Source: Arcobacteraceae bacterium (GTDB lineage: Bacteria; Campylobacterota; Campylobacteria; Campylobacterales; Arcobacteraceae). Taken from it: DNA of 64,000 nucleotides. Both the position numbers and the translations under genes were made by a program. Below, piece by piece: positions 1 to 64,000 of this stretch. The stretch lies in assembly GCA_963662945.1 (NCBI GenBank), contig OY759974.1, positions 1,440,001 to 1,504,000 of the forward strand, read 5' to 3'. Under the pieces are notes generated by a model. That model searched no databases. It was not told the origin of the DNA and saw only the letters and a list, made by a program, of their open reading frames with translations. The first letter of the stretch is position 1; each line of letters starts with the position of its first letter.

Positions 1-2
1 AT

Positions 3-1163
3 AAAAAAGAAAATGTGATAGTTTCAATTGGAACAGTACAAGATATCACAAGATTTATCTCCTTACGAGATAGGCTTTCTATATTAGAACAAGCTGTTAA
101 TCAAGCACCAATTTCAATAGTAATAACAGATGAAAAAGCAAATATAGAATATGTAAATCCTACATTCACAAATGTGACAGGATATACACTTTTAGAGGTA
201 ATTGGGAAAAATCCTAGAATATTAAAATCAGAATATACCAATCAACTTGAATATCAACAATTGTGGGAAACAATAACTTTAGGAAAAAACTGGAGCGGAA
301 CATTTAAAAATATTAAAAAAAATGGGGAAGAGTTTTGGGAAATGGCACTCATCTCGCCTGTTTTTTCACTCAATACAGATAAAATAATCAAATATATAGC
401 AATAAAAGAAGAAATTACAAGTAAGTTGTATATGCAACAAAAGTTGAAGTATCAAGAAGAATTAATGATTTTCCAGTCAAGACATGCAGCAATGGGTGAG
501 ATGATAAGTATGATAGCCCATCAATGGAGACAGCCTACTACTGTTATTGGCTTGTGTGCTAATAATATTTTAACAGACGTAGTGTTAGATGAAATTGATT
601 TAGAATCTCTATCGAGAAACTCACAAGATATTATTAATCAAACAAAATACCTTTCTCAAACAATAGATGATTTTAGAAACTTTTTTAAACCAAACAAGCA
701 AAAGTCTATCGTTACAATACAAGAAGTGATAGATGAAGTGAAAAAGATGATGCAAGCAACATTGCATAACAATCAAATTGAACTTCAAGAACACTATAGT
801 TTCAATAAAAAGATAAAAACATATAAAAAAGAGTTAGTACAGGTAGTAATAAATTTAATTAAGAATGCTCAAGAGATATTAGGAGAGAAAAATAATAATC
901 AAAAAATAATATATATTAATGAAGATATTAAGAATAATAATGTTATCTTACAAATATGTGATAATGCAGGAGGCATCGAACAAGAGAATATTCATAGAAT
1001 ATTTGAGCCTTATTTTACTACAAAAGATGAAAAAAATGGTACGGGACTTGGACTTTATATTTCAAAAGTAATAGTTGAAAAACATTTAAAAGGGACTATA
1101 AAAGCTTTTAATAAAGATCAAGGTGCATGCTTTGAGATAACTTTAAATTTTGAAGAGGGATAG
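3..1163 (+). CDS. PAS-domain sensor histidine kinase (5' end outside window)
   Basis: PAS/PAC (YVNPTFTNVTGY...GKNPRILKS...KKNGEEFW), H-box IAHQWRQP, N-box NLIKNA, DNAGGI, FEPYFTTK, GTGLGL. Frame is open to the window edge. Confidence 0.93.
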   Translation, partial: KKENVIVSIGTVQDITRFISLRDRLSILEQAVNQAPISIVITDEKANIEYVNPTFTNVTGYTLLEVIGKNPRILKSEYTNQLEYQQLWETITLGKNWSGTFKNIKKNGEEFWEMALISPVFSLNTDKIIKYIAIKEEITSKLYMQQKLKYQEELMIFQSRHAAMGEMISMIAHQWRQPTTVIGLCANNILTDVVLDEIDLESLSRNSQDIINQTKYLSQTIDDFRNFFKPNKQKSIVTIQEVIDEVKKMMQATLHNNQIELQEHYSFNKKIKTYKKELVQVVINLIKNAQEILGEKNNNQKIIYINEDIKNNNVILQICDNAGGIEQENIHRIFEPYFTTKDEKNGTGLGLYISKVIVEKHLKGTIKAFNKDQGACFEITLNFEEG

Positions 1164-2292
1164 TTTGGAAAATATTATTTCATTAAAAAAGCTTGGATGT
1201 GACTACTCTGTATTAGTTGTAGAAGATTGCAAGCAAGTTAATACAAAACTTATGGAATATCTAAGTAAATTTTTCTTTGCAATTGATAGTGCACAAAATG
1301 GTCATGAAGGACTAATTAAATTCAATAATAAAAGATACGATATTATCATTACTGATATTAATATGCCTAAAATGGATGGCACTAATTTCGTACAAAAACT
1401 TATAGAAATTGATCCAAATGTTCAAGTTATTGTTACATCTGCTTATGGAAATCATGAAAATCTTCGTACGTTTAATAAATTGGGTATTGTAGAATTTATA
1501 CAAAAACCAATAGATAATTTAAAACTTGTAGATGCTCTTTTAGTGTGTATTGAAAATATTCAAACAATTCTCCAAAATTCTAATATAACATACAATTTAG
1601 ATAATACAATATATGAAACTCTTTTGGCATTAAAAGATACTAAAAAAACAATTGAACTTATTAATTCCTATCAAGGAGTAACCATAATTCAAGAGGGATA
1701 CATAAAAGATCTTAATACAAAAACAATTACGATAGAGACAACAAATACTCAGTATCATTTAATTAAAGGGGAAAAAAGAACTATTATCGTAATTGATGAT
1801 ATGGCCGTAAGAGCAAATTTACAATATATTGACAAAGAAAAACAACAATTAGTTTTAAAGAAATTTGAAACTCTCAGTAGAACACCAAAAGATAGAAAAG
1901 TTACACGGGTTATGCCAGGTAAGGATTTTACCCTTACCAGATATTATAAAAGTGAAACTTTTAGTTATGAGGTACTTTCATTATCAATTAACTCAATTTC
2001 AGTAAAGACTTCATCTCTTGATAAAAGTTTTAGTGATAATGCTCATACAGATTTAGTTTTAAGTTTTCAAGTTGGCTATTCAAAACGCTATAAAGCTTCT
2101 CATACTGAAAAGTTATTAAAGCCTGTGAAAATACGATCAAAATCTTTAGTATACAAAATAGATAAACGTGCAGATGGCAGTGTAAAGATAGTTTTTGTAC
2201 TTGATTTAGCTGGTGAGGGGAAAAAACTGCTTGAACAGTATATTATTCAAAGAGAGTTTGATATTTTAAATAATTTACACCGTATGTCATAG
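1150..2292 (+). CDS. Response regulator, N-terminal receiver plus probable PilZ-like C-terminal domain
   Basis: VVED, ITDINMPKMDG phospho-Asp, SA, KP motifs. RKVTR (RxxxR) motif in the C-terminal part. Overlaps the kinase stop codon. Confidence 0.8.
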   Translation: MKRDSLENIISLKKLGCDYSVLVVEDCKQVNTKLMEYLSKFFFAIDSAQNGHEGLIKFNNKRYDIIITDINMPKMDGTNFVQKLIEIDPNVQVIVTSAYGNHENLRTFNKLGIVEFIQKPIDNLKLVDALLVCIENIQTILQNSNITYNLDNTIYETLLALKDTKKTIELINSYQGVTIIQEGYIKDLNTKTITIETTNTQYHLIKGEKRTIIVIDDMAVRANLQYIDKEKQQLVLKKFETLSRTPKDRKVTRVMPGKDFTLTRYYKSETFSYEVLSLSINSISVKTSSLDKSFSDNAHTDLVLSFQVGYSKRYKASHTEKLLKPVKIRSKSLVYKIDKRADGSVKIVFVLDLAGEGKKLLEQYIIQREFDILNNLHRMS

Positions 2293-2307
2293 TACAAATT
2301 AATTTTA

Positions 2308-3162
2308 TCAAATACTATCAATTATAATTAATATAAAAAATACAATCCCTAAATAACCATTTATAGTAAAGAAAGCTTTATCAATTTTTGTAAAATCTTT
2401 ATGCACTATAATGTGTTCCGTTGTTAACATAGCAACACTAACAAGAATTGCAAAATAACCAAATAGTCCAAGATTAGCTTCAACAACAAATAACAACCAA
2501 AAAACTACAGTAAGAAGATGCATTATTTTAGAAAATAACATTGTATTTTTTGCACCAAATTTTGATGGAATAGAATGTAATCCTAATTCTTTATCTACTT
2601 CAATATCTTGTAAAGAGTAAAGTAAATCAAATCCAGCTACCCAAAATAATACACCAATAGAAAGATAAATAGACCATAATGGTATAGTCTCACTTACTGC
2701 AACAACACCAGCTATAGGTGCAAGACCTAAAGAAATACCAAGAATGATATGTGCCAAAAATGAGAATCTTTTAAAATATGAGTAGCTTCCAATAATAAGT
2801 AAAATAGGTACTGATAAATAGAGTGCTAAATCATTTACAAAAAATGCAACTATTATAAAACCTAAAGCATTTAAAAGTGTAAAAATAAGTATTTGACTTG
2901 GTGCGATTCTTCCATCAACACTTGGTCTGTTTAGAGTTCTTGGATTTAATGCATCAATATCTCTATCTAAATATCTGTTAAAACCCATTGCAAAATTTCT
3001 AGCTGTAAGTGCTGCTAGTACACCTAATACTAACAGTTTCCATCCAAACCAACCCTCAGCAGCAACAATCATCGCTATAAATATAAAAGGCAATGAAAAA
3101 ATAGAATGTTGAAACATTACTAATTCATTGAAGTCTTTAATTTTTTTAAGTATTTTTTCCAT
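2308..3162 (-). CDS. mqnP: UbiA-family prenyltransferase of futalosine-pathway menaquinone synthesis
   Basis: NRYLDRDIDALNPRTLNRP and YSLQDIEVD Asp-rich motifs, multiple TM helices. Confidence 0.88.
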   Translation of the reverse strand: MEKILKKIKDFNELVMFQHSIFSLPFIFIAMIVAAEGWFGWKLLVLGVLAALTARNFAMGFNRYLDRDIDALNPRTLNRPSVDGRIAPSQILIFTLLNALGFIIVAFFVNDLALYLSVPILLIIGSYSYFKRFSFLAHIILGISLGLAPIAGVVAVSETIPLWSIYLSIGVLFWVAGFDLLYSLQDIEVDKELGLHSIPSKFGAKNTMLFSKIMHLLTVVFWLLFVVEANLGLFGYFAILVSVAMLTTEHIIVHKDFTKIDKAFFTINGYLGIVFFILIIIDSI

Positions 3163-3210
3163 AAGGGGGATTTTACTATAATGTTAATTATAGTTACCAA
3201 AAGGACGAAC

Positions 3211-4104
3211 TTGTATAAAGAAGTAGCCATCATAGCACCAACAGCATCAGGGAAAACTGCACTATCAATTCAATTAGCACATAAGACTAATTCGATTATT
3301 CTTTCACTTGATAGTTTATCTGTATATAAAGAGATAGATATAGCTTCTGCAAAACCAACGAAAGAAGAACGAGATGGTATAGTACACTTTGGTATTGACA
3401 AAGTATATCCCAATGAAAAATTTGATGTGGTGGAATTCATAGAGGAATATCAACAAGCAAAAAAGTATGCACAAAATGAGGGCAAAAATCTTATCATCGT
3501 TGGTGGTACAAGTTTTTATTTAAAGTCATTATGTGAAGGACTTTCAAAAGTTCCTACAATTTCAGAACAAACAAAAGAGATAGTCAAAGAAGAACTTAAT
3601 AATATAACTAAAAGTTATGAGTATTTAGTAAGTATTGATAAGAATTATATGAGTAAAATTGATAGAAATGATAAGTATAGAATAGAAAAAGCTCTAGAAA
3701 TTTATCATGAAACGAAATTAACTCCTAGTGATTTTTTTGAACAAAATAAACCAGAACCAATCATAAAAGATTTACAAATTTTTCAAATAGAAACTGAAGT
3801 TGAACTTTTAAGAAAAAGAATTTCTCAAAGAACGAAACAAATGATAGAAAATGGAATTATTGATGAGGTAATTTATTTAGAAAAAAAATATACTAGAAGT
3901 CCAAATTGTATGAAATCTATTGGAATTCTAGAAGTATTAGATTATCTTGATGGAAAGATTGATAAAGCAAAACTTGAAGAGGTTATTTCAATACATACAG
4001 CACAACTTGCAAAACGCCAAAGAACTTTTAATAAATCACAATTTCATAATATTACAAAAGAAAATCTAGAAAATTTAGAACAACATATCCTCAACATATT
4101 TTAG
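3211..4104 (+). CDS. miaA: tRNA dimethylallyltransferase
   Basis: PTASGKT, DSLSVYK, VGGTSFY, AKRQRTF. Start moved to TTG 3211 after AAGGA SD. Confidence 0.93.
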   Translation: MYKEVAIIAPTASGKTALSIQLAHKTNSIILSLDSLSVYKEIDIASAKPTKEERDGIVHFGIDKVYPNEKFDVVEFIEEYQQAKKYAQNEGKNLIIVGGTSFYLKSLCEGLSKVPTISEQTKEIVKEELNNITKSYEYLVSIDKNYMSKIDRNDKYRIEKALEIYHETKLTPSDFFEQNKPEPIIKDLQIFQIETEVELLRKRISQRTKQMIENGIIDEVIYLEKKYTRSPNCMKSIGILEVLDYLDGKIDKAKLEEVISIHTAQLAKRQRTFNKSQFHNITKENLENLEQHILNIF

Positions 4105-4269
4105 TTAATAATCTTTATAAATTAAATTGTTCCTTTTTGTTACAGTGGCATAGCTATTTTAATGTATAGATAAAGAGATTGTAAGTTTATATTTAATTAT
4201 AATTGGATATTATTTGTTCAATTACTGTCGGCAAATTATATACAAAGCTATGACACACAAGGGGAAAAA

Positions 4270-4659
4270 ATGGAACATATGGATTTTGCACATCCTTATT
4301 TCGGTGCATTTATAATGTTTGTATTAACATTTGGTGCATTTTTAGCGACAACAATGTTGTCACGATTTGTAGGTGGAAAACTTGCAAGAAAAGATACTGA
4401 AAAATTAAAATGTACACTGTATGAGTGTGGACCTGAGGTTACAAAACAGCCAAATACTATCTCTGTACAATTTTATTTAATGGCGTTATTGTTTATACTT
4501 TTTGATGTGGAGATAATCTTTATGTTTCCATGGGCTGTAGATTTTAAAGTATTAGGTTGGTTTGGATTTATTGAGATGATTCTTTTTATTGTTTTATTAA
4601 CAATTGGATTTATCTACGCATGGAAAAAAGGAGCGCTTGAATGGCACAGCATAAAGTAA
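4270..4659 (+). CDS. nuoA: NADH-quinone oxidoreductase subunit A
   Basis: [27 protein letters not shown]. Confidence 0.97.
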
Positions 4660-5150
4660 ATTATTTAAAAGATGGTGGAGCACCAATTAAATTAACTACA
4701 GTAGATAAAATAGTTAATTTTGGACGAAGTAATTCACTTTGGCCTATGACTTATGGTCTTGCATGTTGTGCTATTGAGATGATGGCATCTGGTGGTTCAA
4801 GATTTGACTTCGATAGATTTGGTACTATATTTAGAGCAAGTCCAAGACAATCAGATGTTATTGTTGTTGCTGGAACATTGACTAAAAAACACGCTGAGTT
4901 TATGAGAAGATTGTATGACCAAATGCCAGATCCAAAATGGGTTATCTCTATGGGTTCGTGTGCAAATACGGGTGGTATGTTTAATACTTATGCAACAGTA
5001 CAAGGTGTTGATAGAGTTATTCCTGTTGATATTTATTTACCAGGTTGTGCCCCAAGACCTGAAACTTTACAGTTTGCATTAATGATGTTACAACAAAAAA
5101 TAAGAAGAGAGCCTGCAGGTATGGCTCAAAGAGCAAAAAGGTTAATATAA
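4641..5150 (+). CDS. nuoB: NADH-quinone oxidoreductase subunit B
   Basis: [32 protein letters not shown]. Confidence 0.98.
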
Positions 5151-5151
5151 T

Positions 5152-5973
5152 ATGAGAACATATACACCAAAAGATGATGTACAGAGAAAATCTTATTATA
5201 ATGATAGATTTTATATCACACCTACATTAAAAAAAGAATCAGTTTATAGTGATGGAGTTTTTAGTTCAGATATCTCTAGTTTAAAAAATGTTGTAGAAGT
5301 ATTAGATTGTTATATTCAAGCTGATCATTTAGTGATTATTATTAATCCAGAAGATAATAAAAAAGCTATTACTCATTTAAAAGAGATTCGAGCTTATGAC
5401 TTTATGATGGAGTTAACTGCTGTTGATTATATAGCCGACAGAGGTGGTTTTGAAGTGGTTTATGAGATGTTATCAACTTCAAAACACAAAAGAATTAGAG
5501 TAAAAGCTTTTATAAAACAAGGTGATGCTATCGAGTCAGTTGAGTCTATTTTTAGAATGGCAAACTGGAGTGAACGAGAGATGTATGATATGTATGGTAT
5601 CTATGTAAATAATCACTCTTTATTAAAAAGAATTCTTATGCCTGATGATTGGGTTGGACATCCATTATTAAAAACATATCCATTACAAGGTGATGAAGCA
5701 GCTAGCTGGTATGAAGTAGATAAAATATTTGGTAAACAAGCTAGAGATATTGTTGGACCAGAATTAAGAGATGCTGCTTGTGTTGATAGATATGATACAC
5801 AAAGATTTGCTAGACTTGGACATGAAGTTCCAAAAGGTGTAGAGATAAGTGAAGGTAATGAACCAGATACACCAATTAGATATCAAGAAGAGGGTGGAGT
5901 TAAACTATTTGGGTTAACAGTTGTAACACCATTTGATAAAAAAGAAAAAATACAATTGAAAGAGAGAAAGTAG
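5152..5973 (+). CDS. nuoC: NADH-quinone oxidoreductase subunit C
   Basis: ANWSEREMYDMYGI, RILMPDDWVGHPLLKTYP. Confidence 0.96.
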   Translation: MRTYTPKDDVQRKSYYNDRFYITPTLKKESVYSDGVFSSDISSLKNVVEVLDCYIQADHLVIIINPEDNKKAITHLKEIRAYDFMMELTAVDYIADRGGFEVVYEMLSTSKHKRIRVKAFIKQGDAIESVESIFRMANWSEREMYDMYGIYVNNHSLLKRILMPDDWVGHPLLKTYPLQGDEAASWYEVDKIFGKQARDIVGPELRDAACVDRYDTQRFARLGHEVPKGVEISEGNEPDTPIRYQEEGGVKLFGLTVVTPFDKKEKIQLKERK

Positions 5974-7200
5974 ATGCAAGTTTCAAACAGATTAAAACCT
6001 TTCTTTGAAAATATAACTTTCGAAAGAGAAGATAATACAATGGTTGTGAACTTTGGTCCACAACATCCTTCTGCACACGGTCAACTTAGACTTATGTTAG
6101 AACTTCAAGGGGAAGAAGTAGTTAAAGCACATCCAGATGTTGGATACCTACACAGAGGTATTGAAAAAATGGCTGAAAATATGATTTATAATGAATTTTT
6201 ACCTACAACAGATAGAATGGACTATATCGCTTCAACTTCAAATAACTATGGATATGCTTTAGCGATTGAAAAATTAATAGGTGTAGAAGTACCAAGACGT
6301 GCTGAAGTCATTCGAACTATGTTGTTAGAGTTAAATAGAATTATTTCACATCTATTCTGGCTTGCAACACATGCACTAGATGTTGGTGCTATGTCAATTT
6401 TCCTTTATGCATTTAGAGAAAGAGAATTTGCAATGGATTTAATGGAAGATTACTGTGGGGCAAGACTTACACACAGCGCAGTAAGAATTGGTGGAGTTCC
6501 ATTAGATTTACCTAAAGGTTGGATTGCAAGTTTAGAAAAATATATGGAAATTTTAAGTTCACAAATTCCTATTTATGAAGGATTGTTAACAGAAAACAGA
6601 ATCTGGAAAATGAGACTTGAAAATGTAGGAATTATCCCAGTTGAGATGGCAAAATCTTGGGGAGTAACAGGTATTGCATTAAGAGGAAGTGGTGTTAAAT
6701 GGGATTTACGAAAAGAGATGCCTTATGGTTTATATCCTGAGTTAGATTTTGATATACCAATTTCAGATAAATGTGACTCTTATGGAAGATATAAGTGTTA
6801 TATGGCTGAGATGTATGAATCTATGAAAATATTAAAACAACTTATTCCAATGTATGAAGAATCTGATTCTCAACTTATGGCACATGCTCCACAATATATC
6901 TCATCTTCAAAAGAAGAGATGATGACTCAAAACTATTCATTGATGCAACATTTCGTTCTTGTAACTCAAGGTATGAGACCACCTGTTGGAGAAGTTTATG
7001 TGGCTACTGAATCACCAAAGGGTGAATTAGGTTTCTATGTTGTATCTGATGGAAGTCCTTATCCATATAAATTAAAATGTAGAGCGCCAAGTTTCTGGCA
7101 TACAGGTATTTTACAAGATCTTCTTCCTGGGCACCAATTAGCCGATGTTGTTACAATTATTGGTAACTTAAATATTGTATTTGGGGAGATTGATAGATAA
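5974..7200 (+). CDS. nuoD: NADH-quinone oxidoreductase subunit D
   Basis: [25 protein letters not shown]-terminal VFGEIDR. Confidence 0.98.
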
Positions 7201-7463
7201 TGAAACGGTATGATTTAAGAAACCACAAAGAAAACTTTATCCCTAGAATGGTAGAGTTAATGAACAATGAAATAGCTGATGGAGAAAATGGTATATTTTT
7301 ATTTGAAATAGGAGATTTTTCTTCTGTTCAAGCTTCAGCTGATTGTGTTAAAGAAAATAACTGGACACTTATGAATTCGTTAAAATTCAATGAAGTAGAT
7401 TGGACAGTTGTAATAAAAAAAGAAAAACCACCAGTTGTAGAAACTGAAGAGGGTGAAGAGTAG
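7200..7463 (+). CDS. Small Campylobacterota complex I subunit in the NuoE position (NuoX-like, no Fe-S motif)
   Basis: MKRYDLR...LFEIGDFS...LMNSLKFNEVDW pattern recalled from epsilon NuoE-family small proteins. Lies directly after nuoD. Only one Cys. Confidence 0.78.
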   Translation: MKRYDLRNHKENFIPRMVELMNNEIADGENGIFLFEIGDFSSVQASADCVKENNWTLMNSLKFNEVDWTVVIKKEKPPVVETEEGEE

Positions 7464-7476
7464 CAATCTACTCTTT
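7455..7476 (+). other. Intra-operon stem-loop
   Basis: gAAGAGTAG-caat-CTACTCTTt overlapping the stop of the 87-aa gene. Confidence 0.5.
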
Positions 7477-7490
7477 AAAGGATTGAAATT

Positions 7491-9503
7491 TTGAGTAAAG
7501 TATATTTTTCTAATTGGCAAGGATTAGTTGTAGATAATCGAGGAGTTCCGCAAGATGAGTGGGCTGAAGTATCTACAAAGTTACCTGTTAATTATGATGG
7601 GAACTCTGAGACTAAAGCTTTTGTTGGATGGGATGGTTTTGCAATATTTCAAAGTGATGTAGATGTTGTAAAACTTGCATTAAATTATGCAAGACAATAC
7701 CAAGAATATAGTGAAGCATGTGGTCGATGTACTCCAGGAAGATGGGGCGGACAAATTCTTTACGATATGATTGATAAAATAGCTCGTGGTGAAGGTGAAT
7801 TTAGTGATTTAGAACATATTAAAGAGATAAGTTCAACTATGACTACAACTTCAAAATGTGAAATAGGGAAAACAGTTCCTGTACCAATTTTAGGTATGAT
7901 AGAATATTTTGAAGAGCAATTTGTTCAGTTAATTAAAGAGAAGAAAAAATCACCTTGGTATGAACAAAATACTGAGAGATATATTGCAAATGTAACTGCA
8001 CCTTGTACTGATATGTGTCCTAGTCATGTTGATATCCCAGGATATATTGAGGGTGTAAGAGAATTGGATTTTGAAAATTCTTTAAAAGCGACAAGACAGA
8101 CAATGCCTTTAGCACATACGTGTGGAAGAGTTTGTCCACATCCTTGTGAAGATGCTTGTAGACGAGGAAATTTAGATGAACCAATTTCTATTATGGAATT
8201 AAAAAGAATTGGTGCAGATTACGAAACAGATCATAACCAAGATTGGTTTCATCCAATTAAACCTAAAAAACCAAGAAATGATGGCAAAAAAGTTGCTATT
8301 ATTGGAGCTGGACCTGCTGGGTTAACAGCTGCATATTATCTTGGACTAGAAGGAATTGCAGTAACTATTTTTGAAGAATTGCCAGTTCTTGGTGGAGAGG
8401 TTGCGGTTGGAGTTCCTGAATATAGAATGCCAATTGATAAATATAATAAAGATATTCAACTTGTTGCAGATTTACCAACAGTAGAGATTATAACAAACCA
8501 TAGAGTAACAGCAGATAGACTTAAAGAGATTGATTCTGAATATGATGCAACTATGTTAGGTTTTGGTGCGAGACTTTCAAAAGCTATAAGATGTGAAAAT
8601 GAACGAGAAGATATGGATGGATATTGGGGTGCAATATCTATGCTTGATAAGGTTAATTTATGGCATAAATATGGTATTGGAAGTCCAGCAAGTAATGAAT
8701 TAAAAGATAAAACTGTAGTTTGTGTTGGTGGTGGATTTACCTCTATGGACGTTGTAAGATGTAGTATTCGAGAGGGTGCTAAAAAAGTTATTATGCTCTA
8801 TAGACGAGATGAAAAAACAATTATTCGAAATACAACACTTGAAGAATACACTGAAGCAGTCGAAGAAGGTGTAGAGTTTATTTTTCATAGTGCAATTGAA
8901 AAATTAATTGAAAAAGATAATAAACTTACAGGAATGGTTGTAAATCAATATGAATTAGTACCAGCATCTGATGGAGGAAGACCTGAGTTAGTAAAAATAG
9001 AAGGTGCTGATATGGAAATAGAGTGTGACTTTGTTATACCTGCAGTTTCTCAAGCTTGTGATCTTCAAATTTTACCAAAAGAGTGGGAGTTAGAGATGAC
9101 TTCTTGGGGCACATTACAAACAAATGGAAAAGATTTTATGACAAGTAGACCAGGTCTTTTTGCAGCAGGAGATTGTGAATATGGTCCAATGACTATAGTA
9201 AATGCAGTTGGACAGGCAAAAAGAGCAGCTTCTGTAATTAGTCGATATATTTATGATGGAAAAGTATCACTTTTAGACGAAGAGATAATGGAAGATCATA
9301 TGAATAAACTCAAAGTTTATAATAAAAATGAAAAAATTACTGGTTGGATGCCAGGTATTCCTCGAGAAGTGAGTGAAAAATTAGAAACAGAAGTAAGAAA
9401 AAACAATAATAAAGAAGTAAATTTAGGATTTACCGCACAAGAAGCACAAGCTGAAGCAGAGCGATGTATGCGATGTTATTATTTAGGGATGGTGTCAGTA
9501 TGA
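7491..9503 (+). CDS. SfrB/GltD-like FAD- and Fe-S-containing NAD(P)H oxidoreductase
   Basis: NuoF-type 4Fe-4S motif (ACGRCTPG...SKCEIG), GltD clusters (PCTDMCP, CGRVCPHPCEDAC), FAD GAGPAG, GGGFTSMD and YRR, FAAGD, terminal EAERCMRC. Confidence 0.9.
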   Translation: MSKVYFSNWQGLVVDNRGVPQDEWAEVSTKLPVNYDGNSETKAFVGWDGFAIFQSDVDVVKLALNYARQYQEYSEACGRCTPGRWGGQILYDMIDKIARGEGEFSDLEHIKEISSTMTTTSKCEIGKTVPVPILGMIEYFEEQFVQLIKEKKKSPWYEQNTERYIANVTAPCTDMCPSHVDIPGYIEGVRELDFENSLKATRQTMPLAHTCGRVCPHPCEDACRRGNLDEPISIMELKRIGADYETDHNQDWFHPIKPKKPRNDGKKVAIIGAGPAGLTAAYYLGLEGIAVTIFEELPVLGGEVAVGVPEYRMPIDKYNKDIQLVADLPTVEIITNHRVTADRLKEIDSEYDATMLGFGARLSKAIRCENEREDMDGYWGAISMLDKVNLWHKYGIGSPASNELKDKTVVCVGGGFTSMDVVRCSIREGAKKVIMLYRRDEKTIIRNTTLEEYTEAVEEGVEFIFHSAIEKLIEKDNKLTGMVVNQYELVPASDGGRPELVKIEGADMEIECDFVIPAVSQACDLQILPKEWELEMTSWGTLQTNGKDFMTSRPGLFAAGDCEYGPMTIVNAVGQAKRAASVISRYIYDGKVSLLDEEIMEDHMNKLKVYNKNEKITGWMPGIPREVSEKLETEVRKNNNKEVNLGFTAQEAQAEAERCMRCYYLGMVSV

Positions 9504-11782
9504 GCGAAAGAATACAACATAGAGGAAAGCTGATAACTATAACTATTGATGGTAAAAGTTGTGAAGGTATTTTTGGTCAAACAATACTTGAAATTGCAAG
9601 AGCAAATGATATCTATATCCCAACTATGTGTTATCTGACAAAAGTTTCCCCAATAACTGCATGTAGAATGTGTGTAGTTGATGTGGAAGGTTTGGATAAG
9701 CCTGTTTTATCGTGTCAAGAAAAAGCAGTAGATGGTACAGTGGTTACTACAAATAATGAAGAGCTTTTTAGACATAGACAAAATATTATGAAAATGTATG
9801 ATGTAAATCATCCATTACAATGTGGAGTTTGTGATAAAAGTGGAGAGTGTGATTTACAAAATAAAACATTAGAATTTAGTGTAGATTCACAAGAGTTTGC
9901 AGTAAAAGAACCAGCACGTAAGAAAAAGAAATGGGGTATTTTAGGTTATGATCCAAGCCTTTGTATTATGTGTGAGAAATGTGTACATACTTGTAATGAA
10001 GTTATAGGAAGTGCTGCACTTTATGTAAAACCAGGTGGTTATAAATCAATAATTGATATGAAGTTTTCAAGATGTGAACAGTGTGGAGATTGTATCTCTG
10101 TGTGTCCAGTTGGTGCTTTAGTATCAAATGAATTTAAATATACAGCAAATGCTTGGGAATCAAAAAAAATACCAGCAACTTGTGCTCATTGTAGCAGCGG
10201 GTGTGCTTTATATTACAATGTTAAAAATTCAGAAATATCAGACCCTTATAATAAAAAAATCACAAGAGTAACAAACGACTTTGACTTTAACTATTTATGT
10301 GGAGCTGGAAGATTTGGTTTTGAGTTTGAAAATAAAGGAAGTGGCAAAAATCCTCAAGAATTACAAAAAGCTATTGAAACTATTAAAAATAGTGAAGCAA
10401 TAATATTTAATTCTTATATTACAAATGAAGAAGCAAAAATACTTCAAGCATTAAAAGAAAATATAGGTATAAAACTTATTAATGAAGATGCTTATAATTA
10501 TAAAAACTTTTTAGAAAATTATAAAAAAGCAAGTGGTAATTCACTTTATACAGCAGATTCAAAAGATATAGAAGCTAGTGATGCAGTTATAATGATAGGA
10601 ACAAGAGTTAGCAGAGACAATCCTGGAATTAAGTATGCTACAAATATTGCAACAAAAAAACAAAGAGCAGAATTTATTTATATGCATCCAATGGATGATA
10701 TAGCACTACAAAATAAATATACACAATTTGTAAAATATGAAGCAGGTAGTGAAGAAGGGGTTATAGCATTACTTGCTTCTTATCTAATAAAAGATGTTCC
10801 AGTTGAACATAAAGAATTTTTTGATGATTTAGATATTGGGTATTTAAGTGGTGAATCAAGTGTAGGTGAAGAAGAGTTAGACAATATTGTAAAAAAACTT
10901 ATAAGAAGAAAAAATAAAACACTTATTATTGGTGAAGACCTCTATGGACACTCAAATGGTTCAAATATTGCAAAGCTAGTTGGACTTATTGATAAATGTA
11001 CAGATTTTAATGTTATGTTAGTTCCATCACAAACAAATACTCTGGGTGTAAGTTTAATATGTGATTTAGATGCAAACATAGATGCAGGTTTTAAAACTGT
11101 AGGTTATAATGAAAATGCTGATTATGTAATAAGTAGTAATGGTGATGGAGACTTCCAAGTTCCAGCACTTAATCAACAAGAAGGTACTTTTGTTGATTTA
11201 AATAAAAAAGTTGTTAATACAAATGTTGCACTTTCATTTGATGGTTATTGTTTAAATGATATTGCAAATGGATTACTTAAAGACAACAAAGTAAACAGTA
11301 TAGACTATACTTCACAACTTCCAGCGAAGAGCGGATTTAAAAATATTTGTTTTGATGAATTAAATAATGGTTATAATAAATATGGTGAAGATTTGAGAGG
11401 ATACTATTTAGTAAATAGTAAATGTGATGAAGAAGGGTGTATTTTAGAGGAAGTTTCAGATATAAATACGTATAATGGGACGGTAATTTATAGATGTGAG
11501 CCACTTCATCAATTTAATAAAAGCACAGCAAAATCTTTACAACTACAATCTAATGATAGTTTAAGAGGAAGTGCATCTTTTGCAACAGCTGCAAAGATAA
11601 AAGATGGAGATACAGTTAATATAGTATATAATAATAGTATAACAACTAAAAAATTTAAGATTGATACAACAATAAAAGGTACGATAGCGCTTTATCCTAC
11701 ATATAGTAGTGGGTTAAGTAGTGACTTAATACCTAGTGGGTATAGATTTAAGCAAGTTCAAATTCAAAAGGTTGAAGAGTAA
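9500..11782 (+). CDS. nuoG: NuoG/SfrA-like Fe-S protein, paralog 1 (keeps CxxCxxxC...C cluster)
   Basis: 2Fe-2S (MCY...ACRMC...SC), HPLQCGVCDKSGEC, two 4Fe-4S motifs, CAHCSSGC...LCGAG. Start set at ATG 9500 (ATGA overlap). Confidence 0.82.
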   Translation: MSERIQHRGKLITITIDGKSCEGIFGQTILEIARANDIYIPTMCYLTKVSPITACRMCVVDVEGLDKPVLSCQEKAVDGTVVTTNNEELFRHRQNIMKMYDVNHPLQCGVCDKSGECDLQNKTLEFSVDSQEFAVKEPARKKKKWGILGYDPSLCIMCEKCVHTCNEVIGSAALYVKPGGYKSIIDMKFSRCEQCGDCISVCPVGALVSNEFKYTANAWESKKIPATCAHCSSGCALYYNVKNSEISDPYNKKITRVTNDFDFNYLCGAGRFGFEFENKGSGKNPQELQKAIETIKNSEAIIFNSYITNEEAKILQALKENIGIKLINEDAYNYKNFLENYKKASGNSLYTADSKDIEASDAVIMIGTRVSRDNPGIKYATNIATKKQRAEFIYMHPMDDIALQNKYTQFVKYEAGSEEGVIALLASYLIKDVPVEHKEFFDDLDIGYLSGESSVGEEELDNIVKKLIRRKNKTLIIGEDLYGHSNGSNIAKLVGLIDKCTDFNVMLVPSQTNTLGVSLICDLDANIDAGFKTVGYNENADYVISSNGDGDFQVPALNQQEGTFVDLNKKVVNTNVALSFDGYCLNDIANGLLKDNKVNSIDYTSQLPAKSGFKNICFDELNNGYNKYGEDLRGYYLVNSKCDEEGCILEEVSDINTYNGTVIYRCEPLHQFNKSTAKSLQLQSNDSLRGSASFATAAKIKDGDTVNIVYNNSITTKKFKIDTTIKGTIALYPTYSSGLSSDLIPSGYRFKQVQIQKVEE

Positions 11783-14226
11783 TGGATAATATGATAAATG
11801 TAACTATTGATGGCAAGCAGTGTCAAGCAAAAGAGGGCGAATTTATATTAAATGTTGCAAGAGCAAATGGTATTTTTGTTCCTGCTATTTGTTATCAAAC
11901 AAAGTGTTCACCAACACTAGCTTGTCGATTGTGTTTAGTAGAAGCAGATGGAAAACAAGTATATGCATGTAATGCCAAAGCAAAAGATGGTATGCAAATC
12001 ACTGTAAATACTCCAAACATTGAAAAAGAAAGACGAGCTATTATGGAAGTTTACGATGTAAATCATCCATTACAATGTGGGGTTTGTGATCAAAGTGGGG
12101 AGTGTGAACTACAGAATTACTCTTTATATATGAAAGTTGATTCTCAAAACTATGCAGTTCAAGATGTAAATAGACCAGCATCAAACTGGGGAGTTATGAA
12201 ATATGACCCAGGACTTTGTATTGTATGTGAAAAGTGTGTAACTGTATGTAAAGATATGATAGGTTCGAATGCACTTGGAACTGTAAAAAGAGGTGCTGAA
12301 GCACTTGATAAAGAATACAAAGATAATATGCCAAAAGATGCTTATGCTATGTGGAATAAGCTTAATAAAAACCTGATTGGATTTGAAGAAGAAAAGTGTA
12401 TTGACTGTGGAGAGTGTATCGCAGTTTGTCCAGTTGGTGCATTAGTAAGTTCAGATTTCCAATATAAATCAAATGCATGGGAATTAACAAAAGTACCAGC
12501 ATCAAATCCTTATTCATCAGATTGTTCACTTATGTACTATGAAGTGAAGCATGATACGATTGAAAATAATACTGAGAAAAAAATCTATAGAGTAACAAAC
12601 GATGCACATTATGTGAGTTTAAGTGGGGCAGCAAGATTTGGATTTGATTATGTAAATAAATCAACTAAAGATGAAATTGCATTTAAAAATGCAGTTGAAG
12701 CTGTAAAGAACGCAGAATCAATTATATTTAATTCTTTTATTACAAATGAAGAAGCTCAAATACTTCAAAAAATCAAAGAACAAACAGGTGCAAAACTTAT
12801 CAATATAGATGCATTAAAATATAAAAACTTTTTAGAAGGATATTCATCGGTTACAGGGAAAAGTTTTTACAATGCTACATTAGAAGATGTTCATAATAGT
12901 AACTTTGTAATTTCTGTAGGATCATTTTTAAAATCAGATGCACCAGTTGTGAAATATGCTTTTAATAATGCACTTACTATGAACAAAGGAGCAGGATTAT
13001 ATTTCCATCCGATGGGAGATAATCATATAAAAGGATTTAGTAAAAATATAGAGACAATTGCCTCTAATCCATTAAGTGAAGAGGCAATTTTATATTTTAT
13101 ACTAGACAAATTTGGTAAAGATTTACCAAGTATCGTTTCAGAATACTTAACATCACAAAACGAAACAAGAACTAAAACAGTTGTAGAAACTGTAAAAGAA
13201 GAAGTTGTGGAAACTGTTACTGATGAAGAAACAGGAGAAACAAAAGAGGTTACTAAAATGGTACCTAAAAAAGTATCAACTGAAGTAGAATATGTGTATA
13301 GTAAACTACTTGATATTATTGGTGCTGATGCTACATTATTAGAAACATTAGAAACTATGCTTGATAAAAAAGATAGTTTTAGTTTAATTATTGGTGAAGA
13401 TTGTATCTCTCATCCAAATAGTGAGAATATTTCAAAATTAGCTGGAATGATAGAAAAATATACAGATTTTAAAGTATTAGTAGTACCAACACAAACAAAT
13501 ACTTTAGGGGTAAGTTTATTATGTGATTTGGATGTAATAGCTACTGGAAAAACTGTTGGATATAATATGAAAGCAGATTTCCAATTAAGTGCATTGGGTG
13601 ATGGTGATCTTGATATGCCAGTACTTTCTCAACAAGAGGGAACCTTTGTAAATATTAATAAAACAGTTGTACCAACAAATGCAGCAGTTGTTTATAGTGG
13701 ATATACTTTAAACGACATAGCAAATGAAATTTTAGGCAATAAAGTTCATAACACAATAGATTATACAGCAACTCTATTCAATAAAGTAGCTTTTGATTCT
13801 TTAGAAAATCATTATTCTAATGATAGAGTTGAACATAGAGGATATATTTTAGAGTCACAAACAGTTACAGTTTTAGATGAAAATGTAAAAAATGAGTTTA
13901 AAACAATAAAATGTGAAGAAAATGAGTATATTATTTACAGTGGAAATCCAATAAATCAATTTAATGAGTTTACAGCTGTATCAAATCAACTAAAAAATGA
14001 TATAGTTGCTTTATATTTATCAGAAAGCTTAAAAGAAAAACTACAATTAGAAGATGATAATAAAGTTGAAGTAATATCAAATGGAAATACAATTATACTT
14101 GATATAAGAGTGGACAAAGATTTAGTTGGTGAGATAGCTTATGTTCCAACATTTGATAAAAATATAGAAACGAAAAATTTATTTGATAACTGTAGATACA
14201 GTAAAGCAAATTTAAGAAGGGTGTAA
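11782..14226 (+). CDS. nuoG: NADH-quinone oxidoreductase subunit G, paralog 2 (epsilon-type)
   Basis: ICY...ACRLC...AC, HPLQCGVCDQSGEC, CIVCEKC, CIDCGECIAVCP, MPKDAYAMWNK insert. Directly before nuoH. Confidence 0.9.
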   Translation: MDNMINVTIDGKQCQAKEGEFILNVARANGIFVPAICYQTKCSPTLACRLCLVEADGKQVYACNAKAKDGMQITVNTPNIEKERRAIMEVYDVNHPLQCGVCDQSGECELQNYSLYMKVDSQNYAVQDVNRPASNWGVMKYDPGLCIVCEKCVTVCKDMIGSNALGTVKRGAEALDKEYKDNMPKDAYAMWNKLNKNLIGFEEEKCIDCGECIAVCPVGALVSSDFQYKSNAWELTKVPASNPYSSDCSLMYYEVKHDTIENNTEKKIYRVTNDAHYVSLSGAARFGFDYVNKSTKDEIAFKNAVEAVKNAESIIFNSFITNEEAQILQKIKEQTGAKLINIDALKYKNFLEGYSSVTGKSFYNATLEDVHNSNFVISVGSFLKSDAPVVKYAFNNALTMNKGAGLYFHPMGDNHIKGFSKNIETIASNPLSEEAILYFILDKFGKDLPSIVSEYLTSQNETRTKTVVETVKEEVVETVTDEETGETKEVTKMVPKKVSTEVEYVYSKLLDIIGADATLLETLETMLDKKDSFSLIIGEDCISHPNSENISKLAGMIEKYTDFKVLVVPTQTNTLGVSLLCDLDVIATGKTVGYNMKADFQLSALGDGDLDMPVLSQQEGTFVNINKTVVPTNAAVVYSGYTLNDIANEILGNKVHNTIDYTATLFNKVAFDSLENHYSNDRVEHRGYILESQTVTVLDENVKNEFKTIKCEENEYIIYSGNPINQFNEFTAVSNQLKNDIVALYLSESLKEKLQLEDDNKVEVISNGNTIILDIRVDKDLVGEIAYVPTFDKNIETKNLFDNCRYSKANLRRV

Positions 14227-14229
14227 GAG

Positions 14230-15189
14230 ATGGATAATGATATTATAATGACGATTGTCAAAGTATTAGTTATTTTGCTTGTGTTTTCAGCATTAGCTGG
14301 ATTTACTACATATATAGAGAGAAAAGTTTTAGCATTTATGCAAAGAAGACCAGGTCCACTGCACGTTGGACCTTATGGAGTATTACAAATTTTAGCAGAT
14401 GGTGCTAAACTTTTTACAAAAGAAGACTTCATCCCACAAAATGCTAATAGACTGATATTTATGGTAGCACCAGTTATAACTGCTGCTACTGCATTTATTG
14501 CGATGACAGCAGTTCCATTTGTACCAGGTGTGATTGTATCTGATATTAATGTTGGTGTATTATTTGTATTAGGTGTTATGGCAACAGGACTTTATGGTCC
14601 ACTTCTTGGTGGTATGTCACAAGCAAATAAATGGGGACTTCTTGGAGGTGCGAGAACTGCAATTCAACTTTTATCTTATGAAGTTGTTACAGGTTTATCA
14701 ATCTTGGCACCATTAATGTTAGTTGGGAGTTTATCATTAATTGATATTAACAACTATCAAGCTGGAGGAGTTTCAAATTGGTTAATCTGGACACAACCAG
14801 TAGCATTTTTCTTATTTTTAATTGCTGGATATGCTGAAACAAACAGAACACCATTTGACCTTTTAGAGCATGAAGCTGAGGTTGTTGCTGGATATGCTAC
14901 AGAGTATTCGGGTATGAGATGGGGTATGTTCTTTATTGGAGAGTATGCAAACCTATTTACTGTTTCATTTTTAACAGCATTAATGTTCTTGGGTGGATTT
15001 AATGATTTATGGTTTATTCCAGGTGCTATTGCTATTTTACTTAAAGTAATGTTTTTAATATTTTTATTTTTATGGACAAGAGCATCTTGGCCACATGTAA
15101 GACCAGATCAACTTATGTGGTTATGTTGGAAAATATTAATGCCATTAGCATTATTTAATATTTTAGTTACAGCTATTGTAGTTATATAG
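14230..15189 (+). CDS. nuoH: NADH-quinone oxidoreductase subunit H
   Basis: ERKVLAFMQRRPGP, AETNRTPFDL, RPDQLM. Confidence 0.98.
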   Translation: MDNDIIMTIVKVLVILLVFSALAGFTTYIERKVLAFMQRRPGPLHVGPYGVLQILADGAKLFTKEDFIPQNANRLIFMVAPVITAATAFIAMTAVPFVPGVIVSDINVGVLFVLGVMATGLYGPLLGGMSQANKWGLLGGARTAIQLLSYEVVTGLSILAPLMLVGSLSLIDINNYQAGGVSNWLIWTQPVAFFLFLIAGYAETNRTPFDLLEHEAEVVAGYATEYSGMRWGMFFIGEYANLFTVSFLTALMFLGGFNDLWFIPGAIAILLKVMFLIFLFLWTRASWPHVRPDQLMWLCWKILMPLALFNILVTAIVVI

Positions 15190-15203
15190 TAAGGGTTTTA
15201 ATT

Positions 15204-15827
15204 ATGAGTTTTAAAGAATTAAAAGATAGAAATGTGGGAAGCCAAAACTATGTGATGATGGATATTGAAGATTATCCAACATCTGGTTGGGATAAGTTCA
15301 AACAAATTATGGATAGAGGATTAAGCGTTGAATTATTTAAAGGGTTAGGGATAACTTTTAAAATAATGAAAGATGTGCTGTTCAATGGACAATCACACAA
15401 TACACAATATCCTATAGAAAAATTACCTATAAGTCCAAGATATAGAGCTGTTCATAAGCTTTTAGGATTATTAGAAAGTGGAAACAATAGATGTATTGGT
15501 TGTGGGCTTTGTGAAAAAATATGTATTGCAAAATGCATAAGAATGGATACAAAAATTGATGAAAATTCAAGAAAAGAAGTTATGGAATACACTATTAACT
15601 TAGGAAGATGTATTTTCTGTGGTTATTGTGCTGAAGTATGTCCAGAACTTGCTATTGTACATGGTGATAGATATGAGAATGCTAGTGAACAAAGAGAACA
15701 TTTTGTATTAAAAGACGATCTTCTTACTCCGTTTGCTGAACTTCAAAATCAACTTGAATATCAAGGATTTGGTGCAATTTCACCAGATGCTGATAAAAAA
15801 ATTAAAAAAACGCCATTGGCTTATTAA
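15204..15827 (+). CDS. nuoI: NADH-quinone oxidoreductase subunit I
   Basis: RCIGCGLCEKIC and RCIFCGYCAEVCP. Confidence 0.97.
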   Translation: MSFKELKDRNVGSQNYVMMDIEDYPTSGWDKFKQIMDRGLSVELFKGLGITFKIMKDVLFNGQSHNTQYPIEKLPISPRYRAVHKLLGLLESGNNRCIGCGLCEKICIAKCIRMDTKIDENSRKEVMEYTINLGRCIFCGYCAEVCPELAIVHGDRYENASEQREHFVLKDDLLTPFAELQNQLEYQGFGAISPDADKKIKKTPLAY

Positions 15828-15838
15828 AGGATTAAGAT

Positions 15839-16417
15839 ATGTTTGAAGTAGTAGCTTTTTATCTGTTTGCTTTTTTAACAATAGCAATGTTTAGTATTGT
15901 AGTGATTACAAAAAATCCACTATATGCTTTAAGTTCACTGGCAGCTGGGATGATATTTATATCAGCATTTTTCTTCCTTTTAGGAGCTGAATTTTTAGGT
16001 GCAGTACAAATTGTTGTATATACAGGGGCTGTAATGGCTTTATATGCATTTGGTATGATGTTTTTTGATTCAATAAATGATGTAAAAGAATCAGTAGCAA
16101 ATCCAAGAGTAACATTTATGATGACAGGAATTATTGCATTATTAGTAGTAGCAATATTTATGGCTCCAATTATTGGTGCAAATGCAACAGCACATTATCC
16201 AATACATGAAGCATATGGAAATACACAAGATATCGGTTTAGTATTATTTACAAAATACCTTGTTCCTTTTGAAGTAGCTGCAGTTATGTTACTTGTAGCT
16301 ATGATAGGTGGAATTATACTTGCTGGTAAAAAAATGGATATTTCAATTACTCAATTAACAGAGCAAGAGATTGATAACCATAAAACAGATACAGAGATAG
16401 CAAAGGATATTAAATGA
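15839..16417 (+). CDS. nuoJ: NADH-quinone oxidoreductase subunit J
   Basis: AEFLGAVQIVVYTGAVM, PFEVAAVMLLVAMIG. Confidence 0.96.
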   Translation: MFEVVAFYLFAFLTIAMFSIVVITKNPLYALSSLAAGMIFISAFFFLLGAEFLGAVQIVVYTGAVMALYAFGMMFFDSINDVKESVANPRVTFMMTGIIALLVVAIFMAPIIGANATAHYPIHEAYGNTQDIGLVLFTKYLVPFEVAAVMLLVAMIGGIILAGKKMDISITQLTEQEIDNHKTDTEIAKDIK

Positions 16418-16719
16418 GTGTAACATTAAATGATTATTTAATACTAAGTACAATTATCTTTATGATAGGTATGTATGGAGCATTAAGAAGAAAAAATTTA
16501 CTGATGTTATTTTTCTCAACAGAGATTATGTTAAATGCAGTAAATATTGGAATGGCTGCAATTTCTAAATTTCATGGAGATTTAACTGGTCAAATGTTTG
16601 CATTTTTTATTATTGCAATTGCGGCAAGTGAAGTAGCAATAGGTCTAGGTCTTTTAGTATTGTGGTTTAAACGAAACAATAATATTAACTTAGATTCATT
16701 ACAAAGTATGAAGGGATAG
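16414..16719 (+). CDS. nuoK: NADH-quinone oxidoreductase subunit K
   Basis: RKNL...EIMLNA...AASEVAIGL, 101 aa. Confidence 0.97.
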   Translation: MSVTLNDYLILSTIIFMIGMYGALRRKNLLMLFFSTEIMLNAVNIGMAAISKFHGDLTGQMFAFFIIAIAASEVAIGLGLLVLWFKRNNNINLDSLQSMKG

Positions 16720-16723
16720 AGGT

Positions 16724-18655
16724 ATGGAGAGTTATTTATATATTGCACTTTTTGCTCCACTTGTTGGATCATTATTTGCAGCACTATTTGGTAATAGTCC
16801 AAAGAAATTGTTTGTAGGTGTTATCACTTCTGCACTTTTAGCAGTTTCATTAATAGCATCAATTAGTTTATTGATGCATGTTTATCTAACAGAATCAATT
16901 GTTCATGTGAAAATGTTAGATTGGATTGTTATAGGTAATGTTGATATTCCTTTTGGATTTGTTGTTGATCAAGTAAGTGTTGTTATGATGGTAGTTGTTA
17001 CAATCGTTTCAACAATGGTACATATTCATTCAATAGGATATATGGATCACGATAAAAGTTTTAATAGATTTTTTGCTTGGTTATCAGCGTTTGTATTCTC
17101 AATGATGATTCTTGTTATGTCTGATAACTTTGCTGGATTATTTATAGGTTGGGAAGGAGTTGGTCTTTGTTCTTGGGGACTAATTGGATTTTGGTATCAT
17201 AAAGAAGATATTAAAAGAAGTAAAAATATTGAAGAATCACCATATTCTACATTATCACCATACTCTTCAAAATCTCCATCATGGGCGGCAAATGAAGCAT
17301 TTATTATGAATAGAGTTGCTGACCTTGGTATGTTGATTGGATTGTTCTTAATTTTTTGGAATATTGGTTCTTTACAATATAATGTTGTATTTTCACAAAT
17401 TGGAACACTTGATCATGGTTTAATAGTAGCAATTGGAGCTTTTCTTTTTATAGGTGCTATGGGTAAATCAGCACAGTTTCCATTTAATACATGGCTTGCA
17501 AATGCTATGGAAGGTCCAACACCAGTTTCAGCACTTATTCACGCTGCAACAATGGTAACAGCAGGGGTATATTTAGTAATTAGAGCAAATGAGATATTCA
17601 CAGTTATTCCTGAAGTTGGATATTTTATAGCTAGTCTAGGTGCATTTGTAGCAATTGGTGCAGCATTAATGGCATTAGTTGCAACTAATATGAAGAAAAT
17701 TATTGCATTCTCAACATTATCACAACTTGGATATATGTTTGTTGCAGCTGGTCTTGGTGCATACTGGGTAGCATTATTCCACCTTGCAACTCATGCATTC
17801 TTTAAATCTGTATTATTCTTAGGTGCAGGTAATGTTATGCATGCAACAAATGATGAGATTAATATTAAAAAAATGGGTGGTTTAGCTAAACATATGCCAC
17901 AAACAGCATTAATTATGACAATAGCTTCAGTAGCACTTGCAGGTATTTTCCCATTAGCAGGTTTCTTCTCAAAAGATTTAATTTTAGAAGTTGCTTATGG
18001 AAGTCATGCATATGTTTTATGGACAGTATTATGGATAACAGCAGGTTTAACAGCCTTTTATTCATTTAGACTTGTAATGTATGTATTTCATGGAAAAGAA
18101 AATTATGATCATGCAAAAGTACATCCACATGAAACATATCCATTTGTAATTGCTGCTATGTCACCGTTAGCAATCTTAGCAATTTGTGCAGGATGGTTTG
18201 AACATCAATTTGTAGAGATGGTAACTAAAGTATTACCACCACTTGATATTCATGTGAATCCAACAGTATTTTATTCACTAATTGCAGTAACAACTGCTAT
18301 TGCATTAGGTGGTATTATATTTGCTGTAGTGAAATTTAAAAAAGATGGTACATATTACAGTGAAAAAATGAAAAATAGATTTTGTTATAAAGTATTAGCA
18401 AATCAATATTATTTACCACATTTTTGGGAAGCAGCAGTAAGTAAACCTTATACAAAATTATCTGAATTTAGTTGGAAAGAGATTGATTTAAAAATTATTG
18501 ATACTATTGTAGATGGTATTGCAAAAGGTATTTATGGTGGTGGAGAAGCTGGAACTTCTATGCAATCAGGTAACTTATCAAAAGCTTTAAAATGGATGGG
18601 AATAGGTATATTTATTCTTATCATATTAGTTGTAGTTTTTGGCAATTTGAAGTAA
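16724..18655 (+). CDS. nuoL: NADH-quinone oxidoreductase subunit L
   Basis: GWEGVGLCS, GKSAQFP, AMEGPTPVSALIHAATMV. Confidence 0.98.
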   Translation: MESYLYIALFAPLVGSLFAALFGNSPKKLFVGVITSALLAVSLIASISLLMHVYLTESIVHVKMLDWIVIGNVDIPFGFVVDQVSVVMMVVVTIVSTMVHIHSIGYMDHDKSFNRFFAWLSAFVFSMMILVMSDNFAGLFIGWEGVGLCSWGLIGFWYHKEDIKRSKNIEESPYSTLSPYSSKSPSWAANEAFIMNRVADLGMLIGLFLIFWNIGSLQYNVVFSQIGTLDHGLIVAIGAFLFIGAMGKSAQFPFNTWLANAMEGPTPVSALIHAATMVTAGVYLVIRANEIFTVIPEVGYFIASLGAFVAIGAALMALVATNMKKIIAFSTLSQLGYMFVAAGLGAYWVALFHLATHAFFKSVLFLGAGNVMHATNDEINIKKMGGLAKHMPQTALIMTIASVALAGIFPLAGFFSKDLILEVAYGSHAYVLWTVLWITAGLTAFYSFRLVMYVFHGKENYDHAKVHPHETYPFVIAAMSPLAILAICAGWFEHQFVEMVTKVLPPLDIHVNPTVFYSLIAVTTAIALGGIIFAVVKFKKDGTYYSEKMKNRFCYKVLANQYYLPHFWEAAVSKPYTKLSEFSWKEIDLKIIDTIVDGIAKGIYGGGEAGTSMQSGNLSKALKWMGIGIFILIILVVVFGNLK

Positions 18656-18668
18656 GGAAGGAAGGTAA

Positions 18669-20195
18669 ATGGAACACATTTTATCAATTTTAATATTTTT
18701 CCCAGCATTTGCAGCTGTTATGGGGTTTATGGTACATAAAGATGCAATAAGAACTTATGGGATTACAGTTACAGCAATTGAGTTTCTACTTTCTTGCTTT
18801 TTGTGGGCTAGTTTTGATTCTAACTATGCAGGTATGCAGTTTAGTGAATTTATACCAGTAATTTCACAATATGGTATTGCATATAATTTAGGTGTAGATG
18901 GCATTTCATTATTTTTAATTTTAATGACAACATTTATGACTATGATTTCTATTATTGGATTAACAGAAAAAAGAGATTTAAAAAATCTTATTTTAACAGT
19001 GTTATTTTTAGAAATGACAATGGTAGGAGTGTTTGTTGCACTTGATGCAATTATATTTTATGTATTTTGGGAACTATCACTAATCCCTATGTTATATATT
19101 GTTGGTGCATGGGGAGGAAAACTTCGAATTTATGCATCAATCAAATTTTTCTTATATACATTTACAGGTTCATTAGTAATGCTTGTTGGTATGTTATATT
19201 TAGGATATGTATATTTTCAAACAACAGGAAACTGGAGTTTTAGTATCTTAGACTGGAATATGATGATGCTTCCAATAGATATGCAGATGTGGTTATTTGT
19301 TGCATTTTTCCTAGGATTTGCTATTAAAGTACCAATGGTGCCATTTCATACATGGCTTCCTTATGCACATGGTCAAGCACCAACAATAGGTTCTGTAATT
19401 CTTGCAGCAATTTTACTAAAAATGGGAACATATGGATTTATTAGATTCTCATTACCTTTATTTCCAGATGCAAGTGTTGCTATGATGATACCTATGGCAA
19501 TTTTAGCAATAGTTGCTATTGTTTATACAGCACTTGTTGCTTATGCTCAAGAAGATATAAAACAAGTGATTGCATACTCATCAGTATCACACATGGGTGT
19601 AATTATACTTGGTATTTTTGCATTAAATGTTGAAGGTATTGGAGGGTCAATATTTTTAATGATATCTCATGGTATTGTTTCTGGTGCACTGTTCATGTTA
19701 GTAGGTGTAATTTATGATAGAAGACATACTAAAATGATGAATGAGTTTGGTGGTTTAGCGAAAGTAATGCCTATGTATGCAACAATATTTGGAATTATGC
19801 TTATGGCATCAGTTGGATTACCACTTACAATTGGTTTTGTTGGTGAGTTCCTAAGTTTACTTGGATTTTTTGCTGTATCACCAGTTTTAACAGGAATTGC
19901 AGGAACAACAATAATTTTAGGTGCAGTTTATATGTTAGTACTTTACAAAAAAACATTTTTTGGACCAATTACAAATCCAATTAATGAAAAACTACAAGAT
20001 ATAAAAGGTAGAGAGGTCGCAGCACTTGTACCACTAGTAATGTTAGTAGTATATTTAGGTGTATATCCAAAACCTATCTTAGAACCTGTTGATAAATCAG
20101 TAAAACAACTTGTTCAGGTTATGTATCTTAAATCTGTTACACCAGAGGCAAAAGCTAAAATTGCAACAGTAAATACAATAGGGGAGACAAAATAA
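18669..20195 (+). CDS. nuoM: NADH-quinone oxidoreductase subunit M
   Basis: [29 protein letters not shown]. Confidence 0.98.
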
Positions 20196-21679
20196 TGATT
20201 GAGCCAATTTCAATAGATTTTGAAGCATTAAATCTACCATCATTAGTACCAATGCTTGTTGCGATTGTTGGTGCGTTAGTTATATTATGTATAGATTTAA
20301 TGACAAAAAACTTACATAAATCATTATATGTTATGTTAAGTATATTAGTTATCTTAATAGATTTAGGTACACTAATTGGGTATAGTGGAGCTACTAGAGG
20401 TTTCTTTGATGTAATGTTAATGGATGGCATATCTATCCTTTCACAAATTATTATATTAGTAGCTTCTGGTTTATTTATAATTTTAGCTTTATCTCAACAA
20501 AGATTCCATGAGTATAGATATCCAGAGTATTTTGCATTATTTTTATTTATGGTAGCTGGTTTCCAATTTATGGTTGCATCAGATAACTTGATATTAATTT
20601 TTGTTGGACTTGAAACAGCATCTATGGCACTTTATACTCTTATTGCAATGCATAATAGAGATAAATCGACAGAAGCTGCTATTAAATACTTTACAATGGG
20701 TGCATTAGCAGCAGGTTTCTTTGCTTTTGGTTCTATGATATTCTATGGTTTAACAGGAAGTGTGGAATTAGGACAAATATCAGCTTCTTTAGTTGCATCT
20801 GATTTTGCAAATTATCCAATAGTATTATTAGGAGTTGTATTTATTATAGGTGGACTTGGATTTAAACTTTCTTTAGTTCCATTTCACACATGGGCTCCTG
20901 ATGTTTATGAAGGAAGTAGTTCTGCACTTGCAGGATATATGTCAATTGTACCTAAAATTGCAGCATTTGTAGTTGCATTAAGATTTTTTGAAATCTTTGT
21001 AAGTGTAGATAATGCATGGATTGAGATGGTATTATATATTATTGTTGTTACAACAATGACATTACCAAATATGATTGCATTAGTACAAACAGACGTTAAA
21101 AGAATGTTAGCATATTCATCAGTATCTCATGCTGGTTTTGTTATGGGCGCTATTTTAGTTGGTACAACTCAGGCTACAGAAGGTTTATTTTTATACTGGA
21201 TATTATTTACATTTACTAACTTAGGTGCATTTGCAATGTTATGGGTAAATAGAACAAAAAATGATCATGGATTTCAAAGTGATCATCCTTTTGAAAAATT
21301 CTCTGGACTTATTAAAATAGCTCCAGTACCTGCTACTATAATGGGATTATTTCTATTAAGTTTAGCAGGAATACCTCCTTTTAGTTTATTCTGGGGAAAA
21401 ATGTACTTAATTGGCGCAACAGTAAATGGTGGATATATTATACTTGCATTAATTATGGCTTTAAACTCAGCAATTGCAGCATATTATTATTTAAAATTAA
21501 TCGTATATATGTTCCTAAAAGATGCAAAAGAAGATGATAGAATAGAATTTATGGGTAATGCAAATAAACCTTTAAAAACTGTAATAGGGGTATCTGCAAT
21601 TATCACTATAACATCAATAATATATATAGACCCGCTTTTAGATATGATTTCAACTTATGTTCAAATGAGCGGATTCTAA
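20195..21679 (+). CDS. nuoN: NADH-quinone oxidoreductase subunit N
   Basis: [33 protein letters not shown]. Confidence 0.98.
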
Positions 21680-21688
21680 AACACTATA

Positions 21689-21713
21689 GAACTAGTAGCT
21701 ATACTACTAGTTC
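21689..21713 (+). terminator. Stem-loop after the nuo operon
   Basis: GAACTAGTAG-ctata-CTACTAGTTC perfect 10-bp stem. No clear U-tract. Confidence 0.6.
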
Positions 21714-21799
21714 GACTTAAACTACTCTTAATATAAATTTCATTACAATTGCGTCTCTACTTTATAAGGTAAGCATTGAGAATATATAAGTATTTTGAC

Positions 21800-21903
21800 T
21801 GCTTCTCTTAGACCTTTACAATTAACTTTAAAGGCAACTCCCCAGGGTAGGAATACAGCAAGGAACCTTTATCTTTGGTGTGTTTAGGTATCTGGGAGGA
21901 GTA
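21800..21903 (+). ncRNA. ffs: Signal recognition particle 4.5S RNA
   Basis: Domain IV signature CAGG-GTA-GGAA-TAC-AGCA. Ends pair (TGCTTCTCTTAGA / TCTGGGAGGAGTA). About 104 nt. TACAAT at 21744. Confidence 0.9.
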
Positions 21904-21979
21904 CTTTTCTTATATAAAAAAAATCATAAAACTTATTAAAATAAATAACAGTAGAAAGAATTTTTACTGCATAAAAGAT

Positions 21980-22141
21980 TTACTTATTAACAGCTTTTTT
22001 AAGACTATCTAATGCATCACTTGTCGCTTCTTTAGTTGAATCCATAGCTTTGTCAAGTTTATCACCTGCTGTTTCTTCACCACAGCCTGCTAAAGTAATG
22101 AGAACAAAAAAAGTTCCTAACAGTAATAATGTTTTTTTCAT
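21980..22141 (-). CDS. Small lipoprotein (53 aa)
   Basis: MKKTLLLLGTFFVLITLAGC lipobox after AAGGA SD. Start moved to ATG 22141. Confidence 0.8.
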   Translation of the reverse strand: MKKTLLLLGTFFVLITLAGCGEETAGDKLDKAMDSTKEATSDALDSLKKAVNK

Positions 22142-22295
22142 GTATATATCCTTATTTAAATGTGATATATTGTACCAAAATAAATTAATTTTATAGTAAA
22201 TATAAAACAAAAAATACAATCCAATAAATTTTAAATAAACTAATATATTTATAAAACTATTGCTACAATTATATTATATAAAGTGAGGATTAGAT

Positions 22296-23339
22296 ATGAA
22301 AAAAATAGCATTGATAGGGGTCTCGTTAACAAGTTTATTACTGGCTACACCACAGCCATATGAAGTAAGTATAACTGCTGGAGGAACAAAAGCAGAAGGC
22401 GATATGAAACTAGATGATCATGCAAATTATGGTATACGATTTGGTATAGAAAATAATTTAATATTAGAGAAAATGTTTGATACAATTGAATTTGTTTATG
22501 AAAGAAGTGAAAATGTAGATTATGAAAATACAGTTTTAGAGACAGATATAAATAGATACTCTGTCAATTTTATACATAGTTACAAGAATTTTGAAAGTTT
22601 TGTTCCTTATGGATTAGTAGGTATTGGATATGAAGATTTTAGTAAAGAGTATTTAAAAGCAAATGATTCTATTGTTGCAAATATTGGGATTGGTGTAAAA
22701 TATTTTTTAAATGATATAGTTTCATTGCGGGCTGAAGTTCGAGATCAAATAAATTTAGAACATAGCGTGCAACATGAGATGATTTATACAGTTGGAGTGG
22801 GATATTCTTTTGGTGAGGGAGCAAAAAAAGAAGTAATAAAGCAAGAAAAAATAGTTGAAACTCCAACAAAAATGAAAGAAGAAACGAAAGAAGAGCAATC
22901 AGTTGTTGTTGCACTAGATAGAGATAATGATGGAGTTTTTGATACAAATGATAAATGTCCAAATACTCTAGAAGGTTGTAGTGTAGATGTTAATGGATGT
23001 GCGATTGATTATACATTTGACGTGAATTTTGATGTAGATAAATATGATATAAAAAAAGAAGACATAGCAAAACTTACAAAATTTGTTGATTTTATGAATA
23101 TGATGACAAAATATAAAGCAGTAATAAATGGACATACTGATGCAACTGCAAGTGAGTCATACAATATGAACCTTTCAATAAAAAGAGCAAAAGCAGTTAT
23201 GGATAAATTAATTGAACTTGGATTAAATAAAGAGAGAGTTTCATTTAAAGGATATGGTGAATCAAAACCAATTGCAACAAATGAAACAGTTAGTGGTAAA
23301 GCCAAAAATAGAAGAGTAGAAGCTCAAATAATTAAATAA
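22296..23339 (+). CDS. OprF/CadF-like outer-membrane protein (beta-barrel + TSP3-type Ca-binding repeat + OmpA domain)
   Basis: Signal peptide, barrel strands (PYGLVGIG, GIGVKY), DRDNDGVFDTNDKCPNT, GHTD...YNMNLSIKRA...NRRVE. Confidence 0.9.
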   Translation: MKKIALIGVSLTSLLLATPQPYEVSITAGGTKAEGDMKLDDHANYGIRFGIENNLILEKMFDTIEFVYERSENVDYENTVLETDINRYSVNFIHSYKNFESFVPYGLVGIGYEDFSKEYLKANDSIVANIGIGVKYFLNDIVSLRAEVRDQINLEHSVQHEMIYTVGVGYSFGEGAKKEVIKQEKIVETPTKMKEETKEEQSVVVALDRDNDGVFDTNDKCPNTLEGCSVDVNGCAIDYTFDVNFDVDKYDIKKEDIAKLTKFVDFMNMMTKYKAVINGHTDATASESYNMNLSIKRAKAVMDKLIELGLNKERVSFKGYGESKPIATNETVSGKAKNRRVEAQIIK

Positions 23340-23350
23340 AAGGAGAACAA

Positions 23351-24145
23351 ATGATTACAGAATTTATGATGAAGGTTATTATTGCTTTAGCAATATTTTT
23401 TATTGGTAAAAAACTTGCAAGATGGATTACTGATATAAGTTTAAAAAGTTTAAATAAAACAGGTCAGATAGATGCTACATTAGAGAAGTTTTTATCAAGT
23501 GTACTTTATGGTATTCTATTAGTTCTTGTTACATTGTCTGCATTGGGACAATTAGGCGTTCAAACTACATCTTTTATAGCAATATTAGGAGCAGTAGGTT
23601 TAGCAGTAGGTTTGGCATTTCAAAGTACATTATCAAATATAAGTGCGGGTGTTATGATAATTATATTTAGACCAATAAAAGTTGGAGAATTTGTAGAAGC
23701 AGGTGGAACATCTGGTTTTGTAGAAGAGATTAATATATTTAATACAATATTAAAAACAGGAGATAATAAAATTATCATAGTGGCAAACTCCAAAGTAATA
23801 GGGGATAATATTACAAATTATTCAAGAAAAGAAACAAGAAGAGTAGATGCAATATTTGGTATTGGATATGATGCAGATTTGAAACTAGCAAAAGAAACAT
23901 TATTGGAAGTATTACATAGTGATGAGCGTATTTTAAAGGATCCAGAACCATTTGTTGCAGTATATGAATTAGCAGATAGCAGTGTGAACTTTGTAACGAG
24001 AGCTTGGGTAAAAAGTGATGATTACTGGGGAGTGAAATTTGATACTATGGAGAAAGTAAAATTAAGATTTGATGAAAAGAATATTTCTATCCCTTATCCA
24101 CAAATGGATATTCATATGAAACAAAGTAGTAATAATGGTGAATAA
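23351..24145 (+). CDS. mscS: Small-conductance mechanosensitive channel
   Basis: LGAVGLAVGLAFQSTLSNI, RPIKVGE, ISIPYPQ. Confidence 0.93.
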   Translation: MITEFMMKVIIALAIFFIGKKLARWITDISLKSLNKTGQIDATLEKFLSSVLYGILLVLVTLSALGQLGVQTTSFIAILGAVGLAVGLAFQSTLSNISAGVMIIIFRPIKVGEFVEAGGTSGFVEEINIFNTILKTGDNKIIIVANSKVIGDNITNYSRKETRRVDAIFGIGYDADLKLAKETLLEVLHSDERILKDPEPFVAVYELADSSVNFVTRAWVKSDDYWGVKFDTMEKVKLRFDEKNISIPYPQMDIHMKQSSNNGE

Positions 24146-24812
24146 AATACCATTGAATTTTAAAAAAGGAATTTCAACTTTTCAAATTATAATCTTACTA
24201 ATAGTAGGATATTATGTATGGGGTTATGTGCAAGATAATTATATTTATAAAGATACTCCTAAATATTTAGTAGACTTTAAAAATGCAATTAAAGATTTCT
24301 CGACTCAAAAAGATACAGTAAAAAAGACATATCAAGAGGCAATAGAAGCTAAAGAAGAAGCAAAAAAAGTGAAATATGTTTTTAAAAATGAATCTACAAA
24401 AGAGTTTATAAAGAAATGGGGAAAAGCACAAAATGAAGTTATTGTCTTAAAAGAAAAGTTTGAAATTTATAAAGAAGAAACAGAAAACTTTGTTGAAAAA
24501 CTTGATGAAAATTTAGATCAAATTCAAAATGATGAAGTACTAAAAGAGAGAATGAAGGAATTTAGTAAAAATAAAGCTAAATTAATGGCAAAAAATATTA
24601 TAAATATTGAACGCAATATTGAAAAACTTGATAACTCTATTACAAAAGGGAATAATCTGATAGTGGCTTTAAAAACTGTAAGTTCATTCAATGTTTTATC
24701 AGAAGATGCTAGAGAGTTTGATTCAATATTAAATGATTCTAGTGATATATTTATTTCGATAGATTCTTTAGTAAATGAGGGGATAAAGGTTCTTGATGAT
24801 GAGCTTAAGTAA
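24135..24812 (+). CDS. Hypothetical single-TM coiled-coil protein
   Basis: 225-aa ORF overlapping mscS. N-terminal hydrophobic helix then K/E-rich helices. Confidence 0.7.
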   Translation: MVNKIPLNFKKGISTFQIIILLIVGYYVWGYVQDNYIYKDTPKYLVDFKNAIKDFSTQKDTVKKTYQEAIEAKEEAKKVKYVFKNESTKEFIKKWGKAQNEVIVLKEKFEIYKEETENFVEKLDENLDQIQNDEVLKERMKEFSKNKAKLMAKNIINIERNIEKLDNSITKGNNLIVALKTVSSFNVLSEDAREFDSILNDSSDIFISIDSLVNEGIKVLDDELK

Positions 24813-24875
24813 ATTGTCTAAGGAGTATTTTATAAATATTTCATATAATTCCTCTTTTACAAAGGAAGTGTATTT

Positions 24876-25175
24876 ATGAATTTATTAATACCAGTAGATG
24901 ATAGTGATATTGAAGAAGCACAAATCGTTTCTTTAGATAATGTAAATTATTGGTTACTATTAGAACTTACAGAAGGAAAAATTGTAAAGTCAGAGTTTTA
25001 CCAATCTAGAGATGAAATTAGTGATTGGGTAGATGTACTTATTGTAAATAGTCAAAAAGAATATGTATGGCCTTTTATGGAAGAGGGTATTGCTATTTTA
25101 GTTGCTCCATTACAAAAATCAATAGAAGATATAGTAGAAGCTTATTTATTTAAAGAGCTTCATGAAATAAATTAA
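24876..25175 (+). CDS. Small acidic protein, possibly divergent NifB/NifX-like fold
   Basis: Good SD, 99 aa. MNLLIPVD...DVLIV...EEGI...SIEDIVEAYL pattern resembles NifX-family termini. Confidence 0.55.
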   Translation: MNLLIPVDDSDIEEAQIVSLDNVNYWLLLELTEGKIVKSEFYQSRDEISDWVDVLIVNSQKEYVWPFMEEGIAILVAPLQKSIEDIVEAYLFKELHEIN

Positions 25176-25187
25176 AAAGGAAAAAAT

Positions 25188-25700
25188 ATGTTTGGATTTG
25201 GTCGAAAAGAATTAAAAGAGTATGATTTATCAAAAGAGGAATTAGATAAATTACAATATGCGAAGTTTACAACTTCTAAAGGTGTAATATGGACTAAGTT
25301 AACACCTGAATTTACTCCTACAACTGTTGCAAATTTTGCGTATTTAGCAAATGATGGTTTTTATGATGGTTTAAATTTTCATAGAGTAATTGAAGGATTT
25401 ATGGCACAAGGTGGTTGTCCACTAGGAACTGGTACTGGTGGTCCAGAGTGGGCAATTGAGTGTGAAACAAAAGGGGAAGGTCAAGTACATAAAAAAGGAA
25501 GTTTATCTATGGCACATGCTGGTCCAAATACTGGTGGAAGTCAATTTTTTATTTGTTTTGTTCCTTGTCCACATCTTGATGGTGGGCATACTGTTTTTGG
25601 TGGAATTGAACCTAATGATAAAGAAAGTTTTGAAGTTCTTGATTCTATAAAACAGGGTGATATTATAGAAAAAATAGAAATCTTTGAATCTAAAGAATAG
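25188..25700 (+). CDS. ppiB: Cyclophilin-type peptidyl-prolyl isomerase
   Basis: FYDGLNFHRVIEGFMAQGG, SMAHAGPNTGGSQFFI, HTVFG. Confidence 0.93.
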   Translation: MFGFGRKELKEYDLSKEELDKLQYAKFTTSKGVIWTKLTPEFTPTTVANFAYLANDGFYDGLNFHRVIEGFMAQGGCPLGTGTGGPEWAIECETKGEGQVHKKGSLSMAHAGPNTGGSQFFICFVPCPHLDGGHTVFGGIEPNDKESFEVLDSIKQGDIIEKIEIFESKE

Positions 25701-25716
25701 TAAAAATTAATATTTT

Positions 25717-25760
25717 AAAGGGTAACAAACGATCAATTTATCGTTTGTTACCCTTTTTTT
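25717..25760. terminator. Probable bidirectional intrinsic terminator between ppi and serS
   Basis: AAAGGGTAACAAACGAT-caattt-ATCGTTTGTTACCCTTT then T-run, between convergent genes. Confidence 0.88.
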
Positions 25761-27003
25761 ACATATATTTTTCTAAAACTTGAGGTATTTTAATACTTCC
25801 ATCTTCTTGTTGATAATTTTCCATTATTGCAACGAGTGTTCTCCCAACAGCTAAACTAGAACCATTTAATGTATGACACAATGTATTTTGTTTCCCATCT
25901 TTAAATCTTATTTTTGCTCTACGTGCTTGAAATTCTCTAGTATTTGAAATAGAGCTTATTTCTCTATATGTATTTTGTCCAGGTAACCATACTTCAAGGT
26001 CTATAGTTGTTGATGCACTAAATCCTAAGTCACCAGTACATAATTGAACTTTTTGGTGAGCTAATCCTAATGATGCAAGTAAATCACTAGCACACTGTAC
26101 CATTTTATCGAATACTTCCTCTGATTGTTCTGGCTTAGTAATAGCTACCATTTCTACTTTATCAAATTGATGTTGCCGTATCATCCCTCTTGTATCTCTT
26201 CCAGCACTTCCTGCTTCTTTTCTAAAACAAGGAGTATACGATGTAAGAAGTAAAGGCAACTCTTCTTCTGGAATAATTTCGTCATTGTAAAGATTTGTTA
26301 AACATACTTCAGCTGTTGGGATAAGGTATAAATCTTCCCCCTCAATTTTAAACAAATCATCTCCAAATTTTGGTAATTGACCAGTTCCTTCAAGAGTATT
26401 TGTATTTGCCATAAATGGAACATACCACTCTTCAAATCCTCGTTCTCGATTAAAATCAAGAAAATAGTTGATTAAAGCTCTTTCTAGTCTTGCCCCAATA
26501 CCTTTAAGTGCAGAGAATCTACTTTTTGCTAATTTTACACCTCTAGTGAAATCAATCATTCCATTGTTCTCACCAAGTTCCCAATGCTCTTTTGGTTCAA
26601 AAGTAAATGTTGGCTTTTTCCCAATTACTTCTAATACAATATTTTCATTTTCATCAGCTCCAATTGGCACTGAATCATCTGGCATATTTGGAATACCCAT
26701 AATGATGTTGTCAATTGCTAATTCATCAGCTCTCACTTCATCTTCTAATTTTTGTTTTTCATCTTTTAACTTATCAATTTGCTCTTTTAATGGAGCTATA
26801 TCTAAACCTTCTTTTTTATAAGCTCCAAATTGATTTGATAGTTGTTTTTGTTCAGCCTGTACAGCTTCCATATTTTGTCTTTTAGATTTTGTATTAATTG
26901 TTCTATTTTTTAAATCTTCTAATATCTCTTTTGAAACACCTTTTTTTTCTAAAGCAGTCGCAACTGTATCAAATTCTTTTTCTAAAAGTTTTTTATCTAT
27001 CAT
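25759..27003 (-). CDS. serS: Serine--tRNA ligase
   Basis: [41 protein letters not shown]. Confidence 0.98.
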
Positions 27004-27004
27004 T

Positions 27005-27613
27005 TTATAATTTTCCTTTGTTTTGTATATGTTCGTTAATAATTTCTGTAATTTCTTCTTTTTTTATAAAATCAGCACCCATACTTACTATAAATTGACT
27101 AGCTTGGGCCACTGTTAGCGTGGTGGCTTTGACTTTACTTTTATCTACAATAACTGTATATCCACTAGTAGGATTTGGACTAGTTGGAACAAATACTACA
27201 TAGATATTTTCATGTTTACTTAATACGTAAGATGGTACCCAAAGGTCATCTTTTGGATATTCAACGAGTACAACTTCTTTTTTTACATCTTTACTATTTG
27301 GTTTAAATAATTCTGTGATTTTTTTTAAGATAGAATAAATTGTACCAATTGCAGGGACTTTTTCTAGCAGTCTATCAATAGTTGAAATAAAAAAAGATTT
27401 ACCAGCTTTTTCTAGAGATGCACCTATAAATACTAATAAAGTTACAATAATGACAAGTATTGCAAATGTATAAAGTCCACTATTTGTATAAGATGAAACA
27501 AAATCAAACAATTGTAACATTAATGATTTTACCCAAAAGACTAATTGAATAACCACGAATAAAGGTATTAATGCTAAAGCACCTACAAAAAGGTACCTGA
27601 AAAATTGCTTCAT
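27005..27613 (-). CDS. DUF502 membrane protein
   Basis: [20 protein letters not shown]. Start set at ATG 27613 after GGAG. Confidence 0.88.
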
Positions 27614-27667
27614 CTTACTCTCCATAAATTTACGGTATTATATCGAAAATTTACTAAGGATTAATTT

Positions 27668-28633
27668 TTGCGAATATTAAGTGGAATACAACCAAGTGGT
27701 ACAATACATATAGGTAATTACTTTGGTATGATAAAAAAGATGGTAGAGTCTCAAAATGATGGAGAACTCTTTGCTTTTATTGCCTCATATCATGCATTGA
27801 CCTCAGTTGCTGATAAAGAAATATTACAAAAAAATATATTTGAGGCTGCTGTAAACTTTTTAAGTTTGGGAATGGACCCAGAGAAATCAACATTTTGGGT
27901 TCAAAGTGATGTTCCAGAGGTTTTAGAACTTTATTGGATATTGTCAAATCACACTCCAATGGGATTGCTAGAGCGAGCACATAGTTATAAAGATAAGACA
28001 GCACGAGGATTTGCAACAAATCATGGGTTATTGTCATATCCTGTATTGATGGCTGCAGATATTTTGTTATTTGATTCAAATATTGTTCCTGTAGGAAAAG
28101 ATCAGATTCAACATGTAGAAATTACACGAGATATTGCAAACACATTTAACAATGCATATGGAGATATTTTAGTGATGCCAGAAGCTAAAGTTGATGAAGT
28201 TGTTGCAACAGTTCCTGGAACAGATGGTGCAAAAATGTCAAAAAGTTATGGAAATACTATAGATATGTTTGGAAGTACAAAAACTATCAAAAAACAAGTT
28301 ATGAAAATAGTAACAGACTCTAAAGAACTTCACGAACCAAAAGAATATGCGACTTGCAATGTTTATAAATTATGTGAACTATTTATGAATGAAGCTGAGT
28401 TACAAGAAATGCAAAAAAGATATGCAACTCCTGGTGAAGGATATGGACATTTTAAATTAGCTTTACTAGATAAAATAAATGAACATTTTGCTCCATATAC
28501 AGATAAAAGAGAATATTATTTAAATAATCCAAATGAAGTAAAAGAAATATTACAGTATGGAGCCTCAAAAGCAAGAAAAGTAGCTCAAGAGAAATTAAGA
28601 GTTATAAGAGATGCTGTTGGATTAAATTATTAA
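27668..28633 (+). CDS. trpS: Tryptophan--tRNA ligase
   Basis: SGIQPSG-HIGN, YPVLMAADIL, GKDQIQH, KMSKS. Confidence 0.98.
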   Translation: MRILSGIQPSGTIHIGNYFGMIKKMVESQNDGELFAFIASYHALTSVADKEILQKNIFEAAVNFLSLGMDPEKSTFWVQSDVPEVLELYWILSNHTPMGLLERAHSYKDKTARGFATNHGLLSYPVLMAADILLFDSNIVPVGKDQIQHVEITRDIANTFNNAYGDILVMPEAKVDEVVATVPGTDGAKMSKSYGNTIDMFGSTKTIKKQVMKIVTDSKELHEPKEYATCNVYKLCELFMNEAELQEMQKRYATPGEGYGHFKLALLDKINEHFAPYTDKREYYLNNPNEVKEILQYGASKARKVAQEKLRVIRDAVGLNY

Positions 28634-28646
28634 TATTAGGATTTAA

Positions 28647-29957
28647 ATGGATAGTAGTTATAAAAATATTCTTATCTCAGTCGTTGTTGCTTTATTAGGA
28701 TATTTTACTGCTGGGTTCATTTTTGATGAGATACAAGCTAGGTTAGTAGCTATAGTAATATTTTTAGTAGCTATGTGGACAAATGAAGCTTTGCCTTTAG
28801 GTGTTGTATCTCTTTTACCTATTATTCTTTTTCCTGCTTTTGATATACTTAGCACAAATGTAACAACTGCTAATTATTCTAAATCTATAATATTTTTATT
28901 TTTAGGAGGATTTTTATTAGCAATTGCTGTTGAAAAAATAGGATTACATAAAGTAATTGCACATAAATTATTAAATATTTTTCCTGCAAATGTAAGAGGA
29001 ATAATATTTGCTTTAGCAATTACCTCTGCATTTTTAAGTTCTTTATTATCAAATACAACCACAGCATTACTACTTATGCCAATAGCACTCTTTTTAACAG
29101 ATACAATTAAATTAAAAATTAGATTTGTATTAGCTGTAGCATATGGTGCTAGTATAGGTGGAATTATAACACCTATAGGTACACCACCAAATTTGATTTT
29201 AATGGGATTTTTACAAGAGAATCAATTAGAAACTTTGACATTTATTACATGGATGTTTAAAACATTGCCTTTAGCTATTATTATGCTTACACTTGTTCCA
29301 TACGTTCTGTCTTTAGGTGCAACACATTTAAGTGTAGAAAATATCGTGACAATGAAAGAACTTAATAAAGAGCAAAAAAGATTATTAAAAATTTTAGCTT
29401 TATTAATTGTGATATTATTTATAAATTCATTTTTTAAATTTAGTGAAGCTGGAATACTGTTAAGCTTTGGACTTGCTATGATGTTACCAAAAATTGGTTT
29501 TTTAGATTGGGTTGATAGTAAAAAAATACCATTTGATATTATGTTTTTATTTGGTGCAGGATTTAGTATCGCTGCTGCATTTACTGGAACAGGTTTAGCT
29601 CAATCTATTTCAGAAATGCTTTTAAGTTTAACGCAGTTAAATCCTATTATATTAATATTAATTGTAGCAACTATGATAACATTTACAACGGAAGTTACGA
29701 GTAATACAGCACTTATTTCAATAGCACTTCCAATAATTTATTCATTAGGTTTAGCTTCGAATATTGATACAACTTTATTATTAATGGTTGCAACGATTTG
29801 TGCCAGTTATGCCTTTATGCTTCCTATTGCAACGCCACCAAATGCAATAGCCATGAGTAGTAAAGTTTTAAGTATTAAAGATATGGCAAGTTATGGAATA
29901 GCCTTCAATATTCTAGCAATTATATCAACAGTAATTATAGCAATAGTTTGGTGGTAA
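28647..29957 (+). CDS. SLC13/DASS sodium:anion symporter
   Basis: SNTTT, TPIGTPPN, SNTA, FMLPIATPPNAI. Confidence 0.93.
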   Translation: MDSSYKNILISVVVALLGYFTAGFIFDEIQARLVAIVIFLVAMWTNEALPLGVVSLLPIILFPAFDILSTNVTTANYSKSIIFLFLGGFLLAIAVEKIGLHKVIAHKLLNIFPANVRGIIFALAITSAFLSSLLSNTTTALLLMPIALFLTDTIKLKIRFVLAVAYGASIGGIITPIGTPPNLILMGFLQENQLETLTFITWMFKTLPLAIIMLTLVPYVLSLGATHLSVENIVTMKELNKEQKRLLKILALLIVILFINSFFKFSEAGILLSFGLAMMLPKIGFLDWVDSKKIPFDIMFLFGAGFSIAAAFTGTGLAQSISEMLLSLTQLNPIILILIVATMITFTTEVTSNTALISIALPIIYSLGLASNIDTTLLLMVATICASYAFMLPIATPPNAIAMSSKVLSIKDMASYGIAFNILAIISTVIIAIVWW

Positions 29958-29980
29958 TATGAGAACTAGATAAGGAAAAT

Positions 29981-30247
29981 TTATACTAAAAATTCTCGTA
30001 TTTTTTTCTGTTCATCTATTTGAATTTTCATTTTTTCTCTATGATTCTTGAGAAAAGATATATTTTTATAGAACAGTTCAGATAGCGTTTCAAGATCATT
30101 TAATTCTAAATTGAAATCTTCTATCTGATTATTCACAAGGTAGGTTTCTACCCATTTTTGTAAAGCAATGGCTCTTTCATCACTTTCTAGTGAGTCAAGA
30201 TATCGTAGACTTTTTAGAGCCTTTAGAGACCAGTTTCTTCTTTCCAC
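29981..30247 (-). CDS. Small hypothetical protein after fliS (FliT position)
   Basis: 88-aa helical ORF overlapping the fliS 3' end. Confidence 0.6.
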   Translation of the reverse strand: MERRNWSLKALKSLRYLDSLESDERAIALQKWVETYLVNNQIEDFNLELNDLETLSELFYKNISFLKNHREKMKIQIDEQKKIREFLV

Positions 30248-30579
30248 GCTTCAATTAGTCCTTTAACAACTTTTTTTACTTGAGCAATAGCAGTTAAATT
30301 ATTATCAACTCCAGCACTAAATAAAGTCTCTATTTGATAAAGATATAAACCATCAAGATAATATGCAACATCTCCACCATCAAAATCAAGGATATTTCTT
30401 AATTCATCAAAGATAGCAATTGAACGATTAATATAGTCAAATTTTTCTTCTACGTTATTCTCTTCAATTGCTTTTTCAACGAACGCAAGATATTTTAATA
30501 AGCCTTCATAAAGCTTTAGTATCAACATATACGGATCTTCAGTTGTCGCCGCTTGTTGGTTATATACATCTAGTCCCAT
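30223..30579 (-). CDS. fliS: Flagellin chaperone FliS
   Basis: PYMLILKLYEG, ELRNILDFDGGDVAYYLDGLY, EAWKE. Start ATG 30579 after GGAG. Confidence 0.93.
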   Translation of the reverse strand: MGLDVYNQQAATTEDPYMLILKLYEGLLKYLAFVEKAIEENNVEEKFDYINRSIAIFDELRNILDFDGGDVAYYLDGLYLYQIETLFSAGVDNNLTAIAQVKKVVKGLIEAWKEETGL

Positions 30580-30650
30580 CAAAATCTCCAAATAATTATA
30601 TTTGAAGATTATATTACATTAATACTTAAACTATATTAAGTATGTAACAA

Positions 30651-32015
30651 TTAGTTAGAAGATGTTGATTGTTCAATCATCATTTGTAATCCACTAAATG
30701 AAGACTCCATTTGAGATATAATTGAAGCATAAGCTGTAAATTGTGCAACCATAGTTGCATACTTTGTATCAAGTTTTTCTACAGTTTGTTCTCTTTCTTC
30801 ATCTAGTGTTGTTTTTCGACTTGTCATATCATCTGTATATGTTGAGAAAAATCCAGTATATGAATTTAAATCATCAATATATTCCTTTAATGTTGTTCCA
30901 AACCCTTTATCTTCAGCAACACCTAGAAAGAAATCTTTTACAGCATCAAAGTCATTTGTTAAAGCTTCTCCCAATACATCCGTATCTACACTTAGTTGAC
31001 CATCTAAATCAAATGTAAATCCTAAGTTTACAGCATTACCATCATTGACTCCATATGAATCCATAAAGAGGGATTTTAAATTACTTAATAAATCTCTTAA
31101 GGATGATGTATCATTAAGAGGTGTTTCTGTATCATAAATTTCATCTGTAATTAAAGTACTCAATTCATTATATGCGTCAACCATCTCTTGAATTGCAGGA
31201 ATAACATAACTATCATCTCTAGTAATACTTAGTGTCGATGTACCAATCTCAGCTGCTGTAATTTTTAGATTACCATCAACTTGGATACTATTTGAGGAAA
31301 CATCATATGCTATTCCATCTACAGTTGCTTTTAAATTTTGAGCAGTTAATGTATGATTATCAGGTGTTCCATCTCCATCTGTATCTGTAGGATCATTAAA
31401 TCCTAAAGTTGTAGCTGCAGTTCCAGAGATTGTAAGTGCATTAGCTATTCCTGGATTAGCACTTTTTAATACAAGTCTATAACTGTCATCACCTATTTGT
31501 TCTACAGATGCTGTAGCCGCACTTCCCAAATTAATTTTTTCCACTAATTGTTCTAAAGTTAAGCCAGTTGTATCATACACCTCACCATTAATATTTAGTG
31601 TTTCAGCACCAAGAATAGCTTCAGTTTCAGCTAATGTCATTACATTTGATTGCCAAACATCTTTTTGGGCAATTTGTGTTACGTTTACCTGATACGTTCC
31701 CTCTTTTAATGAACCTACATCTGTTGCATCAAATACAGCAGATGAACCAGTTGTCGTAGCTGATATTTGTTCAAATGCATTATTTGTCGAACTATATAAG
31801 TCAAAAGGTTTAACAGTATTTAAAAACTCTGTCATTTTTGCTTCAATTTCAGCAATTTTTTCTACTTCAAGATCTAAATTTTCCAATTTTGTATCAATCG
31901 GATCAAGAACAGCTTTTTCTTCAGCAGCTCTTAGTTTAGTAATTACATCCCCGTTTAATGATGAAGCATTACCTGTATTAAATGCTCCAACTGTACTATA
32001 ATCATAATCTGCCAT
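30651..32015 (-). CDS. fliD: Flagellar filament cap protein
   Basis: ITKLRAAE, GTYQVNVTQIAQKD, YRLVLKS, C-terminal KYATMVAQFTAYASIISQM. Confidence 0.9.
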   Translation of the reverse strand: MADYDYSTVGAFNTGNASSLNGDVITKLRAAEEKAVLDPIDTKLENLDLEVEKIAEIEAKMTEFLNTVKPFDLYSSTNNAFEQISATTTGSSAVFDATDVGSLKEGTYQVNVTQIAQKDVWQSNVMTLAETEAILGAETLNINGEVYDTTGLTLEQLVEKINLGSAATASVEQIGDDSYRLVLKSANPGIANALTISGTAATTLGFNDPTDTDGDGTPDNHTLTAQNLKATVDGIAYDVSSNSIQVDGNLKITAAEIGTSTLSITRDDSYVIPAIQEMVDAYNELSTLITDEIYDTETPLNDTSSLRDLLSNLKSLFMDSYGVNDGNAVNLGFTFDLDGQLSVDTDVLGEALTNDFDAVKDFFLGVAEDKGFGTTLKEYIDDLNSYTGFFSTYTDDMTSRKTTLDEEREQTVEKLDTKYATMVAQFTAYASIISQMESSFSGLQMMIEQSTSSN

Positions 32016-32040
32016 AATATCCTCCTTATTTGGATTTTAA

Positions 32041-34284
32041 TTAACTTTTTATACCTAACAATGTTTGTAACATTTCATCAATCACTGTTATTACTTTTGC
32101 ATTTGCTTCATATGCAGATTGAAACTTAATAAGTTCAACCATTTCTTCATCTTTATCAACTTTTGTTATGGCATCGTAACTAGATTGTAAAGATTCTCTT
32201 ACAGCACCTTGTGCTTCTTCATTGAATATTACACTTTCTCTATCATCTGCTACAACTACTCTCAAAGTTTGAAAATAACTTGAGAATGATTCTGTATTAA
32301 GTCCAGTACCATCAAAATCAATATTTTCTTTCCATTGTAAGTCAGCTAAGTAATCTAATTTCTCTTGAGTTAAATTATTTAATGAAGATCTGTTAAAAGT
32401 GAGTGTTTTTACACTTGCCCCAGAAAATAAATTAACTCCAACGCCTTTATCCGCGTCAGCATTGAGACTGACAGCATCTGTACCATATACATATGTTCCA
32501 TCATCATGCTCTATATAAGAATCAGTAAAATCAGATAATGCTTTTGCAAAGTTGTCAAGCATCTCTTTATATTTATTAAATAGATTATTTCCTGAGTCAG
32601 TTTTAATATTTTCTAACATAGCATTCAGTGATCCACCAGTAATGTTTATCTCTTTATCATAGACTTCAATATGAATATCATCTGTACCAACAACACTTAC
32701 ATTTTCATTTTTTTCAATATTTGCTCTTCTATTTGTTGTTCCAGGAATATCACTATCATTTATTAAGACTTCACCCACAAATGAACCAGCTTCTCCATCT
32801 ACGTTAGCTTCTATTACTAAATATCTATCAACATAATTAGGTGCTGGTGCAACATATTTTGAATGAAGTGGATTACTAGTTAAAATTTTATTTCCATTTT
32901 CATCCAATTCATAGTTACCATTATATGCTGTGATTTTTCCACCAATATCTTGATTTTGATTTATTTGATATACAAGTGCTTGAATAATGTTATCAGCTGT
33001 TACTACACTGTTTCCTAATCCATCTATATCTGCTGGTGTAACTCCATCTGCTTCATAAATAGTTTCACCTATTGTTACAGTTACAGAGTAAGTATTATCT
33101 AAAGTATATGTAATACTATCTCTAAGACCTTTAACTGATTCTAAACTTCCAGTAAAAACAATACCATTGCTTTCAGCATTTCCAATTGCTGGTACATCTC
33201 CTTCAAAATCTTCATAAGTAATTAATAATTGTCCACCACCATTATCTGCAATATCTTTAATTTCTTGATCAGGGTGTGATGCATTCCAAGTACTAATAAT
33301 ATTTGCTTTATCAGCAACAATGTTTGTGACTGTAGTAGCTGCATCATCTCCTGCTAAAGAACCAGCAACAGTAGTTCCTAAGAATACAACTGGTGCAGTA
33401 GCTGTTCCAGATAAATTCATAGTTTGTTCTTCTGATACAGGGGCAGCAAATGATGTAAAATTATTTTTAATTGTACTTTGGTAATCTTGTGTAACCGGAT
33501 CAATAACTGTAATACCAGATGGGTTTCGTAATGCATAGACATCTTTTTGAGGTATATAGTTTTCTATTAAATTGAGTTGATGTACATTCGTGTCAAATCT
33601 AACAGCGGTAGCACCTCCAATTTTTATTTGGTAGCTATCTCCTCTAAATATTTCAACATCAATATATTTTGCAAGTTCTAACTCTAGTGCATCTCTTTTA
33701 TCGAGTAAATCATTCGGTTCTCCACCAGTACTATCTTGAATTTGTTTACTAATATCTCCAATGTTTGATAATATACTGTTAACCTCGGCAACAACATCCT
33801 TAACTTCGGTAAGGGTTCCATTTTCTTTTGCTTCAATTGATTCGTATAATGTTTTAAGATCTAAAACTAAACTTTCCGCATTGTTAATTGTGTCATTTTT
33901 ATAAATTTCATTTTGTGGACTTGTTCTTAAATTTTCAATAGATGAAAAGTATCTATTTAAATCCGCAGATAATCCAGAATCATCTGTTTCTGAAAATATC
34001 GACTCTATATCAGCTAACATTGAGTTTAATGTTGAGGTATCTGACAGTTTTGCTTCTTCTCTTATTAAGTTTTGGTACATATAGATATTTGTTGATCGTG
34101 AAACACCATCAATTGTTATACCTCGACCTGTTATCCGAGAGTCTGCATGTGACAGTTCCGAAACATCAACAGCTCTCTTCTTATAGCCAGCAGTATTCTC
34201 ATTTGCAATGTTGTTCATAACATTTTCAACTTGTGTTTGAGCAACTTTAAGTCCAGTTTGTGCTACATTTAATATGTTCAACAT
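32041..34284 (-). CDS. flgK: Flagellar hook-associated protein 1
   Basis: GLKVAQ...NNIANENTAGY, NDLLDKRD, VDKDEEMVELIKFQSAYEANAKVI. Confidence 0.94.
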   Translation of the reverse strand: MLNILNVAQTGLKVAQTQVENVMNNIANENTAGYKKRAVDVSELSHADSRITGRGITIDGVSRSTNIYMYQNLIREEAKLSDTSTLNSMLADIESIFSETDDSGLSADLNRYFSSIENLRTSPQNEIYKNDTINNAESLVLDLKTLYESIEAKENGTLTEVKDVVAEVNSILSNIGDISKQIQDSTGGEPNDLLDKRDALELELAKYIDVEIFRGDSYQIKIGGATAVRFDTNVHQLNLIENYIPQKDVYALRNPSGITVIDPVTQDYQSTIKNNFTSFAAPVSEEQTMNLSGTATAPVVFLGTTVAGSLAGDDAATTVTNIVADKANIISTWNASHPDQEIKDIADNGGGQLLITYEDFEGDVPAIGNAESNGIVFTGSLESVKGLRDSITYTLDNTYSVTVTIGETIYEADGVTPADIDGLGNSVVTADNIIQALVYQINQNQDIGGKITAYNGNYELDENGNKILTSNPLHSKYVAPAPNYVDRYLVIEANVDGEAGSFVGEVLINDSDIPGTTNRRANIEKNENVSVVGTDDIHIEVYDKEINITGGSLNAMLENIKTDSGNNLFNKYKEMLDNFAKALSDFTDSYIEHDDGTYVYGTDAVSLNADADKGVGVNLFSGASVKTLTFNRSSLNNLTQEKLDYLADLQWKENIDFDGTGLNTESFSSYFQTLRVVVADDRESVIFNEEAQGAVRESLQSSYDAITKVDKDEEMVELIKFQSAYEANAKVITVIDEMLQTLLGIKS

Positions 34285-34301
34285 TTTTATACCCCTATTT
34301 G

Positions 34302-34310
34302 ATTATAACA
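34302..34310 (-). promoter_or_regulatory. Sigma70-type extended -10 (TGtTATAAT) upstream of flgK
   Basis: Reverse complement of ATTATAACA, 17 nt upstream of the flgK ATG, with TTTTAAG further upstream. Confidence 0.6.
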
Positions 34311-34338
34311 TCTTAATACAACAATTCTTAAAATTAGT

Positions 34339-35040
34339 TTAAAAAGGAGATATAGATTCTATTAGTTTACTACCCCAAGGTTTCTCTAAAGCATCTGTTT
34401 CATCACCCTCTTTATCATATAAAATTTTTAAGTTTGCTAGTTTTTCTGATTTGATTGTATTATCAACCTCAATGTCGTAAGGTCTAATAACACCACTAAT
34501 TTCTATTGTTTGTTTTTGTCCATTTATTAGTAGTTCTTTTGTACCTCTTACAAAATAATTTCCATTTTGATAAGTTTGTTCTATTATTGCTGAAATAGTT
34601 GTTATAAACTCTTCATCAATACTAGACGTAACTGTTCCTTTAAAAGTATTATTAGACGAACCACTAACTCCTATTCCTAATAATCCATTTAATCTATCAA
34701 TTTTTGCTGTTGTATTTGCGGTAGTTGTTGAAGAAGGTGAAATTAATCCACCATTTATTCCAGTACTATTTGATTTTGTAGTTGTTTTATCATTTGTTGA
34801 ATCATTTGTTAAAGTTTCAGAAATAAGTATTTGAACGATGTCTCCCACTTGTAAATCTTTTTTATCTGCAAATAAAGAAGCACCTTTTCTAGAATATAAA
34901 GTGCCTTTTTTCTTTTGTATAGGTTCAACTTGTTTTATTACCTGGGTTGGTGGTTTTGTATCTAAAGTAAGTTGTTTTTTCTCAGCGCATCCAACAAATA
35001 AAATTGATATTATTAATATAAGTAAAAACTTAACTTTCAT
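34339..35040 (-). CDS. flgH: Flagellar L-ring protein
   Basis: Lipobox FVGC, SLFADKKDLQVGDIV, NGN, SGVIRPYDI, PW...SPF. Start ATG 35040. Confidence 0.94.
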   Translation of the reverse strand: MKVKFLLILIISILFVGCAEKKQLTLDTKPPTQVIKQVEPIQKKKGTLYSRKGASLFADKKDLQVGDIVQILISETLTNDSTNDKTTTKSNSTGINGGLISPSSTTTANTTAKIDRLNGLLGIGVSGSSNNTFKGTVTSSIDEEFITTISAIIEQTYQNGNYFVRGTKELLINGQKQTIEISGVIRPYDIEVDNTIKSEKLANLKILYDKEGDETDALEKPWGSKLIESISPF

Positions 35041-35458
35041 ATTTATTCTCCACAATAGTTCTTATATCAAGAGCTATTTTTATATCTACATCTGTACTTT
35101 TTAACATTGCATCAGCTCCATATCGAATCATTACTGCTTCAACATTAGTTCCAAAATCACAAGTAATAAGTAATTTATCTTTAACTATTTGTATGGATTG
35201 AATATTCTTTTGATTAATGAGTTTTGTAATTAATACAGATTCTTTGTAGAGTAGTTCTTCTAATTTAACAGATTTTGAATTTAATTTTCTTTCAAGTTCT
35301 TTTTTAGTTTCAAGTTCAGTTGTTAGTTTAATATTTTGTTCTTGAAATTTAGTACTCATATGTTGGAAATATAGCCAAAACATAGCAAGTAAAGAGAATA
35401 GGGTCACTGCTTTAACCATGACCCTTTTTTTATTGTGATTTTGAACTATTATAACCAT
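35030..35458 (-). CDS. Hypothetical single-TM protein between fliL and flgH
   Basis: 142-aa ORF with N-terminal TM and short coiled coil, overlapping the flgH start. Confidence 0.7.
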   Translation of the reverse strand: MVIIVQNHNKKRVMVKAVTLFSLLAMFWLYFQHMSTKFQEQNIKLTTELETKKELERKLNSKSVKLEELLYKESVLITKLINQKNIQSIQIVKDKLLITCDFGTNVEAVMIRYGADAMLKSTDVDIKIALDIRTIVENKYES

Positions 35459-35481
35459 TGAGTACCTTTATTTATTTTTAA

Positions 35482-36024
35482 CTACTTAATTACAAAAGAT
35501 GTAAAAAATATATCAACTACAGCATTTCTTTTTCTATCATCATTACCTTCTGGAATAGAATCATTAAGTATATTGTTAATTTCATCAATCATCTCTTCTT
35601 TTAACATAGCTTTTCCACCTACTGTTAAAAGTTCTTCACTACTTCTTGCACTTACTTGTCTAATTACCGAGTCTATAATTTCAGCTTTTGTATCTTCTAA
35701 TATAGTTTCTATTGCAGGTTCAGTTGTTTTCATTGTAAAAGAGAGTTTCATAAGTTTTGCTCTCCCTTTTGCATCAGTTATATTTAAAACTAAACTATCA
35801 ACGTTTGCTTTATATGTTTCACCAATATCTTCTTTTTTTGTAGTCTTAACTTGTTCTGTTTTTGCAGTCGGTGTATCCATTTTTTCTTCTAACATACCTT
35901 TAGAATAAAGAAAATATCCAATTCCTCCTACAGCTGCTAATAAGACTATTATAAGTATTATTAAAATTATCATCATTGGGTTTCCACCACTTTTTTTCTC
36001 TGCAACTACTTCTTCTTCAGCCAT
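35482..36024 (-). CDS. fliL: Flagellar basal body protein FliL
   Basis: N-terminal TM, VLNI, ELLTVGGKAMLKEE, IFFTSFVIK. Confidence 0.92.
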   Translation of the reverse strand: MAEEEVVAEKKSGGNPMMIILIILIIVLLAAVGGIGYFLYSKGMLEEKMDTPTAKTEQVKTTKKEDIGETYKANVDSLVLNITDAKGRAKLMKLSFTMKTTEPAIETILEDTKAEIIDSVIRQVSARSSEELLTVGGKAMLKEEMIDEINNILNDSIPEGNDDRKRNAVVDIFFTSFVIK

Positions 36025-36025
36025 T

Positions 36026-36523
36026 TTATTTCTCCTCTTTATTAGTTTCTTCTTTTAAAATTCTCATTTTTTTCATTATCAACGTTGAAGTTTGTGTATC
36101 TAATTTTTTTAATATTTTCATTACTCTTTTGTCGTTCATTCGTATCATTATATCAAATACTTCATCAATTTTACCGTTATTTATCATTTCATTAAAAATA
36201 TTTATTACAACACCAAGTTTCATTTTATCATACATTGTCATAGCTTTTGATGTGATGACTCTATTAATTTCATCAAGTGTTTTTTTATTTTCATCTTTTA
36301 ATTTTTGAATATTTGCTTCTGCAGCTTTAATTTCTTTTTGAATTTTTTCTAGTTCTACTTTGTTTTTTTGATACTCTAACTCTTTTTTTTCATAAAATTC
36401 ATTCAATTCGTCTTTAATTGCAATGAGCTCTTGTTTCTCTTTGTACAAATCACCCTGTTGCACTGTAATTGCAAAAAGTTGGTTTATGAGTAAGAGTAAG
36501 AAGACTAATTTTTTAAAAAACAT
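36026..36523 (-). CDS. MotE/FlbB-like (MgtE-N-like) periplasmic coiled-coil protein
   Basis: Signal-like N-terminus, coiled coil, MYDKMK...IMIRMNDKRVMKILKKLD repeat pattern. Flagellar context. Confidence 0.6.
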   Translation of the reverse strand: MFFKKLVFLLLLINQLFAITVQQGDLYKEKQELIAIKDELNEFYEKKELEYQKNKVELEKIQKEIKAAEANIQKLKDENKKTLDEINRVITSKAMTMYDKMKLGVVINIFNEMINNGKIDEVFDIMIRMNDKRVMKILKKLDTQTSTLIMKKMRILKEETNKEEK

Positions 36524-36938
36524 TTGCAACCTTTTTATTTTGAATATGTTTAATTTGCATATATTCAGATGATGTTAATTCCTCTTGTTTGATAATTTGT
36601 TTTAATTTTTCTTTTTTTTGTTCTTGAAGAATATAATTGAATTGTTCACTTTCTTTATTTAAATCAATTATAATATTATTATAATGTTCAATTTGTTGTA
36701 AATAATGTAATTTTTTTCTTCCAAGTTGAATCATATGTTCTTTCATGGTATCTTTGTGAATTTGTAAAACTCTAAAATCTGAAATAGCTCCCATAATATT
36801 CACTGTTGCTGTATTGAGTGCATGGTTAGTTTCTGAGAGTTCTTTATTTATAGTATCTATTTTAGCAACAAGTTGTTGTTTTAATAATATTTGTTGGTTG
36901 ATTTGTTGTTGTTTCAATTTATAGATTTTTTCTATCAT
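36513..36938 (-). CDS. FliJ-like flagellar export protein
   Basis: 141-aa Q/K-rich two-helix protein with GAISDF turn and ESEQFNYI. ATGA-coupled to fliQ. Confidence 0.6.
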   Translation of the reverse strand: MIEKIYKLKQQQINQQILLKQQLVAKIDTINKELSETNHALNTATVNIMGAISDFRVLQIHKDTMKEHMIQLGRKKLHYLQQIEHYNNIIIDLNKESEQFNYILQEQKKEKLKQIIKQEELTSSEYMQIKHIQNKKVANVF

Positions 36939-37201
36939 TGTGTTTTTCCAAATGTAATAATAATATCCCAAAGATCAAAAGTATATTTTTCAATATGGTC
37001 ACCAACCCAAGGTAATGTAACAACAATAAAAATAGATACAATAATCATTTTAGGAACAAAAGAAAGAGAAGCATCACTAATTTGTGTAACTGCTTGAAAA
37101 ATACTAATTATTAAACCAATAATCATACTTACTATAAGCGAAGGCAAACCAAGAAGTAAAATGATTTTTACTGTACTTTGTGATATTGCTATTAAGTCCA
37201 T
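36935..37201 (-). CDS. fliQ: Flagellar export protein FliQ
   Basis: GLIISIFQAVTQISDASLSFVPK. Confidence 0.96.
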   Translation of the reverse strand: MDLIAISQSTVKIILLLGLPSLIVSMIIGLIISIFQAVTQISDASLSFVPKMIIVSIFIVVTLPWVGDHIEKYTFDLWDIIITFGKTQ

Positions 37202-37202
37202 G

Positions 37203-37622
37203 TTACTCTTTTATTTTAATTGTTATCTCAATAGTTTTATTATTCAACAATTCACTTAAAAGTTTAGCTAAGTTTGTTCCAGTTAAATTTTCTTCTACTG
37301 TAATAGGAGTTTCTAAAGGAGTATTAAGAAGAGGTTCTTCAGTAAGTATATTTTCATTTAGACTAATATCTTCTTCGTTTTGATTTTTATCATTTTCTTC
37401 TTTATCTTCTTCTACAGTTATATCATCATTATTTTCATCTTCTAGAAAATCTTCAATTATAATTTCATCAGAATCATTTATATCAGTAGAATTATTTGTA
37501 TCAGTAGAATCAATTATATCCTCTACATCTTTATCTTCTAACGTAGTTTCAGAATTTTTCCCTAAAGCATCAAGTACATCTGATTCAATGAGTGCATCTA
37601 ATTGTGACAGTTCGTTATCCAT
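37203..37622 (-). CDS. Highly acidic hypothetical protein
   Basis: D/E/N-rich core with ordered C-terminus LAKLLSELLNNKTIEITIKIKE. AAGGA SD. Confidence 0.72.
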   Translation of the reverse strand: MDNELSQLDALIESDVLDALGKNSETTLEDKDVEDIIDSTDTNNSTDINDSDEIIIEDFLEDENNDDITVEEDKEENDKNQNEEDISLNENILTEEPLLNTPLETPITVEENLTGTNLAKLLSELLNNKTIEITIKIKE

Positions 37623-37632
37623 GTTTAGTTCC

Positions 37633-38067
37633 TTATTCTTTAGTAAAAGATTTACTGATTGCTTCTATAGTATCGTCTTCTAACATATCATCAATAGAAG
37701 TTATCTCATGTGCTTTTGGTTTTGCATTTTCTATAGATTCTAATCGTTTTTCAATATGTATAATAAGGTCTTTATATGTTCTAATACTAACATCACCCAT
37801 ACCATGATGATCTAGATACTTTTGAGTTATACCATCTTTAGGTACTAAAAATTTAAAAATTTTAGTTGATAGAGTATCTTCTATAATTTTATTTTGATCA
37901 ATTATAAATATTTGAGTAGGATCTTCTTCTATAAGTTCTTCAAGATCATAAAGGTACTCAACATCAATAACTTCACCATCTCCAATTTTAAACCGAATAT
38001 TTCCATGGTCTAAAATTTTATGAATTTCCATTTTAAAAGATAGTTCACCATAAATATATATATTCAA
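37633..38067 (-). CDS. Hypothetical protein, first gene of leftward flagellar operon
   Basis: 144-aa ORF, TTG start after AAGG. TATAAT on minus strand at 38096-38101. Confidence 0.72.
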   Translation of the reverse strand: MNIYIYGELSFKMEIHKILDHGNIRFKIGDGEVIDVEYLYDLEELIEEDPTQIFIIDQNKIIEDTLSTKIFKFLVPKDGITQKYLDHHGMGDVSIRTYKDLIIHIEKRLESIENAKPKAHEITSIDDMLEDDTIEAISKSFTKE

Positions 38068-38166
38068 AATAAACCTTATTAAATTATTTTCAATTATTAT
38101 ATCTAGAATTTATTAAAGTTTAGATAAAATGTTTTCAATTACAAAAATAGTATAGGATGTTTAATT

Positions 38167-39225
38167 TTGAGAAATATTTTATTGACTTTTTTTATATCGT
38201 TAACTATTTATGGTCAAACGATTAAAGATATATCAAATATTGTTGGTATCCGAGAAAACCAGCTTATTGGGCATGGTTTAGTTGTTGGACTTCCAGGGAC
38301 TGGTGACAAAAGTGAATTCACTATGCAATCCTTACAAAACTTATTAAGAAATTCTTATATAAAAATACCTGCATCTTCTATTAGTTCAAAAAATATTGCG
38401 ACAGTTATGGTGACATCTTCTTTACCTCCTTTTGCTAGACAAGGGGATAAGTTAAAGTTAAAAGTGGCATCTATAGGTGATGCGAAATCTATTGATGGTG
38501 GACAACTTTTATTAACACAATTAAAAGGTGTTGATGGAAAAGTTTACGCACTAGGACAAGGTAGTATTGTAGCAACAGGAGAGACCAAAACAACTGGATA
38601 TATATATGAAGGTGCTATAGTTGAAAATGAAGTTGATTATTCGCTTAAAGATGAACATTTTATAACGTTAAGTTTATTAGAACAGGATGCGAGAATTGCA
38701 GCACTTTGTGAAGAAAGAATAAATGCTAAATTTGGGAAAAAAATAGCAACAGCATATGATACACGAACAATAGAAATTGCAAAACCTAATGACATGTCAA
38801 TTATTCGGTTTATTTCAGAGATTGAAAATATAGAAATTGATAGTATGATGAAGAAAAAAGTTATTATAGACCCACAAAAAGAGATTATAGTTGCTGGGGC
38901 AGATATAACAATAAGTCCAGTAACAATTTCACGAGAAAACTTTACATTAAGAATAAAAAAATCTAATTTAGATGATAAAGCTTGGGCTGATCCAGCTGTT
39001 AATACAGGTACTGATATTGGAGATGATGCTAAAGTTGATAAAATACCAGGTGTACAAGTGGTTGATATAGATAATGCACTTATAAATACAAAAAATCAAC
39101 CTACAGTATCAGATTTAATGAAAGCTATGAAGACTATGAAGTTAAATATAACTGAGATTATTGAAACTATTAAAATGATAGATGATCTTGGTGCAATAAA
39201 TGCAGATGTAGAAATGGTGAAGTAA
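38167..39225 (+). CDS. flgI: Flagellar P-ring protein
   Basis: IKDI...GIRENQLIGHGLVVGLPGTGD, KNIATVMVT, SIGDAKSIDGG. Confidence 0.95.
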   Translation: MRNILLTFFISLTIYGQTIKDISNIVGIRENQLIGHGLVVGLPGTGDKSEFTMQSLQNLLRNSYIKIPASSISSKNIATVMVTSSLPPFARQGDKLKLKVASIGDAKSIDGGQLLLTQLKGVDGKVYALGQGSIVATGETKTTGYIYEGAIVENEVDYSLKDEHFITLSLLEQDARIAALCEERINAKFGKKIATAYDTRTIEIAKPNDMSIIRFISEIENIEIDSMMKKKVIIDPQKEIIVAGADITISPVTISRENFTLRIKKSNLDDKAWADPAVNTGTDIGDDAKVDKIPGVQVVDIDNALINTKNQPTVSDLMKAMKTMKLNITEIIETIKMIDDLGAINADVEMVK

Positions 39226-39226
39226 T

Positions 39227-40327
39227 ATGGCAGAGTTTTTAAGTCAAGATGAGATAGACGCACTATTAGATATAGCGGATGAAGACGGTGGTTTAGAAGA
39301 GATACCTGAAGATTCAGTTCCAACTTCTAAAGATAAAAGTTATGCTATTTATGACTTTAAAAAGCCAAATAGAATTTCTGCTGACCAGATGAAAGCTTTC
39401 AATGCTCTTCATGATAAAATGTTAAGAGCAACGATTAGTGAAGTTTCAGCAATGTTAAGAAAAATTGTTGATGTAAAACTTTATAGTATTGAGCAGATGA
39501 CTTATGGTGAGTTTATTCTTTCAATTCCTCAAATTACAAGTTTAAATACACTTTCAATTAAACCATTAGAGGGTCGAATTGTTATGGAGTGTAACCCTGC
39601 AATTAGTCATAAAATTATTGCCCATTTACTTGGAAATGGAGATAGTTCTTTAACAGATTCTACAGAAAAAGAACTTACAGAGATCGAATTAGAAGTTTTT
39701 AATCATTTTTATCAACTTATTACAAAACATCTTAAAAAAGCTTGGGAAGATGTCGCAACAATCAATTTTAAAACTGAAAGTATGGATACAAATGCGAATG
39801 CAATTCAAATTATTTCAGATCACGAGATTGTACTTTTAGTTGTATTTGAGATAACAATTGATGATGAATCAGGGTTTTTATCTATTTGTTACCCAATATC
39901 ATATATCGAGTCATTATTAAATGTGATAGTAGAAAAAATATTTGCAGAAGCTAAGAATAGAAAAGTGAGTAAACAAAAAGATATTAATGCTCTAATGTCT
40001 GGTTCAAAAATGAAAATTGATGCAATATTGGCTGAAACAGAACTTTCAATAAAAGACTTATTGAATTTAAAAGAGGAAGATGTTATTGTATTTAGTAAGA
40101 ATGCTAATAGTTCATCTTCAAAGATATATATTAATAATAAAGAAAAATGGTCAGCTGTTGCAGGTTCATCAAATAATAGAAAAGCGATACAAATACAGTC
40201 GAATATAGATCATGAAAAAATGGAAACATTACGATCTTTAAAAGCATTACATGAAGAGAGATTAGAAAAAACACGAAAAGCAAATGAAGCAATAGCAAGA
40301 CTTATAGAAACTAGAGATTCATTTTAG
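39227..40327 (+). CDS. fliM: Flagellar switch protein FliM
   Basis: LSQDEIDALL CheY-binding peptide, YDFKKPNRIS, ELTEIE. Confidence 0.96.
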   Translation: MAEFLSQDEIDALLDIADEDGGLEEIPEDSVPTSKDKSYAIYDFKKPNRISADQMKAFNALHDKMLRATISEVSAMLRKIVDVKLYSIEQMTYGEFILSIPQITSLNTLSIKPLEGRIVMECNPAISHKIIAHLLGNGDSSLTDSTEKELTEIELEVFNHFYQLITKHLKKAWEDVATINFKTESMDTNANAIQIISDHEIVLLVVFEITIDDESGFLSICYPISYIESLLNVIVEKIFAEAKNRKVSKQKDINALMSGSKMKIDAILAETELSIKDLLNLKEEDVIVFSKNANSSSSKIYINNKEKWSAVAGSSNNRKAIQIQSNIDHEKMETLRSLKALHEERLEKTRKANEAIARLIETRDSF

Positions 40328-40413
40328 AGATTTAGTGAAGATATAATTTATTAGTTTTTTATAAAATTTTTAGTATAATCACCTATAAATAATGAATAAT
40401 TTAAAGGATAATT

Positions 40414-41511
40414 ATGCTTTTAACTCCTGGGCCAACCGCCGTACCTGAGTTTGTTAGAACTGCAATGTCAGGTGAAACACTTCACCATAGAACACCTGAG
40501 TTTGAAAATATATTTAAAAATACAAGAGAGTTACTTTTAGAAATACTGCAAATGCCAGAGGCTGTAATGTTAGCCTCTTCAGGAACAGGAGCGATGGAAG
40601 CTTGTGTTACAAATTTAACTCATAAAAAAGCACTTACGATTAATAGTGGAAAATTTGGTGAGCGATTTGGAAAAATAGCTCAAGCCCATAATATAGCTTT
40701 TAGTGAATTAAAATATGAGTGGAATACTCCTGCTTCGGTAGAAGATGTTATTAAAACAATCTCAAGTGATAGTGAAATAGATGCTTTATTTATACAGATA
40801 TGTGAAAGTGCTGGTGGTTTAAGACATCCAGTAGAAGAGATTGCAAAAGCTGTAAAAAATATTAATAAAAATATAATGGTTGTTGCTGATGGTATTACTG
40901 CTGTTGGTGTAGAAAAAATAGATACGACGAATATAGATGCACTTATTACTGGAAGTCAAAAAGCTCTTATGTTACCTCCAGGGTTAGCAATGATTGGACT
41001 AAGTAATGAGGCTGTTGCAAAAATAGAATTAAAAAGTAGTGGATACTATTTTAACTTAGCAACTGAGATAAAAAAACAAAGAGAAAATACGACAGCTTGG
41101 ACAGCAGCGACAACCTTGATTATAGGGTTAGGTGCAATACTAGAAAAATTAAAAGTAGATGGTTTTGATTCATTATATAACAAAACTGCACAAAGAGCTA
41201 AAGCAACAAGAGAAGCTTTAGTTGCAATAGGACTTGATATTTATCCTGCAACACCAGCTGATGCAATGACAACTATTTATACAGAGAAATCAAATGAAAT
41301 AAGAAAAATATTAAAAGAGCAATTTGATTTGAATATTGCAGGTGGACAAGATCACTTAAAAGGGAAAATATTTAGAATTAATCATATGGGATTAGTTGCA
41401 GATTATGAAGCTGTTTGGGCTGTTAATGCTGTTGAAATGGCACTTGACAAATTAGGTATGAGAAAATTTGATGGTACAGCAAATAAAATATTTATGGAGA
41501 TAAACTCTTAA
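40414..41511 (+). CDS. Class V PLP aminotransferase (serine-pyruvate/alanine-glyoxylate family)
   Basis: LLTPGPT, SSGTGAMEA, GSQKALMLPPG, FRINHMG. Confidence 0.92.
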   Translation: MLLTPGPTAVPEFVRTAMSGETLHHRTPEFENIFKNTRELLLEILQMPEAVMLASSGTGAMEACVTNLTHKKALTINSGKFGERFGKIAQAHNIAFSELKYEWNTPASVEDVIKTISSDSEIDALFIQICESAGGLRHPVEEIAKAVKNINKNIMVVADGITAVGVEKIDTTNIDALITGSQKALMLPPGLAMIGLSNEAVAKIELKSSGYYFNLATEIKKQRENTTAWTAATTLIIGLGAILEKLKVDGFDSLYNKTAQRAKATREALVAIGLDIYPATPADAMTTIYTEKSNEIRKILKEQFDLNIAGGQDHLKGKIFRINHMGLVADYEAVWAVNAVEMALDKLGMRKFDGTANKIFMEINS

Positions 41512-41514
41512 ATT

Positions 41515-43615
<2,101 letters not shown>

Positions 43616-43623
43616 GAAATAAT

Positions 43624-44175
43624 ATGAAATTAAAAAAACAACATACTCCTTATATATCAAGAAAAATAACAAAAGATATAGTAAATGCAGATTTTATAGA
43701 AGTAAGAAAAGAAAAGAATAGTATTGCTGCTGAGTGTGAGAGAATTTTAAATGAAGATATTCAAAAAGAGATAGATCTTGATGAAGCAGTAAATGAAATC
43801 TTAGAAAAACAAGAAGAAGAGATTGAGTTTTATAAAGCTGATTATAGACAACTATTCTGGATGACAAAAAAAAGAATGGCTAATGAGTTTGGTGTAAATT
43901 TAAATTTTGAAGATAGATTTTCAAATATAGCTCATACAATAATGGATTTCTTATATGAAGAAGATTTTATCCATTTTACAGTGAACGACAATCAAGTGAA
44001 AAATCTTATAGCAAATTCTATAGGAGATTTTATAAAAGGATATGATGAAGCAGATAGTGCTGCATATGAAAAAATTAAAAGCTATAAAAGAAAACTTATC
44101 CCTGGAACTGAAGATTATGACATTGTATTTAATAGGTTGTATGAAGAAGAATTGATGAAAAAAGGTTTGATATAA
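43624..44175 (+). CDS. DUF507 family protein
   Basis: EDRFSNIAH, YKRKLIPGTEDYDIVFNRLYEEE. Typical position before carA. Confidence 0.85.
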   Translation: MKLKKQHTPYISRKITKDIVNADFIEVRKEKNSIAAECERILNEDIQKEIDLDEAVNEILEKQEEEIEFYKADYRQLFWMTKKRMANEFGVNLNFEDRFSNIAHTIMDFLYEEDFIHFTVNDNQVKNLIANSIGDFIKGYDEADSAAYEKIKSYKRKLIPGTEDYDIVFNRLYEEELMKKGLI

Positions 44176-44186
44176 AAAGGAATAGT

Positions 44187-45308
44187 ATGGAAAATATTTA
44201 TGTATATTTTGAAAATGGTACATTTTTAAGCGGAAAATCTTTTGGTGCAAAAGGAACAGCTGTAGGAGAGATTGTATTTAATACTTCAATGACAGGATAT
44301 CAAGAAATTATCACAGATCCAAGTTATGCTGGTCAATTTGTAACTTTTACAGCACCAGAAATTGGAAATGTAGGGGTAAATGAAGATGATAATGAAAGTA
44401 GTCAAATACACTGTAAAGGTGTATTTGTAAGAAGTTATAATGAATTTCACTCAAATTTTAGAGCACAAAATAGTTTATCTACATTATTAAAAGAGAATAA
44501 TACTTTAGGTATTTGTGAAATAGATACAAGATATATAACTAAAATGTTAAGAGATGAAGGTGCTATGATGATGATAGCATCAACTGAAATTTCATCAAAA
44601 GAAGAATTAAAACTTAAGTTAGAATCAAGTCCACGAATTGAGGATATAAACTATATAGAAATAGTAAGTACAAAAGACTCTTATATTCATAAGTATGGTG
44701 CATGGAATATGGATACTATGTCATATAACAAAGCTATGATGAGTGATAAAAAAGTTGTAGTAATTGACTTTGGAGTAAAAAGAAATATATTAAATGAACT
44801 TGTTGAGTCTGGACTTGAGGTTGAAGTAGTTCCAAGTAACTTTAAAGCAGATGATTTAATTCAGAGATTTAAAAATAAAGAGATAGGTGGCGTGTTTTTA
44901 AGTAATGGACCAGGTGATCCATTAACTTTAGTAAACGAAAAAGAGCAAATACAAAAATTAATAAATGAAGATATCCCAATGTTTGCTATCTGTCTTGGTC
45001 ATCAAATGTTAAGTATTGCACATGGCCATAATACATATAAGTTACCATTTGGACAACATGGTGGTAACCATCCAGTACAAAATAGTACAGGTGTAGTTGA
45101 AATTACAGCACAAAATCATAATTATAATGTACCAAAAAGTATTGAACAAATTGCAGATGTTACACATATTAATTTATTTGATAATACAATTGAGGGTGTT
45201 AAATATAAAAATAAACCCATATTCTCAGTACAACATCATCCAGAAGCAAGTCCTGGCCCGCATGAAAGTAAATATGTATTTAAAGAGTTTGCATCACTCG
45301 TTAAATAA
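44187..45308 (+). CDS. carA: Carbamoyl-phosphate synthase small subunit
   Basis: GEIVFNTSMTGYQE, SNGPGDP, ICLGHQ, HPEASPGP. Confidence 0.98.
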   Translation: MENIYVYFENGTFLSGKSFGAKGTAVGEIVFNTSMTGYQEIITDPSYAGQFVTFTAPEIGNVGVNEDDNESSQIHCKGVFVRSYNEFHSNFRAQNSLSTLLKENNTLGICEIDTRYITKMLRDEGAMMMIASTEISSKEELKLKLESSPRIEDINYIEIVSTKDSYIHKYGAWNMDTMSYNKAMMSDKKVVVIDFGVKRNILNELVESGLEVEVVPSNFKADDLIQRFKNKEIGGVFLSNGPGDPLTLVNEKEQIQKLINEDIPMFAICLGHQMLSIAHGHNTYKLPFGQHGGNHPVQNSTGVVEITAQNHNYNVPKSIEQIADVTHINLFDNTIEGVKYKNKPIFSVQHHPEASPGPHESKYVFKEFASLVK

Positions 45309-45314
45309 ATTTAC

Positions 45315-45346
45315 AAAAAGGGCAACTTTGGAGTTGCCCTTTTTTT
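45315..45346 (+). terminator. Intrinsic terminator after carA
   Basis: AAAAAGGGCAACT-ttgg-AGTTGCCCTTTTTTT. Confidence 0.9.
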
Positions 45347-45370
45347 ATAGAGAAATACAAAAGGATAAAT

Positions 45371-46135
45371 ATGAGTAAAGAAACAATAACATTTATAGGT
45401 AATGGAAATATGGCACTTTCTATTGCTGTTGGATTAAAAGAGATATTTAATATTGAAGTAGTTGGACGGAATAGAGAAAGTATAGAAAAATTTGAAAAAA
45501 AACTTGGTATAAAAGTTGAAAAACATCTTTTAGATGATTTTGATATTGCAAATAAAGTAATAATATTATGTGTAAAGCCAGCAAATATTCAAGAAGTTGG
45601 AGTAAAACTAAATGGTATAGCTAAAGAGTTATATTCAGTTTTGGCTGGGACAACATTAATGATGTTGAAAGAAAATATCAAATCATCTTCTACTGTAAGG
45701 GTTATGCCAAATCTAGCTGCAAGTGTAGGTGGATCTATGACGACACTTACAGGAGATAATAATTTGAAAGAAAAATCTTGTAAATTATTTGAGGCAATAG
45801 GGCAGACTCTTTGGTTAGATAGTGAAAAAGAATTGGATATTGCAACAGCAGTAGCAGGAAGTGGTCCTGCATATTTAGCATTAGTACATGAATCATTATG
45901 TGATGGAGCTGTAAAACAAGGGATGAAAAGAGCAGATGCAGTTAAAGTAGCAAATGGTTTATTTAAAGGGTTTGGTGATTTAGTATCAGTAACCCAAGCT
46001 ACTCATATTAAAGATGGGGTAATGAGTCCAGGTGGAACTACTGCAGCTGCCTATGCAAGCTTAGAAAAAGGGAATGTAAGATTTAGTTTTATAGAAGCTG
46101 TTGAATCTGCATTTCAAGTAACACAAAAAAAATAG
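45371..46135 (+). CDS. proC: Pyrroline-5-carboxylate reductase
   Basis: FIGNGNM, VKP, RVMPN, GSGPAY, SPGGTT. Confidence 0.96.
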   Translation: MSKETITFIGNGNMALSIAVGLKEIFNIEVVGRNRESIEKFEKKLGIKVEKHLLDDFDIANKVIILCVKPANIQEVGVKLNGIAKELYSVLAGTTLMMLKENIKSSSTVRVMPNLAASVGGSMTTLTGDNNLKEKSCKLFEAIGQTLWLDSEKELDIATAVAGSGPAYLALVHESLCDGAVKQGMKRADAVKVANGLFKGFGDLVSVTQATHIKDGVMSPGGTTAAAYASLEKGNVRFSFIEAVESAFQVTQKK

Positions 46136-46144
46136 AGGTAAAGT

Positions 46145-47377
46145 ATGGATAGTTTTTTGATAAAAGCAAAAGAAGCAACAAAAATTATTGCTAATCTCAG
46201 TGGTAAAATAAAAAACGATATATTGTACAAAATGGCAGATGCTCTTTTAGACAATAGTGATTATATTATAAATGAAAATAAAAAAGATATGGAAGCTGGA
46301 ATTACAAATAATTTATCAGCAGCTTTAATGGACAGATTATTATTAAATGAAGAAAGAGTGAAAGGTATGGCTATAGCGATTAAAGAGATAGCTGTGTTGA
46401 AAAATCCTGTTGGAAGAACCCATGAAGGATGGATTGTTGACAATGGAATGAATATACAAAAAGTATCTGTGCCAATAGGGGTCATTGGAATTATTTATGA
46501 AAGTAGACCAAATGTTACAAGTGATACAGCAGCATTATGTTTTAAAAGTGGAAATATTTGTATATTAAAAGGTGGAAAAGAAGCAGAAAACTCAAATAAA
46601 GCTATTGCTAAAACATTACAAGAGGTATTAGAAAAGAATAATTTACCAAAAGAAGCAATTTCTCTTTTACCAGATAGTAGTAGAGAAGGTGTTGCAAATC
46701 TAATAAAACAAGATAAATACGTAGATTTGATTATTCCAAGAGGTGGTGAAGCACTAATAAAATTTGTAAGTACAAATGCAAGTGTACCTGTAGTAAAGCA
46801 TGATAAAGGATTGTGCCATACTTATATAGATAGTGATGCAAATATAGAGAAAGCAGTCAAAATTTCTTTAAATGCAAAATGTAGAAGAGTAGGTATATGT
46901 GGAGCAATGGAAACTATGTTAATACACAAAGATATTGCAATACAAATTTTACCTATATTACAAAAAAAGTTTCAAGAATTTAACACTGAATTAAGAGGGT
47001 GTGAAAAGACACAAAAAATTATAGCAGTAAGTAGTGCTTCTGAAGAAGATTTTAATACGGAGTATTTGGATAATATTTTATCAATTAAAATTGTATCTGA
47101 TGTAGAAGAAGCTTGTGATCATGTCTCAAAATATGGTTCAGGACATAGTGATGCAATTATTACAGAAAATCATACTACAGCAGAGATTTTTTTAAATAGT
47201 ATCGATAGTGCTTGTGTATATTTGAATGCAAGTACTCAATTTACTGATGGTGGAGAGTTTGGATTTGGTGCTGAAGTTGGTATAAGTACAAATAAACTTC
47301 ATGCACGTGGTCCAATGGGAATTAATGAACTTACTACCTACAAATACAAAATTTATGGAGATGGGCAAATCCGATAG
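46145..47377 (+). CDS. proA: Gamma-glutamyl phosphate reductase
   Basis: VPIGVIGIIYESRPNVT, DGGEFGFGAEVGISTNKLHARGPMG. Confidence 0.97.
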   Translation: MDSFLIKAKEATKIIANLSGKIKNDILYKMADALLDNSDYIINENKKDMEAGITNNLSAALMDRLLLNEERVKGMAIAIKEIAVLKNPVGRTHEGWIVDNGMNIQKVSVPIGVIGIIYESRPNVTSDTAALCFKSGNICILKGGKEAENSNKAIAKTLQEVLEKNNLPKEAISLLPDSSREGVANLIKQDKYVDLIIPRGGEALIKFVSTNASVPVVKHDKGLCHTYIDSDANIEKAVKISLNAKCRRVGICGAMETMLIHKDIAIQILPILQKKFQEFNTELRGCEKTQKIIAVSSASEEDFNTEYLDNILSIKIVSDVEEACDHVSKYGSGHSDAIITENHTTAEIFLNSIDSACVYLNASTQFTDGGEFGFGAEVGISTNKLHARGPMGINELTTYKYKIYGDGQIR

Positions 47378-47471
47378 CTATAAATAAATATTAAAACTTT
47401 TATGAAAGTTTTAAAGATAGTTTTATTTTATCTATGATAAAGTTACCTAAATTAAATATAGGAGAGAGAAG

Positions 47472-47732
47472 ATGGCAGTAGTTATTACAGACACATGTAT
47501 ATCTTGTGATGCTTGTTTAGATGAGTGTCCAACAGGATCAATCGTTGATAACGATGAAAACCCAACAGGAGAGGATATTTATTATGTAAATCCAGAAACT
47601 TGTACAGAGTGTGTTGGAGATCATGATCAACCAGCATGTGCTGAAGCTTGTCCTACTGAGGGTTGTATAGTATGGGGTGAAAATCCTAAGCATGAAGGTG
47701 CAGTTGCAGGGCAACCTTGTATAGAAGATTAA
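47472..47732 (+). CDS. fdxA: 2[4Fe-4S] ferredoxin
   Basis: CISCDACLDECP and CTECVGDHDQPACAEACP. Usual position before ndk. Confidence 0.9.
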   Translation: MAVVITDTCISCDACLDECPTGSIVDNDENPTGEDIYYVNPETCTECVGDHDQPACAEACPTEGCIVWGENPKHEGAVAGQPCIED

Positions 47733-47755
47733 TTCTAAACTATTAATTTAGGAAT

Positions 47756-47792
47756 AAAAAAGGTAAGAGATTCAATTCTCTTGCCTTTTTTT
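47756..47792 (+). terminator. Intrinsic terminator after ferredoxin
   Basis: AAAAAAGGTAAGAGA-ttcaat-TCTCTTGCCTTTTTTT. Confidence 0.85.
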
Positions 47793-47841
47793 ATTTTTTT
47801 AGCTATAATCCGCAACTTTAATTAATATATAGGAGAATATA

Positions 47842-48258
47842 ATGGAACAAACATTATCAATCATCAAGCCAGATGCTGTTGCAAAGAATGTTGTAGGTAA
47901 AATCTTAGATAGATTTGAAACAGCAGGTTTAAGAATTGCAGCAACAAAAAAAATTCAACTGTCAAGAGCAGAAGCAGAAGCATTCTATGCTGTTCACTCA
48001 GAAAGACCTTTCTTTGGAGAACTAGTAGAATTCATGATTTCAGGGCCAGTTGTAGTATCTGTACTTGAAGGTGAAAATGCAATGGCAAAAAATAGAGACT
48101 TAATGGGAGCTACAAATCCTAAAGAAGCAGCAGCTGGAACAATAAGAGCTGATTTCGCAGAATCTATTGATGCAAATGCAGTACATGGTTCTGATTCATT
48201 AGAAAATGCTGCAATTGAGATAAACTTCTTTTTGCAAAAAAAGATATTTGTTAATTAA
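47842..48258 (+). CDS. ndk: Nucleoside diphosphate kinase (C-terminus apparently frameshifted)
   Basis: [26 protein letters not shown]. Confidence 0.97.
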
Positions 48259-48263
48259 AATTA

Positions 48264-48641
48264 ATGAAAATAGAGTTTCGAAAGATACCGCTAAATTCAA
48301 GTGAATTTGAAATTGATTCAGATTCAGTTAAATTTTCAGGAACTTTCAGTAAAATATCATCAAAACTTGCTAAAATTGATGGAAAAATTGAAGGTAATAT
48401 AGATGTAGATTGTTGTAAATGTGGACAATCTATGGATATATCTTTAGATGAACCAACAACTTTTTTAGTTAGCGATGGTGTATACTCTAGTGAAGATGAA
48501 GAATATATAGTAATTGAAGTTGAAAATCATATTTTAGATTTTGATGAAATATTACAAAGTGAGCTAGAGTCACTAAAATCAGAGTATTATATTTGTGATA
48601 CTTGTAAAAAAAATAACGACTATGTCGAAATAGAATATTAA
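48264..48641 (+). CDS. YceD/DUF177-like protein
   Basis: CCKCG and CDTC motifs, directly upstream of rpmF. Confidence 0.8.
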   Translation: MKIEFRKIPLNSSEFEIDSDSVKFSGTFSKISSKLAKIDGKIEGNIDVDCCKCGQSMDISLDEPTTFLVSDGVYSSEDEEYIVIEVENHILDFDEILQSELESLKSEYYICDTCKKNNDYVEIEY

Positions 48642-48650
48642 GGATAAAAA

Positions 48651-48803
48651 ATGGCAGTACCAAAGCGAAGAGTGAGTCACTCAAGAAGTGCAAAAAGAAG
48701 AACACACTACAAAATTACTTTAAAAAGACCAGTAAAAGATACAGATGGGACATGGAAAATGCCTCATAATGTAAACCCTACTACAGGTGAATATAAAAAC
48801 TAA
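48651..48803 (+). CDS. rpmF: 50S ribosomal protein L32 (50 aa, not in ORF track)
   Basis: Hand translation [50 protein letters not shown] after AAGGA SD. No Cys. Confidence 0.97.
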
Positions 48804-49792
48804 TGCTAAAAATAGCAATAGATGCAATGGGTGGAGACAATGGTCCTTCACCTGTTATAGATGGCTTAATTTTAGCACTAAAAAAAGATAGACACTTTAA
48901 TGCTATTTTAGTTGGTAAAAAAGAAGAACTTTTACCTTTAATTCCTCAACGATTTAATGAACGTATAACAATACACGAAGCTAGCGATGTTATAAGCATG
49001 CATGATCATGCAACTGATGCACTTAAAAGAAAAGAAAGCAGTGCTTATGTTGCTATTGATTTAGTAAAAGAGGGGCTTGCAGATGCCTATGTAAGTGCAG
49101 GGCATAGTGGTGCTTCTATGAGTTTAGCAACATTAAGAATAGGAAGAATTAAAGGTGTAAGTAGACCAGCTATTGCTACACTAATGCCTACGGTAAATGG
49201 GACAACATTAGTATTAGATGTTGGTGCAAATGTTGATTGTGATGCTAAAAATCTTTTAGAATTTGGCGTAATGGGAAGAATTTATGCTGAAGATGTTCTT
49301 GGTATTGATAATCCATTAGTAGGATTATTAAGTAACGGAGAAGAAGAGTCTAAAGGGAATGAAGTTACAAAAGCAGCATTTAAACTTTTAGAAAAAACAC
49401 CTAATTTTGTTGGAAATGTGGAAGGAAATGATATTTTCAATGGAACAGTTGATGTTGTTGTTTGTGATGGTTTTGTAGGAAATATTCTTCTTAAAACAGC
49501 AGAAGGTGTAGCTGATACAATTGGTAAAATAATTAAAGATAATTTACGAAGATCACTAGTATCAATTACAGGTGCTGTTTTAATGAGAAAAGTATTTAAA
49601 AAATTAAAACTAAAAGTTGATTACGCCGAATATGGTGGGGCACCTTTAATTGGTGTTAAAGCACCGGTTATTATTGCACATGGTAAGTCAAATGCAAAAG
49701 CAATGAAAAATGCAATATTTCAGGCAATATCTGCAGCAGATTCAAATCTAAATATTGACATTGAAGAGAAATTAAGACAATTTAAGGATTAA
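48803..49792 (+). CDS. plsX: Phosphate acyltransferase
   Basis: [36 protein letters not shown]. Confidence 0.97.
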
Positions 49793-49797
49793 TATTT

Positions 49798-50757
49798 ATG
49801 TATGCTTCGTTTAAGTCTATAGGTGCTTATATGCCTAGTGAGATTCGTACAAATCAATGGTTTATTGATAGAATGGATACTAGTGATGAATGGATTACAA
49901 AAAGAACAGGTATTAAAGAACGAAGAATTGCATCTGATGATGAAGAAACGAGTGATTTAGGTGCAAAAGCAGCACAAATTGCAATTGACAGAGCAGGCAT
50001 ATCTAATAATGATATAGATTTGATAATATGTGCAACAATTAGTCCTGATTATATGTGTATGCCTTCAACTGCATGTTTAATAGCAGAGAAGTTGGGAAGA
50101 AGAGATGTTATGGCACTTGATATAAGTGCTGCATGTACTGGATTTATATATGCATTAAGTGTTGCAAAAGCTTTTATTGAATCAGGTATGAAAAAAAATG
50201 TGTTAATAATTGGTGCCGAAAAACTAAGTAATATTGTTGACTATACAGATAGAACTACTTGTATGCTTTTTGGTGATGGGGCAGGTGCCGCTGTTATAAG
50301 TTCTACAGAAGATAAAAATGAAGCAATTATAGATATTCAATGTAGTGCTGATGGAAGTCAGAAAGACTTACTTTTAACTCCAAGTGTTCAGAGTAGCGAA
50401 GCTTCTTTTATGCAGATGAAAGGAAATGAAACTTTTAAAATAGCAGTAAGAACACTTACTTCTGATGTGCAAAAGATTATGGAAAAAAATAATTATAAAA
50501 ATGAAGATATAGATCTTTTTATACCGCATCAAGCAAATTATAGAATAATAAAAGCTGTAGGGGATGCTCTAAACTTTGAAGATAATCAAAAAGTATTAAC
50601 TGTTGATAAATATGGTAATACATCTTCTGCATCAATTCCAATGGCAATAAATGAATGTTTTGAAGATGGACGTTTAACAAAAGGGAAAACAATTTTACTT
50701 GATGCTTTTGGTGGCGGATTAACTTGGGGTTCTGCAATTATTAAATTTAATGGTTAA
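49798..50757 (+). CDS. fabH: Beta-ketoacyl-ACP synthase III
   Basis: AACTGF, FGDGAGA, PHQAN, GNTSSAS, GGGLTWG. Confidence 0.97.
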
Positions 50758-50789
50758 GCTATAATTAAATATAGTCTTGATACAATCAA

Positions 50790-50865
50790 CTAAATAGCCA
50801 AACTTACTGTGAAGTAAGGACGGAAAGCTACGGATCTTGATTTTAAGATGGCCGAGTTGCAACTT
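50790..50865 (+). promoter_or_regulatory. Cyclic di-GMP-I (GEMM) riboswitch aptamer, variant
   Basis: GCCAAA-CTTACT[GTGA]AGTAAG-GACGGAAAGCTACGG-ATCTT[gatttt]AAGAT-GGCCGAGTTGC follows the GEMM layout of P2 with GNRA loop, GAC..AAAG junction, P3 and GUURC. Confidence 0.85.
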
Positions 50866-50921
50866 ACAATACAACTCTCAATTTTTAAATCAATATTTAT
50901 TTTAAATTTATAGGACTAACA

Positions 50922-51170
50922 ATGATTAAGAATCAGAAAAATGGTAGAATAAATTTTAAAATGGTATTGATATTAACATTAATCCTAGCTGGTTTTATTT
51001 ACTATTGGTATGTAACTAAAGATTCTTTAGATGAAACATATAAAATAAAATCAGCAGGTGGTGATTTTGGATATAAGCAGACTTATATCAATAGAACAGG
51101 GAAAGATGTTGAAGAAAAAAAAATTAATCTATCTGATGATTATTGGACTGGCGGTAAGTTTGGTTTTTAG
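50922..51170 (+). CDS. Small single-TM hypothetical protein (paralog A)
   Basis: AGGA SD, TM MVLILTLILAGFIYYWYV, C-terminal motif shared with the next gene. Confidence 0.82.
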   Translation: MIKNQKNGRINFKMVLILTLILAGFIYYWYVTKDSLDETYKIKSAGGDFGYKQTYINRTGKDVEEKKINLSDDYWTGGKFGF

Positions 51171-51190
51171 TTTATAATGAGGAGAATATT

Positions 51191-51403
51191 ATGAATAAGA
51201 AAACGACATCAATTATTGCAATAATTGCAGCATTTAGTTTTATTGTGATAACAAATTTTGATACTTTAACAAAAAAAAGTGATGAGAAGTATGTAATTCA
51301 AAAATGGCAATCTACATATATTAATTCAACAGGTCAAAAAGCAAAAGATAATAAAATAGAGCTTTCAAATAACTATTGGGAAGGTGGAAAGTTTAGTTTT
51401 TAA
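51191..51403 (+). CDS. Small single-TM/signal-bearing hypothetical protein (paralog B)
   Basis: GAGGAG SD, hydrophobic N-terminus, 17/29 identity to paralog A over the last 29 residues. Confidence 0.82.
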   Translation: MNKKTTSIIAIIAAFSFIVITNFDTLTKKSDEKYVIQKWQSTYINSTGQKAKDNKIELSNNYWEGGKFSF

Positions 51404-53631
51404 TTATAATTAAAACTAAACTCTTCTCCTTTATAGTCTATTGTAACATTCCCACCATCTTTTAAAGCTCCAAAGAGAATTTCATCTGTTAGTGGTGTTT
51501 TGATATATTCTGTAATAACTCTTTGAAGTGGTCTCGCTCCCATAAGTTTATCATATCCTTTGTGTGCTAATTCTTTTTTCGCATTGGTTGTTAACTTAAT
51601 AGTTATATTTTTATCAGCTAAATTAGCTTCTAAATCTTTAATAAACTTAGTTACAATTTTTAATAATATTGGTTGTGTAAGTTGTTCAAATTTTACAACA
51701 GTATCAAGTCTATTTCTAAACTCTGGTGCAAAGAATTTTTTTACAGCTTTATCTTCATTAAGATTATCATCTTTTGCAAATCCCATAATACTAGCTTGAG
51801 TTGCACCAAGGTTTGATGTCATAATTAATATAACATTTTGAAAACTAGCTACAGTACCATTATTATCTGTAAGGGTTGCATTATCCATAACTTGTAGAAG
51901 TAAAGACATAAGATCAGGATGTGCTTTTTCAATTTCATCTAGAAGTAATACAGTGTGAGGATGTTTTTTAATAGATTCTGTTAATAATCCCCCTTTCTCA
52001 TAACCAATATATCCAGCAGGGGCACCAATAAGACGACTTACTGTATGTGCTTCTCCATATTCAGACATATCAAATCTTTCAAAATGAATACCCATAACGT
52101 GAGCTAATTCTTTAGCAACTTCGGTTTTTCCAACTCCTGTACTTCCTGTAAATAAGAAACTACCTACTGGCTTATTGTCTATACCCATACCAGATCGATT
52201 TATTTTAATTGATTTTACAATTGTTTTAATTGCTTCGTCTTGACCAAATACTCTTTTTTGAAGATTTAGTTCTAGATTTTTTAACAAACTTAAATCTGAT
52301 TTAGTTGCAGTTTTTGGTGGAATTTGGGCAATATTTGCAATTGTATTTTCTACATCTTTTTCTGTAATTTTAACAATTTTCCCTTTTTTAGAAAGCTTCA
52401 CTGTTGCTGCAACTTCATCTATTACATCAATTGCACTATCTGGTAAAAATCTATCGTTAATAAATTTTTTACTTAATTCAACGGCTAATTTTAAACTCTC
52501 CCCAGTATATTGTACATTGTGAAACTCTTCATATTTTGCTTTTAAGCCTTCTAGAATTAATACACAATCATCAAGAGAAGGCTCTTTTACTTCAACTTTT
52601 GCAAATCGTCTACTAAAAGCTTTATCTTTTCCAAAGTCATTTCGATATTCTTCATAAGTTGTAGCACCAATAACTCTGAGTTTTCCTGAACTAAGCATAG
52701 GTTTTAAGATATTTGATGCATCCATTGCACTATTTCCTACACTTCCTGCACCCACTACTGTATGGATTTCATCTATGAAAAGAATAGCATTTTTCTTTCT
52801 ACTTACCTCTTGCAAAACAGCTTTGAGTTTCTTCTCAAAATCACCTCTGTATTTAGTTCCAGCAATCATCGAACCCATATCTAAAGAATATATTTTTGCA
52901 TCACGTAGAAATTCAGGTACTTTTTCATTTACAATTTCTAATGCTAATCCTTCTGCAATGGCAGTTTTCCCAACACCAGTTTCCCCTAAAAGAATTGGAT
53001 TGTTTTTCTTTCTTCTTGCTAATATTTCAATAACTCTTTTTATCTCTTTATCACGTCCAATAACAGGATCAATTTGTCCCTCTTTAGCAAGGGACACAAG
53101 TTCAACACTATTTTGTTGCAAAGGTGTTTCTTGAGTTTTCTTTTTGTAATCTTTTACTTTACTAAATTCAAGTGGTGTATCATCATCTTCTTGTTCTCTA
53201 GATTCTCCATGGCTTATCTCTTCAAGAATATCAATTCTTTCTAAACCATATTCTCTTAAAAGAAAAGTACAATATGCTTTTTCATCTTTTAGGATATAGA
53301 CGAACATATCTTCAACTGTTGATTCTCCTTTTCCTGAAAGTTGAGAATGTGAAACCATTTGTTCTATTGTAGTAGTTAATGTAACTGTTTCTATTGGATC
53401 TTCATTTTTATATTCTTCAGGATATTGTGGAGTGTTTTCTAGAATATAATTTTTTAGTTTTATTTCAACATCTTCAACATCTATGTTTAATTGATTTAAA
53501 ATACCAAAAATAGACTGTTCTTTTAAAAGATAGACAAAAATATGTTCAATTGTTATATATTCATGTCTATTTGCTCTTGCATAGTTTACTGCTTCAGAAA
53601 ATACTCTTTGTAGATTTTTACTTATTAACAT
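51400..53631 (-). CDS. clpA: ATP-dependent Clp protease ATPase subunit
   Basis: HEYITIEH, two Walker A motifs (GETGVGKT, GSTGVGKT), RFDMSEY, FAPEFRNRLD. Follows clpS. Confidence 0.96.
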   Translation of the reverse strand: MLISKNLQRVFSEAVNYARANRHEYITIEHIFVYLLKEQSIFGILNQLNIDVEDVEIKLKNYILENTPQYPEEYKNEDPIETVTLTTTIEQMVSHSQLSGKGESTVEDMFVYILKDEKAYCTFLLREYGLERIDILEEISHGESREQEDDDTPLEFSKVKDYKKKTQETPLQQNSVELVSLAKEGQIDPVIGRDKEIKRVIEILARRKKNNPILLGETGVGKTAIAEGLALEIVNEKVPEFLRDAKIYSLDMGSMIAGTKYRGDFEKKLKAVLQEVSRKKNAILFIDEIHTVVGAGSVGNSAMDASNILKPMLSSGKLRVIGATTYEEYRNDFGKDKAFSRRFAKVEVKEPSLDDCVLILEGLKAKYEEFHNVQYTGESLKLAVELSKKFINDRFLPDSAIDVIDEVAATVKLSKKGKIVKITEKDVENTIANIAQIPPKTATKSDLSLLKNLELNLQKRVFGQDEAIKTIVKSIKINRSGMGIDNKPVGSFLFTGSTGVGKTEVAKELAHVMGIHFERFDMSEYGEAHTVSRLIGAPAGYIGYEKGGLLTESIKKHPHTVLLLDEIEKAHPDLMSLLLQVMDNATLTDNNGTVASFQNVILIMTSNLGATQASIMGFAKDDNLNEDKAVKKFFAPEFRNRLDTVVKFEQLTQPILLKIVTKFIKDLEANLADKNITIKLTTNAKKELAHKGYDKLMGARPLQRVITEYIKTPLTDEILFGALKDGGNVTIDYKGEEFSFNYN

Positions 53632-53634
53632 TTT

Positions 53635-53931
53635 TTATTCCTCTTGCGCTATTGCTTTTAATGGAAAGTTAGCTTTTCTTGCCATTGTTTTTACTTGGGC
53701 TACTTTTGTATACGCAATTTCTTTTGTATAGATACCACATAAGCCTTTACCATTATTGTGTACATTGAGCATAATCGTTTCCGCTTCACTAAGTGACTTT
53801 CTAAAGATTTTTGTTAAAACTTCAATAACAAATTCCATAGTAGAAAAATCATCGTTAAGTAATAATACTTTATATTTCTTTGGTTCTGCTAAATCTAACT
53901 CATCATCTAATTTATATTCATAACTTGCCAA
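53635..53931 (-). CDS. clpS: Clp protease adaptor
   Basis: YKVLLLNDDFSTMEFV, MLNVH..G, FPLK. Confidence 0.96.
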   Translation of the reverse strand: MASYEYKLDDELDLAEPKKYKVLLLNDDFSTMEFVIEVLTKIFRKSLSEAETIMLNVHNNGKGLCGIYTKEIAYTKVAQVKTMARKANFPLKAIAQEE

Positions 53932-53934
53932 TTT

Positions 53935-55551
53935 TTACCCTTTATTTATTGTACACTTTAAAGCACTTTGCACTAGTTGTTCCGCTACCAATTCATTTTC
54001 GTTGATGAAACTATCTATTTTTAAATCTTTAAAGTCATCTATTTGTGCTTTATGTGAAACTTTTAATACAATTGTAATAGTTGGATCAATACTATTAATT
54101 GTTTCACAAATAAGTCTAATTTTTTCATCATTATCAATCGCTATTATAACAGCAGTTGCATTTTTAACAAATAAAGAATTTAGCATAGTTTTAGAAGCAG
54201 CATTTCCAAAAAATACAATGTCACCTTTTGCATGTCCCTCTTTAACATGTTGTCTATCATGTTCAATTGCTACATATGCTAAATTTGAATTTCGTAAGTT
54301 TTTTACAATTTTTTGTCCCAAAATTGAGTAACCACATACAATAATATGATTTTTGATATCCGCACTTACCATCGGTTCTTCTAATATTTCAGTTCTTTGA
54401 GAATAAAATAGATTTGTAAATGCTCTTACATGTCTTAATACAAGTGAAGTAAAAATCAATGATATTATAACAACAGAAATCATAATTTGATTGAGTTCAT
54501 TACTTATGAGTTGATTTGTACTTGCAAGGGCAAGAACAGCAAAAGAAAACTCTCCAACTTGTGCTAAAGCAAGTGCTGTTTTGATTGCTCTTTTTGTAAA
54601 GGTAAATATTCTTACAATTAAAAATATTATAACGACTTTTAATGCTAAAATGGCAATTGATAATCCAATTATTATAAAAAAGTTTTCAAAAATAGTAGGA
54701 ATATTTACTTGCATACCAACTGAAATGAAAAAAATTCCTAATAAAATATCTCTGAATGGAACAAGGTCTGCTTCTATTTGATATTTATATTTTGTTTCAG
54801 CAATAAGCATACCTGCTAAAAATGCTCCAAGTGAGTGTGAAAATCCAAAACTATATGCAAGCCAAGCTGATGACAATACAATAAGAAGTATAGCTATTAT
54901 AAAAAGTTCCTCAGTATGACTATCTACAACATGTGCTAAAAACTTTTCTAATACATAAAAACCTAATATAAATAAAATGACACCAACAACAATAGCAGAC
55001 AAGATAGTATTAAAAACCATTGTACTTAAAGAAGCTTCTGCATTTGAAAGGATAGTAATCATTAGTAAAATAGGGATAACTGCCAAATCTTGAAATATCA
55101 AAATACCAACACTGTTTCGTCCATAAGGTCTATGAATATCACCATTTTCATTTAAAACTTTTAAAACTATGGCAGTTGAAGATAACGCAAGGGCAGAACC
55201 AATTACTAAAGAAGTTTTCATATCTAATGAGAATATTTTATTTGCAATAAAAGTAAAAATAATAGTGGTCACTATTACTTGTAAACTTCCAAAAACAAAT
55301 ACCTCTTTTTTCATTTGTTTTAGGTGATTTACTGAAAATTCTAAACCAATGGTAAACATTAAAAATACAATACCATATTCTGCAATATGATTTACATAAT
55401 TATTGTTAATGTGAATAAAATCAGTAAAGGAAACTATAACAATACCTGTAAAAATATAACCAACTATTGGTGAAATGTTAATCTTTTTTAATATAAGATT
55501 TAAAATTAATGATAAAAATAGTGTAAACACTATAACTGTTAATATATCCAT
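53935..55551 (-). CDS. CPA2 cation:proton antiporter with TrkA-N domain (KefB/C-like)
   Basis: FLMFTIGLE, LSSTAIV, FQD, AQVGEFSF, HIIVCGY. Start ATG 55551 after GAGGA. Confidence 0.92.
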   Translation of the reverse strand: MDILTVIVFTLFLSLILNLILKKINISPIVGYIFTGIVIVSFTDFIHINNNYVNHIAEYGIVFLMFTIGLEFSVNHLKQMKKEVFVFGSLQVIVTTIIFTFIANKIFSLDMKTSLVIGSALALSSTAIVLKVLNENGDIHRPYGRNSVGILIFQDLAVIPILLMITILSNAEASLSTMVFNTILSAIVVGVILFILGFYVLEKFLAHVVDSHTEELFIIAILLIVLSSAWLAYSFGFSHSLGAFLAGMLIAETKYKYQIEADLVPFRDILLGIFFISVGMQVNIPTIFENFFIIIGLSIAILALKVVIIFLIVRIFTFTKRAIKTALALAQVGEFSFAVLALASTNQLISNELNQIMISVVIISLIFTSLVLRHVRAFTNLFYSQRTEILEEPMVSADIKNHIIVCGYSILGQKIVKNLRNSNLAYVAIEHDRQHVKEGHAKGDIVFFGNAASKTMLNSLFVKNATAVIIAIDNDEKIRLICETINSIDPTITIVLKVSHKAQIDDFKDLKIDSFINENELVAEQLVQSALKCTINKG

Positions 55552-55647
55552 TTTTCCTCTTTGAAAGTAACACATACTTTATAATATTTGAATTTAACAT
55601 AATTTTTTGTATAATGAACTTAAATAATGAATTTAAGGGTATGTAAT

Positions 55648-56028
55648 ATGAAATATGGTGAACAAGAGATAGTTGAATTTGATATAAATAAAGAAGAAAA
55701 CTATTGGCCAAATGAACATGAAAAAAATTACCTTATAGATATAGAACTTCCAGAGTTTATGGCAAAATGTCCAAGAAGTGGATATCCTGATTTTGCAGTA
55801 TTAAGATTACAATATGTACCAAACGAAAAAGTGATTGAACTAAAGGCTTTAAAGATTTATATTAATACTTTTATGTATAGAGAAATTTCTCATGAAAATG
55901 GTGCAAATGAGATTTATGATACCTTATATAAAAATCTTCAACCAAAAAAGATGAAGCTTGTAGCTGATTTTAAACCAAGAGGAAATGTTCATACAGTTAT
56001 CACTATAGATAGTGAAGAAAACAATTAG
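55648..56028 (+). CDS. queF: 7-cyano-7-deazaguanine reductase (type I)
   Basis: PEFMAKCPRSGYPDFA, ELKALKIY, SHE, PRG. Confidence 0.94.
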   Translation: MKYGEQEIVEFDINKEENYWPNEHEKNYLIDIELPEFMAKCPRSGYPDFAVLRLQYVPNEKVIELKALKIYINTFMYREISHENGANEIYDTLYKNLQPKKMKLVADFKPRGNVHTVITIDSEENN

Positions 56029-56040
56029 GAAAAAGTAGCG

Positions 56041-56676
56041 TTGAAACAATTAGTATCAAGTAATGAAGCAGCAAATATTTTAGGCTTATCTTTACAAGGG
56101 ATACATTATCGTATAAAAAAAGGGCAGTTAGAATCTATAAAACAAGATGGTAAAATATATGTTTATATAGATAGCTCAAATATAAAAAATCAACATCAAA
56201 ATACTACTTCTTCAACAAATCAAAACAAATCATTGAATGATCAAGCAATTCACTTAAGTGAATTAGCTTTAAAATCTAAAGATGAACAAATTTCAATTTT
56301 GAAAAAAACCATTAAATTTATGAGAAGACAATATACTTCTGAGATACACAGACTTGATAAAAATCAACAAAAAATATTAAATGTATTTCAAAGTGAAGTT
56401 GATTTATTAAAAAGTGCATTTAATGAGATGAAATCAATCTATCAAGTTGAACATCAAGAGAAGCAGGAACAATCTAACCAGCACTCTCATCAAATAGGGT
56501 TACCATTTATGAATCTTAAAGAATTTTTTATTCTTATGCGAAACTACAATAAAACAGATAGTCAAATCAAAGCTATTATTTTAAATAAAATTAAGAGTGG
56601 TGATAAAAGATTTATTTATAAAAAAGATACAAAAGAGGTAATTATATTTAAAAATGATTTTTTAGATTTGATCTAA
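56041..56676 (+). CDS. HTH + coiled-coil putative DNA-binding protein
   Basis: EAANILGLSLQGIHYRIKKG MerR/Xis-like HTH, then KDEQI coiled coil. Confidence 0.78.
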   Translation: MKQLVSSNEAANILGLSLQGIHYRIKKGQLESIKQDGKIYVYIDSSNIKNQHQNTTSSTNQNKSLNDQAIHLSELALKSKDEQISILKKTIKFMRRQYTSEIHRLDKNQQKILNVFQSEVDLLKSAFNEMKSIYQVEHQEKQEQSNQHSHQIGLPFMNLKEFFILMRNYNKTDSQIKAIILNKIKSGDKRFIYKKDTKEVIIFKNDFLDLI

Positions 56677-56997
56677 AAAAACATTTTGAACAGATACGGT
56701 ACAGTTAGGTAAGATATCTGGTTTAGTGATTTGAATATTGAGTGCTGAAATATTATATTTTTTATAAAGTTTTTTTTCTAGAAAAATAATAGCATCTTCA
56801 ATAAGTCCAAATTGTTTTGTTTTCATTGTTTTTTTAACTAGCTTTGCAACTTTACTATAATCAATAAATTCTTTGTCTTGTTTGTAAAAAACATACTCAA
56901 AATCAATATTTACTATAACTTTTTGAGGCTCTTCTCTTTCAAATGGAAGAATACCAATAATTGTTTTAAATGAAAGTTCTTTTATAAAAACTTTCAT
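56662..56997 (-). CDS. folB: Dihydroneopterin aldolase
   Basis: IIGILPFERE.PQ, IDYSKV, LIE, ITKP. Follows plsY. Confidence 0.9.
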   Translation of the reverse strand: MKVFIKELSFKTIIGILPFEREEPQKVIVNIDFEYVFYKQDKEFIDYSKVAKLVKKTMKTKQFGLIEDAIIFLEKKLYKKYNISALNIQITKPDILPNCTVSVQNVFLDQI

Positions 56998-57013
56998 ATT
57001 ATGAGGTTGATTA

Positions 57014-57637
57014 TTAGGCAACTTTTGTTTCCTCTCCTTTAATAAGTCTTATTATATTTGGAATATGTTTATAAAAGATAATAAAAGTAATAATGTACAT
57101 AGGTGCATTAGAATCAACTCCAAGCCCATTTTGAAGGAATATTGCAGAGATAACCACTGCAACCAGACCTAAAAGAGATGAGATAGATGAAATTTTTAAA
57201 ACTTTTGCACAAAATCCCCATACAACAGCACCTATTACTGTAGGAATAGGAATTAATACCAAAAATACACCAAGACCAGTGGCAACTCCTTTTCCTCCTT
57301 CAAAGCTTAGGTAAATACTATAACAATGACCAAGTACACTTAAGATTGCTATTGCCCATAATGTTTCTAAGGGCATATTCATAAGCATAGCAACTACTAC
57401 TATAAGTAGTCCTTTGAGTGCATCTAAAATAACAGTTGTAATACCAAGTTTTTTAGCTAAAGCTGGATTAGTTTGTTTTACAACTCTTAAAACATTTGTA
57501 GCCCCTATACTTTTGCTACCATGTTCTTTTACATTTACACCTGCATATTTTTTTGCTAATAATAAACCAAATGGGATTGACCCTACAAGATAAGCAACAA
57601 TATAAAATATGATATTTGGATTTGAGAAAAATTCCAT
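57014..57637 (-). CDS. plsY: Glycerol-3-phosphate acyltransferase
   Basis: YLVGSIPFG, GSKSIGATNVLR, GGKGVAT, HIPNIIRL..GEE. Confidence 0.96.
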   Translation of the reverse strand: MEFFSNPNIIFYIVAYLVGSIPFGLLLAKKYAGVNVKEHGSKSIGATNVLRVVKQTNPALAKKLGITTVILDALKGLLIVVVAMLMNMPLETLWAIAILSVLGHCYSIYLSFEGGKGVATGLGVFLVLIPIPTVIGAVVWGFCAKVLKISSISSLLGLVAVVISAIFLQNGLGVDSNAPMYIITFIIFYKHIPNIIRLIKGEETKVA

Positions 57638-57692
57638 ACATTTCCTTTTAAAAATAATTACGTATTTTATCCAAATCTGCTTTGAAATTGAA

Positions 57693-57708
57693 TTAACAAG
57701 TGCTTAAC
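57693..57708 (+). promoter_or_regulatory. Putative regulator box TTAAC-N6-TTAAC upstream of NosL gene 1
   Basis: TTAAC-AAGTGC-TTAAC, 10 nt upstream of TATTAT (TG extension). Confidence 0.5.
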
Positions 57709-57752
57709 TTTATTTTGTTATTATTATCTTATAAATATTAAAAGGAAAATTT

Positions 57753-58892
57753 ATGTTTAAAAGTTTATTGGTAATGTTTTTTATAAGTCTTATCTCTTTA
57801 CAAGGAGTTGTATTTGAGAAAAAAGCAACAGTATCTCCTGTTTTAGTGCAACAAGAAAAAGGAAAATTTTGGTGTCCTGTTTCTGGAGAAAAAATAGAAG
57901 ATTTTTATAAAACATCTTACATTGCAAAATTAAAAATGAATGGAAATAATAGACAATACTGTAGCTTAAGATGTTTAGTCATAGATATGGATGAATATGG
58001 AATAGATTTAGATTCAATTGAGGTCTTAGATATAACATCACAAAAATATATAAAAGCTAAAAGTGGTTACTTTGTGGTTGGAAGTAAAGTTGATGGTAGT
58101 TTATCTAGTGTAAGTAAATTAGCTTTTCAAAACATCAATGATGCACAACAGTTTGTCAAAAAGTATAAAGGAAAGATTGTTGATTTTCAAGAGGCACTTT
58201 CTGTAGCTAAAGAATCTTTGGAAAAAGATAATGAGATGATATTAAAGAAAAAGAAGAAAAAAATATATCCTAAAGGGAAAAATATATTTGATAAAGTATG
58301 TCAAAAAGAGAAAATAGACCCAACAGATTTTATTGAAATTAATGAATTAAAACAAGAAATAGTGGATAAAAAACTTTGTAAACCTTTAAAAGAAAAGGAT
58401 TTACAAGCAGTAGCTTTATATATTTGGGAAGTAAAAAGATTTGGAGATTTGAGTACTTTAGAAGACAAAGTACAAGTAACTGAAGATGAGAAGTGTCCTG
58501 TCTGTGGAATGTACACATATAAATATCCAAGATGGGCAGCACAAATTTTTTATGAAGAGGGAGAACAAAAAAAGCATTGGTCATTTGATGGAGTAAAAGA
58601 CCTTATGAAGTTTTATTTTGATCCATTAAGATGGGGAAATTATAAAATAGCAAAAAAAGAAAATATAGTAAAAATATTAGTGACAGATTATTATTCTCAA
58701 AAAGGGATTGATGGTACCAAAGCATATTATGTAATAAGAAGTGATGTTTATGGTCCAATGGGACATGAACTTATTCCTTTTGAATCTTTATCAGATGCCC
58801 AAACCTTTAAAAAAGATCATTTTGGGAAAAAAATAATTCAATTTTCAGATATATTAGAAGATGAGGTGTATCAATTAGATTTTAACGAATAG
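57753..58892 (+). CDS. Exported NosL-family metal-binding protein, two NosL-like domains
   Basis: Signal peptide, CPVSG...YCSLRC...AFQNINDAQQF, then CPVCGM...FDGVKDL...GPMGHELIPF...AQTF. Confidence 0.85.
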   Translation: MFKSLLVMFFISLISLQGVVFEKKATVSPVLVQQEKGKFWCPVSGEKIEDFYKTSYIAKLKMNGNNRQYCSLRCLVIDMDEYGIDLDSIEVLDITSQKYIKAKSGYFVVGSKVDGSLSSVSKLAFQNINDAQQFVKKYKGKIVDFQEALSVAKESLEKDNEMILKKKKKKIYPKGKNIFDKVCQKEKIDPTDFIEINELKQEIVDKKLCKPLKEKDLQAVALYIWEVKRFGDLSTLEDKVQVTEDEKCPVCGMYTYKYPRWAAQIFYEEGEQKKHWSFDGVKDLMKFYFDPLRWGNYKIAKKENIVKILVTDYYSQKGIDGTKAYYVIRSDVYGPMGHELIPFESLSDAQTFKKDHFGKKIIQFSDILEDEVYQLDFNE

Positions 58893-58897
58893 TTAAC
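58882..58897 (+). promoter_or_regulatory. Putative regulator box TTAAC-N6-TTAAC upstream of NosL gene 2
   Basis: TTAAC-GAATAG-TTAAC, 11 nt upstream of TACAAT (58909-58914). Confidence 0.5.
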
Positions 58898-58939
58898 AGA
58901 TGCTAAGATACAATATATAAATTTTTACAAAGGACAAAA

Positions 58940-59659
58940 ATGAAAAAATTAGTTATAAGTTTATTGACAATAGTGTCACTATGTACAGTAGGTTCTTTTG
59001 CTATGAATCCAAATGGAACAGGGATGAAAGATGGTAAAGGGATGGATAATTATAGAGCCGTACCACCAAGTAAAGATACAATTATTCAAGATGGTAAGAA
59101 TAAAATGTATTGTCCTGTATGTGGTATGACTTTACCAATGTTTTATAGAACAAACCATGCTGCAACTGAAAATGGACATACACATCAGTACTGTTCAATT
59201 GTATGTGAAGTAGAAGATGCTGTAAAAAATGGAAAAAAACTTGAAAATCATAAAGTTGTAGATAATACTACATTAAAGTTTATTGATGCTAATAAAGCTT
59301 TTTTTGTAGTTGGAAGTAAAAAACCAGGTACTATGAGTGTTATAAGTAAATATGCTTTTGGAACAAAAGAAGCTGCTCAAAAATTTGCAGATCAATTTGG
59401 TGGAGAGATTATGAATTTTGATGCTGTTTATAAAATGGTAGAAAAAAACTTAGAAAAAGATTTACAAGCTACTAAAATGAAACAATCAAAAATGGCAGAA
59501 ATGGGTGAAATGATATACAATAAAATGTGTCAAAAAACTGATAAAAGATTTACTTCAGTAGCTGATGCTAAAACATTTTTAACAACAAGTGGTATTTGTG
59601 GAAAAATTCAAGGAAAAAAACACCAACAAGTAGCACTTTTCTTATCAAATAAAAAATAA
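58940..59659 (+). CDS. Exported NosL-family protein, one NosL-like domain
   Basis: Signal peptide, CPVCGM, HQYCSIVC, AFFVVGS..PGTMS, AFGTKEAAQKF...GG. Confidence 0.85.
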   Translation: MKKLVISLLTIVSLCTVGSFAMNPNGTGMKDGKGMDNYRAVPPSKDTIIQDGKNKMYCPVCGMTLPMFYRTNHAATENGHTHQYCSIVCEVEDAVKNGKKLENHKVVDNTTLKFIDANKAFFVVGSKKPGTMSVISKYAFGTKEAAQKFADQFGGEIMNFDAVYKMVEKNLEKDLQATKMKQSKMAEMGEMIYNKMCQKTDKRFTSVADAKTFLTTSGICGKIQGKKHQQVALFLSNKK

Positions 59660-59667
59660 TAATTTTG

Positions 59668-59697
59668 AAATACAAAATCCTTAAGGATTTTGTATTT
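59668..59697. terminator. Perfect 30-bp palindrome after NosL gene 2 (likely terminator)
   Basis: AAATACAAAATCCTT|AAGGATTTTGTATTT. Confidence 0.7.
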
Positions 59698-59826
59698 ACC
59701 AAACTTAACACTACACTTTATACTTTCACTATAATTACCTTTACTCTCTAAAATTCAGTAGTCACTAAATGAAAATTTGTTATATTATAAAATTAAGAGA
59801 AACAAATTTTAGGATATAAAATAAAT

Positions 59827-60819
59827 ATGAACATAAAAGAAGAAATAGTTAAGCTTAAAAAAGAGCTTGATGTAACTATTGTTGCACACTTTTATCAAAA
59901 AGATGAAGTATTTGAAATGGCTGATATTGTAGGAGATAGTCTAGAATTGGCAAAAAAATCTATGGTGGCACCAACACAAAATGTTATTTTTTGTGGGGTT
60001 GGATTTATGGGTCAAAGCCTTAAAGTATTAGCGCCGCAAAAAAGAGTATTGATGCCAAAGATTGCTTGTTGTGCAATGGCAAAAATGATAGATGTTGATT
60101 ATTATAATATGAATTTAAAAATACTCAATGAAGCAGGAATATCTAATGATGATATTCTTCCTATAACATATATTAACTCAAGTGCAGAAGTAAAAGCAGA
60201 AGTTGGGAAAATGGGTGGATATGTTTGTACAAGTTCTAATGCATATAAAATTATCAATAAAGGTTTAGAAAGTGGTAAAAAAATATTTTTTGTGCCAGAT
60301 AGATGTCTAGGGCAAAACTTTGCAAAACAAATTGGACTAAAATCAGCTGTTGTTGGAATTGATGATATTGAAGATGTAAAAAGTGCAGATATAATTTGTT
60401 TTAATGGATTTTGTTCTGTACATCAACTGTTTACTCCAGAAGATGTGGATTTTTATAGAGAAAAATATCCAGAGATATTAGTTGCTGTTCACCCAGAGTG
60501 TGATCCTGCTGTGGTAGAAAAAGCTGATTTTGTAGGAAGTACTTCTCAACTGATAAAATATATTACAGAAGATATCTCACCTGAACAAAAAGTTGTGGTT
60601 GGAACTGAATTTAACATGGTTAATCGGTTAAGAGATAAAAATACTTATGTATTAAGTTCTACAAAACCTGAGTGTCCAACAATGAATGAAACAACATTAG
60701 AGGATTTGTATAACACATTATTATCAATTAAAAATAAAACTTATGATAATGAAATAACAATTAGTGAAGATGTAGCGAAATACGCAAAAATAGCATTAGA
60801 TAGAATGTTTGAGGTTTAA
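59827..60819 (+). CDS. nadA: Quinolinate synthase
   Basis: AHFYQ, GDSL, FCGV.FM, YINS, CTSSN, CSVH, HPEC, CPTM. Confidence 0.96.
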   Translation: MNIKEEIVKLKKELDVTIVAHFYQKDEVFEMADIVGDSLELAKKSMVAPTQNVIFCGVGFMGQSLKVLAPQKRVLMPKIACCAMAKMIDVDYYNMNLKILNEAGISNDDILPITYINSSAEVKAEVGKMGGYVCTSSNAYKIINKGLESGKKIFFVPDRCLGQNFAKQIGLKSAVVGIDDIEDVKSADIICFNGFCSVHQLFTPEDVDFYREKYPEILVAVHPECDPAVVEKADFVGSTSQLIKYITEDISPEQKVVVGTEFNMVNRLRDKNTYVLSSTKPECPTMNETTLEDLYNTLLSIKNKTYDNEITISEDVAKYAKIALDRMFEV

Positions 60820-60824
60820 ACTTA

Positions 60825-61649
60825 ATGGCGATTAATATAAGAAAATTTGTAAAAAATGCAATTACAGAAGATAATGGAAGAGGAGATTTGTTTTTTGATA
60901 TTGCACCAAAAGGGCGATTTACTGCAAGAGTAATTGCAAAAGATGATGGAATAATTGCAGGAATTAAGTATGCAAAAGTTTTAGCACGTACTGAAAAGTT
61001 TGATTGTAAGTTTTTACTACGTGATGGAGATGAGGTAAAAAAAGGTGATATCATAGCAGAATTAGAAGGAAAAGCATCCGTACTTCTTAGTTCAGAGAGA
61101 ACTTTTTTAAATCTTTTACAACATGCTTCTGGTATTGCTACAAATGCAAGTAGATATGCAAAACTTCTAGAAGGAAGTGATGTTGTACTTCTTGACACAA
61201 GAAAAACAAGACCTCAGTTAAGAGATTTTGAAAAATATGCTTCGCGAGTTGGTGGTGCAATTAATCATAGACTAGGACTTGATGATTGTTTGATGTTAAA
61301 AGATACTCACTTAAAAACTATTTCCGATTTGAAAGAATTTGTAAAAATAGCACGAAAAAGAATATCTTGGGTAACAAAAATTGAGATTGAGTGTGAAACT
61401 TTCGAGCAGGTACAAGAAGCTATGGAAGCAGGGGCTGATATCATTATGTGTGATAATATGACACCTGAACAAATACGAAAAGTTGCAGATTATCGAGATG
61501 AAGTGCATCCACATATTTTACTTGAAGCAAGTGGGAATATCACTGAAAAAACGATTGAAAGTTACTTAGGTAGTGGTATTGATGCTATTAGTAGTGGAAG
61601 TATTATTCATCAAGCAACGTGGCTAGATTTCTCTATGAAATTCGACTAA
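60825..61649 (+). CDS. nadC: Nicotinate-nucleotide diphosphorylase
   Basis: ERTFLN, SGIAT, DTRKT, NHRLGLDD..MLKDTH, EASGNI. Confidence 0.97.
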   Translation: MAINIRKFVKNAITEDNGRGDLFFDIAPKGRFTARVIAKDDGIIAGIKYAKVLARTEKFDCKFLLRDGDEVKKGDIIAELEGKASVLLSSERTFLNLLQHASGIATNASRYAKLLEGSDVVLLDTRKTRPQLRDFEKYASRVGGAINHRLGLDDCLMLKDTHLKTISDLKEFVKIARKRISWVTKIEIECETFEQVQEAMEAGADIIMCDNMTPEQIRKVADYRDEVHPHILLEASGNITEKTIESYLGSGIDAISSGSIIHQATWLDFSMKFD

Positions 61650-61771
61650 AAAAGGTTTATTTTAAATTCTAGCTTCATATAAGCAAGCTTATCTTTCAGT
61701 CACTTACTGAAGTAAGCTCCTTCTCGACAAACTTACTTCTATCTTGCTATAATTAAAATAAAACTTTTTTT
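61648..61771. repeat. ~125-bp imperfect palindrome (REP/MITE-like)
   Basis: Arms of about 45 nt are imperfect reverse complements and flank a core GTCA-CTTAC-TGAA-GTAAG-CTCC. Confidence 0.7.
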
Positions 61772-61791
61772 ATATTTGTATGTTAGAAAAA

Positions 61792-62250
61792 TTAGAAGAT
61801 TAGAAAATAGGTTAGGCTAGTGCACAGACCTGCAAATACTCCTGCGATCATATCGTCACCCATAACTCCCCAACCACCTTTTACATCTCTATCAATTTTT
61901 CCAATAATAGATGGTTTCCAAATATCAAAGATTCTAAAAAATATAAATGCAATGATTCCCATAATCCAATTTTCAGCTGTAATTCCAGATACACCCATAG
62001 CAATCCACATACCTGCTAATTCATCTATAACAATCTCTTTACTATCATGGATACCCGTTTCTTTTTCATAAATATCAATTTGTTTAACTGCAATTACAGA
62101 GATAAGAAGAGAAAGCAAAAAAAGTGTGGTGATACTTATAATTTGCAATAATCCCATACCAAGAATTAATGCTACAAAGCTTCCTACTGTTCCTGGTGCT
62201 TTTGGGCTTAGTCCACTATATCCTACTGTTACAAAAAATTTATTTAACAC
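61792..62250 (-). CDS. pgpA: Phosphatidylglycerophosphatase A
   Basis: GLSPKAPGT.GS, HDSKEIVIDE, FRIFDIWKP, GVMGDD. Confidence 0.95.
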   Translation of the reverse strand: MLNKFFVTVGYSGLSPKAPGTVGSFVALILGMGLLQIISITTLFLLSLLISVIAVKQIDIYEKETGIHDSKEIVIDELAGMWIAMGVSGITAENWIMGIIAFIFFRIFDIWKPSIIGKIDRDVKGGWGVMGDDMIAGVFAGLCTSLTYFLIF

Positions 62251-63137
62251 TATTTATCACCTTTTTCTTTTTCTATACCAAATTTTTTTCTTTTTTCCCA
62301 TAGTGATTTTCTACTAATTCCAAGCCGTCGACTAAGTTCAGTATCTGGATACTTGTCTTGAAAACTGGTAACCATTAACTTTACATAATCATTAATTGTA
62401 AGTATTGAATCTACAGTTGAAAGTTTATTTGCTATTTTAAGTTCAATTTTTGGATAAGGAATATCTCCTAAATCTTCTAAAGATGAGAGAATAACATCAA
62501 AATTTTCTATTGTTTTTAATATAAGATCCTTTGAACTTTTTTTAACATAATGAAAGTCATAAATGTATAATAATTCATCTTTAAAGTCATTAGGTTCAAT
62601 TTTTGTACTATTCTCTAAAGAGATAAATTTTATAGTCTTATCTAATTTTTGTGCAACTTCTAAAACTATTTTATCTGCAACTCTCTGGTCATTTGTTTCA
62701 ATTGCAAAAGGAAGTGTATCTGGAATTGCTACATCATGTTCAATGTTATAAAATGCAAAATCTATATAGTTTGTTAAATTTTTCTTCATTTGTTTTAATT
62801 TTTTAAATTCATCATAATGATAAATTTTTCGTACTAACTCATCCATAATAAAAGGTTTTACAATATAGTCCATTGCACCATCTTTAAGAGGTTTTGTTAC
62901 TGTAGTATCATTGATATATGAAACAAGTAAAATAATAATACTATCTTTAAATTTTGAAATAATTTTATGTACATCATTACTACTAATATTTGTAGAAAGC
63001 AAAATAACATCATAATGTTCTTCAAATTTCACTTCTTTAATATTTGATACGTGAGTACAATAATTTCCTTCTTCATGAAGTCTTATAGCAACTTTTTGTG
63101 CTAAATAAACTTCTTCATCTAATATAAGTATATTCAT
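62250..63137 (-). CDS. Atypical orphan response regulator (HP1021/Cj1608-like)
   Basis: Receiver with Ser at the phospho-Asp site (DVILLSTN), DYIVKPF, C-terminal Fis-type HTH PDTELSRRLGISRKSLWEKRKK. ATGA-coupled to ispDF. Confidence 0.85.
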   Translation of the reverse strand: MNILILDEEVYLAQKVAIRLHEEGNYCTHVSNIKEVKFEEHYDVILLSTNISSNDVHKIISKFKDSIIILLVSYINDTTVTKPLKDGAMDYIVKPFIMDELVRKIYHYDEFKKLKQMKKNLTNYIDFAFYNIEHDVAIPDTLPFAIETNDQRVADKIVLEVAQKLDKTIKFISLENSTKIEPNDFKDELLYIYDFHYVKKSSKDLILKTIENFDVILSSLEDLGDIPYPKIELKIANKLSTVDSILTINDYVKLMVTSFQDKYPDTELSRRLGISRKSLWEKRKKFGIEKEKGDK

Positions 63138-64000
63138 TTTGTTTTCCAATTATAAAATTTTAAATTTGCATTGCTTAACACGGCAACACCTTCTGCTCTT
63201 CCTACAAAGCCCATTTTCTCACCTCTTGTTGCTTTTATATTTATTTTTTGTTTTGAGATACCAAGAATTGATGAAAGTAAACTTCTCATACTATCTTTGT
63301 GTGGATTGATTTTTGGTTTTTCTGCTAAGATGGTTAAATCTATATTAACAATTTCATATCCAACATTGTAAACAAAAGTTACAATTTCTTTGAGTAATTC
63401 TTTTGAATCAGCACCTTTGTATACAGGGTCAGTATCTGGAAAAAATTCTCCAATATCTCCAGCTCCTATTGCACCTAACAATGCATCAATAATACTATGA
63501 ATTACTACATCACCATCACTATGTGCTTTAAAACCAACTTCTGATTCAATTTGGATACCACCTAAAACCATTGGTTTATTATTTTCAAATTGATGAACAT
63601 CAATACCACTTCCTATAAAAAAATCATTTGATGGTTCTTTTAAACAAGTTATCTCTTGTAATTCTTTTCCAAAAGTGAGTTTTGTAGATTCATTTGAACC
63701 TTGTATATAATAAACAGATTGATTTATATTTTTTATAGCACTGCTTTCATCCGTAAATTCAATCGAAGTATCTAGTGCTTGTTTCAAAATTTCTGTATTT
63801 GAGAGTTGTGGAGTTTGTATTAGTTTTACATCTTCTCGATTGATAGTTTCATTTTTATAAATAACAGTATCTGAAACATTTAATACAGGAACTATACAAG
63901 TTGCTTTTGTTTTAGATGCTACAAGCTCTTCAATAACAGTTTGTGGTATACAACATCTTGCAACATCAGTTATCATAACATAAGAAGATGTTACTTTTTG
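63134..64000 (-). CDS. ispDF: Bifunctional IspD/IspF (5' end outside window)
   Basis: DVAR, IQTPQ, TDES, KLT (IspD). GIDVH, HSDGDV, GDIGEFFP, NIKAT..EKMG (IspF). Frame is open to the window edge. Confidence 0.95.
   Translation of the reverse strand, partial: QKVTSSYVMITDVARCCIPQTVIEELVASKTKATCIVPVLNVSDTVIYKNETINREDVKLIQTPQLSNTEILKQALDTSIEFTDESSAIKNINQSVYYIQGSNESTKLTFGKELQEITCLKEPSNDFFIGSGIDVHQFENNKPMVLGGIQIESEVGFKAHSDGDVVIHSIIDALLGAIGAGDIGEFFPDTDPVYKGADSKELLKEIVTFVYNVGYEIVNIDLTILAEKPKINPHKDSMRSLLSSILGISKQKINIKATRGEKMGFVGRAEGVAVLSNANLKFYNWKTK

Follow-up and report, generated by a model that had tools for sequence, protein, structure and literature searches.

An Arcobacteraceae complex I operon with a NuoF-GltD-type fusion flavoprotein and two NuoG paralogs: a predicted NADPH:menaquinone oxidoreductase

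A nuo operon of an Arcobacteraceae bacterium appears, from the proteins that it encodes, to specify a reversible NADPH:menaquinone complex I, which this autotroph would probably run in reverse; we put the probability of this reading at roughly 60%. The operon lies in the window, our term for the whole 64,000-nucleotide stretch analysed (contig OY759974.1, positions 1,440,001 to 1,504,000). NuoX, a flavoprotein (Fl) and two NuoG-type proteins (G1 and G2) would form its electron-input arm in place of NuoE, NuoF and NuoG. Among candidate sources of the NADPH and the reduced ferredoxin that sulfur- and hydrogen-oxidising Campylobacterota spend on fixing carbon, the Fl-type operon is the leading one. 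To our knowledge, a purified preparation of a Fl-type complex I has so far been obtained by no one.

The genes form a single operon on the forward strand (window 4270-21679; nuoA-B-C-D, nuoX, Fl, G1, G2, nuoH-N). ORF, Pfam and NCBIfam checks located every feature that the original prediction had claimed for it, each at its predicted position:

4270-4659, forward strand: nuoA (Pfam and NCBIfam matches above curated cut-offs)
4641-5150, forward strand: nuoB (Pfam and NCBIfam, above curated cut-offs)
5152-5973, forward strand: nuoC (Pfam and NCBIfam, above curated cut-offs)
5974-7200, forward strand: nuoD (Pfam and NCBIfam, above curated cut-offs)
7200-7463, forward strand: nuoX, 87 aa (PF16514)
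7491-9503, forward strand: Fl, 670 aa, TTG start (Pfam, NCBIfam, PDB alignments)
7566-7955, forward strand: predicted NuoF-like domain, Fl residues 26-155 (TIGR01959 nuoF, PDB matches)
7962-9476, forward strand: predicted FAD/NADPH module, Fl residues 158-662 (alignment to 9bov_A, 9n5u_A, 8oh5_C and 4ylf_B)
9464-11782, forward strand: G1, 772 aa (NF006305, 853 bits)
10502-11053 and 11531-11707, forward strand: NuoY-homologous parts of G1 (NuoY profile, BLASTP, HMM)
11782-14226, forward strand: G2, 814 aa (NF006305, 1092 bits, full length)
14230-15189, forward strand: nuoH (Pfam and NCBIfam, above cut-offs)
14230-21679, forward strand: nuoH, I, J, K, L, M and N (Pfam and NCBIfam, above cut-offs)

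The nuoD stop overlaps the nuoX start, 27 nt separate nuoX from Fl, the Fl and G1 reading frames overlap by 40 nt and those of G1 and G2 by 1 nt, and a gap of 3 nt precedes nuoH. The MqnP gene lies directly upstream of the operon. A promoter and terminator scan of window positions 3000-22500 returned 93 promoter-like sites against 117.8 expected, and nothing informative. The product of nuoX matches PF16514 (NADH-UOR_E, the NuoX family; E 4.5e-35) and PDB 2lxr_A, whose deposited name is 'NADH dehydrogenase I subunit E' (E 3.5e-18). NuoX is a small Campylobacterota-specific subunit, found in 25 of 25 aligned nuo-embedded operons, Fl-type and NuoY-type alike. PF01512, the FMN/NADH-binding domain, matches no gene of the operon, Fl included, in agreement with the predicted absence of an FMN-type NuoF; its sole match in the 2.50-Mb genome is HoxF of the hoxEFUYH cluster (contig C1, ~2.321-2.326 Mb). 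Complex I NuoF is absent, and the genome's only FMN-type NuoF belongs to the Hox hydrogenase.

Judged by its sequence, Fl joins the last, C-terminal third of NuoF to an FAD-NADPH module of the GltD/NfnL type. HMM comparison of 7491-9503 recovered both the NuoF-type N-domain and the GltD/NfnL-type body, with NADH_4Fe-4S (PF10589) at residues 63-145 (72 bits, cut-off 23.5), Fer4_20 (PF14691) at residues 158-248 and Pyr_redox_2 (PF07992) at residues 266-576. Residues 26-147 align to positions 290-409 of TIGR01959 (nuoF), and the N-domain also matches the C-terminal parts of PDB NuoF, HydB and HoxF chains. The predicted N-terminal NuoF-like 4Fe-4S motif stands as a domain but not as a complete CxxCxxC...C motif, its third Cys being G83; three of the four canonical cysteines are kept (C77-x2-C80-x2-G83...C123). 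Glycine occupies position 83 in all 23 Campylobacterota Fl orthologs aligned, and the third motif position is Cys in 8 of 13 out-of-phylum family representatives (counted by eye on the alignment). This three-cysteine element, with its fourth Cys absent in all 23 orthologs, may be a cluster site. The single Cys of NuoX is ruled out as donor of the fourth ligand, not being conserved across operons.

The GltD body came out as anticipated, with GAGPAG at residues 272-277, GGGFTSMD at 413-420 and YRR at 437-439, giving an FAD motif (G272-x-G274-x2-G277) and an NADPH motif (G413-x-G415...D420 with Y437, R438 and R439; nt 8799-8807). Predicted ligands for two [4Fe-4S] clusters are C172, C176, C215, C219, C223, K238, C659 and C662. 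The YRR, the dinucleotide motifs and these eight ligands are invariant in 15 of 15 family representatives and in all 23 phylum orthologs; Fl aligns over its full length with 14 representatives of the family. Against TIGR01318 (glutamate synthase small subunit), Fl scores 221.6 bits, below the cut-off of 482.95, which rejects it as a glutamate synthase small subunit proper; the true GltD is encoded elsewhere (C1:601313-602551, 501.6 bits).

The best solved relatives of Fl residues 164-663 are NfnA/StnC chains (E 1.3e-81 to 7.6e-68). As in those of Bfu-type transhydrogenases (8oh5_C, 9bov_A, 9n5u_A), the CxxC segment is C-terminal, whereas in NfnB it is N-terminal; K238 aligns, as counted on the alignment, with K170 of StnC, the lysine that ligates the FAD-proximal cluster, and the YRR aligns with that of the NfnA/StnC chains and of T. 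maritima NfnB. Their module, however, sits within a NuoG-like protein and supplies a bifurcating pair resembling NuoF and NuoE, whereas that of Fl is joined to a piece of NuoF from which the FMN domain is missing, in an operon without NuoE. The FAD of StnC has been reported to be non-bifurcating and to feed a linear cluster chain.

The likeness to the canonical NuoE-NuoF-NuoG module lies in the last third of NuoF kept in Fl and in the N1b, N5 and N4-type ligands retained by both G1 and G2; the differences lie in the missing FMN domain and NuoE, in the second NuoG, and in a predicted FAD/NADPH site instead of FMN/NADH. The original idea of an SfrAB-like module would make G1 an SfrA-like acquisition. 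The sequences do not bear this out: G1 and G2 share 40% identity along their whole length, over 824 aligned columns, and G1 reads as a NuoG paralog of full length, derived from the same complex, rather than as an SfrA-type protein. An SfrA/FdhA-type alpha subunit is rejected on this end-to-end likeness together with a PF00384 (molybdopterin oxidoreductase) score of 21.6 bits, below the cut-off of 24, and the absence of PF01568. A table over 21 G1 sequences shows that G1 has ligands for a [2Fe-2S] cluster (C56, C67, C70, C84), a His-Cys3 cluster (H116, C120, C123, C129), an 8-Cys dicluster (C167-C177 and C204-C214) and an N7-type site (C240, C243, C247, C279). The N7-type cysteines are replaced in G2 (N242, S245, S249, S281), which has the 8-Cys dicluster as well; in both this is one cluster more than in canonical NuoG. 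G2, which relative to G1 carries insertions near residues 170-205 and 460-520, shares 43-47% identity with the single NuoG of four NuoY-type genomes (clade support 98) and is, on these sequences, its ortholog.

Searched against the genome, a NuoY profile matched inside G1 only (E 4.7e-25 and 2.0e-10), and no separate NuoY gene was found. Sequence comparison thus presents NuoY of Campylobacter/Helicobacter-type operons as a truncated relative of G1. The flavodoxin-dependent complex I of C. jejuni and H. pylori shares NuoX, its NuoG is orthologous to G2, and its NuoY has homology to parts of G1's C-terminal half; by contrast with the window's genome, NuoY there is a separate gene of 240-350 aa, and neither Fl nor G1's Fe-S half is present. 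This joint absence, with parts of the G1 C-terminal half persisting as NuoY, fits a division in which Fl and the G1 N-terminal half form a redox unit and the G1 C-terminal half a structural one. An AU test of NuoY within versus beside the G1 radiation did not reject the tree grouping G1 sequences without NuoY (p 0.089). An origin of NuoY from the Fl N-domain was ruled out, the N-domain query having no match in any of the 63 and 34 genomes that represent two large NuoY-type genera (g12 and g23, respectively). Pfam has no family for NuoY, which the literature has given a role in electron transfer from flavodoxin, the reported electron donor of these enzymes, or has annotated as NuoF. Our literature search, which is no proof of absence, found no earlier description of NuoY as NuoG-derived. 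PDB sequence searches matched no chain of a whole Campylobacterota complex I, only the isolated NuoX-like 2lxr.

A tentative extension of these relations, which we would not favour over its negation, is that the NuoX-Fl-G1-G2 arm represents the more ancient condition of complex I in Campylobacterota: a reversible enzyme that has a port for NADP(H), possibly another for ferredoxin or flavodoxin, and feeds the reverse TCA cycle. The Campylobacter/Helicobacter flavodoxin enzyme would then be a stripped-down descendant in which, perhaps more than once, Fl and G1's Fe-S half disappeared while what was left of G1 persisted as NuoY, which would mark the place where the lost arm was anchored. The NuoY-G1 link itself offers a testable origin for a complex I subunit of C. 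jejuni and H. pylori.

In the mechanism that we propose, Fl would bind NADP(H) and FAD in a non-bifurcating GltD/NfnL-type module of the StnC/NfnA kind, and the FAD would pass electrons one at a time to its two [4Fe-4S] clusters and the three-cysteine NuoF-like site. From Fl they would enter the Fe-S chain of G1 and continue through G2, NuoI and NuoB to menaquinone, the C-terminal half of G1 anchoring the arm to the complex. The enzyme would be a reversible, proton-coupled NADPH:menaquinone oxidoreductase working mostly in reverse, with the proton motive force driving NADPH formation from menaquinol. The genome encodes ATP-citrate lyase, and a genome search for PntB as an NADPH source found none; the enzyme therefore probably runs mostly in reverse, and to this extent the original idea of an NADPH input with reverse flow fits the genome. 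Parts, motifs, conserved gene order and distribution are direct observations, from which we infer NADPH preference, cluster order, attachment to the membrane arm and direction of flow.

The architecture is not new, and a claim of novelty for it falls. A 2019 preprint (bioRxiv 10.1101/717884) describes for Sulfurimonas complex I two NuoG copies and an NfnB-like NuoF replacement with a conserved YRR, residues that it cites for T. maritima NfnB as binding the 2'-phosphate; it proposes reverse electron transport to NADPH and names Weerakoon and Olson 2008 as having pointed the layout out. Because layout and reverse flow are both in that source, the core idea is not new; the same hypothesis was reached there independently. 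In S. denitrificans, as described, an NfnB-like YRR flavoprotein at the NuoF position comes before two NuoG copies, the shorter ahead of the longer (Suden_1824, Suden_1823, Suden_1822), and the longer has two extra stretches, much as G2 has insertions relative to G1. The window operon has the Sulfurimonas-type gene order and an orthologous flavoprotein (66% identity to Sulfurimonas sp. HSL-1716, 74% to Nitratifractor salsuginis and 70% to Hydrogenimonas sp. SS33, each at 100% coverage). It differs in lineage: the window's nearest named relatives are Arcobacteraceae, where Fl was found in only 4 of 16 searched genomes and whose best-known member has been reported to have canonical nuoEF. New here, as far as sequence comparison indicates, are the identity of G1 as a NuoG paralog, the NuoY-G1 relation, the association of Fl with ATP-citrate lyase, free-standing Fl-G1 pairs and the NuoG-type partners outside the phylum.

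Rather unlikely, in our estimate, is an enzyme with two ports, in which G2 keeps a C. jejuni-type ferredoxin/flavodoxin site and Fl-G1 adds one for NADP(H), so that reverse operation yields both reduced ferredoxin and NADPH and forward operation splits NADPH electrons between menaquinone and ferredoxin. The orthology of G2 to the single NuoG of flavodoxin-type operons is consistent with this, as are the three 2-oxoacid:ferredoxin oxidoreductase-type genes and the flavodoxin-domain genes of the genome, the need of the reverse TCA cycle for both reductants, and the 8-Cys diclusters of G1 and G2 with their additional cluster. Reverse production of both reductants is also proposed in the Sulfurimonas preprint (bioRxiv 10.1101/717884). 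However, the FAD module of Fl belongs with those of StnC/NfnA, where the FAD is reported as non-bifurcating, and no ferredoxin-binding element was identified in the analysed operon.

The original comparison with SfrAB is supported in part: for Fl, at the level of other family members and of published descriptions, but not for its partner. SfrB-like proteins have been described as GltD-like, NADPH-binding and encoded beside a NuoG-like partner. Compared by family descriptions, Fl resembles Geobacter SfrAB and the class annotated 'formate dehydrogenase (NADP+) beta subunit' in joining a NuoF-type cluster domain to an NADPH body resembling GltD in one ~650-aa chain, the N-terminal NuoF-type domain being one that we take SfrB itself to have, and in adjoining a gene for a partner with a NuoG-type N-terminus. 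It differs in that this partner, G1, is a paralog of NuoG and shows no convincing molybdopterin domain, in the embedding of the pair in a nuo operon, and in three rather than four Cys at the Fl cluster site. Full-length relatives outside the phylum, one of them from Deferribacter autotrophicus, are 35-42% identical to Fl; in 11 of 16 metagenome loci a gene for a NuoG-type N-terminal Fe-S module follows, and one relative lies inside another nuo operon. Their partners include [FeFe]-hydrogenase, FdhA-like and HoxU-like proteins and score 184-238 bits against PF00384, versus 21.6 for G1. The wider Fl family looks like an NADPH adaptor used again and again on NuoG-type Fe-S domains, be they those of hydrogenases, formate dehydrogenases or complex I.

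A survey of nuo gene order in Campylobacterota, the comparison suggested at the outset, covered 43 loci (27 found by similarity to Fl and 16 picked from 10 families). The order D-X-Fl-G1-G2-H is complete in 38 and consistent in 3 further loci cut by contig ends. On two contigs (L024 and L028), free-standing pairs of Fl (671 aa) and a G1-like protein (774 aa) lie amid housekeeping genes, and nuo genes are absent from the 10 kb upstream and the 2-6 kb downstream; Fl and G1 can therefore be encoded apart from complex I. Such pairs, and the soluble partners of out-of-phylum relatives, would suit a soluble, SfrAB-like NADPH:acceptor oxidoreductase that is merely co-transcribed and exchanges electrons with ferredoxin or flavodoxin, which then serve a 13-subunit complex of the X-G2 form as in C. 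jejuni. We hold this to be decidedly unlikely: the slot between nuoX and G2 is retained in 41 of the 43 loci, the G1 remnant NuoY stays in nuo operons without Fl, which is hard to explain if G1 was never in the complex, and the stand-alone pair looks secondary because its G1 nests in the tree among operon-borne G1 of the window's own family. That Fl uses NADH, as the swapped flavin module of an ordinary NADH:quinone oxidoreductase, is most improbable: nucleotide specificity is not certain from sequence and the genome must have some route of NADH oxidation, but Y437-R438-R439 is invariant and aligned with the 2'-phosphate-binding YRR described for NfnB, and the nearest solved relatives reportedly use NADPH.

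The distribution of Fl is in keeping with a reversible NADPH:menaquinone enzyme in autotrophs. Full-length orthologs (54-100% identity) occur in 55 of 301 Campylobacterota genomes, the window's own included. ATP-citrate lyase (PF16114) is present in 54 of 56 genomes with typical Fl versus 12 of 245 without, and in the window's family the same 4 of 16 searched genomes have both. The link between Fl and autotrophy is strong but not absolute, because 13 of 67 Fl-bearing genomes (2 with typical Fl and 11 with variants, in family f2) lack the lyase and 12 genomes have the lyase without Fl; related genomes are, moreover, non-independent samples. In the sampled families that carry ATP-citrate lyase, nearly every genome has the Fl-type operon.

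The nuo genes of the window form a single closely packed operon, directly upstream of which lies, on the opposite strand, the gene for MqnP (menaquinone prenyltransferase). A flavoprotein gene (Fl) and two NuoG-like genes (G1 and G2) are embedded between nuoX and nuoH:

4270-21679, forward strand, whole operon: nuoA, B, C, D, nuoX, Fl, G1, G2, then nuoH-N
7491-9503, forward strand, Fl, 670-aa flavoprotein, start codon TTG
9464-11782, forward strand, G1, NuoG-like gene
11782-14226, forward strand, G2, NuoG-like gene

The junctions are tight, with a +1 overlap at nuoD/nuoX, a 27-nt gap at nuoX/Fl, a 40-nt ORF overlap at Fl/G1, a 1-nt overlap at G1/G2 and a 3-nt gap at G2/nuoH. The closest named relatives by Fl (93% identity) are metagenome-assembled Arcobacteraceae genomes. 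As the original prediction had stated, the operon lacks an FMN/NADH-binding NuoF: none of its genes matched the NuoF FMN domain (PF01512), and the sole PF01512 match in the genome (2.50 Mb, 99.99% complete) is HoxF. The latter belongs to a complete hoxE-F-U-Y-H cluster with maturation protease, located directly after recQ and ~0.87 Mb from the nuo operon (contig C1 of the window's genome G000, about 2321000-2326300; locus L005, 9056-14246), which would link H2 directly to NADH in this organism. An additional, weaker NuoH-family match outside the window (G000:C1:2103774-2104571, 158 bits, 300-aa frame) could be part of a membrane-bound hydrogenase-type complex.

Fl joins two modules. Residues 26-147 correspond to the final third of NuoF (TIGR01959 positions 290-409), and residues about 158-662 match GltD/NfnL-type modules, confirming the GltD body that had been predicted together with its YRR motif. 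Fl is not GltD proper, since a separate gene passes the curated cut-off for the glutamate-synthase small subunit. A PDB sequence search placed Fl closest to the large subunits of Bfu-type transhydrogenases, namely 9bov_A (E 1.3e-81), 9n5u_A (NfnA, E 4.4e-75) and 8oh5_C (E 7.6e-68), followed by NfnB/NfnL chains (4ylf_B, E 8.3e-66); 9BOV is NfnABC of Caldicellulosiruptor, and the code 8OH5 occurs once in the Sporomusa StnABC paper. Fl and NfnA/StnC carry the segment ending in RC659xxC662 at the C-terminus, whereas Thermotoga maritima NfnB has it at the N-terminus; judged from sequence, Fl topology is therefore permuted and StnC-like. Counting along the ungapped alignment, K238 of Fl corresponds to K170 of StnC, described in the Stn paper as the lysine ligand of the FAD-proximal cluster. 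C172, C176, C215, C219, C223, K238, C659 and C662, as well as both dinucleotide motifs and Y437-R438-R439, showed no variation across 15 family representatives and 23/23 Campylobacterota orthologs. The NuoF-like 4Fe-4S motif claimed for the N-terminus held only in part: the domain and three cysteines (C77, C80, C123) are there, but the third cysteine of CxxCxxC is replaced by glycine (G83) in 23/23 orthologs, among which the domain has no further invariant Cys or His. We regard this three-cysteine site as a putative cluster site.

G1 and G2 align end to end, with 40% identity over 824 columns, and the Campylobacterota NuoG model of NCBIfam recognises both (G2 over its full length, 1092 bits; G1 in two stretches, 853 bits). 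In a comparison of 21 G1, 19 G2 and 4 single NuoG sequences, all or nearly all preserved the ligands of the [2Fe-2S] cluster, those of the His-Cys3 cluster and an 8-Cys dicluster, and the N7-type CxxCxxxC...C was present in 20-21/21 G1 but in only 12/19 G2, the window's G2 being among those without it. PDB sequence searches yielded the NuoX-like protein 2lxr on its own and no chain belonging to a complete complex I of Campylobacterota.

G1 also bears on the NuoY subunit of Campylobacter- and Helicobacter-type operons. Four C. jejuni-type operons (genera g12, g19, g11 and g23) have the order A-B-C-D-X-Y-G-H; their NuoY proteins are 247-339 aa long, and none of the four matches a Pfam family. 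The g12 NuoY matched G1 at residues 671-770 (E 1e-12) and 389-524 (E 8e-11) and G2 only at E 0.53, and the g23 NuoY matched G1 at E 3e-11. A profile of the four matched 22/22 G1 sequences; in 21 the match consisted of two collinear segments and scored 49-130 bits. Against 25 NuoG sequences of the G2, single and canonical kinds it scored 12-31 bits in 8 and found no match in 17, and in the window's genome it matched inside G1 only. A tree restricted to the 246 NuoY-covered columns placed G2 and single NuoG on one side of a branch (SH-aLRT ~98-99) and all four NuoY on the G1 side, although a tree keeping G1 together and excluding NuoY was not rejected (AU test, p-AU 0.089), so that NuoY may be nested in G1 or lie beside it, and loss may have happened more than once. 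These comparisons indicate that NuoY is a remnant of G1, and, as G1 aligns with G2 over its full length, it is more parsimonious that G1 was truncated than that it was assembled from NuoY. We found no earlier statement of this relationship in the literature searched, two key older papers being outside its reach. Canonical-nuoEF genomes of genus g2 (e.g. G009) gave one NuoY-profile match each (about E 1e-35) and may carry an additional NuoY-type operon; a second operon of this type is reported for Sulfurospirillum multivorans. The seven genomes of family f5 (G005 and six others) have ATP-citrate lyase in 7/7, Fl in 0/7 and one NuoY-profile match each (about E 1e-18 to 1e-21), and G2 as query against G005 retrieved nothing at E 1e-10. 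These genomes may have a third kind of complex I input arm.

The most economical reading of these sequences is an NADPH-to-menaquinone path, in which electrons would pass from NADPH through FAD and the two [4Fe-4S] clusters of Fl to the three-cysteine site, and from there through the G1 clusters, G2, NuoI and NuoB to menaquinone. The path would be reversible and, in this likely autotroph, would probably run in reverse. A two-port or bifurcating enzyme is the least improbable alternative, though we consider it unlikely; the Stn paper describes the StnC FAD as non-bifurcating and feeding a linear cluster chain. Somewhat less likely still, Fl-G1 could be a soluble oxidoreductase merely co-transcribed with complex I. 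Fl and a G1-like gene do occur by themselves on two contigs (L024 and L028), with purine or malate-dehydrogenase genes on one side and a selD-yedF pair, encoded on the opposite strand, on the other; the L028 G1-like gene is split (645 + 99 aa), and in the tree the L024 G1 is nested among operon-borne G1 of Arcobacteraceae. Specificity of Fl for NADH is very improbable, the YRR of Fl lining up with that of NfnB and NfnA/StnC.

This layout has been described before. In bioRxiv 10.1101/717884, Suden_1824 is called NfnB-like, its YRR and cluster cysteines being conserved; the preprint reports two NuoG copies (36% identity, the shorter one without two regions) and conservation of the layout in Sulfurimonas and Sulfurovum, proposes a reversed complex I producing NADPH and ferredoxin, and credits Weerakoon and Olson 2008 with earlier notice of the layout. 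Other papers link the 'epsilon' complex I to ferredoxin or flavodoxin and leave the flavoprotein unmentioned. No subsequent biochemical or structural work was found in the literature searched.

We surveyed 301 Campylobacterota genomes, the window's own included, each at least 90% complete. A full-length Fl ortholog (54-100% identity) was present in 55/301, with one more interrupted by a contig end, and 11 further genomes, all of family f2, carried variants, 5 without about the first 30-40 residues and 6 within longer frames (691-966 aa).

Typical Fl per family (genomes with Fl/genomes surveyed)
f7: 23/23
f8: 6/6
f4: 11/12
f12: 4/4
f6: 3/3
f9: 2/2
f10, f13, f14: 1/1 each
f1 (the window's): 4/16
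f3: 0/124
f5: 0/7
f11: 0/11
f2: 0/90, variants only

The remaining 12 f1 genomes gave matches of ordinary NuoF length, in agreement with the canonical nuoEF noted for A. butzleri in a review. Among 43 loci (27 located through Fl itself, 16 picked from 10 families), the order D-X-Fl-G1-G2-H was complete in 38, and 3 more were truncated but consistent. ATP-citrate lyase, found in 66/301 genomes, was present in 54 and absent from 2 of the 56 genomes with typical Fl, and present in 12 and absent from 233 of the 245 without; we give counts only, because related genomes are non-independent samples. Within f1, Fl and ATP-citrate lyase occur together in the same 4 genomes, and all 11 variants are in genomes without the lyase. 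In the window's genome, ATP-citrate lyase was detected (PF16114, E 2e-80) alongside three genes of POR/OOR type and three with a flavodoxin domain, and PntB gave no match. Four f2 loci (L041-L044; genomes G216, G279, G253, G046), in genomes without ATP-citrate lyase, have a divergent whole X-Fl-G1-G2 arm, with Fl of 641-962 aa (one with a ~300-aa insertion), G1 up to 1046 aa and G2 up to 1012 aa, one G2 being split (309 + 537 aa). Two Arcobacteraceae genomes that have canonical nuoE-nuoF carry a 428-aa ORF (L058 4434-5720, L059 3962-5248) separating nuoF from a nuoG that is short, at 478 aa; that of L058 matches citrate synthase (Pfam E 7.5e-129).

Full-length relatives outside the phylum share 30-42% identity with Fl and include named proteins of Deferribacter autotrophicus and Flexistipes; in a Deferribacter paper such a gene, adjoining an SfrA-like one, is annotated sfrB. 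The suggested pairing of an SfrB-like protein with a NuoG-like partner was partly borne out by gene neighbourhoods. Among 16 metagenome loci with the N-domain inside the match, 11 have a same-strand next gene whose product begins with an Fe-S module of NuoG type (six [FeFe]-hydrogenases, two FdhA-like, one HoxU-like, one NuoG-like and truncated at a contig end, and locus L060); the other five comprise one with an FdhA-like gene two upstream, one with unrelated neighbours and three uninformative. L060 (3178-11950, metagenome contig, GC 50%) reads nuoC-nuoD-Fl-like-NuoG/Fdh-like-nuoH-I-J, with a 650-aa Fl-like gene (40% identity to Fl, four-Cys site, YRR), an 875-aa partner as single NuoG and no nuoX, and may be an independent instance of the same substitution. 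Upstream of these genes is an Fdh-like fragment (552 aa), and on this contig an overlapping second GltD-type match (L098) reaches further upstream. Complete NuoF-plus-GltD fusions (L103 3687-6812, 1041 aa; L068 1569-4790, 1073 aa) join FMN, SLBB and 4Fe-4S domains to a GltD-type module. They have NuoE-like and FdhA- or NuoG-like genes as neighbours, and are a plausible precursor state of Fl. At L061 (4112-6949), an SfrB-like gene has an FdhA-like partner divided between adjacent frames (363 + 577 aa); the division may be a break or an in-frame stop codon decoded as selenocysteine.

Elsewhere in the window, a PAS histidine kinase occupies the start (15-1163), and a flagellar block lies downstream of the nuo operon (30651-40327), with fliD, flgK and flgH on the reverse strand and flgI and fliM on the forward strand.

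Follow-up and report, generated by a model that had tools for sequence, protein, structure and literature searches.

The locus described here raises the question of what a c-di-GMP riboswitch controls when the two genes that follow it encode very small proteins without a recognisable family. Indeed, c-di-GMP riboswitches are well known and many of their targets are unannotated. We analysed a stretch of 64,000 nucleotides from an Arcobacteraceae bacterium (GCA_963662945.1, OY759974.1:1440001-1504000), hereafter called the window, in which a unit composed of a riboswitch and two ORFs is flanked by fabH and by the convergent clpA, with plsX further upstream (the NCBIfam score of PlsX, the upstream neighbour, exceeds the cut-off). 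The initial annotation had described a self-contained unit between fabH and clpA, and every element of it was recovered in its place. The features on which the analysis is based are the following:

49798-50757, fabH, above the NCBIfam cut-off (FabH)
50760-50765, + strand, TATAAT, upstream -10-like box of an alternative promoter, read from the sequence
50778-50786, + strand, TGATACAAT, extended -10-like box, read from the sequence
50788-50865, + strand, c-di-GMP-I (GEMM-I) aptamer, from RF03167 and RF01051 covariance-model matches
50854-50886, + strand, terminator-like hairpin, from the fold and from arms and T-run in leaders
50912-50915, + strand, AGGA, ribosome-binding site 6 nt upstream of the ORF1 ATG
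50922-51170, + strand, ORF1, 82 aa, from translation, homologues and dN/dS
51129-51167, + strand, C-terminal segment of ORF1, LSDDYWTGGKFGF
51179-51184, + strand, GAGGAG, ribosome-binding site 6 nt upstream of the ORF2 ATG
51191-51403, + strand, ORF2, 70 aa, paralogue of ORF1, from translation, dN/dS and AF2
51362-51400, + strand, C-terminal segment of ORF2, LSNNYWEGGKFSF
51400-53631, minus strand, clpA, convergent, above the NCBIfam cut-off (ClpA)

The nature of the aptamer was established by comparison with two Rfam covariance models. In a cmscan search of the whole window, RF03167 (c-di-GMP-I-GGC) reached 62.5 bits against a cut-off of 59 (E 2.3e-12), and RF01051, which matches at 50787-50864, reached 62 bits against a gathering score of 35 (E 9e-12 for the genome). 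The GEMM-type aptamer recognised by eye in the initial annotation is thus confirmed, the RF01051 score lying 27 bits over its cut-off. The ligand contacts of Vc2 are G20, A47 and C92 (PMC4744006), and their equivalents in the window, obtained by alignment to the model consensus, are G 50797, A 50824 and C 50860. Across the 16 aligned aptamers that precede family members, the G and the A of this triad are present in 16/16 and the C in 15/16, the exception (L019) carrying a U. In the same alignment, nine of the 20 predicted pairs show compensatory double changes. The first aptamer hairpin is closed by a GUGA tetraloop; in this riboswitch class, a GNRA tetraloop at this place docks into a receptor in the second hairpin. 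The RF03167 alignment contains few P1 pairs, marked as partly non-canonical.

The label given by the best-scoring model deserves separate consideration, as it designates a variant class that the sequence does not fit, a point absent from the initial annotation. A c-di-GMP-I-GGC aptamer would bind another ligand, or c-di-GMP with altered properties, and we regard such an assignment as extremely unlikely, even though RF03167 is the top-scoring model above its cut-off, both here and for 9 of the 14 related aptamers. The gap between the best scores of the two models in the window is only 0.5 bit, so that the "GGC" label amounts to a scoring tie. Furthermore, the two consensus sequences differ in the junction at a single base, located after the first hairpin (GACGC-A-AAgCc in RF01051 and GACGC-G-AAgCc in RF03167), and at this base (RF03167 model position 37) the window has the A at 50824 where the variant consensus has a G. 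An A is found at the A47-equivalent in all 16 aligned aptamers (16/16), none of which thus carries the G that defines the variant. The A at 50824, considered together with G 50797 and C 50860, therefore argues for a canonical c-di-GMP-I aptamer rather than a GGC variant. By its sequence, the aptamer is real and of the canonical c-di-GMP-I type, with the G/A/C triad of c-di-GMP binders. In the portions of the literature that were accessible, mentions of c-di-GMP-I-GGC were mere listings; the tie observed here is a reason for caution in the automated annotation of GEMM-I aptamers.

Downstream of the aptamer, the two ORFs are true paralogues, and purifying selection acts on both. BLASTP aligned them with 38% identity over 69 columns (E 8e-13), and a gap-free alignment of the C-termini gave 17 identical residues out of 29 by our own count on the translations, as stated in the initial annotation, which had described two paralogous ORFs of 82 and 70 aa, each with a Shine-Dalgarno sequence. 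Six pairwise comparisons between the window, L006 and L008 (pairs with L005 were left out as lengths differ) yielded dN/dS values of 0.10, 0.32 and 0.21 for ORF1 and of 0.18, 0.15 and 0.12 for ORF2. Each protein is composed of a basic N-terminus, a single hydrophobic helix and 40-45 residues ending with LSDxYWxGGKF. The N-terminal flank carries a K/R charge of +3 in ORF1 and +2 in ORF2, with no acidic residue ahead of the hydrophobic core. Among 47 sequences of the family, L70, W75 and G78 are invariant, and I56, N57, G60, S71, K79 and F80 are conserved in at least 90%. AF2 predicted confident helices at residues 12-39 of ORF1 and 3-21 of ORF2, and a short beta-hairpin at the TYINxTG motif of ORF2. 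The C-terminal domain has a pLDDT of about 50 in both paralogues and consequently offers no fold-based clue to function.

The initial annotation had recognised no family for these proteins, and the searches agree with it. The homologues form 17 clusters for ORF1 and 14 for ORF2, all of 70-85 aa, and the named ones are hypothetical proteins. Neither the two proteins, nor the 47 family members, nor the C-terminal domains alone reached a cut-off in Pfam or NCBIfam, and neither the PDB nor the ESM Atlas contained a usable relative. The PDB profile search returned only the N-terminal membrane anchor of the S. aureus monofunctional glycosyltransferase (E 0.02); with the C-terminal domain alone, it gave 0 matches at E<=10, and the best score in the ESM Atlas was 0.78, under the useful range. 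An exhaustive profile search against 1.84 billion representatives retrieved 13 proteins. Nine of them are small members of the LSDxYWxGGKF family, one being 48 aa long and the other eight 70-89 aa, and no longer fused form was present among 68 candidates.

Several sub-threshold candidates were discarded, and in Pfam the C-terminal domains scanned by themselves produced no match. The matches to Salyut, DUF6693, DUF3139, the halocin precursor and TIGR03066 are driven by the membrane segment; DUF3139 (PF11337) scored 15.4 bits against a gathering score of 27.3, and the NCBIfam halocin match had 17 bits against a cut-off of 200 (E 0.0031). DUF3386 (PF11866) recurred in the ORF2 group only, with 14-19 bits (at most 19.1 against a cut-off of 25), and this recurrence counts as one observation since the members of that group are about 75-90% identical to one another. 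The remaining four of the 13 proteins from the exhaustive search are giant repeat proteins in which about 20 residues are matched per repeat. In the two of them that were scanned (P0040 and P0042), the repeats are DUF11 (PF01345), the Ig-like repeats of Gram-positive surface adhesins, and the family profile matches there the TYxIxYxNxTGK hairpin (about 20 residues), that is, one hairpin only of a domain of about 110 residues. DUF11 is absent from the best 25 of the 31 Pfam families matched by the 47 members at E<=0.1. The short beta-hairpin predicted by AF2 in ORF2 falls at this motif, and we read the resemblance as a shared short beta-hairpin motif rather than as homology.

The distribution of the family was determined by six-frame profile searches. 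It is present in 16 of the 184 genomes of the taxonomic family, the window's own genome (G000) counted, and by genus in 14 of the 27 genomes of the window's genus and in one of the two genomes of one other genus. A sample of the class (401 genomes) gave G000 and two matches regarded as spurious, one in G541 interrupted by three stop codons and one in G387 lying inside a 234-aa frame (E 9.5e-4). A pattern scan of contigs yielded 11 loci, all assigned to Arcobacteraceae, Campylobacterales or Campylobacterota and including the isolate Arcobacter sp. 15-2. The LSDxYWxGGKF family was thus found only in a subset of Arcobacteraceae / Campylobacterales records, mostly of one genus. Two matches per genome occur only in G000, G115, G131 and G138; with 4/16 genomes concerned, the tandem pair corresponds to a recent duplication in a sub-clade and not to a property of the family. 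The hetero-oligomer imagined in the initial annotation is unsupported, and most relatives have one gene.

The association between riboswitch and gene extends beyond the window. A riboswitch of clan CL00126 stands directly upstream, at gathering score, in 14 of the 15 other gene-carrying genomes. These counts are not independent, as 12 of the 14 riboswitch-positive loci share the same syntenic fabH locus; altogether, synteny with plsX and fabH is shared by 13 of the 15 loci. A riboswitch also stands upstream of L018 and L019, which are the weakest two of the profile matches and lie at unrelated loci. Divergent members were also found downstream of RF01051 matches at the unrelated loci L025, L026 and L028 (L027 being the same place as L019); they have signal-peptide-like N-termini and a LSDE[FY]WTSGRF tail, and the first profile had missed divergent members in G132, G134 and G135. 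With a riboswitch at L018, L019, L025, L026 and L028, the aptamer-gene link exists in at least three genomic contexts. At L009 (G128), the gene begins 14 nt after fabH and no riboswitch was detected even at E<=1; the riboswitch has been lost there, so that control by it is not obligatory. Taken together, these sequence comparisons show a riboswitch-gene link conserved across the LSDxYWxGGKF family.

Transcription would start near 50793, about 3-4 nt before the aptamer core, if the extended -10-like box is taken as the promoter element, and a start so close to the core would leave the P1 closing helix without room. Both -10 boxes proposed in the initial annotation are present in the sequence, and neither was listed by a generic sigma-70 scan, whose 5 sites compare with an expectation of 6.8 from shuffles. 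A TGnTAnnnT box at a set spacing from the aptamer core is shared by 6 of the 15 leaders, this recurrence being the sole support for the box; its end is separated from the G20-equivalent by 10 nt in the window, L006, L007, L008 and L015, and by 13 nt in L005.

Near the end of the aptamer, GAGUUG (50854-50859) combines the 3' strand of the second helix with the junction G. It can form a hairpin with CAACUC (50872-50877), which lies in the leader ahead of a UUUUU run at 50882-50886. The predicted hairpin has an MFE of -5.5 kcal/mol (z -1.32), a value reached by 21 of 200 shuffles. The arms and the T-run are found in 7 of the 15 leaders, the other 8 being without the exact CAACUC arrangement; the loop varies among leaders and the arms are kept, L006 and L007 having arms and loop as in the window. 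A terminator scan gave 0 sites in 50600-51600.

Metatranscriptomes provided some RNA evidence. Six runs (a seventh is only guessed to be RNA) contained small shares of the 64-kb stretch. Four runs were aligned: two gave nothing and two gave short contigs of relatives with about 90-95% identity, one of these runs being probably DNA. A 207-nt contig of a relative, from a sediment metatranscriptome, spans 50797-50996 with 19 differences and joins the aptamer, the leader and the start of ORF1; this evidence is weak as DNA carry-over is possible, and such contigs cannot show a start site or an expression level.

Considering these elements jointly, we propose, with a probability of about 0.6, that the locus is a two-gene operon under a riboswitch acting as an ON switch, whose products are N-in/C-out envelope factors of the high-c-di-GMP programme. 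Transcription would begin a few bases ahead of the aptamer core. In the absence of ligand, CAACUC would capture the 3' arm of the second helix, and the resulting weak terminator would be followed by the U-tract; with c-di-GMP bound, the same arm would be locked in the aptamer and the polymerase would read through. An uncleaved signal-anchor helix would then insert the products N-in/C-out, a cleavable signal peptide taking its place in the divergent relatives. The positive-inside rule is an established basis for calling topology, and according to it the C-terminal domain should face the periplasm; the domain of about 45 residues ending with LSDxYWxGGKF would thus be exposed there. We infer action at the envelope from the basic N-terminus and the single hydrophobic helix, and from the signal-peptide-like N-termini of the divergent members. 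The products would act as small envelope factors of this sessile programme, probably through binding of a partner since the C-terminal domain has no confident fold alone.

As the 5' arm of the terminator-like hairpin is itself aptamer sequence, the ligand should exclude this hairpin, which suggests an ON switch by anti-termination, and we hold an ON switch to be somewhat more probable than not. An OFF switch, or a control exerted mainly on translation or through RNA stability by the same riboswitch on the same genes, is a possible and somewhat unlikely alternative. In other systems, OFF switches are common among class I c-di-GMP riboswitches, the candidate terminator folds no better than shuffled sequence and the terminator scan was empty. 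In addition, in the full-leader fold of the distant member L018 the 5' arm of the second helix pairs downstream, and a hairpin made by the 3' part of the leader can cover the ribosome-binding site. These folds suggest a hairpin that sequesters the Shine-Dalgarno sequence and possibly acts in the opposite direction. Against this, in 7 of the 15 leaders aptamer sequence supplies the 5' arm of the only post-aptamer hairpin that is conserved, and the leader of the window is AU-rich with no evident anti-Shine-Dalgarno element.

The remaining alternatives concern the product. The proteins could be secreted peptides, released by cleavage of a signal peptide, whose role outside the cytoplasmic membrane would be in signalling, in the matrix, in adhesion or in antagonism, instead of membrane-anchored modulators. 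The N-termini of L018, L019, L025, L026 and L028, with small residues after the core, do resemble cleavable Sec signal peptides, and no fold is predicted for the C-terminal domain on its own; in the window proteins, however, the long hydrophobic stretch runs into aromatics with no obvious small-x-small site (by reading), and the match to halocin is far under threshold, so that we consider secretion unlikely. It is very unlikely that the main output is the RNA itself, through riboswitch-gated transcription running head-on into clpA and acting as antisense or by transcriptional interference. In its favour, the stop codons of ORF2 (51401-51403) and of clpA on the minus strand (51400-51402) overlap, nothing resembling a terminator turned up as far as 51600, and 8 of the 13 syntenic loci retain the convergent clpA. 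But purifying selection acts on both ORFs and some of their residues are invariant, 5 of the 13 syntenic loci have no clpA next within the DNA covered, the next gene differs at L009, and the divergent members reside at unrelated loci. The preferred reading remains that of small envelope proteins produced under an ON switch. Within the c-di-GMP small-protein module put forward in the initial annotation, the riboswitch class, the linkage and the proteins without known family have stood, action at the envelope stays a proposal and the hetero-oligomer is unsupported.

The genomic context gives some indication of the place of this operon in c-di-GMP signalling. No other c-di-GMP riboswitch was found in the 2.5-Mb single-contig genome (one match to RF01051/RF03167 at E<=1, and no match to c-di-GMP-II at E<=1), an observation that the initial annotation had missed. 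The genome contains 39 GGDEF matches, 38 of them over the Pfam cut-off, and the presence of a single riboswitch despite these 39 matches singles out the twin proteins as a direct c-di-GMP output. Across the taxonomic family, downstream genes were viewed for 25 of the 85 RF01051 matches. Other GEMM-I riboswitches precede flagellin genes (L030 and L042 by Pfam, L050 by reading) or genes for small proteins resembling pilins, after which a multi-pass membrane protein is encoded (by reading); Pfam found nothing in the products of L037 and L040. Further targets comprise a second, tail-anchored small-protein family, 40-aa hydrophobic peptides and a GNAT-like protein. These targets fit a surface or envelope role in the switch from a motile to a sessile state.

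A broader and rather doubtful reading is that the riboswitch branch of c-di-GMP signalling in Arcobacteraceae serves mainly very small proteins that are exported or lie in the membrane, the twins described here representing a new class of periplasmic micro-effectors. Its tiny targets would be the LSDxYWxGGKF family, the tail-anchored family of about 57-76 aa and the 40-aa hydrophobic peptides. If true, such micro-effectors would bind and switch an envelope machine (flagellar or pilus apparatus, matrix export) when the cell turns sessile. Our literature search found nothing on riboswitch-level control by c-di-GMP in Campylobacterota (Arcobacter, Epsilonproteobacteria), of which an experiment on this locus would give a first look. 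For a family of this small size, still without a name and closely tied to its riboswitch, deletion or induction in a cultured relative would yield a clean first function.

Finally, the locus can be compared with known systems. The novelty resides in the small-protein target, undescribed and narrowly distributed, and the riboswitch itself is a standard c-di-GMP-I. With RF01051 and Vc2 of Vibrio cholerae, it shares the same two hairpins, the GUGA (GNRA-type) tetraloop and the G/A/C triad. It differs from RF01051 by a P1 that is very short or absent, the aptamer lying probably within a few bases of the 5' end of the transcript, and by a short second hairpin (9 model positions are deleted in the near-identical aptamer of L007). 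RF03167 is its best-scoring model, yet the window does not have the G that distinguishes that variant (A at 50824). In Vibrio cholerae, the riboswitch Vc1 activates the expression of gbpA. Located upstream of this gene, Vc1 is likewise a class I riboswitch with the conserved triad and an exported, surface-related product (PMC4744006). The target of Vc1 is a large and characterised colonisation factor, whereas the two targets here are proteins of an unnamed family with a length of about 80 aa, and the expression platforms are unrelated.

c-di-GMP-I riboswitches stand in front of several kinds of gene besides the family of the two paralogues ORF1 and ORF2. In other Arcobacteraceae genera, a second set of tiny proteins of 56-76 aa is encoded directly 3' of such riboswitches, and flagellin genes and a set of short genes marked by a KGAMDK motif are likewise riboswitch-led. 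The loci concerned are as follows.

L029, L031-L035 and L041 (genomes G145, G181, G144, G071, G183, G179 and G083): tiny proteins with a C-terminal hydrophobic tail
L030, L042 and L050 (genomes G120, G078 and G140): riboswitch directly 5' of a flagellin gene, product 266-267 aa
L037, L038, L040, L043 and L049: riboswitch-led small genes, products 61-66 aa

In the tiny proteins, the region N-terminal to the tail is polar and holds the conserved motif W-[SRN]-[FL]; a Pfam scan of four members (L029, L033, L034, L041) gave no match. The KGAMDK proteins combine a charged N-terminus, the motif itself and a hydrophobic segment, and look pilin-like by eye; nothing was found in a Pfam scan of two of them (L037, L040). 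In four of the five loci, the product of the next ORF is about 145-163 aa long, crosses the membrane several times and carries a GGGDIKY motif; at L037 the next ORF is a second copy of the small gene. Flagellin_N and Flagellin_C were confirmed by Pfam in two of the three riboswitch-led flagellins (L030, L042), and each of the three genes is followed by a second flagellin-like ORF. Around L042, three matches to RF01051, the Rfam c-di-GMP-I model, lie within about 450 bases of one contig (G078:C18:5383-5837; a single minus-strand match and two plus-strand matches), and divergent and tandem riboswitches may surround this flagellin locus.

Within the window, the stop codons of ORF2 (plus strand) and clpA (minus strand) overlap at 51400-51403. 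As far as 51600 the terminator scan detected no candidate site, and transcripts of the two-gene operon may extend into clpA in the antisense direction. A further RNA of the window is ordinary.

21805-21901: bacterial small SRP RNA (Rfam match, 47.9 bits, cut-off 40)

At two loci of the ORF1/ORF2 family in other genomes, the riboswitch is missing or differs at a contact base.

L009:1481-1734 (genome G128): family gene without riboswitch
L019:1375-1454 (genome G122; same place as L027): aptamer upstream of a divergent family member

The riboswitch has been lost at L009, where the small gene is presumably co-transcribed with plsX-fabH, since it starts 14 nt 3' of the fabH stop. At L019, the base equivalent to the ligand contact C92 is U, not C, and the other two contacts keep G and A; ligand specificity may be altered. 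The top Rfam model for this aptamer is c-di-GMP-I-UAU (69.8 bits, cut-off 65.9). Of the two positions that define this variant, the aptamer agrees with the consensus at just one; at model position 10 it has G in place of U.
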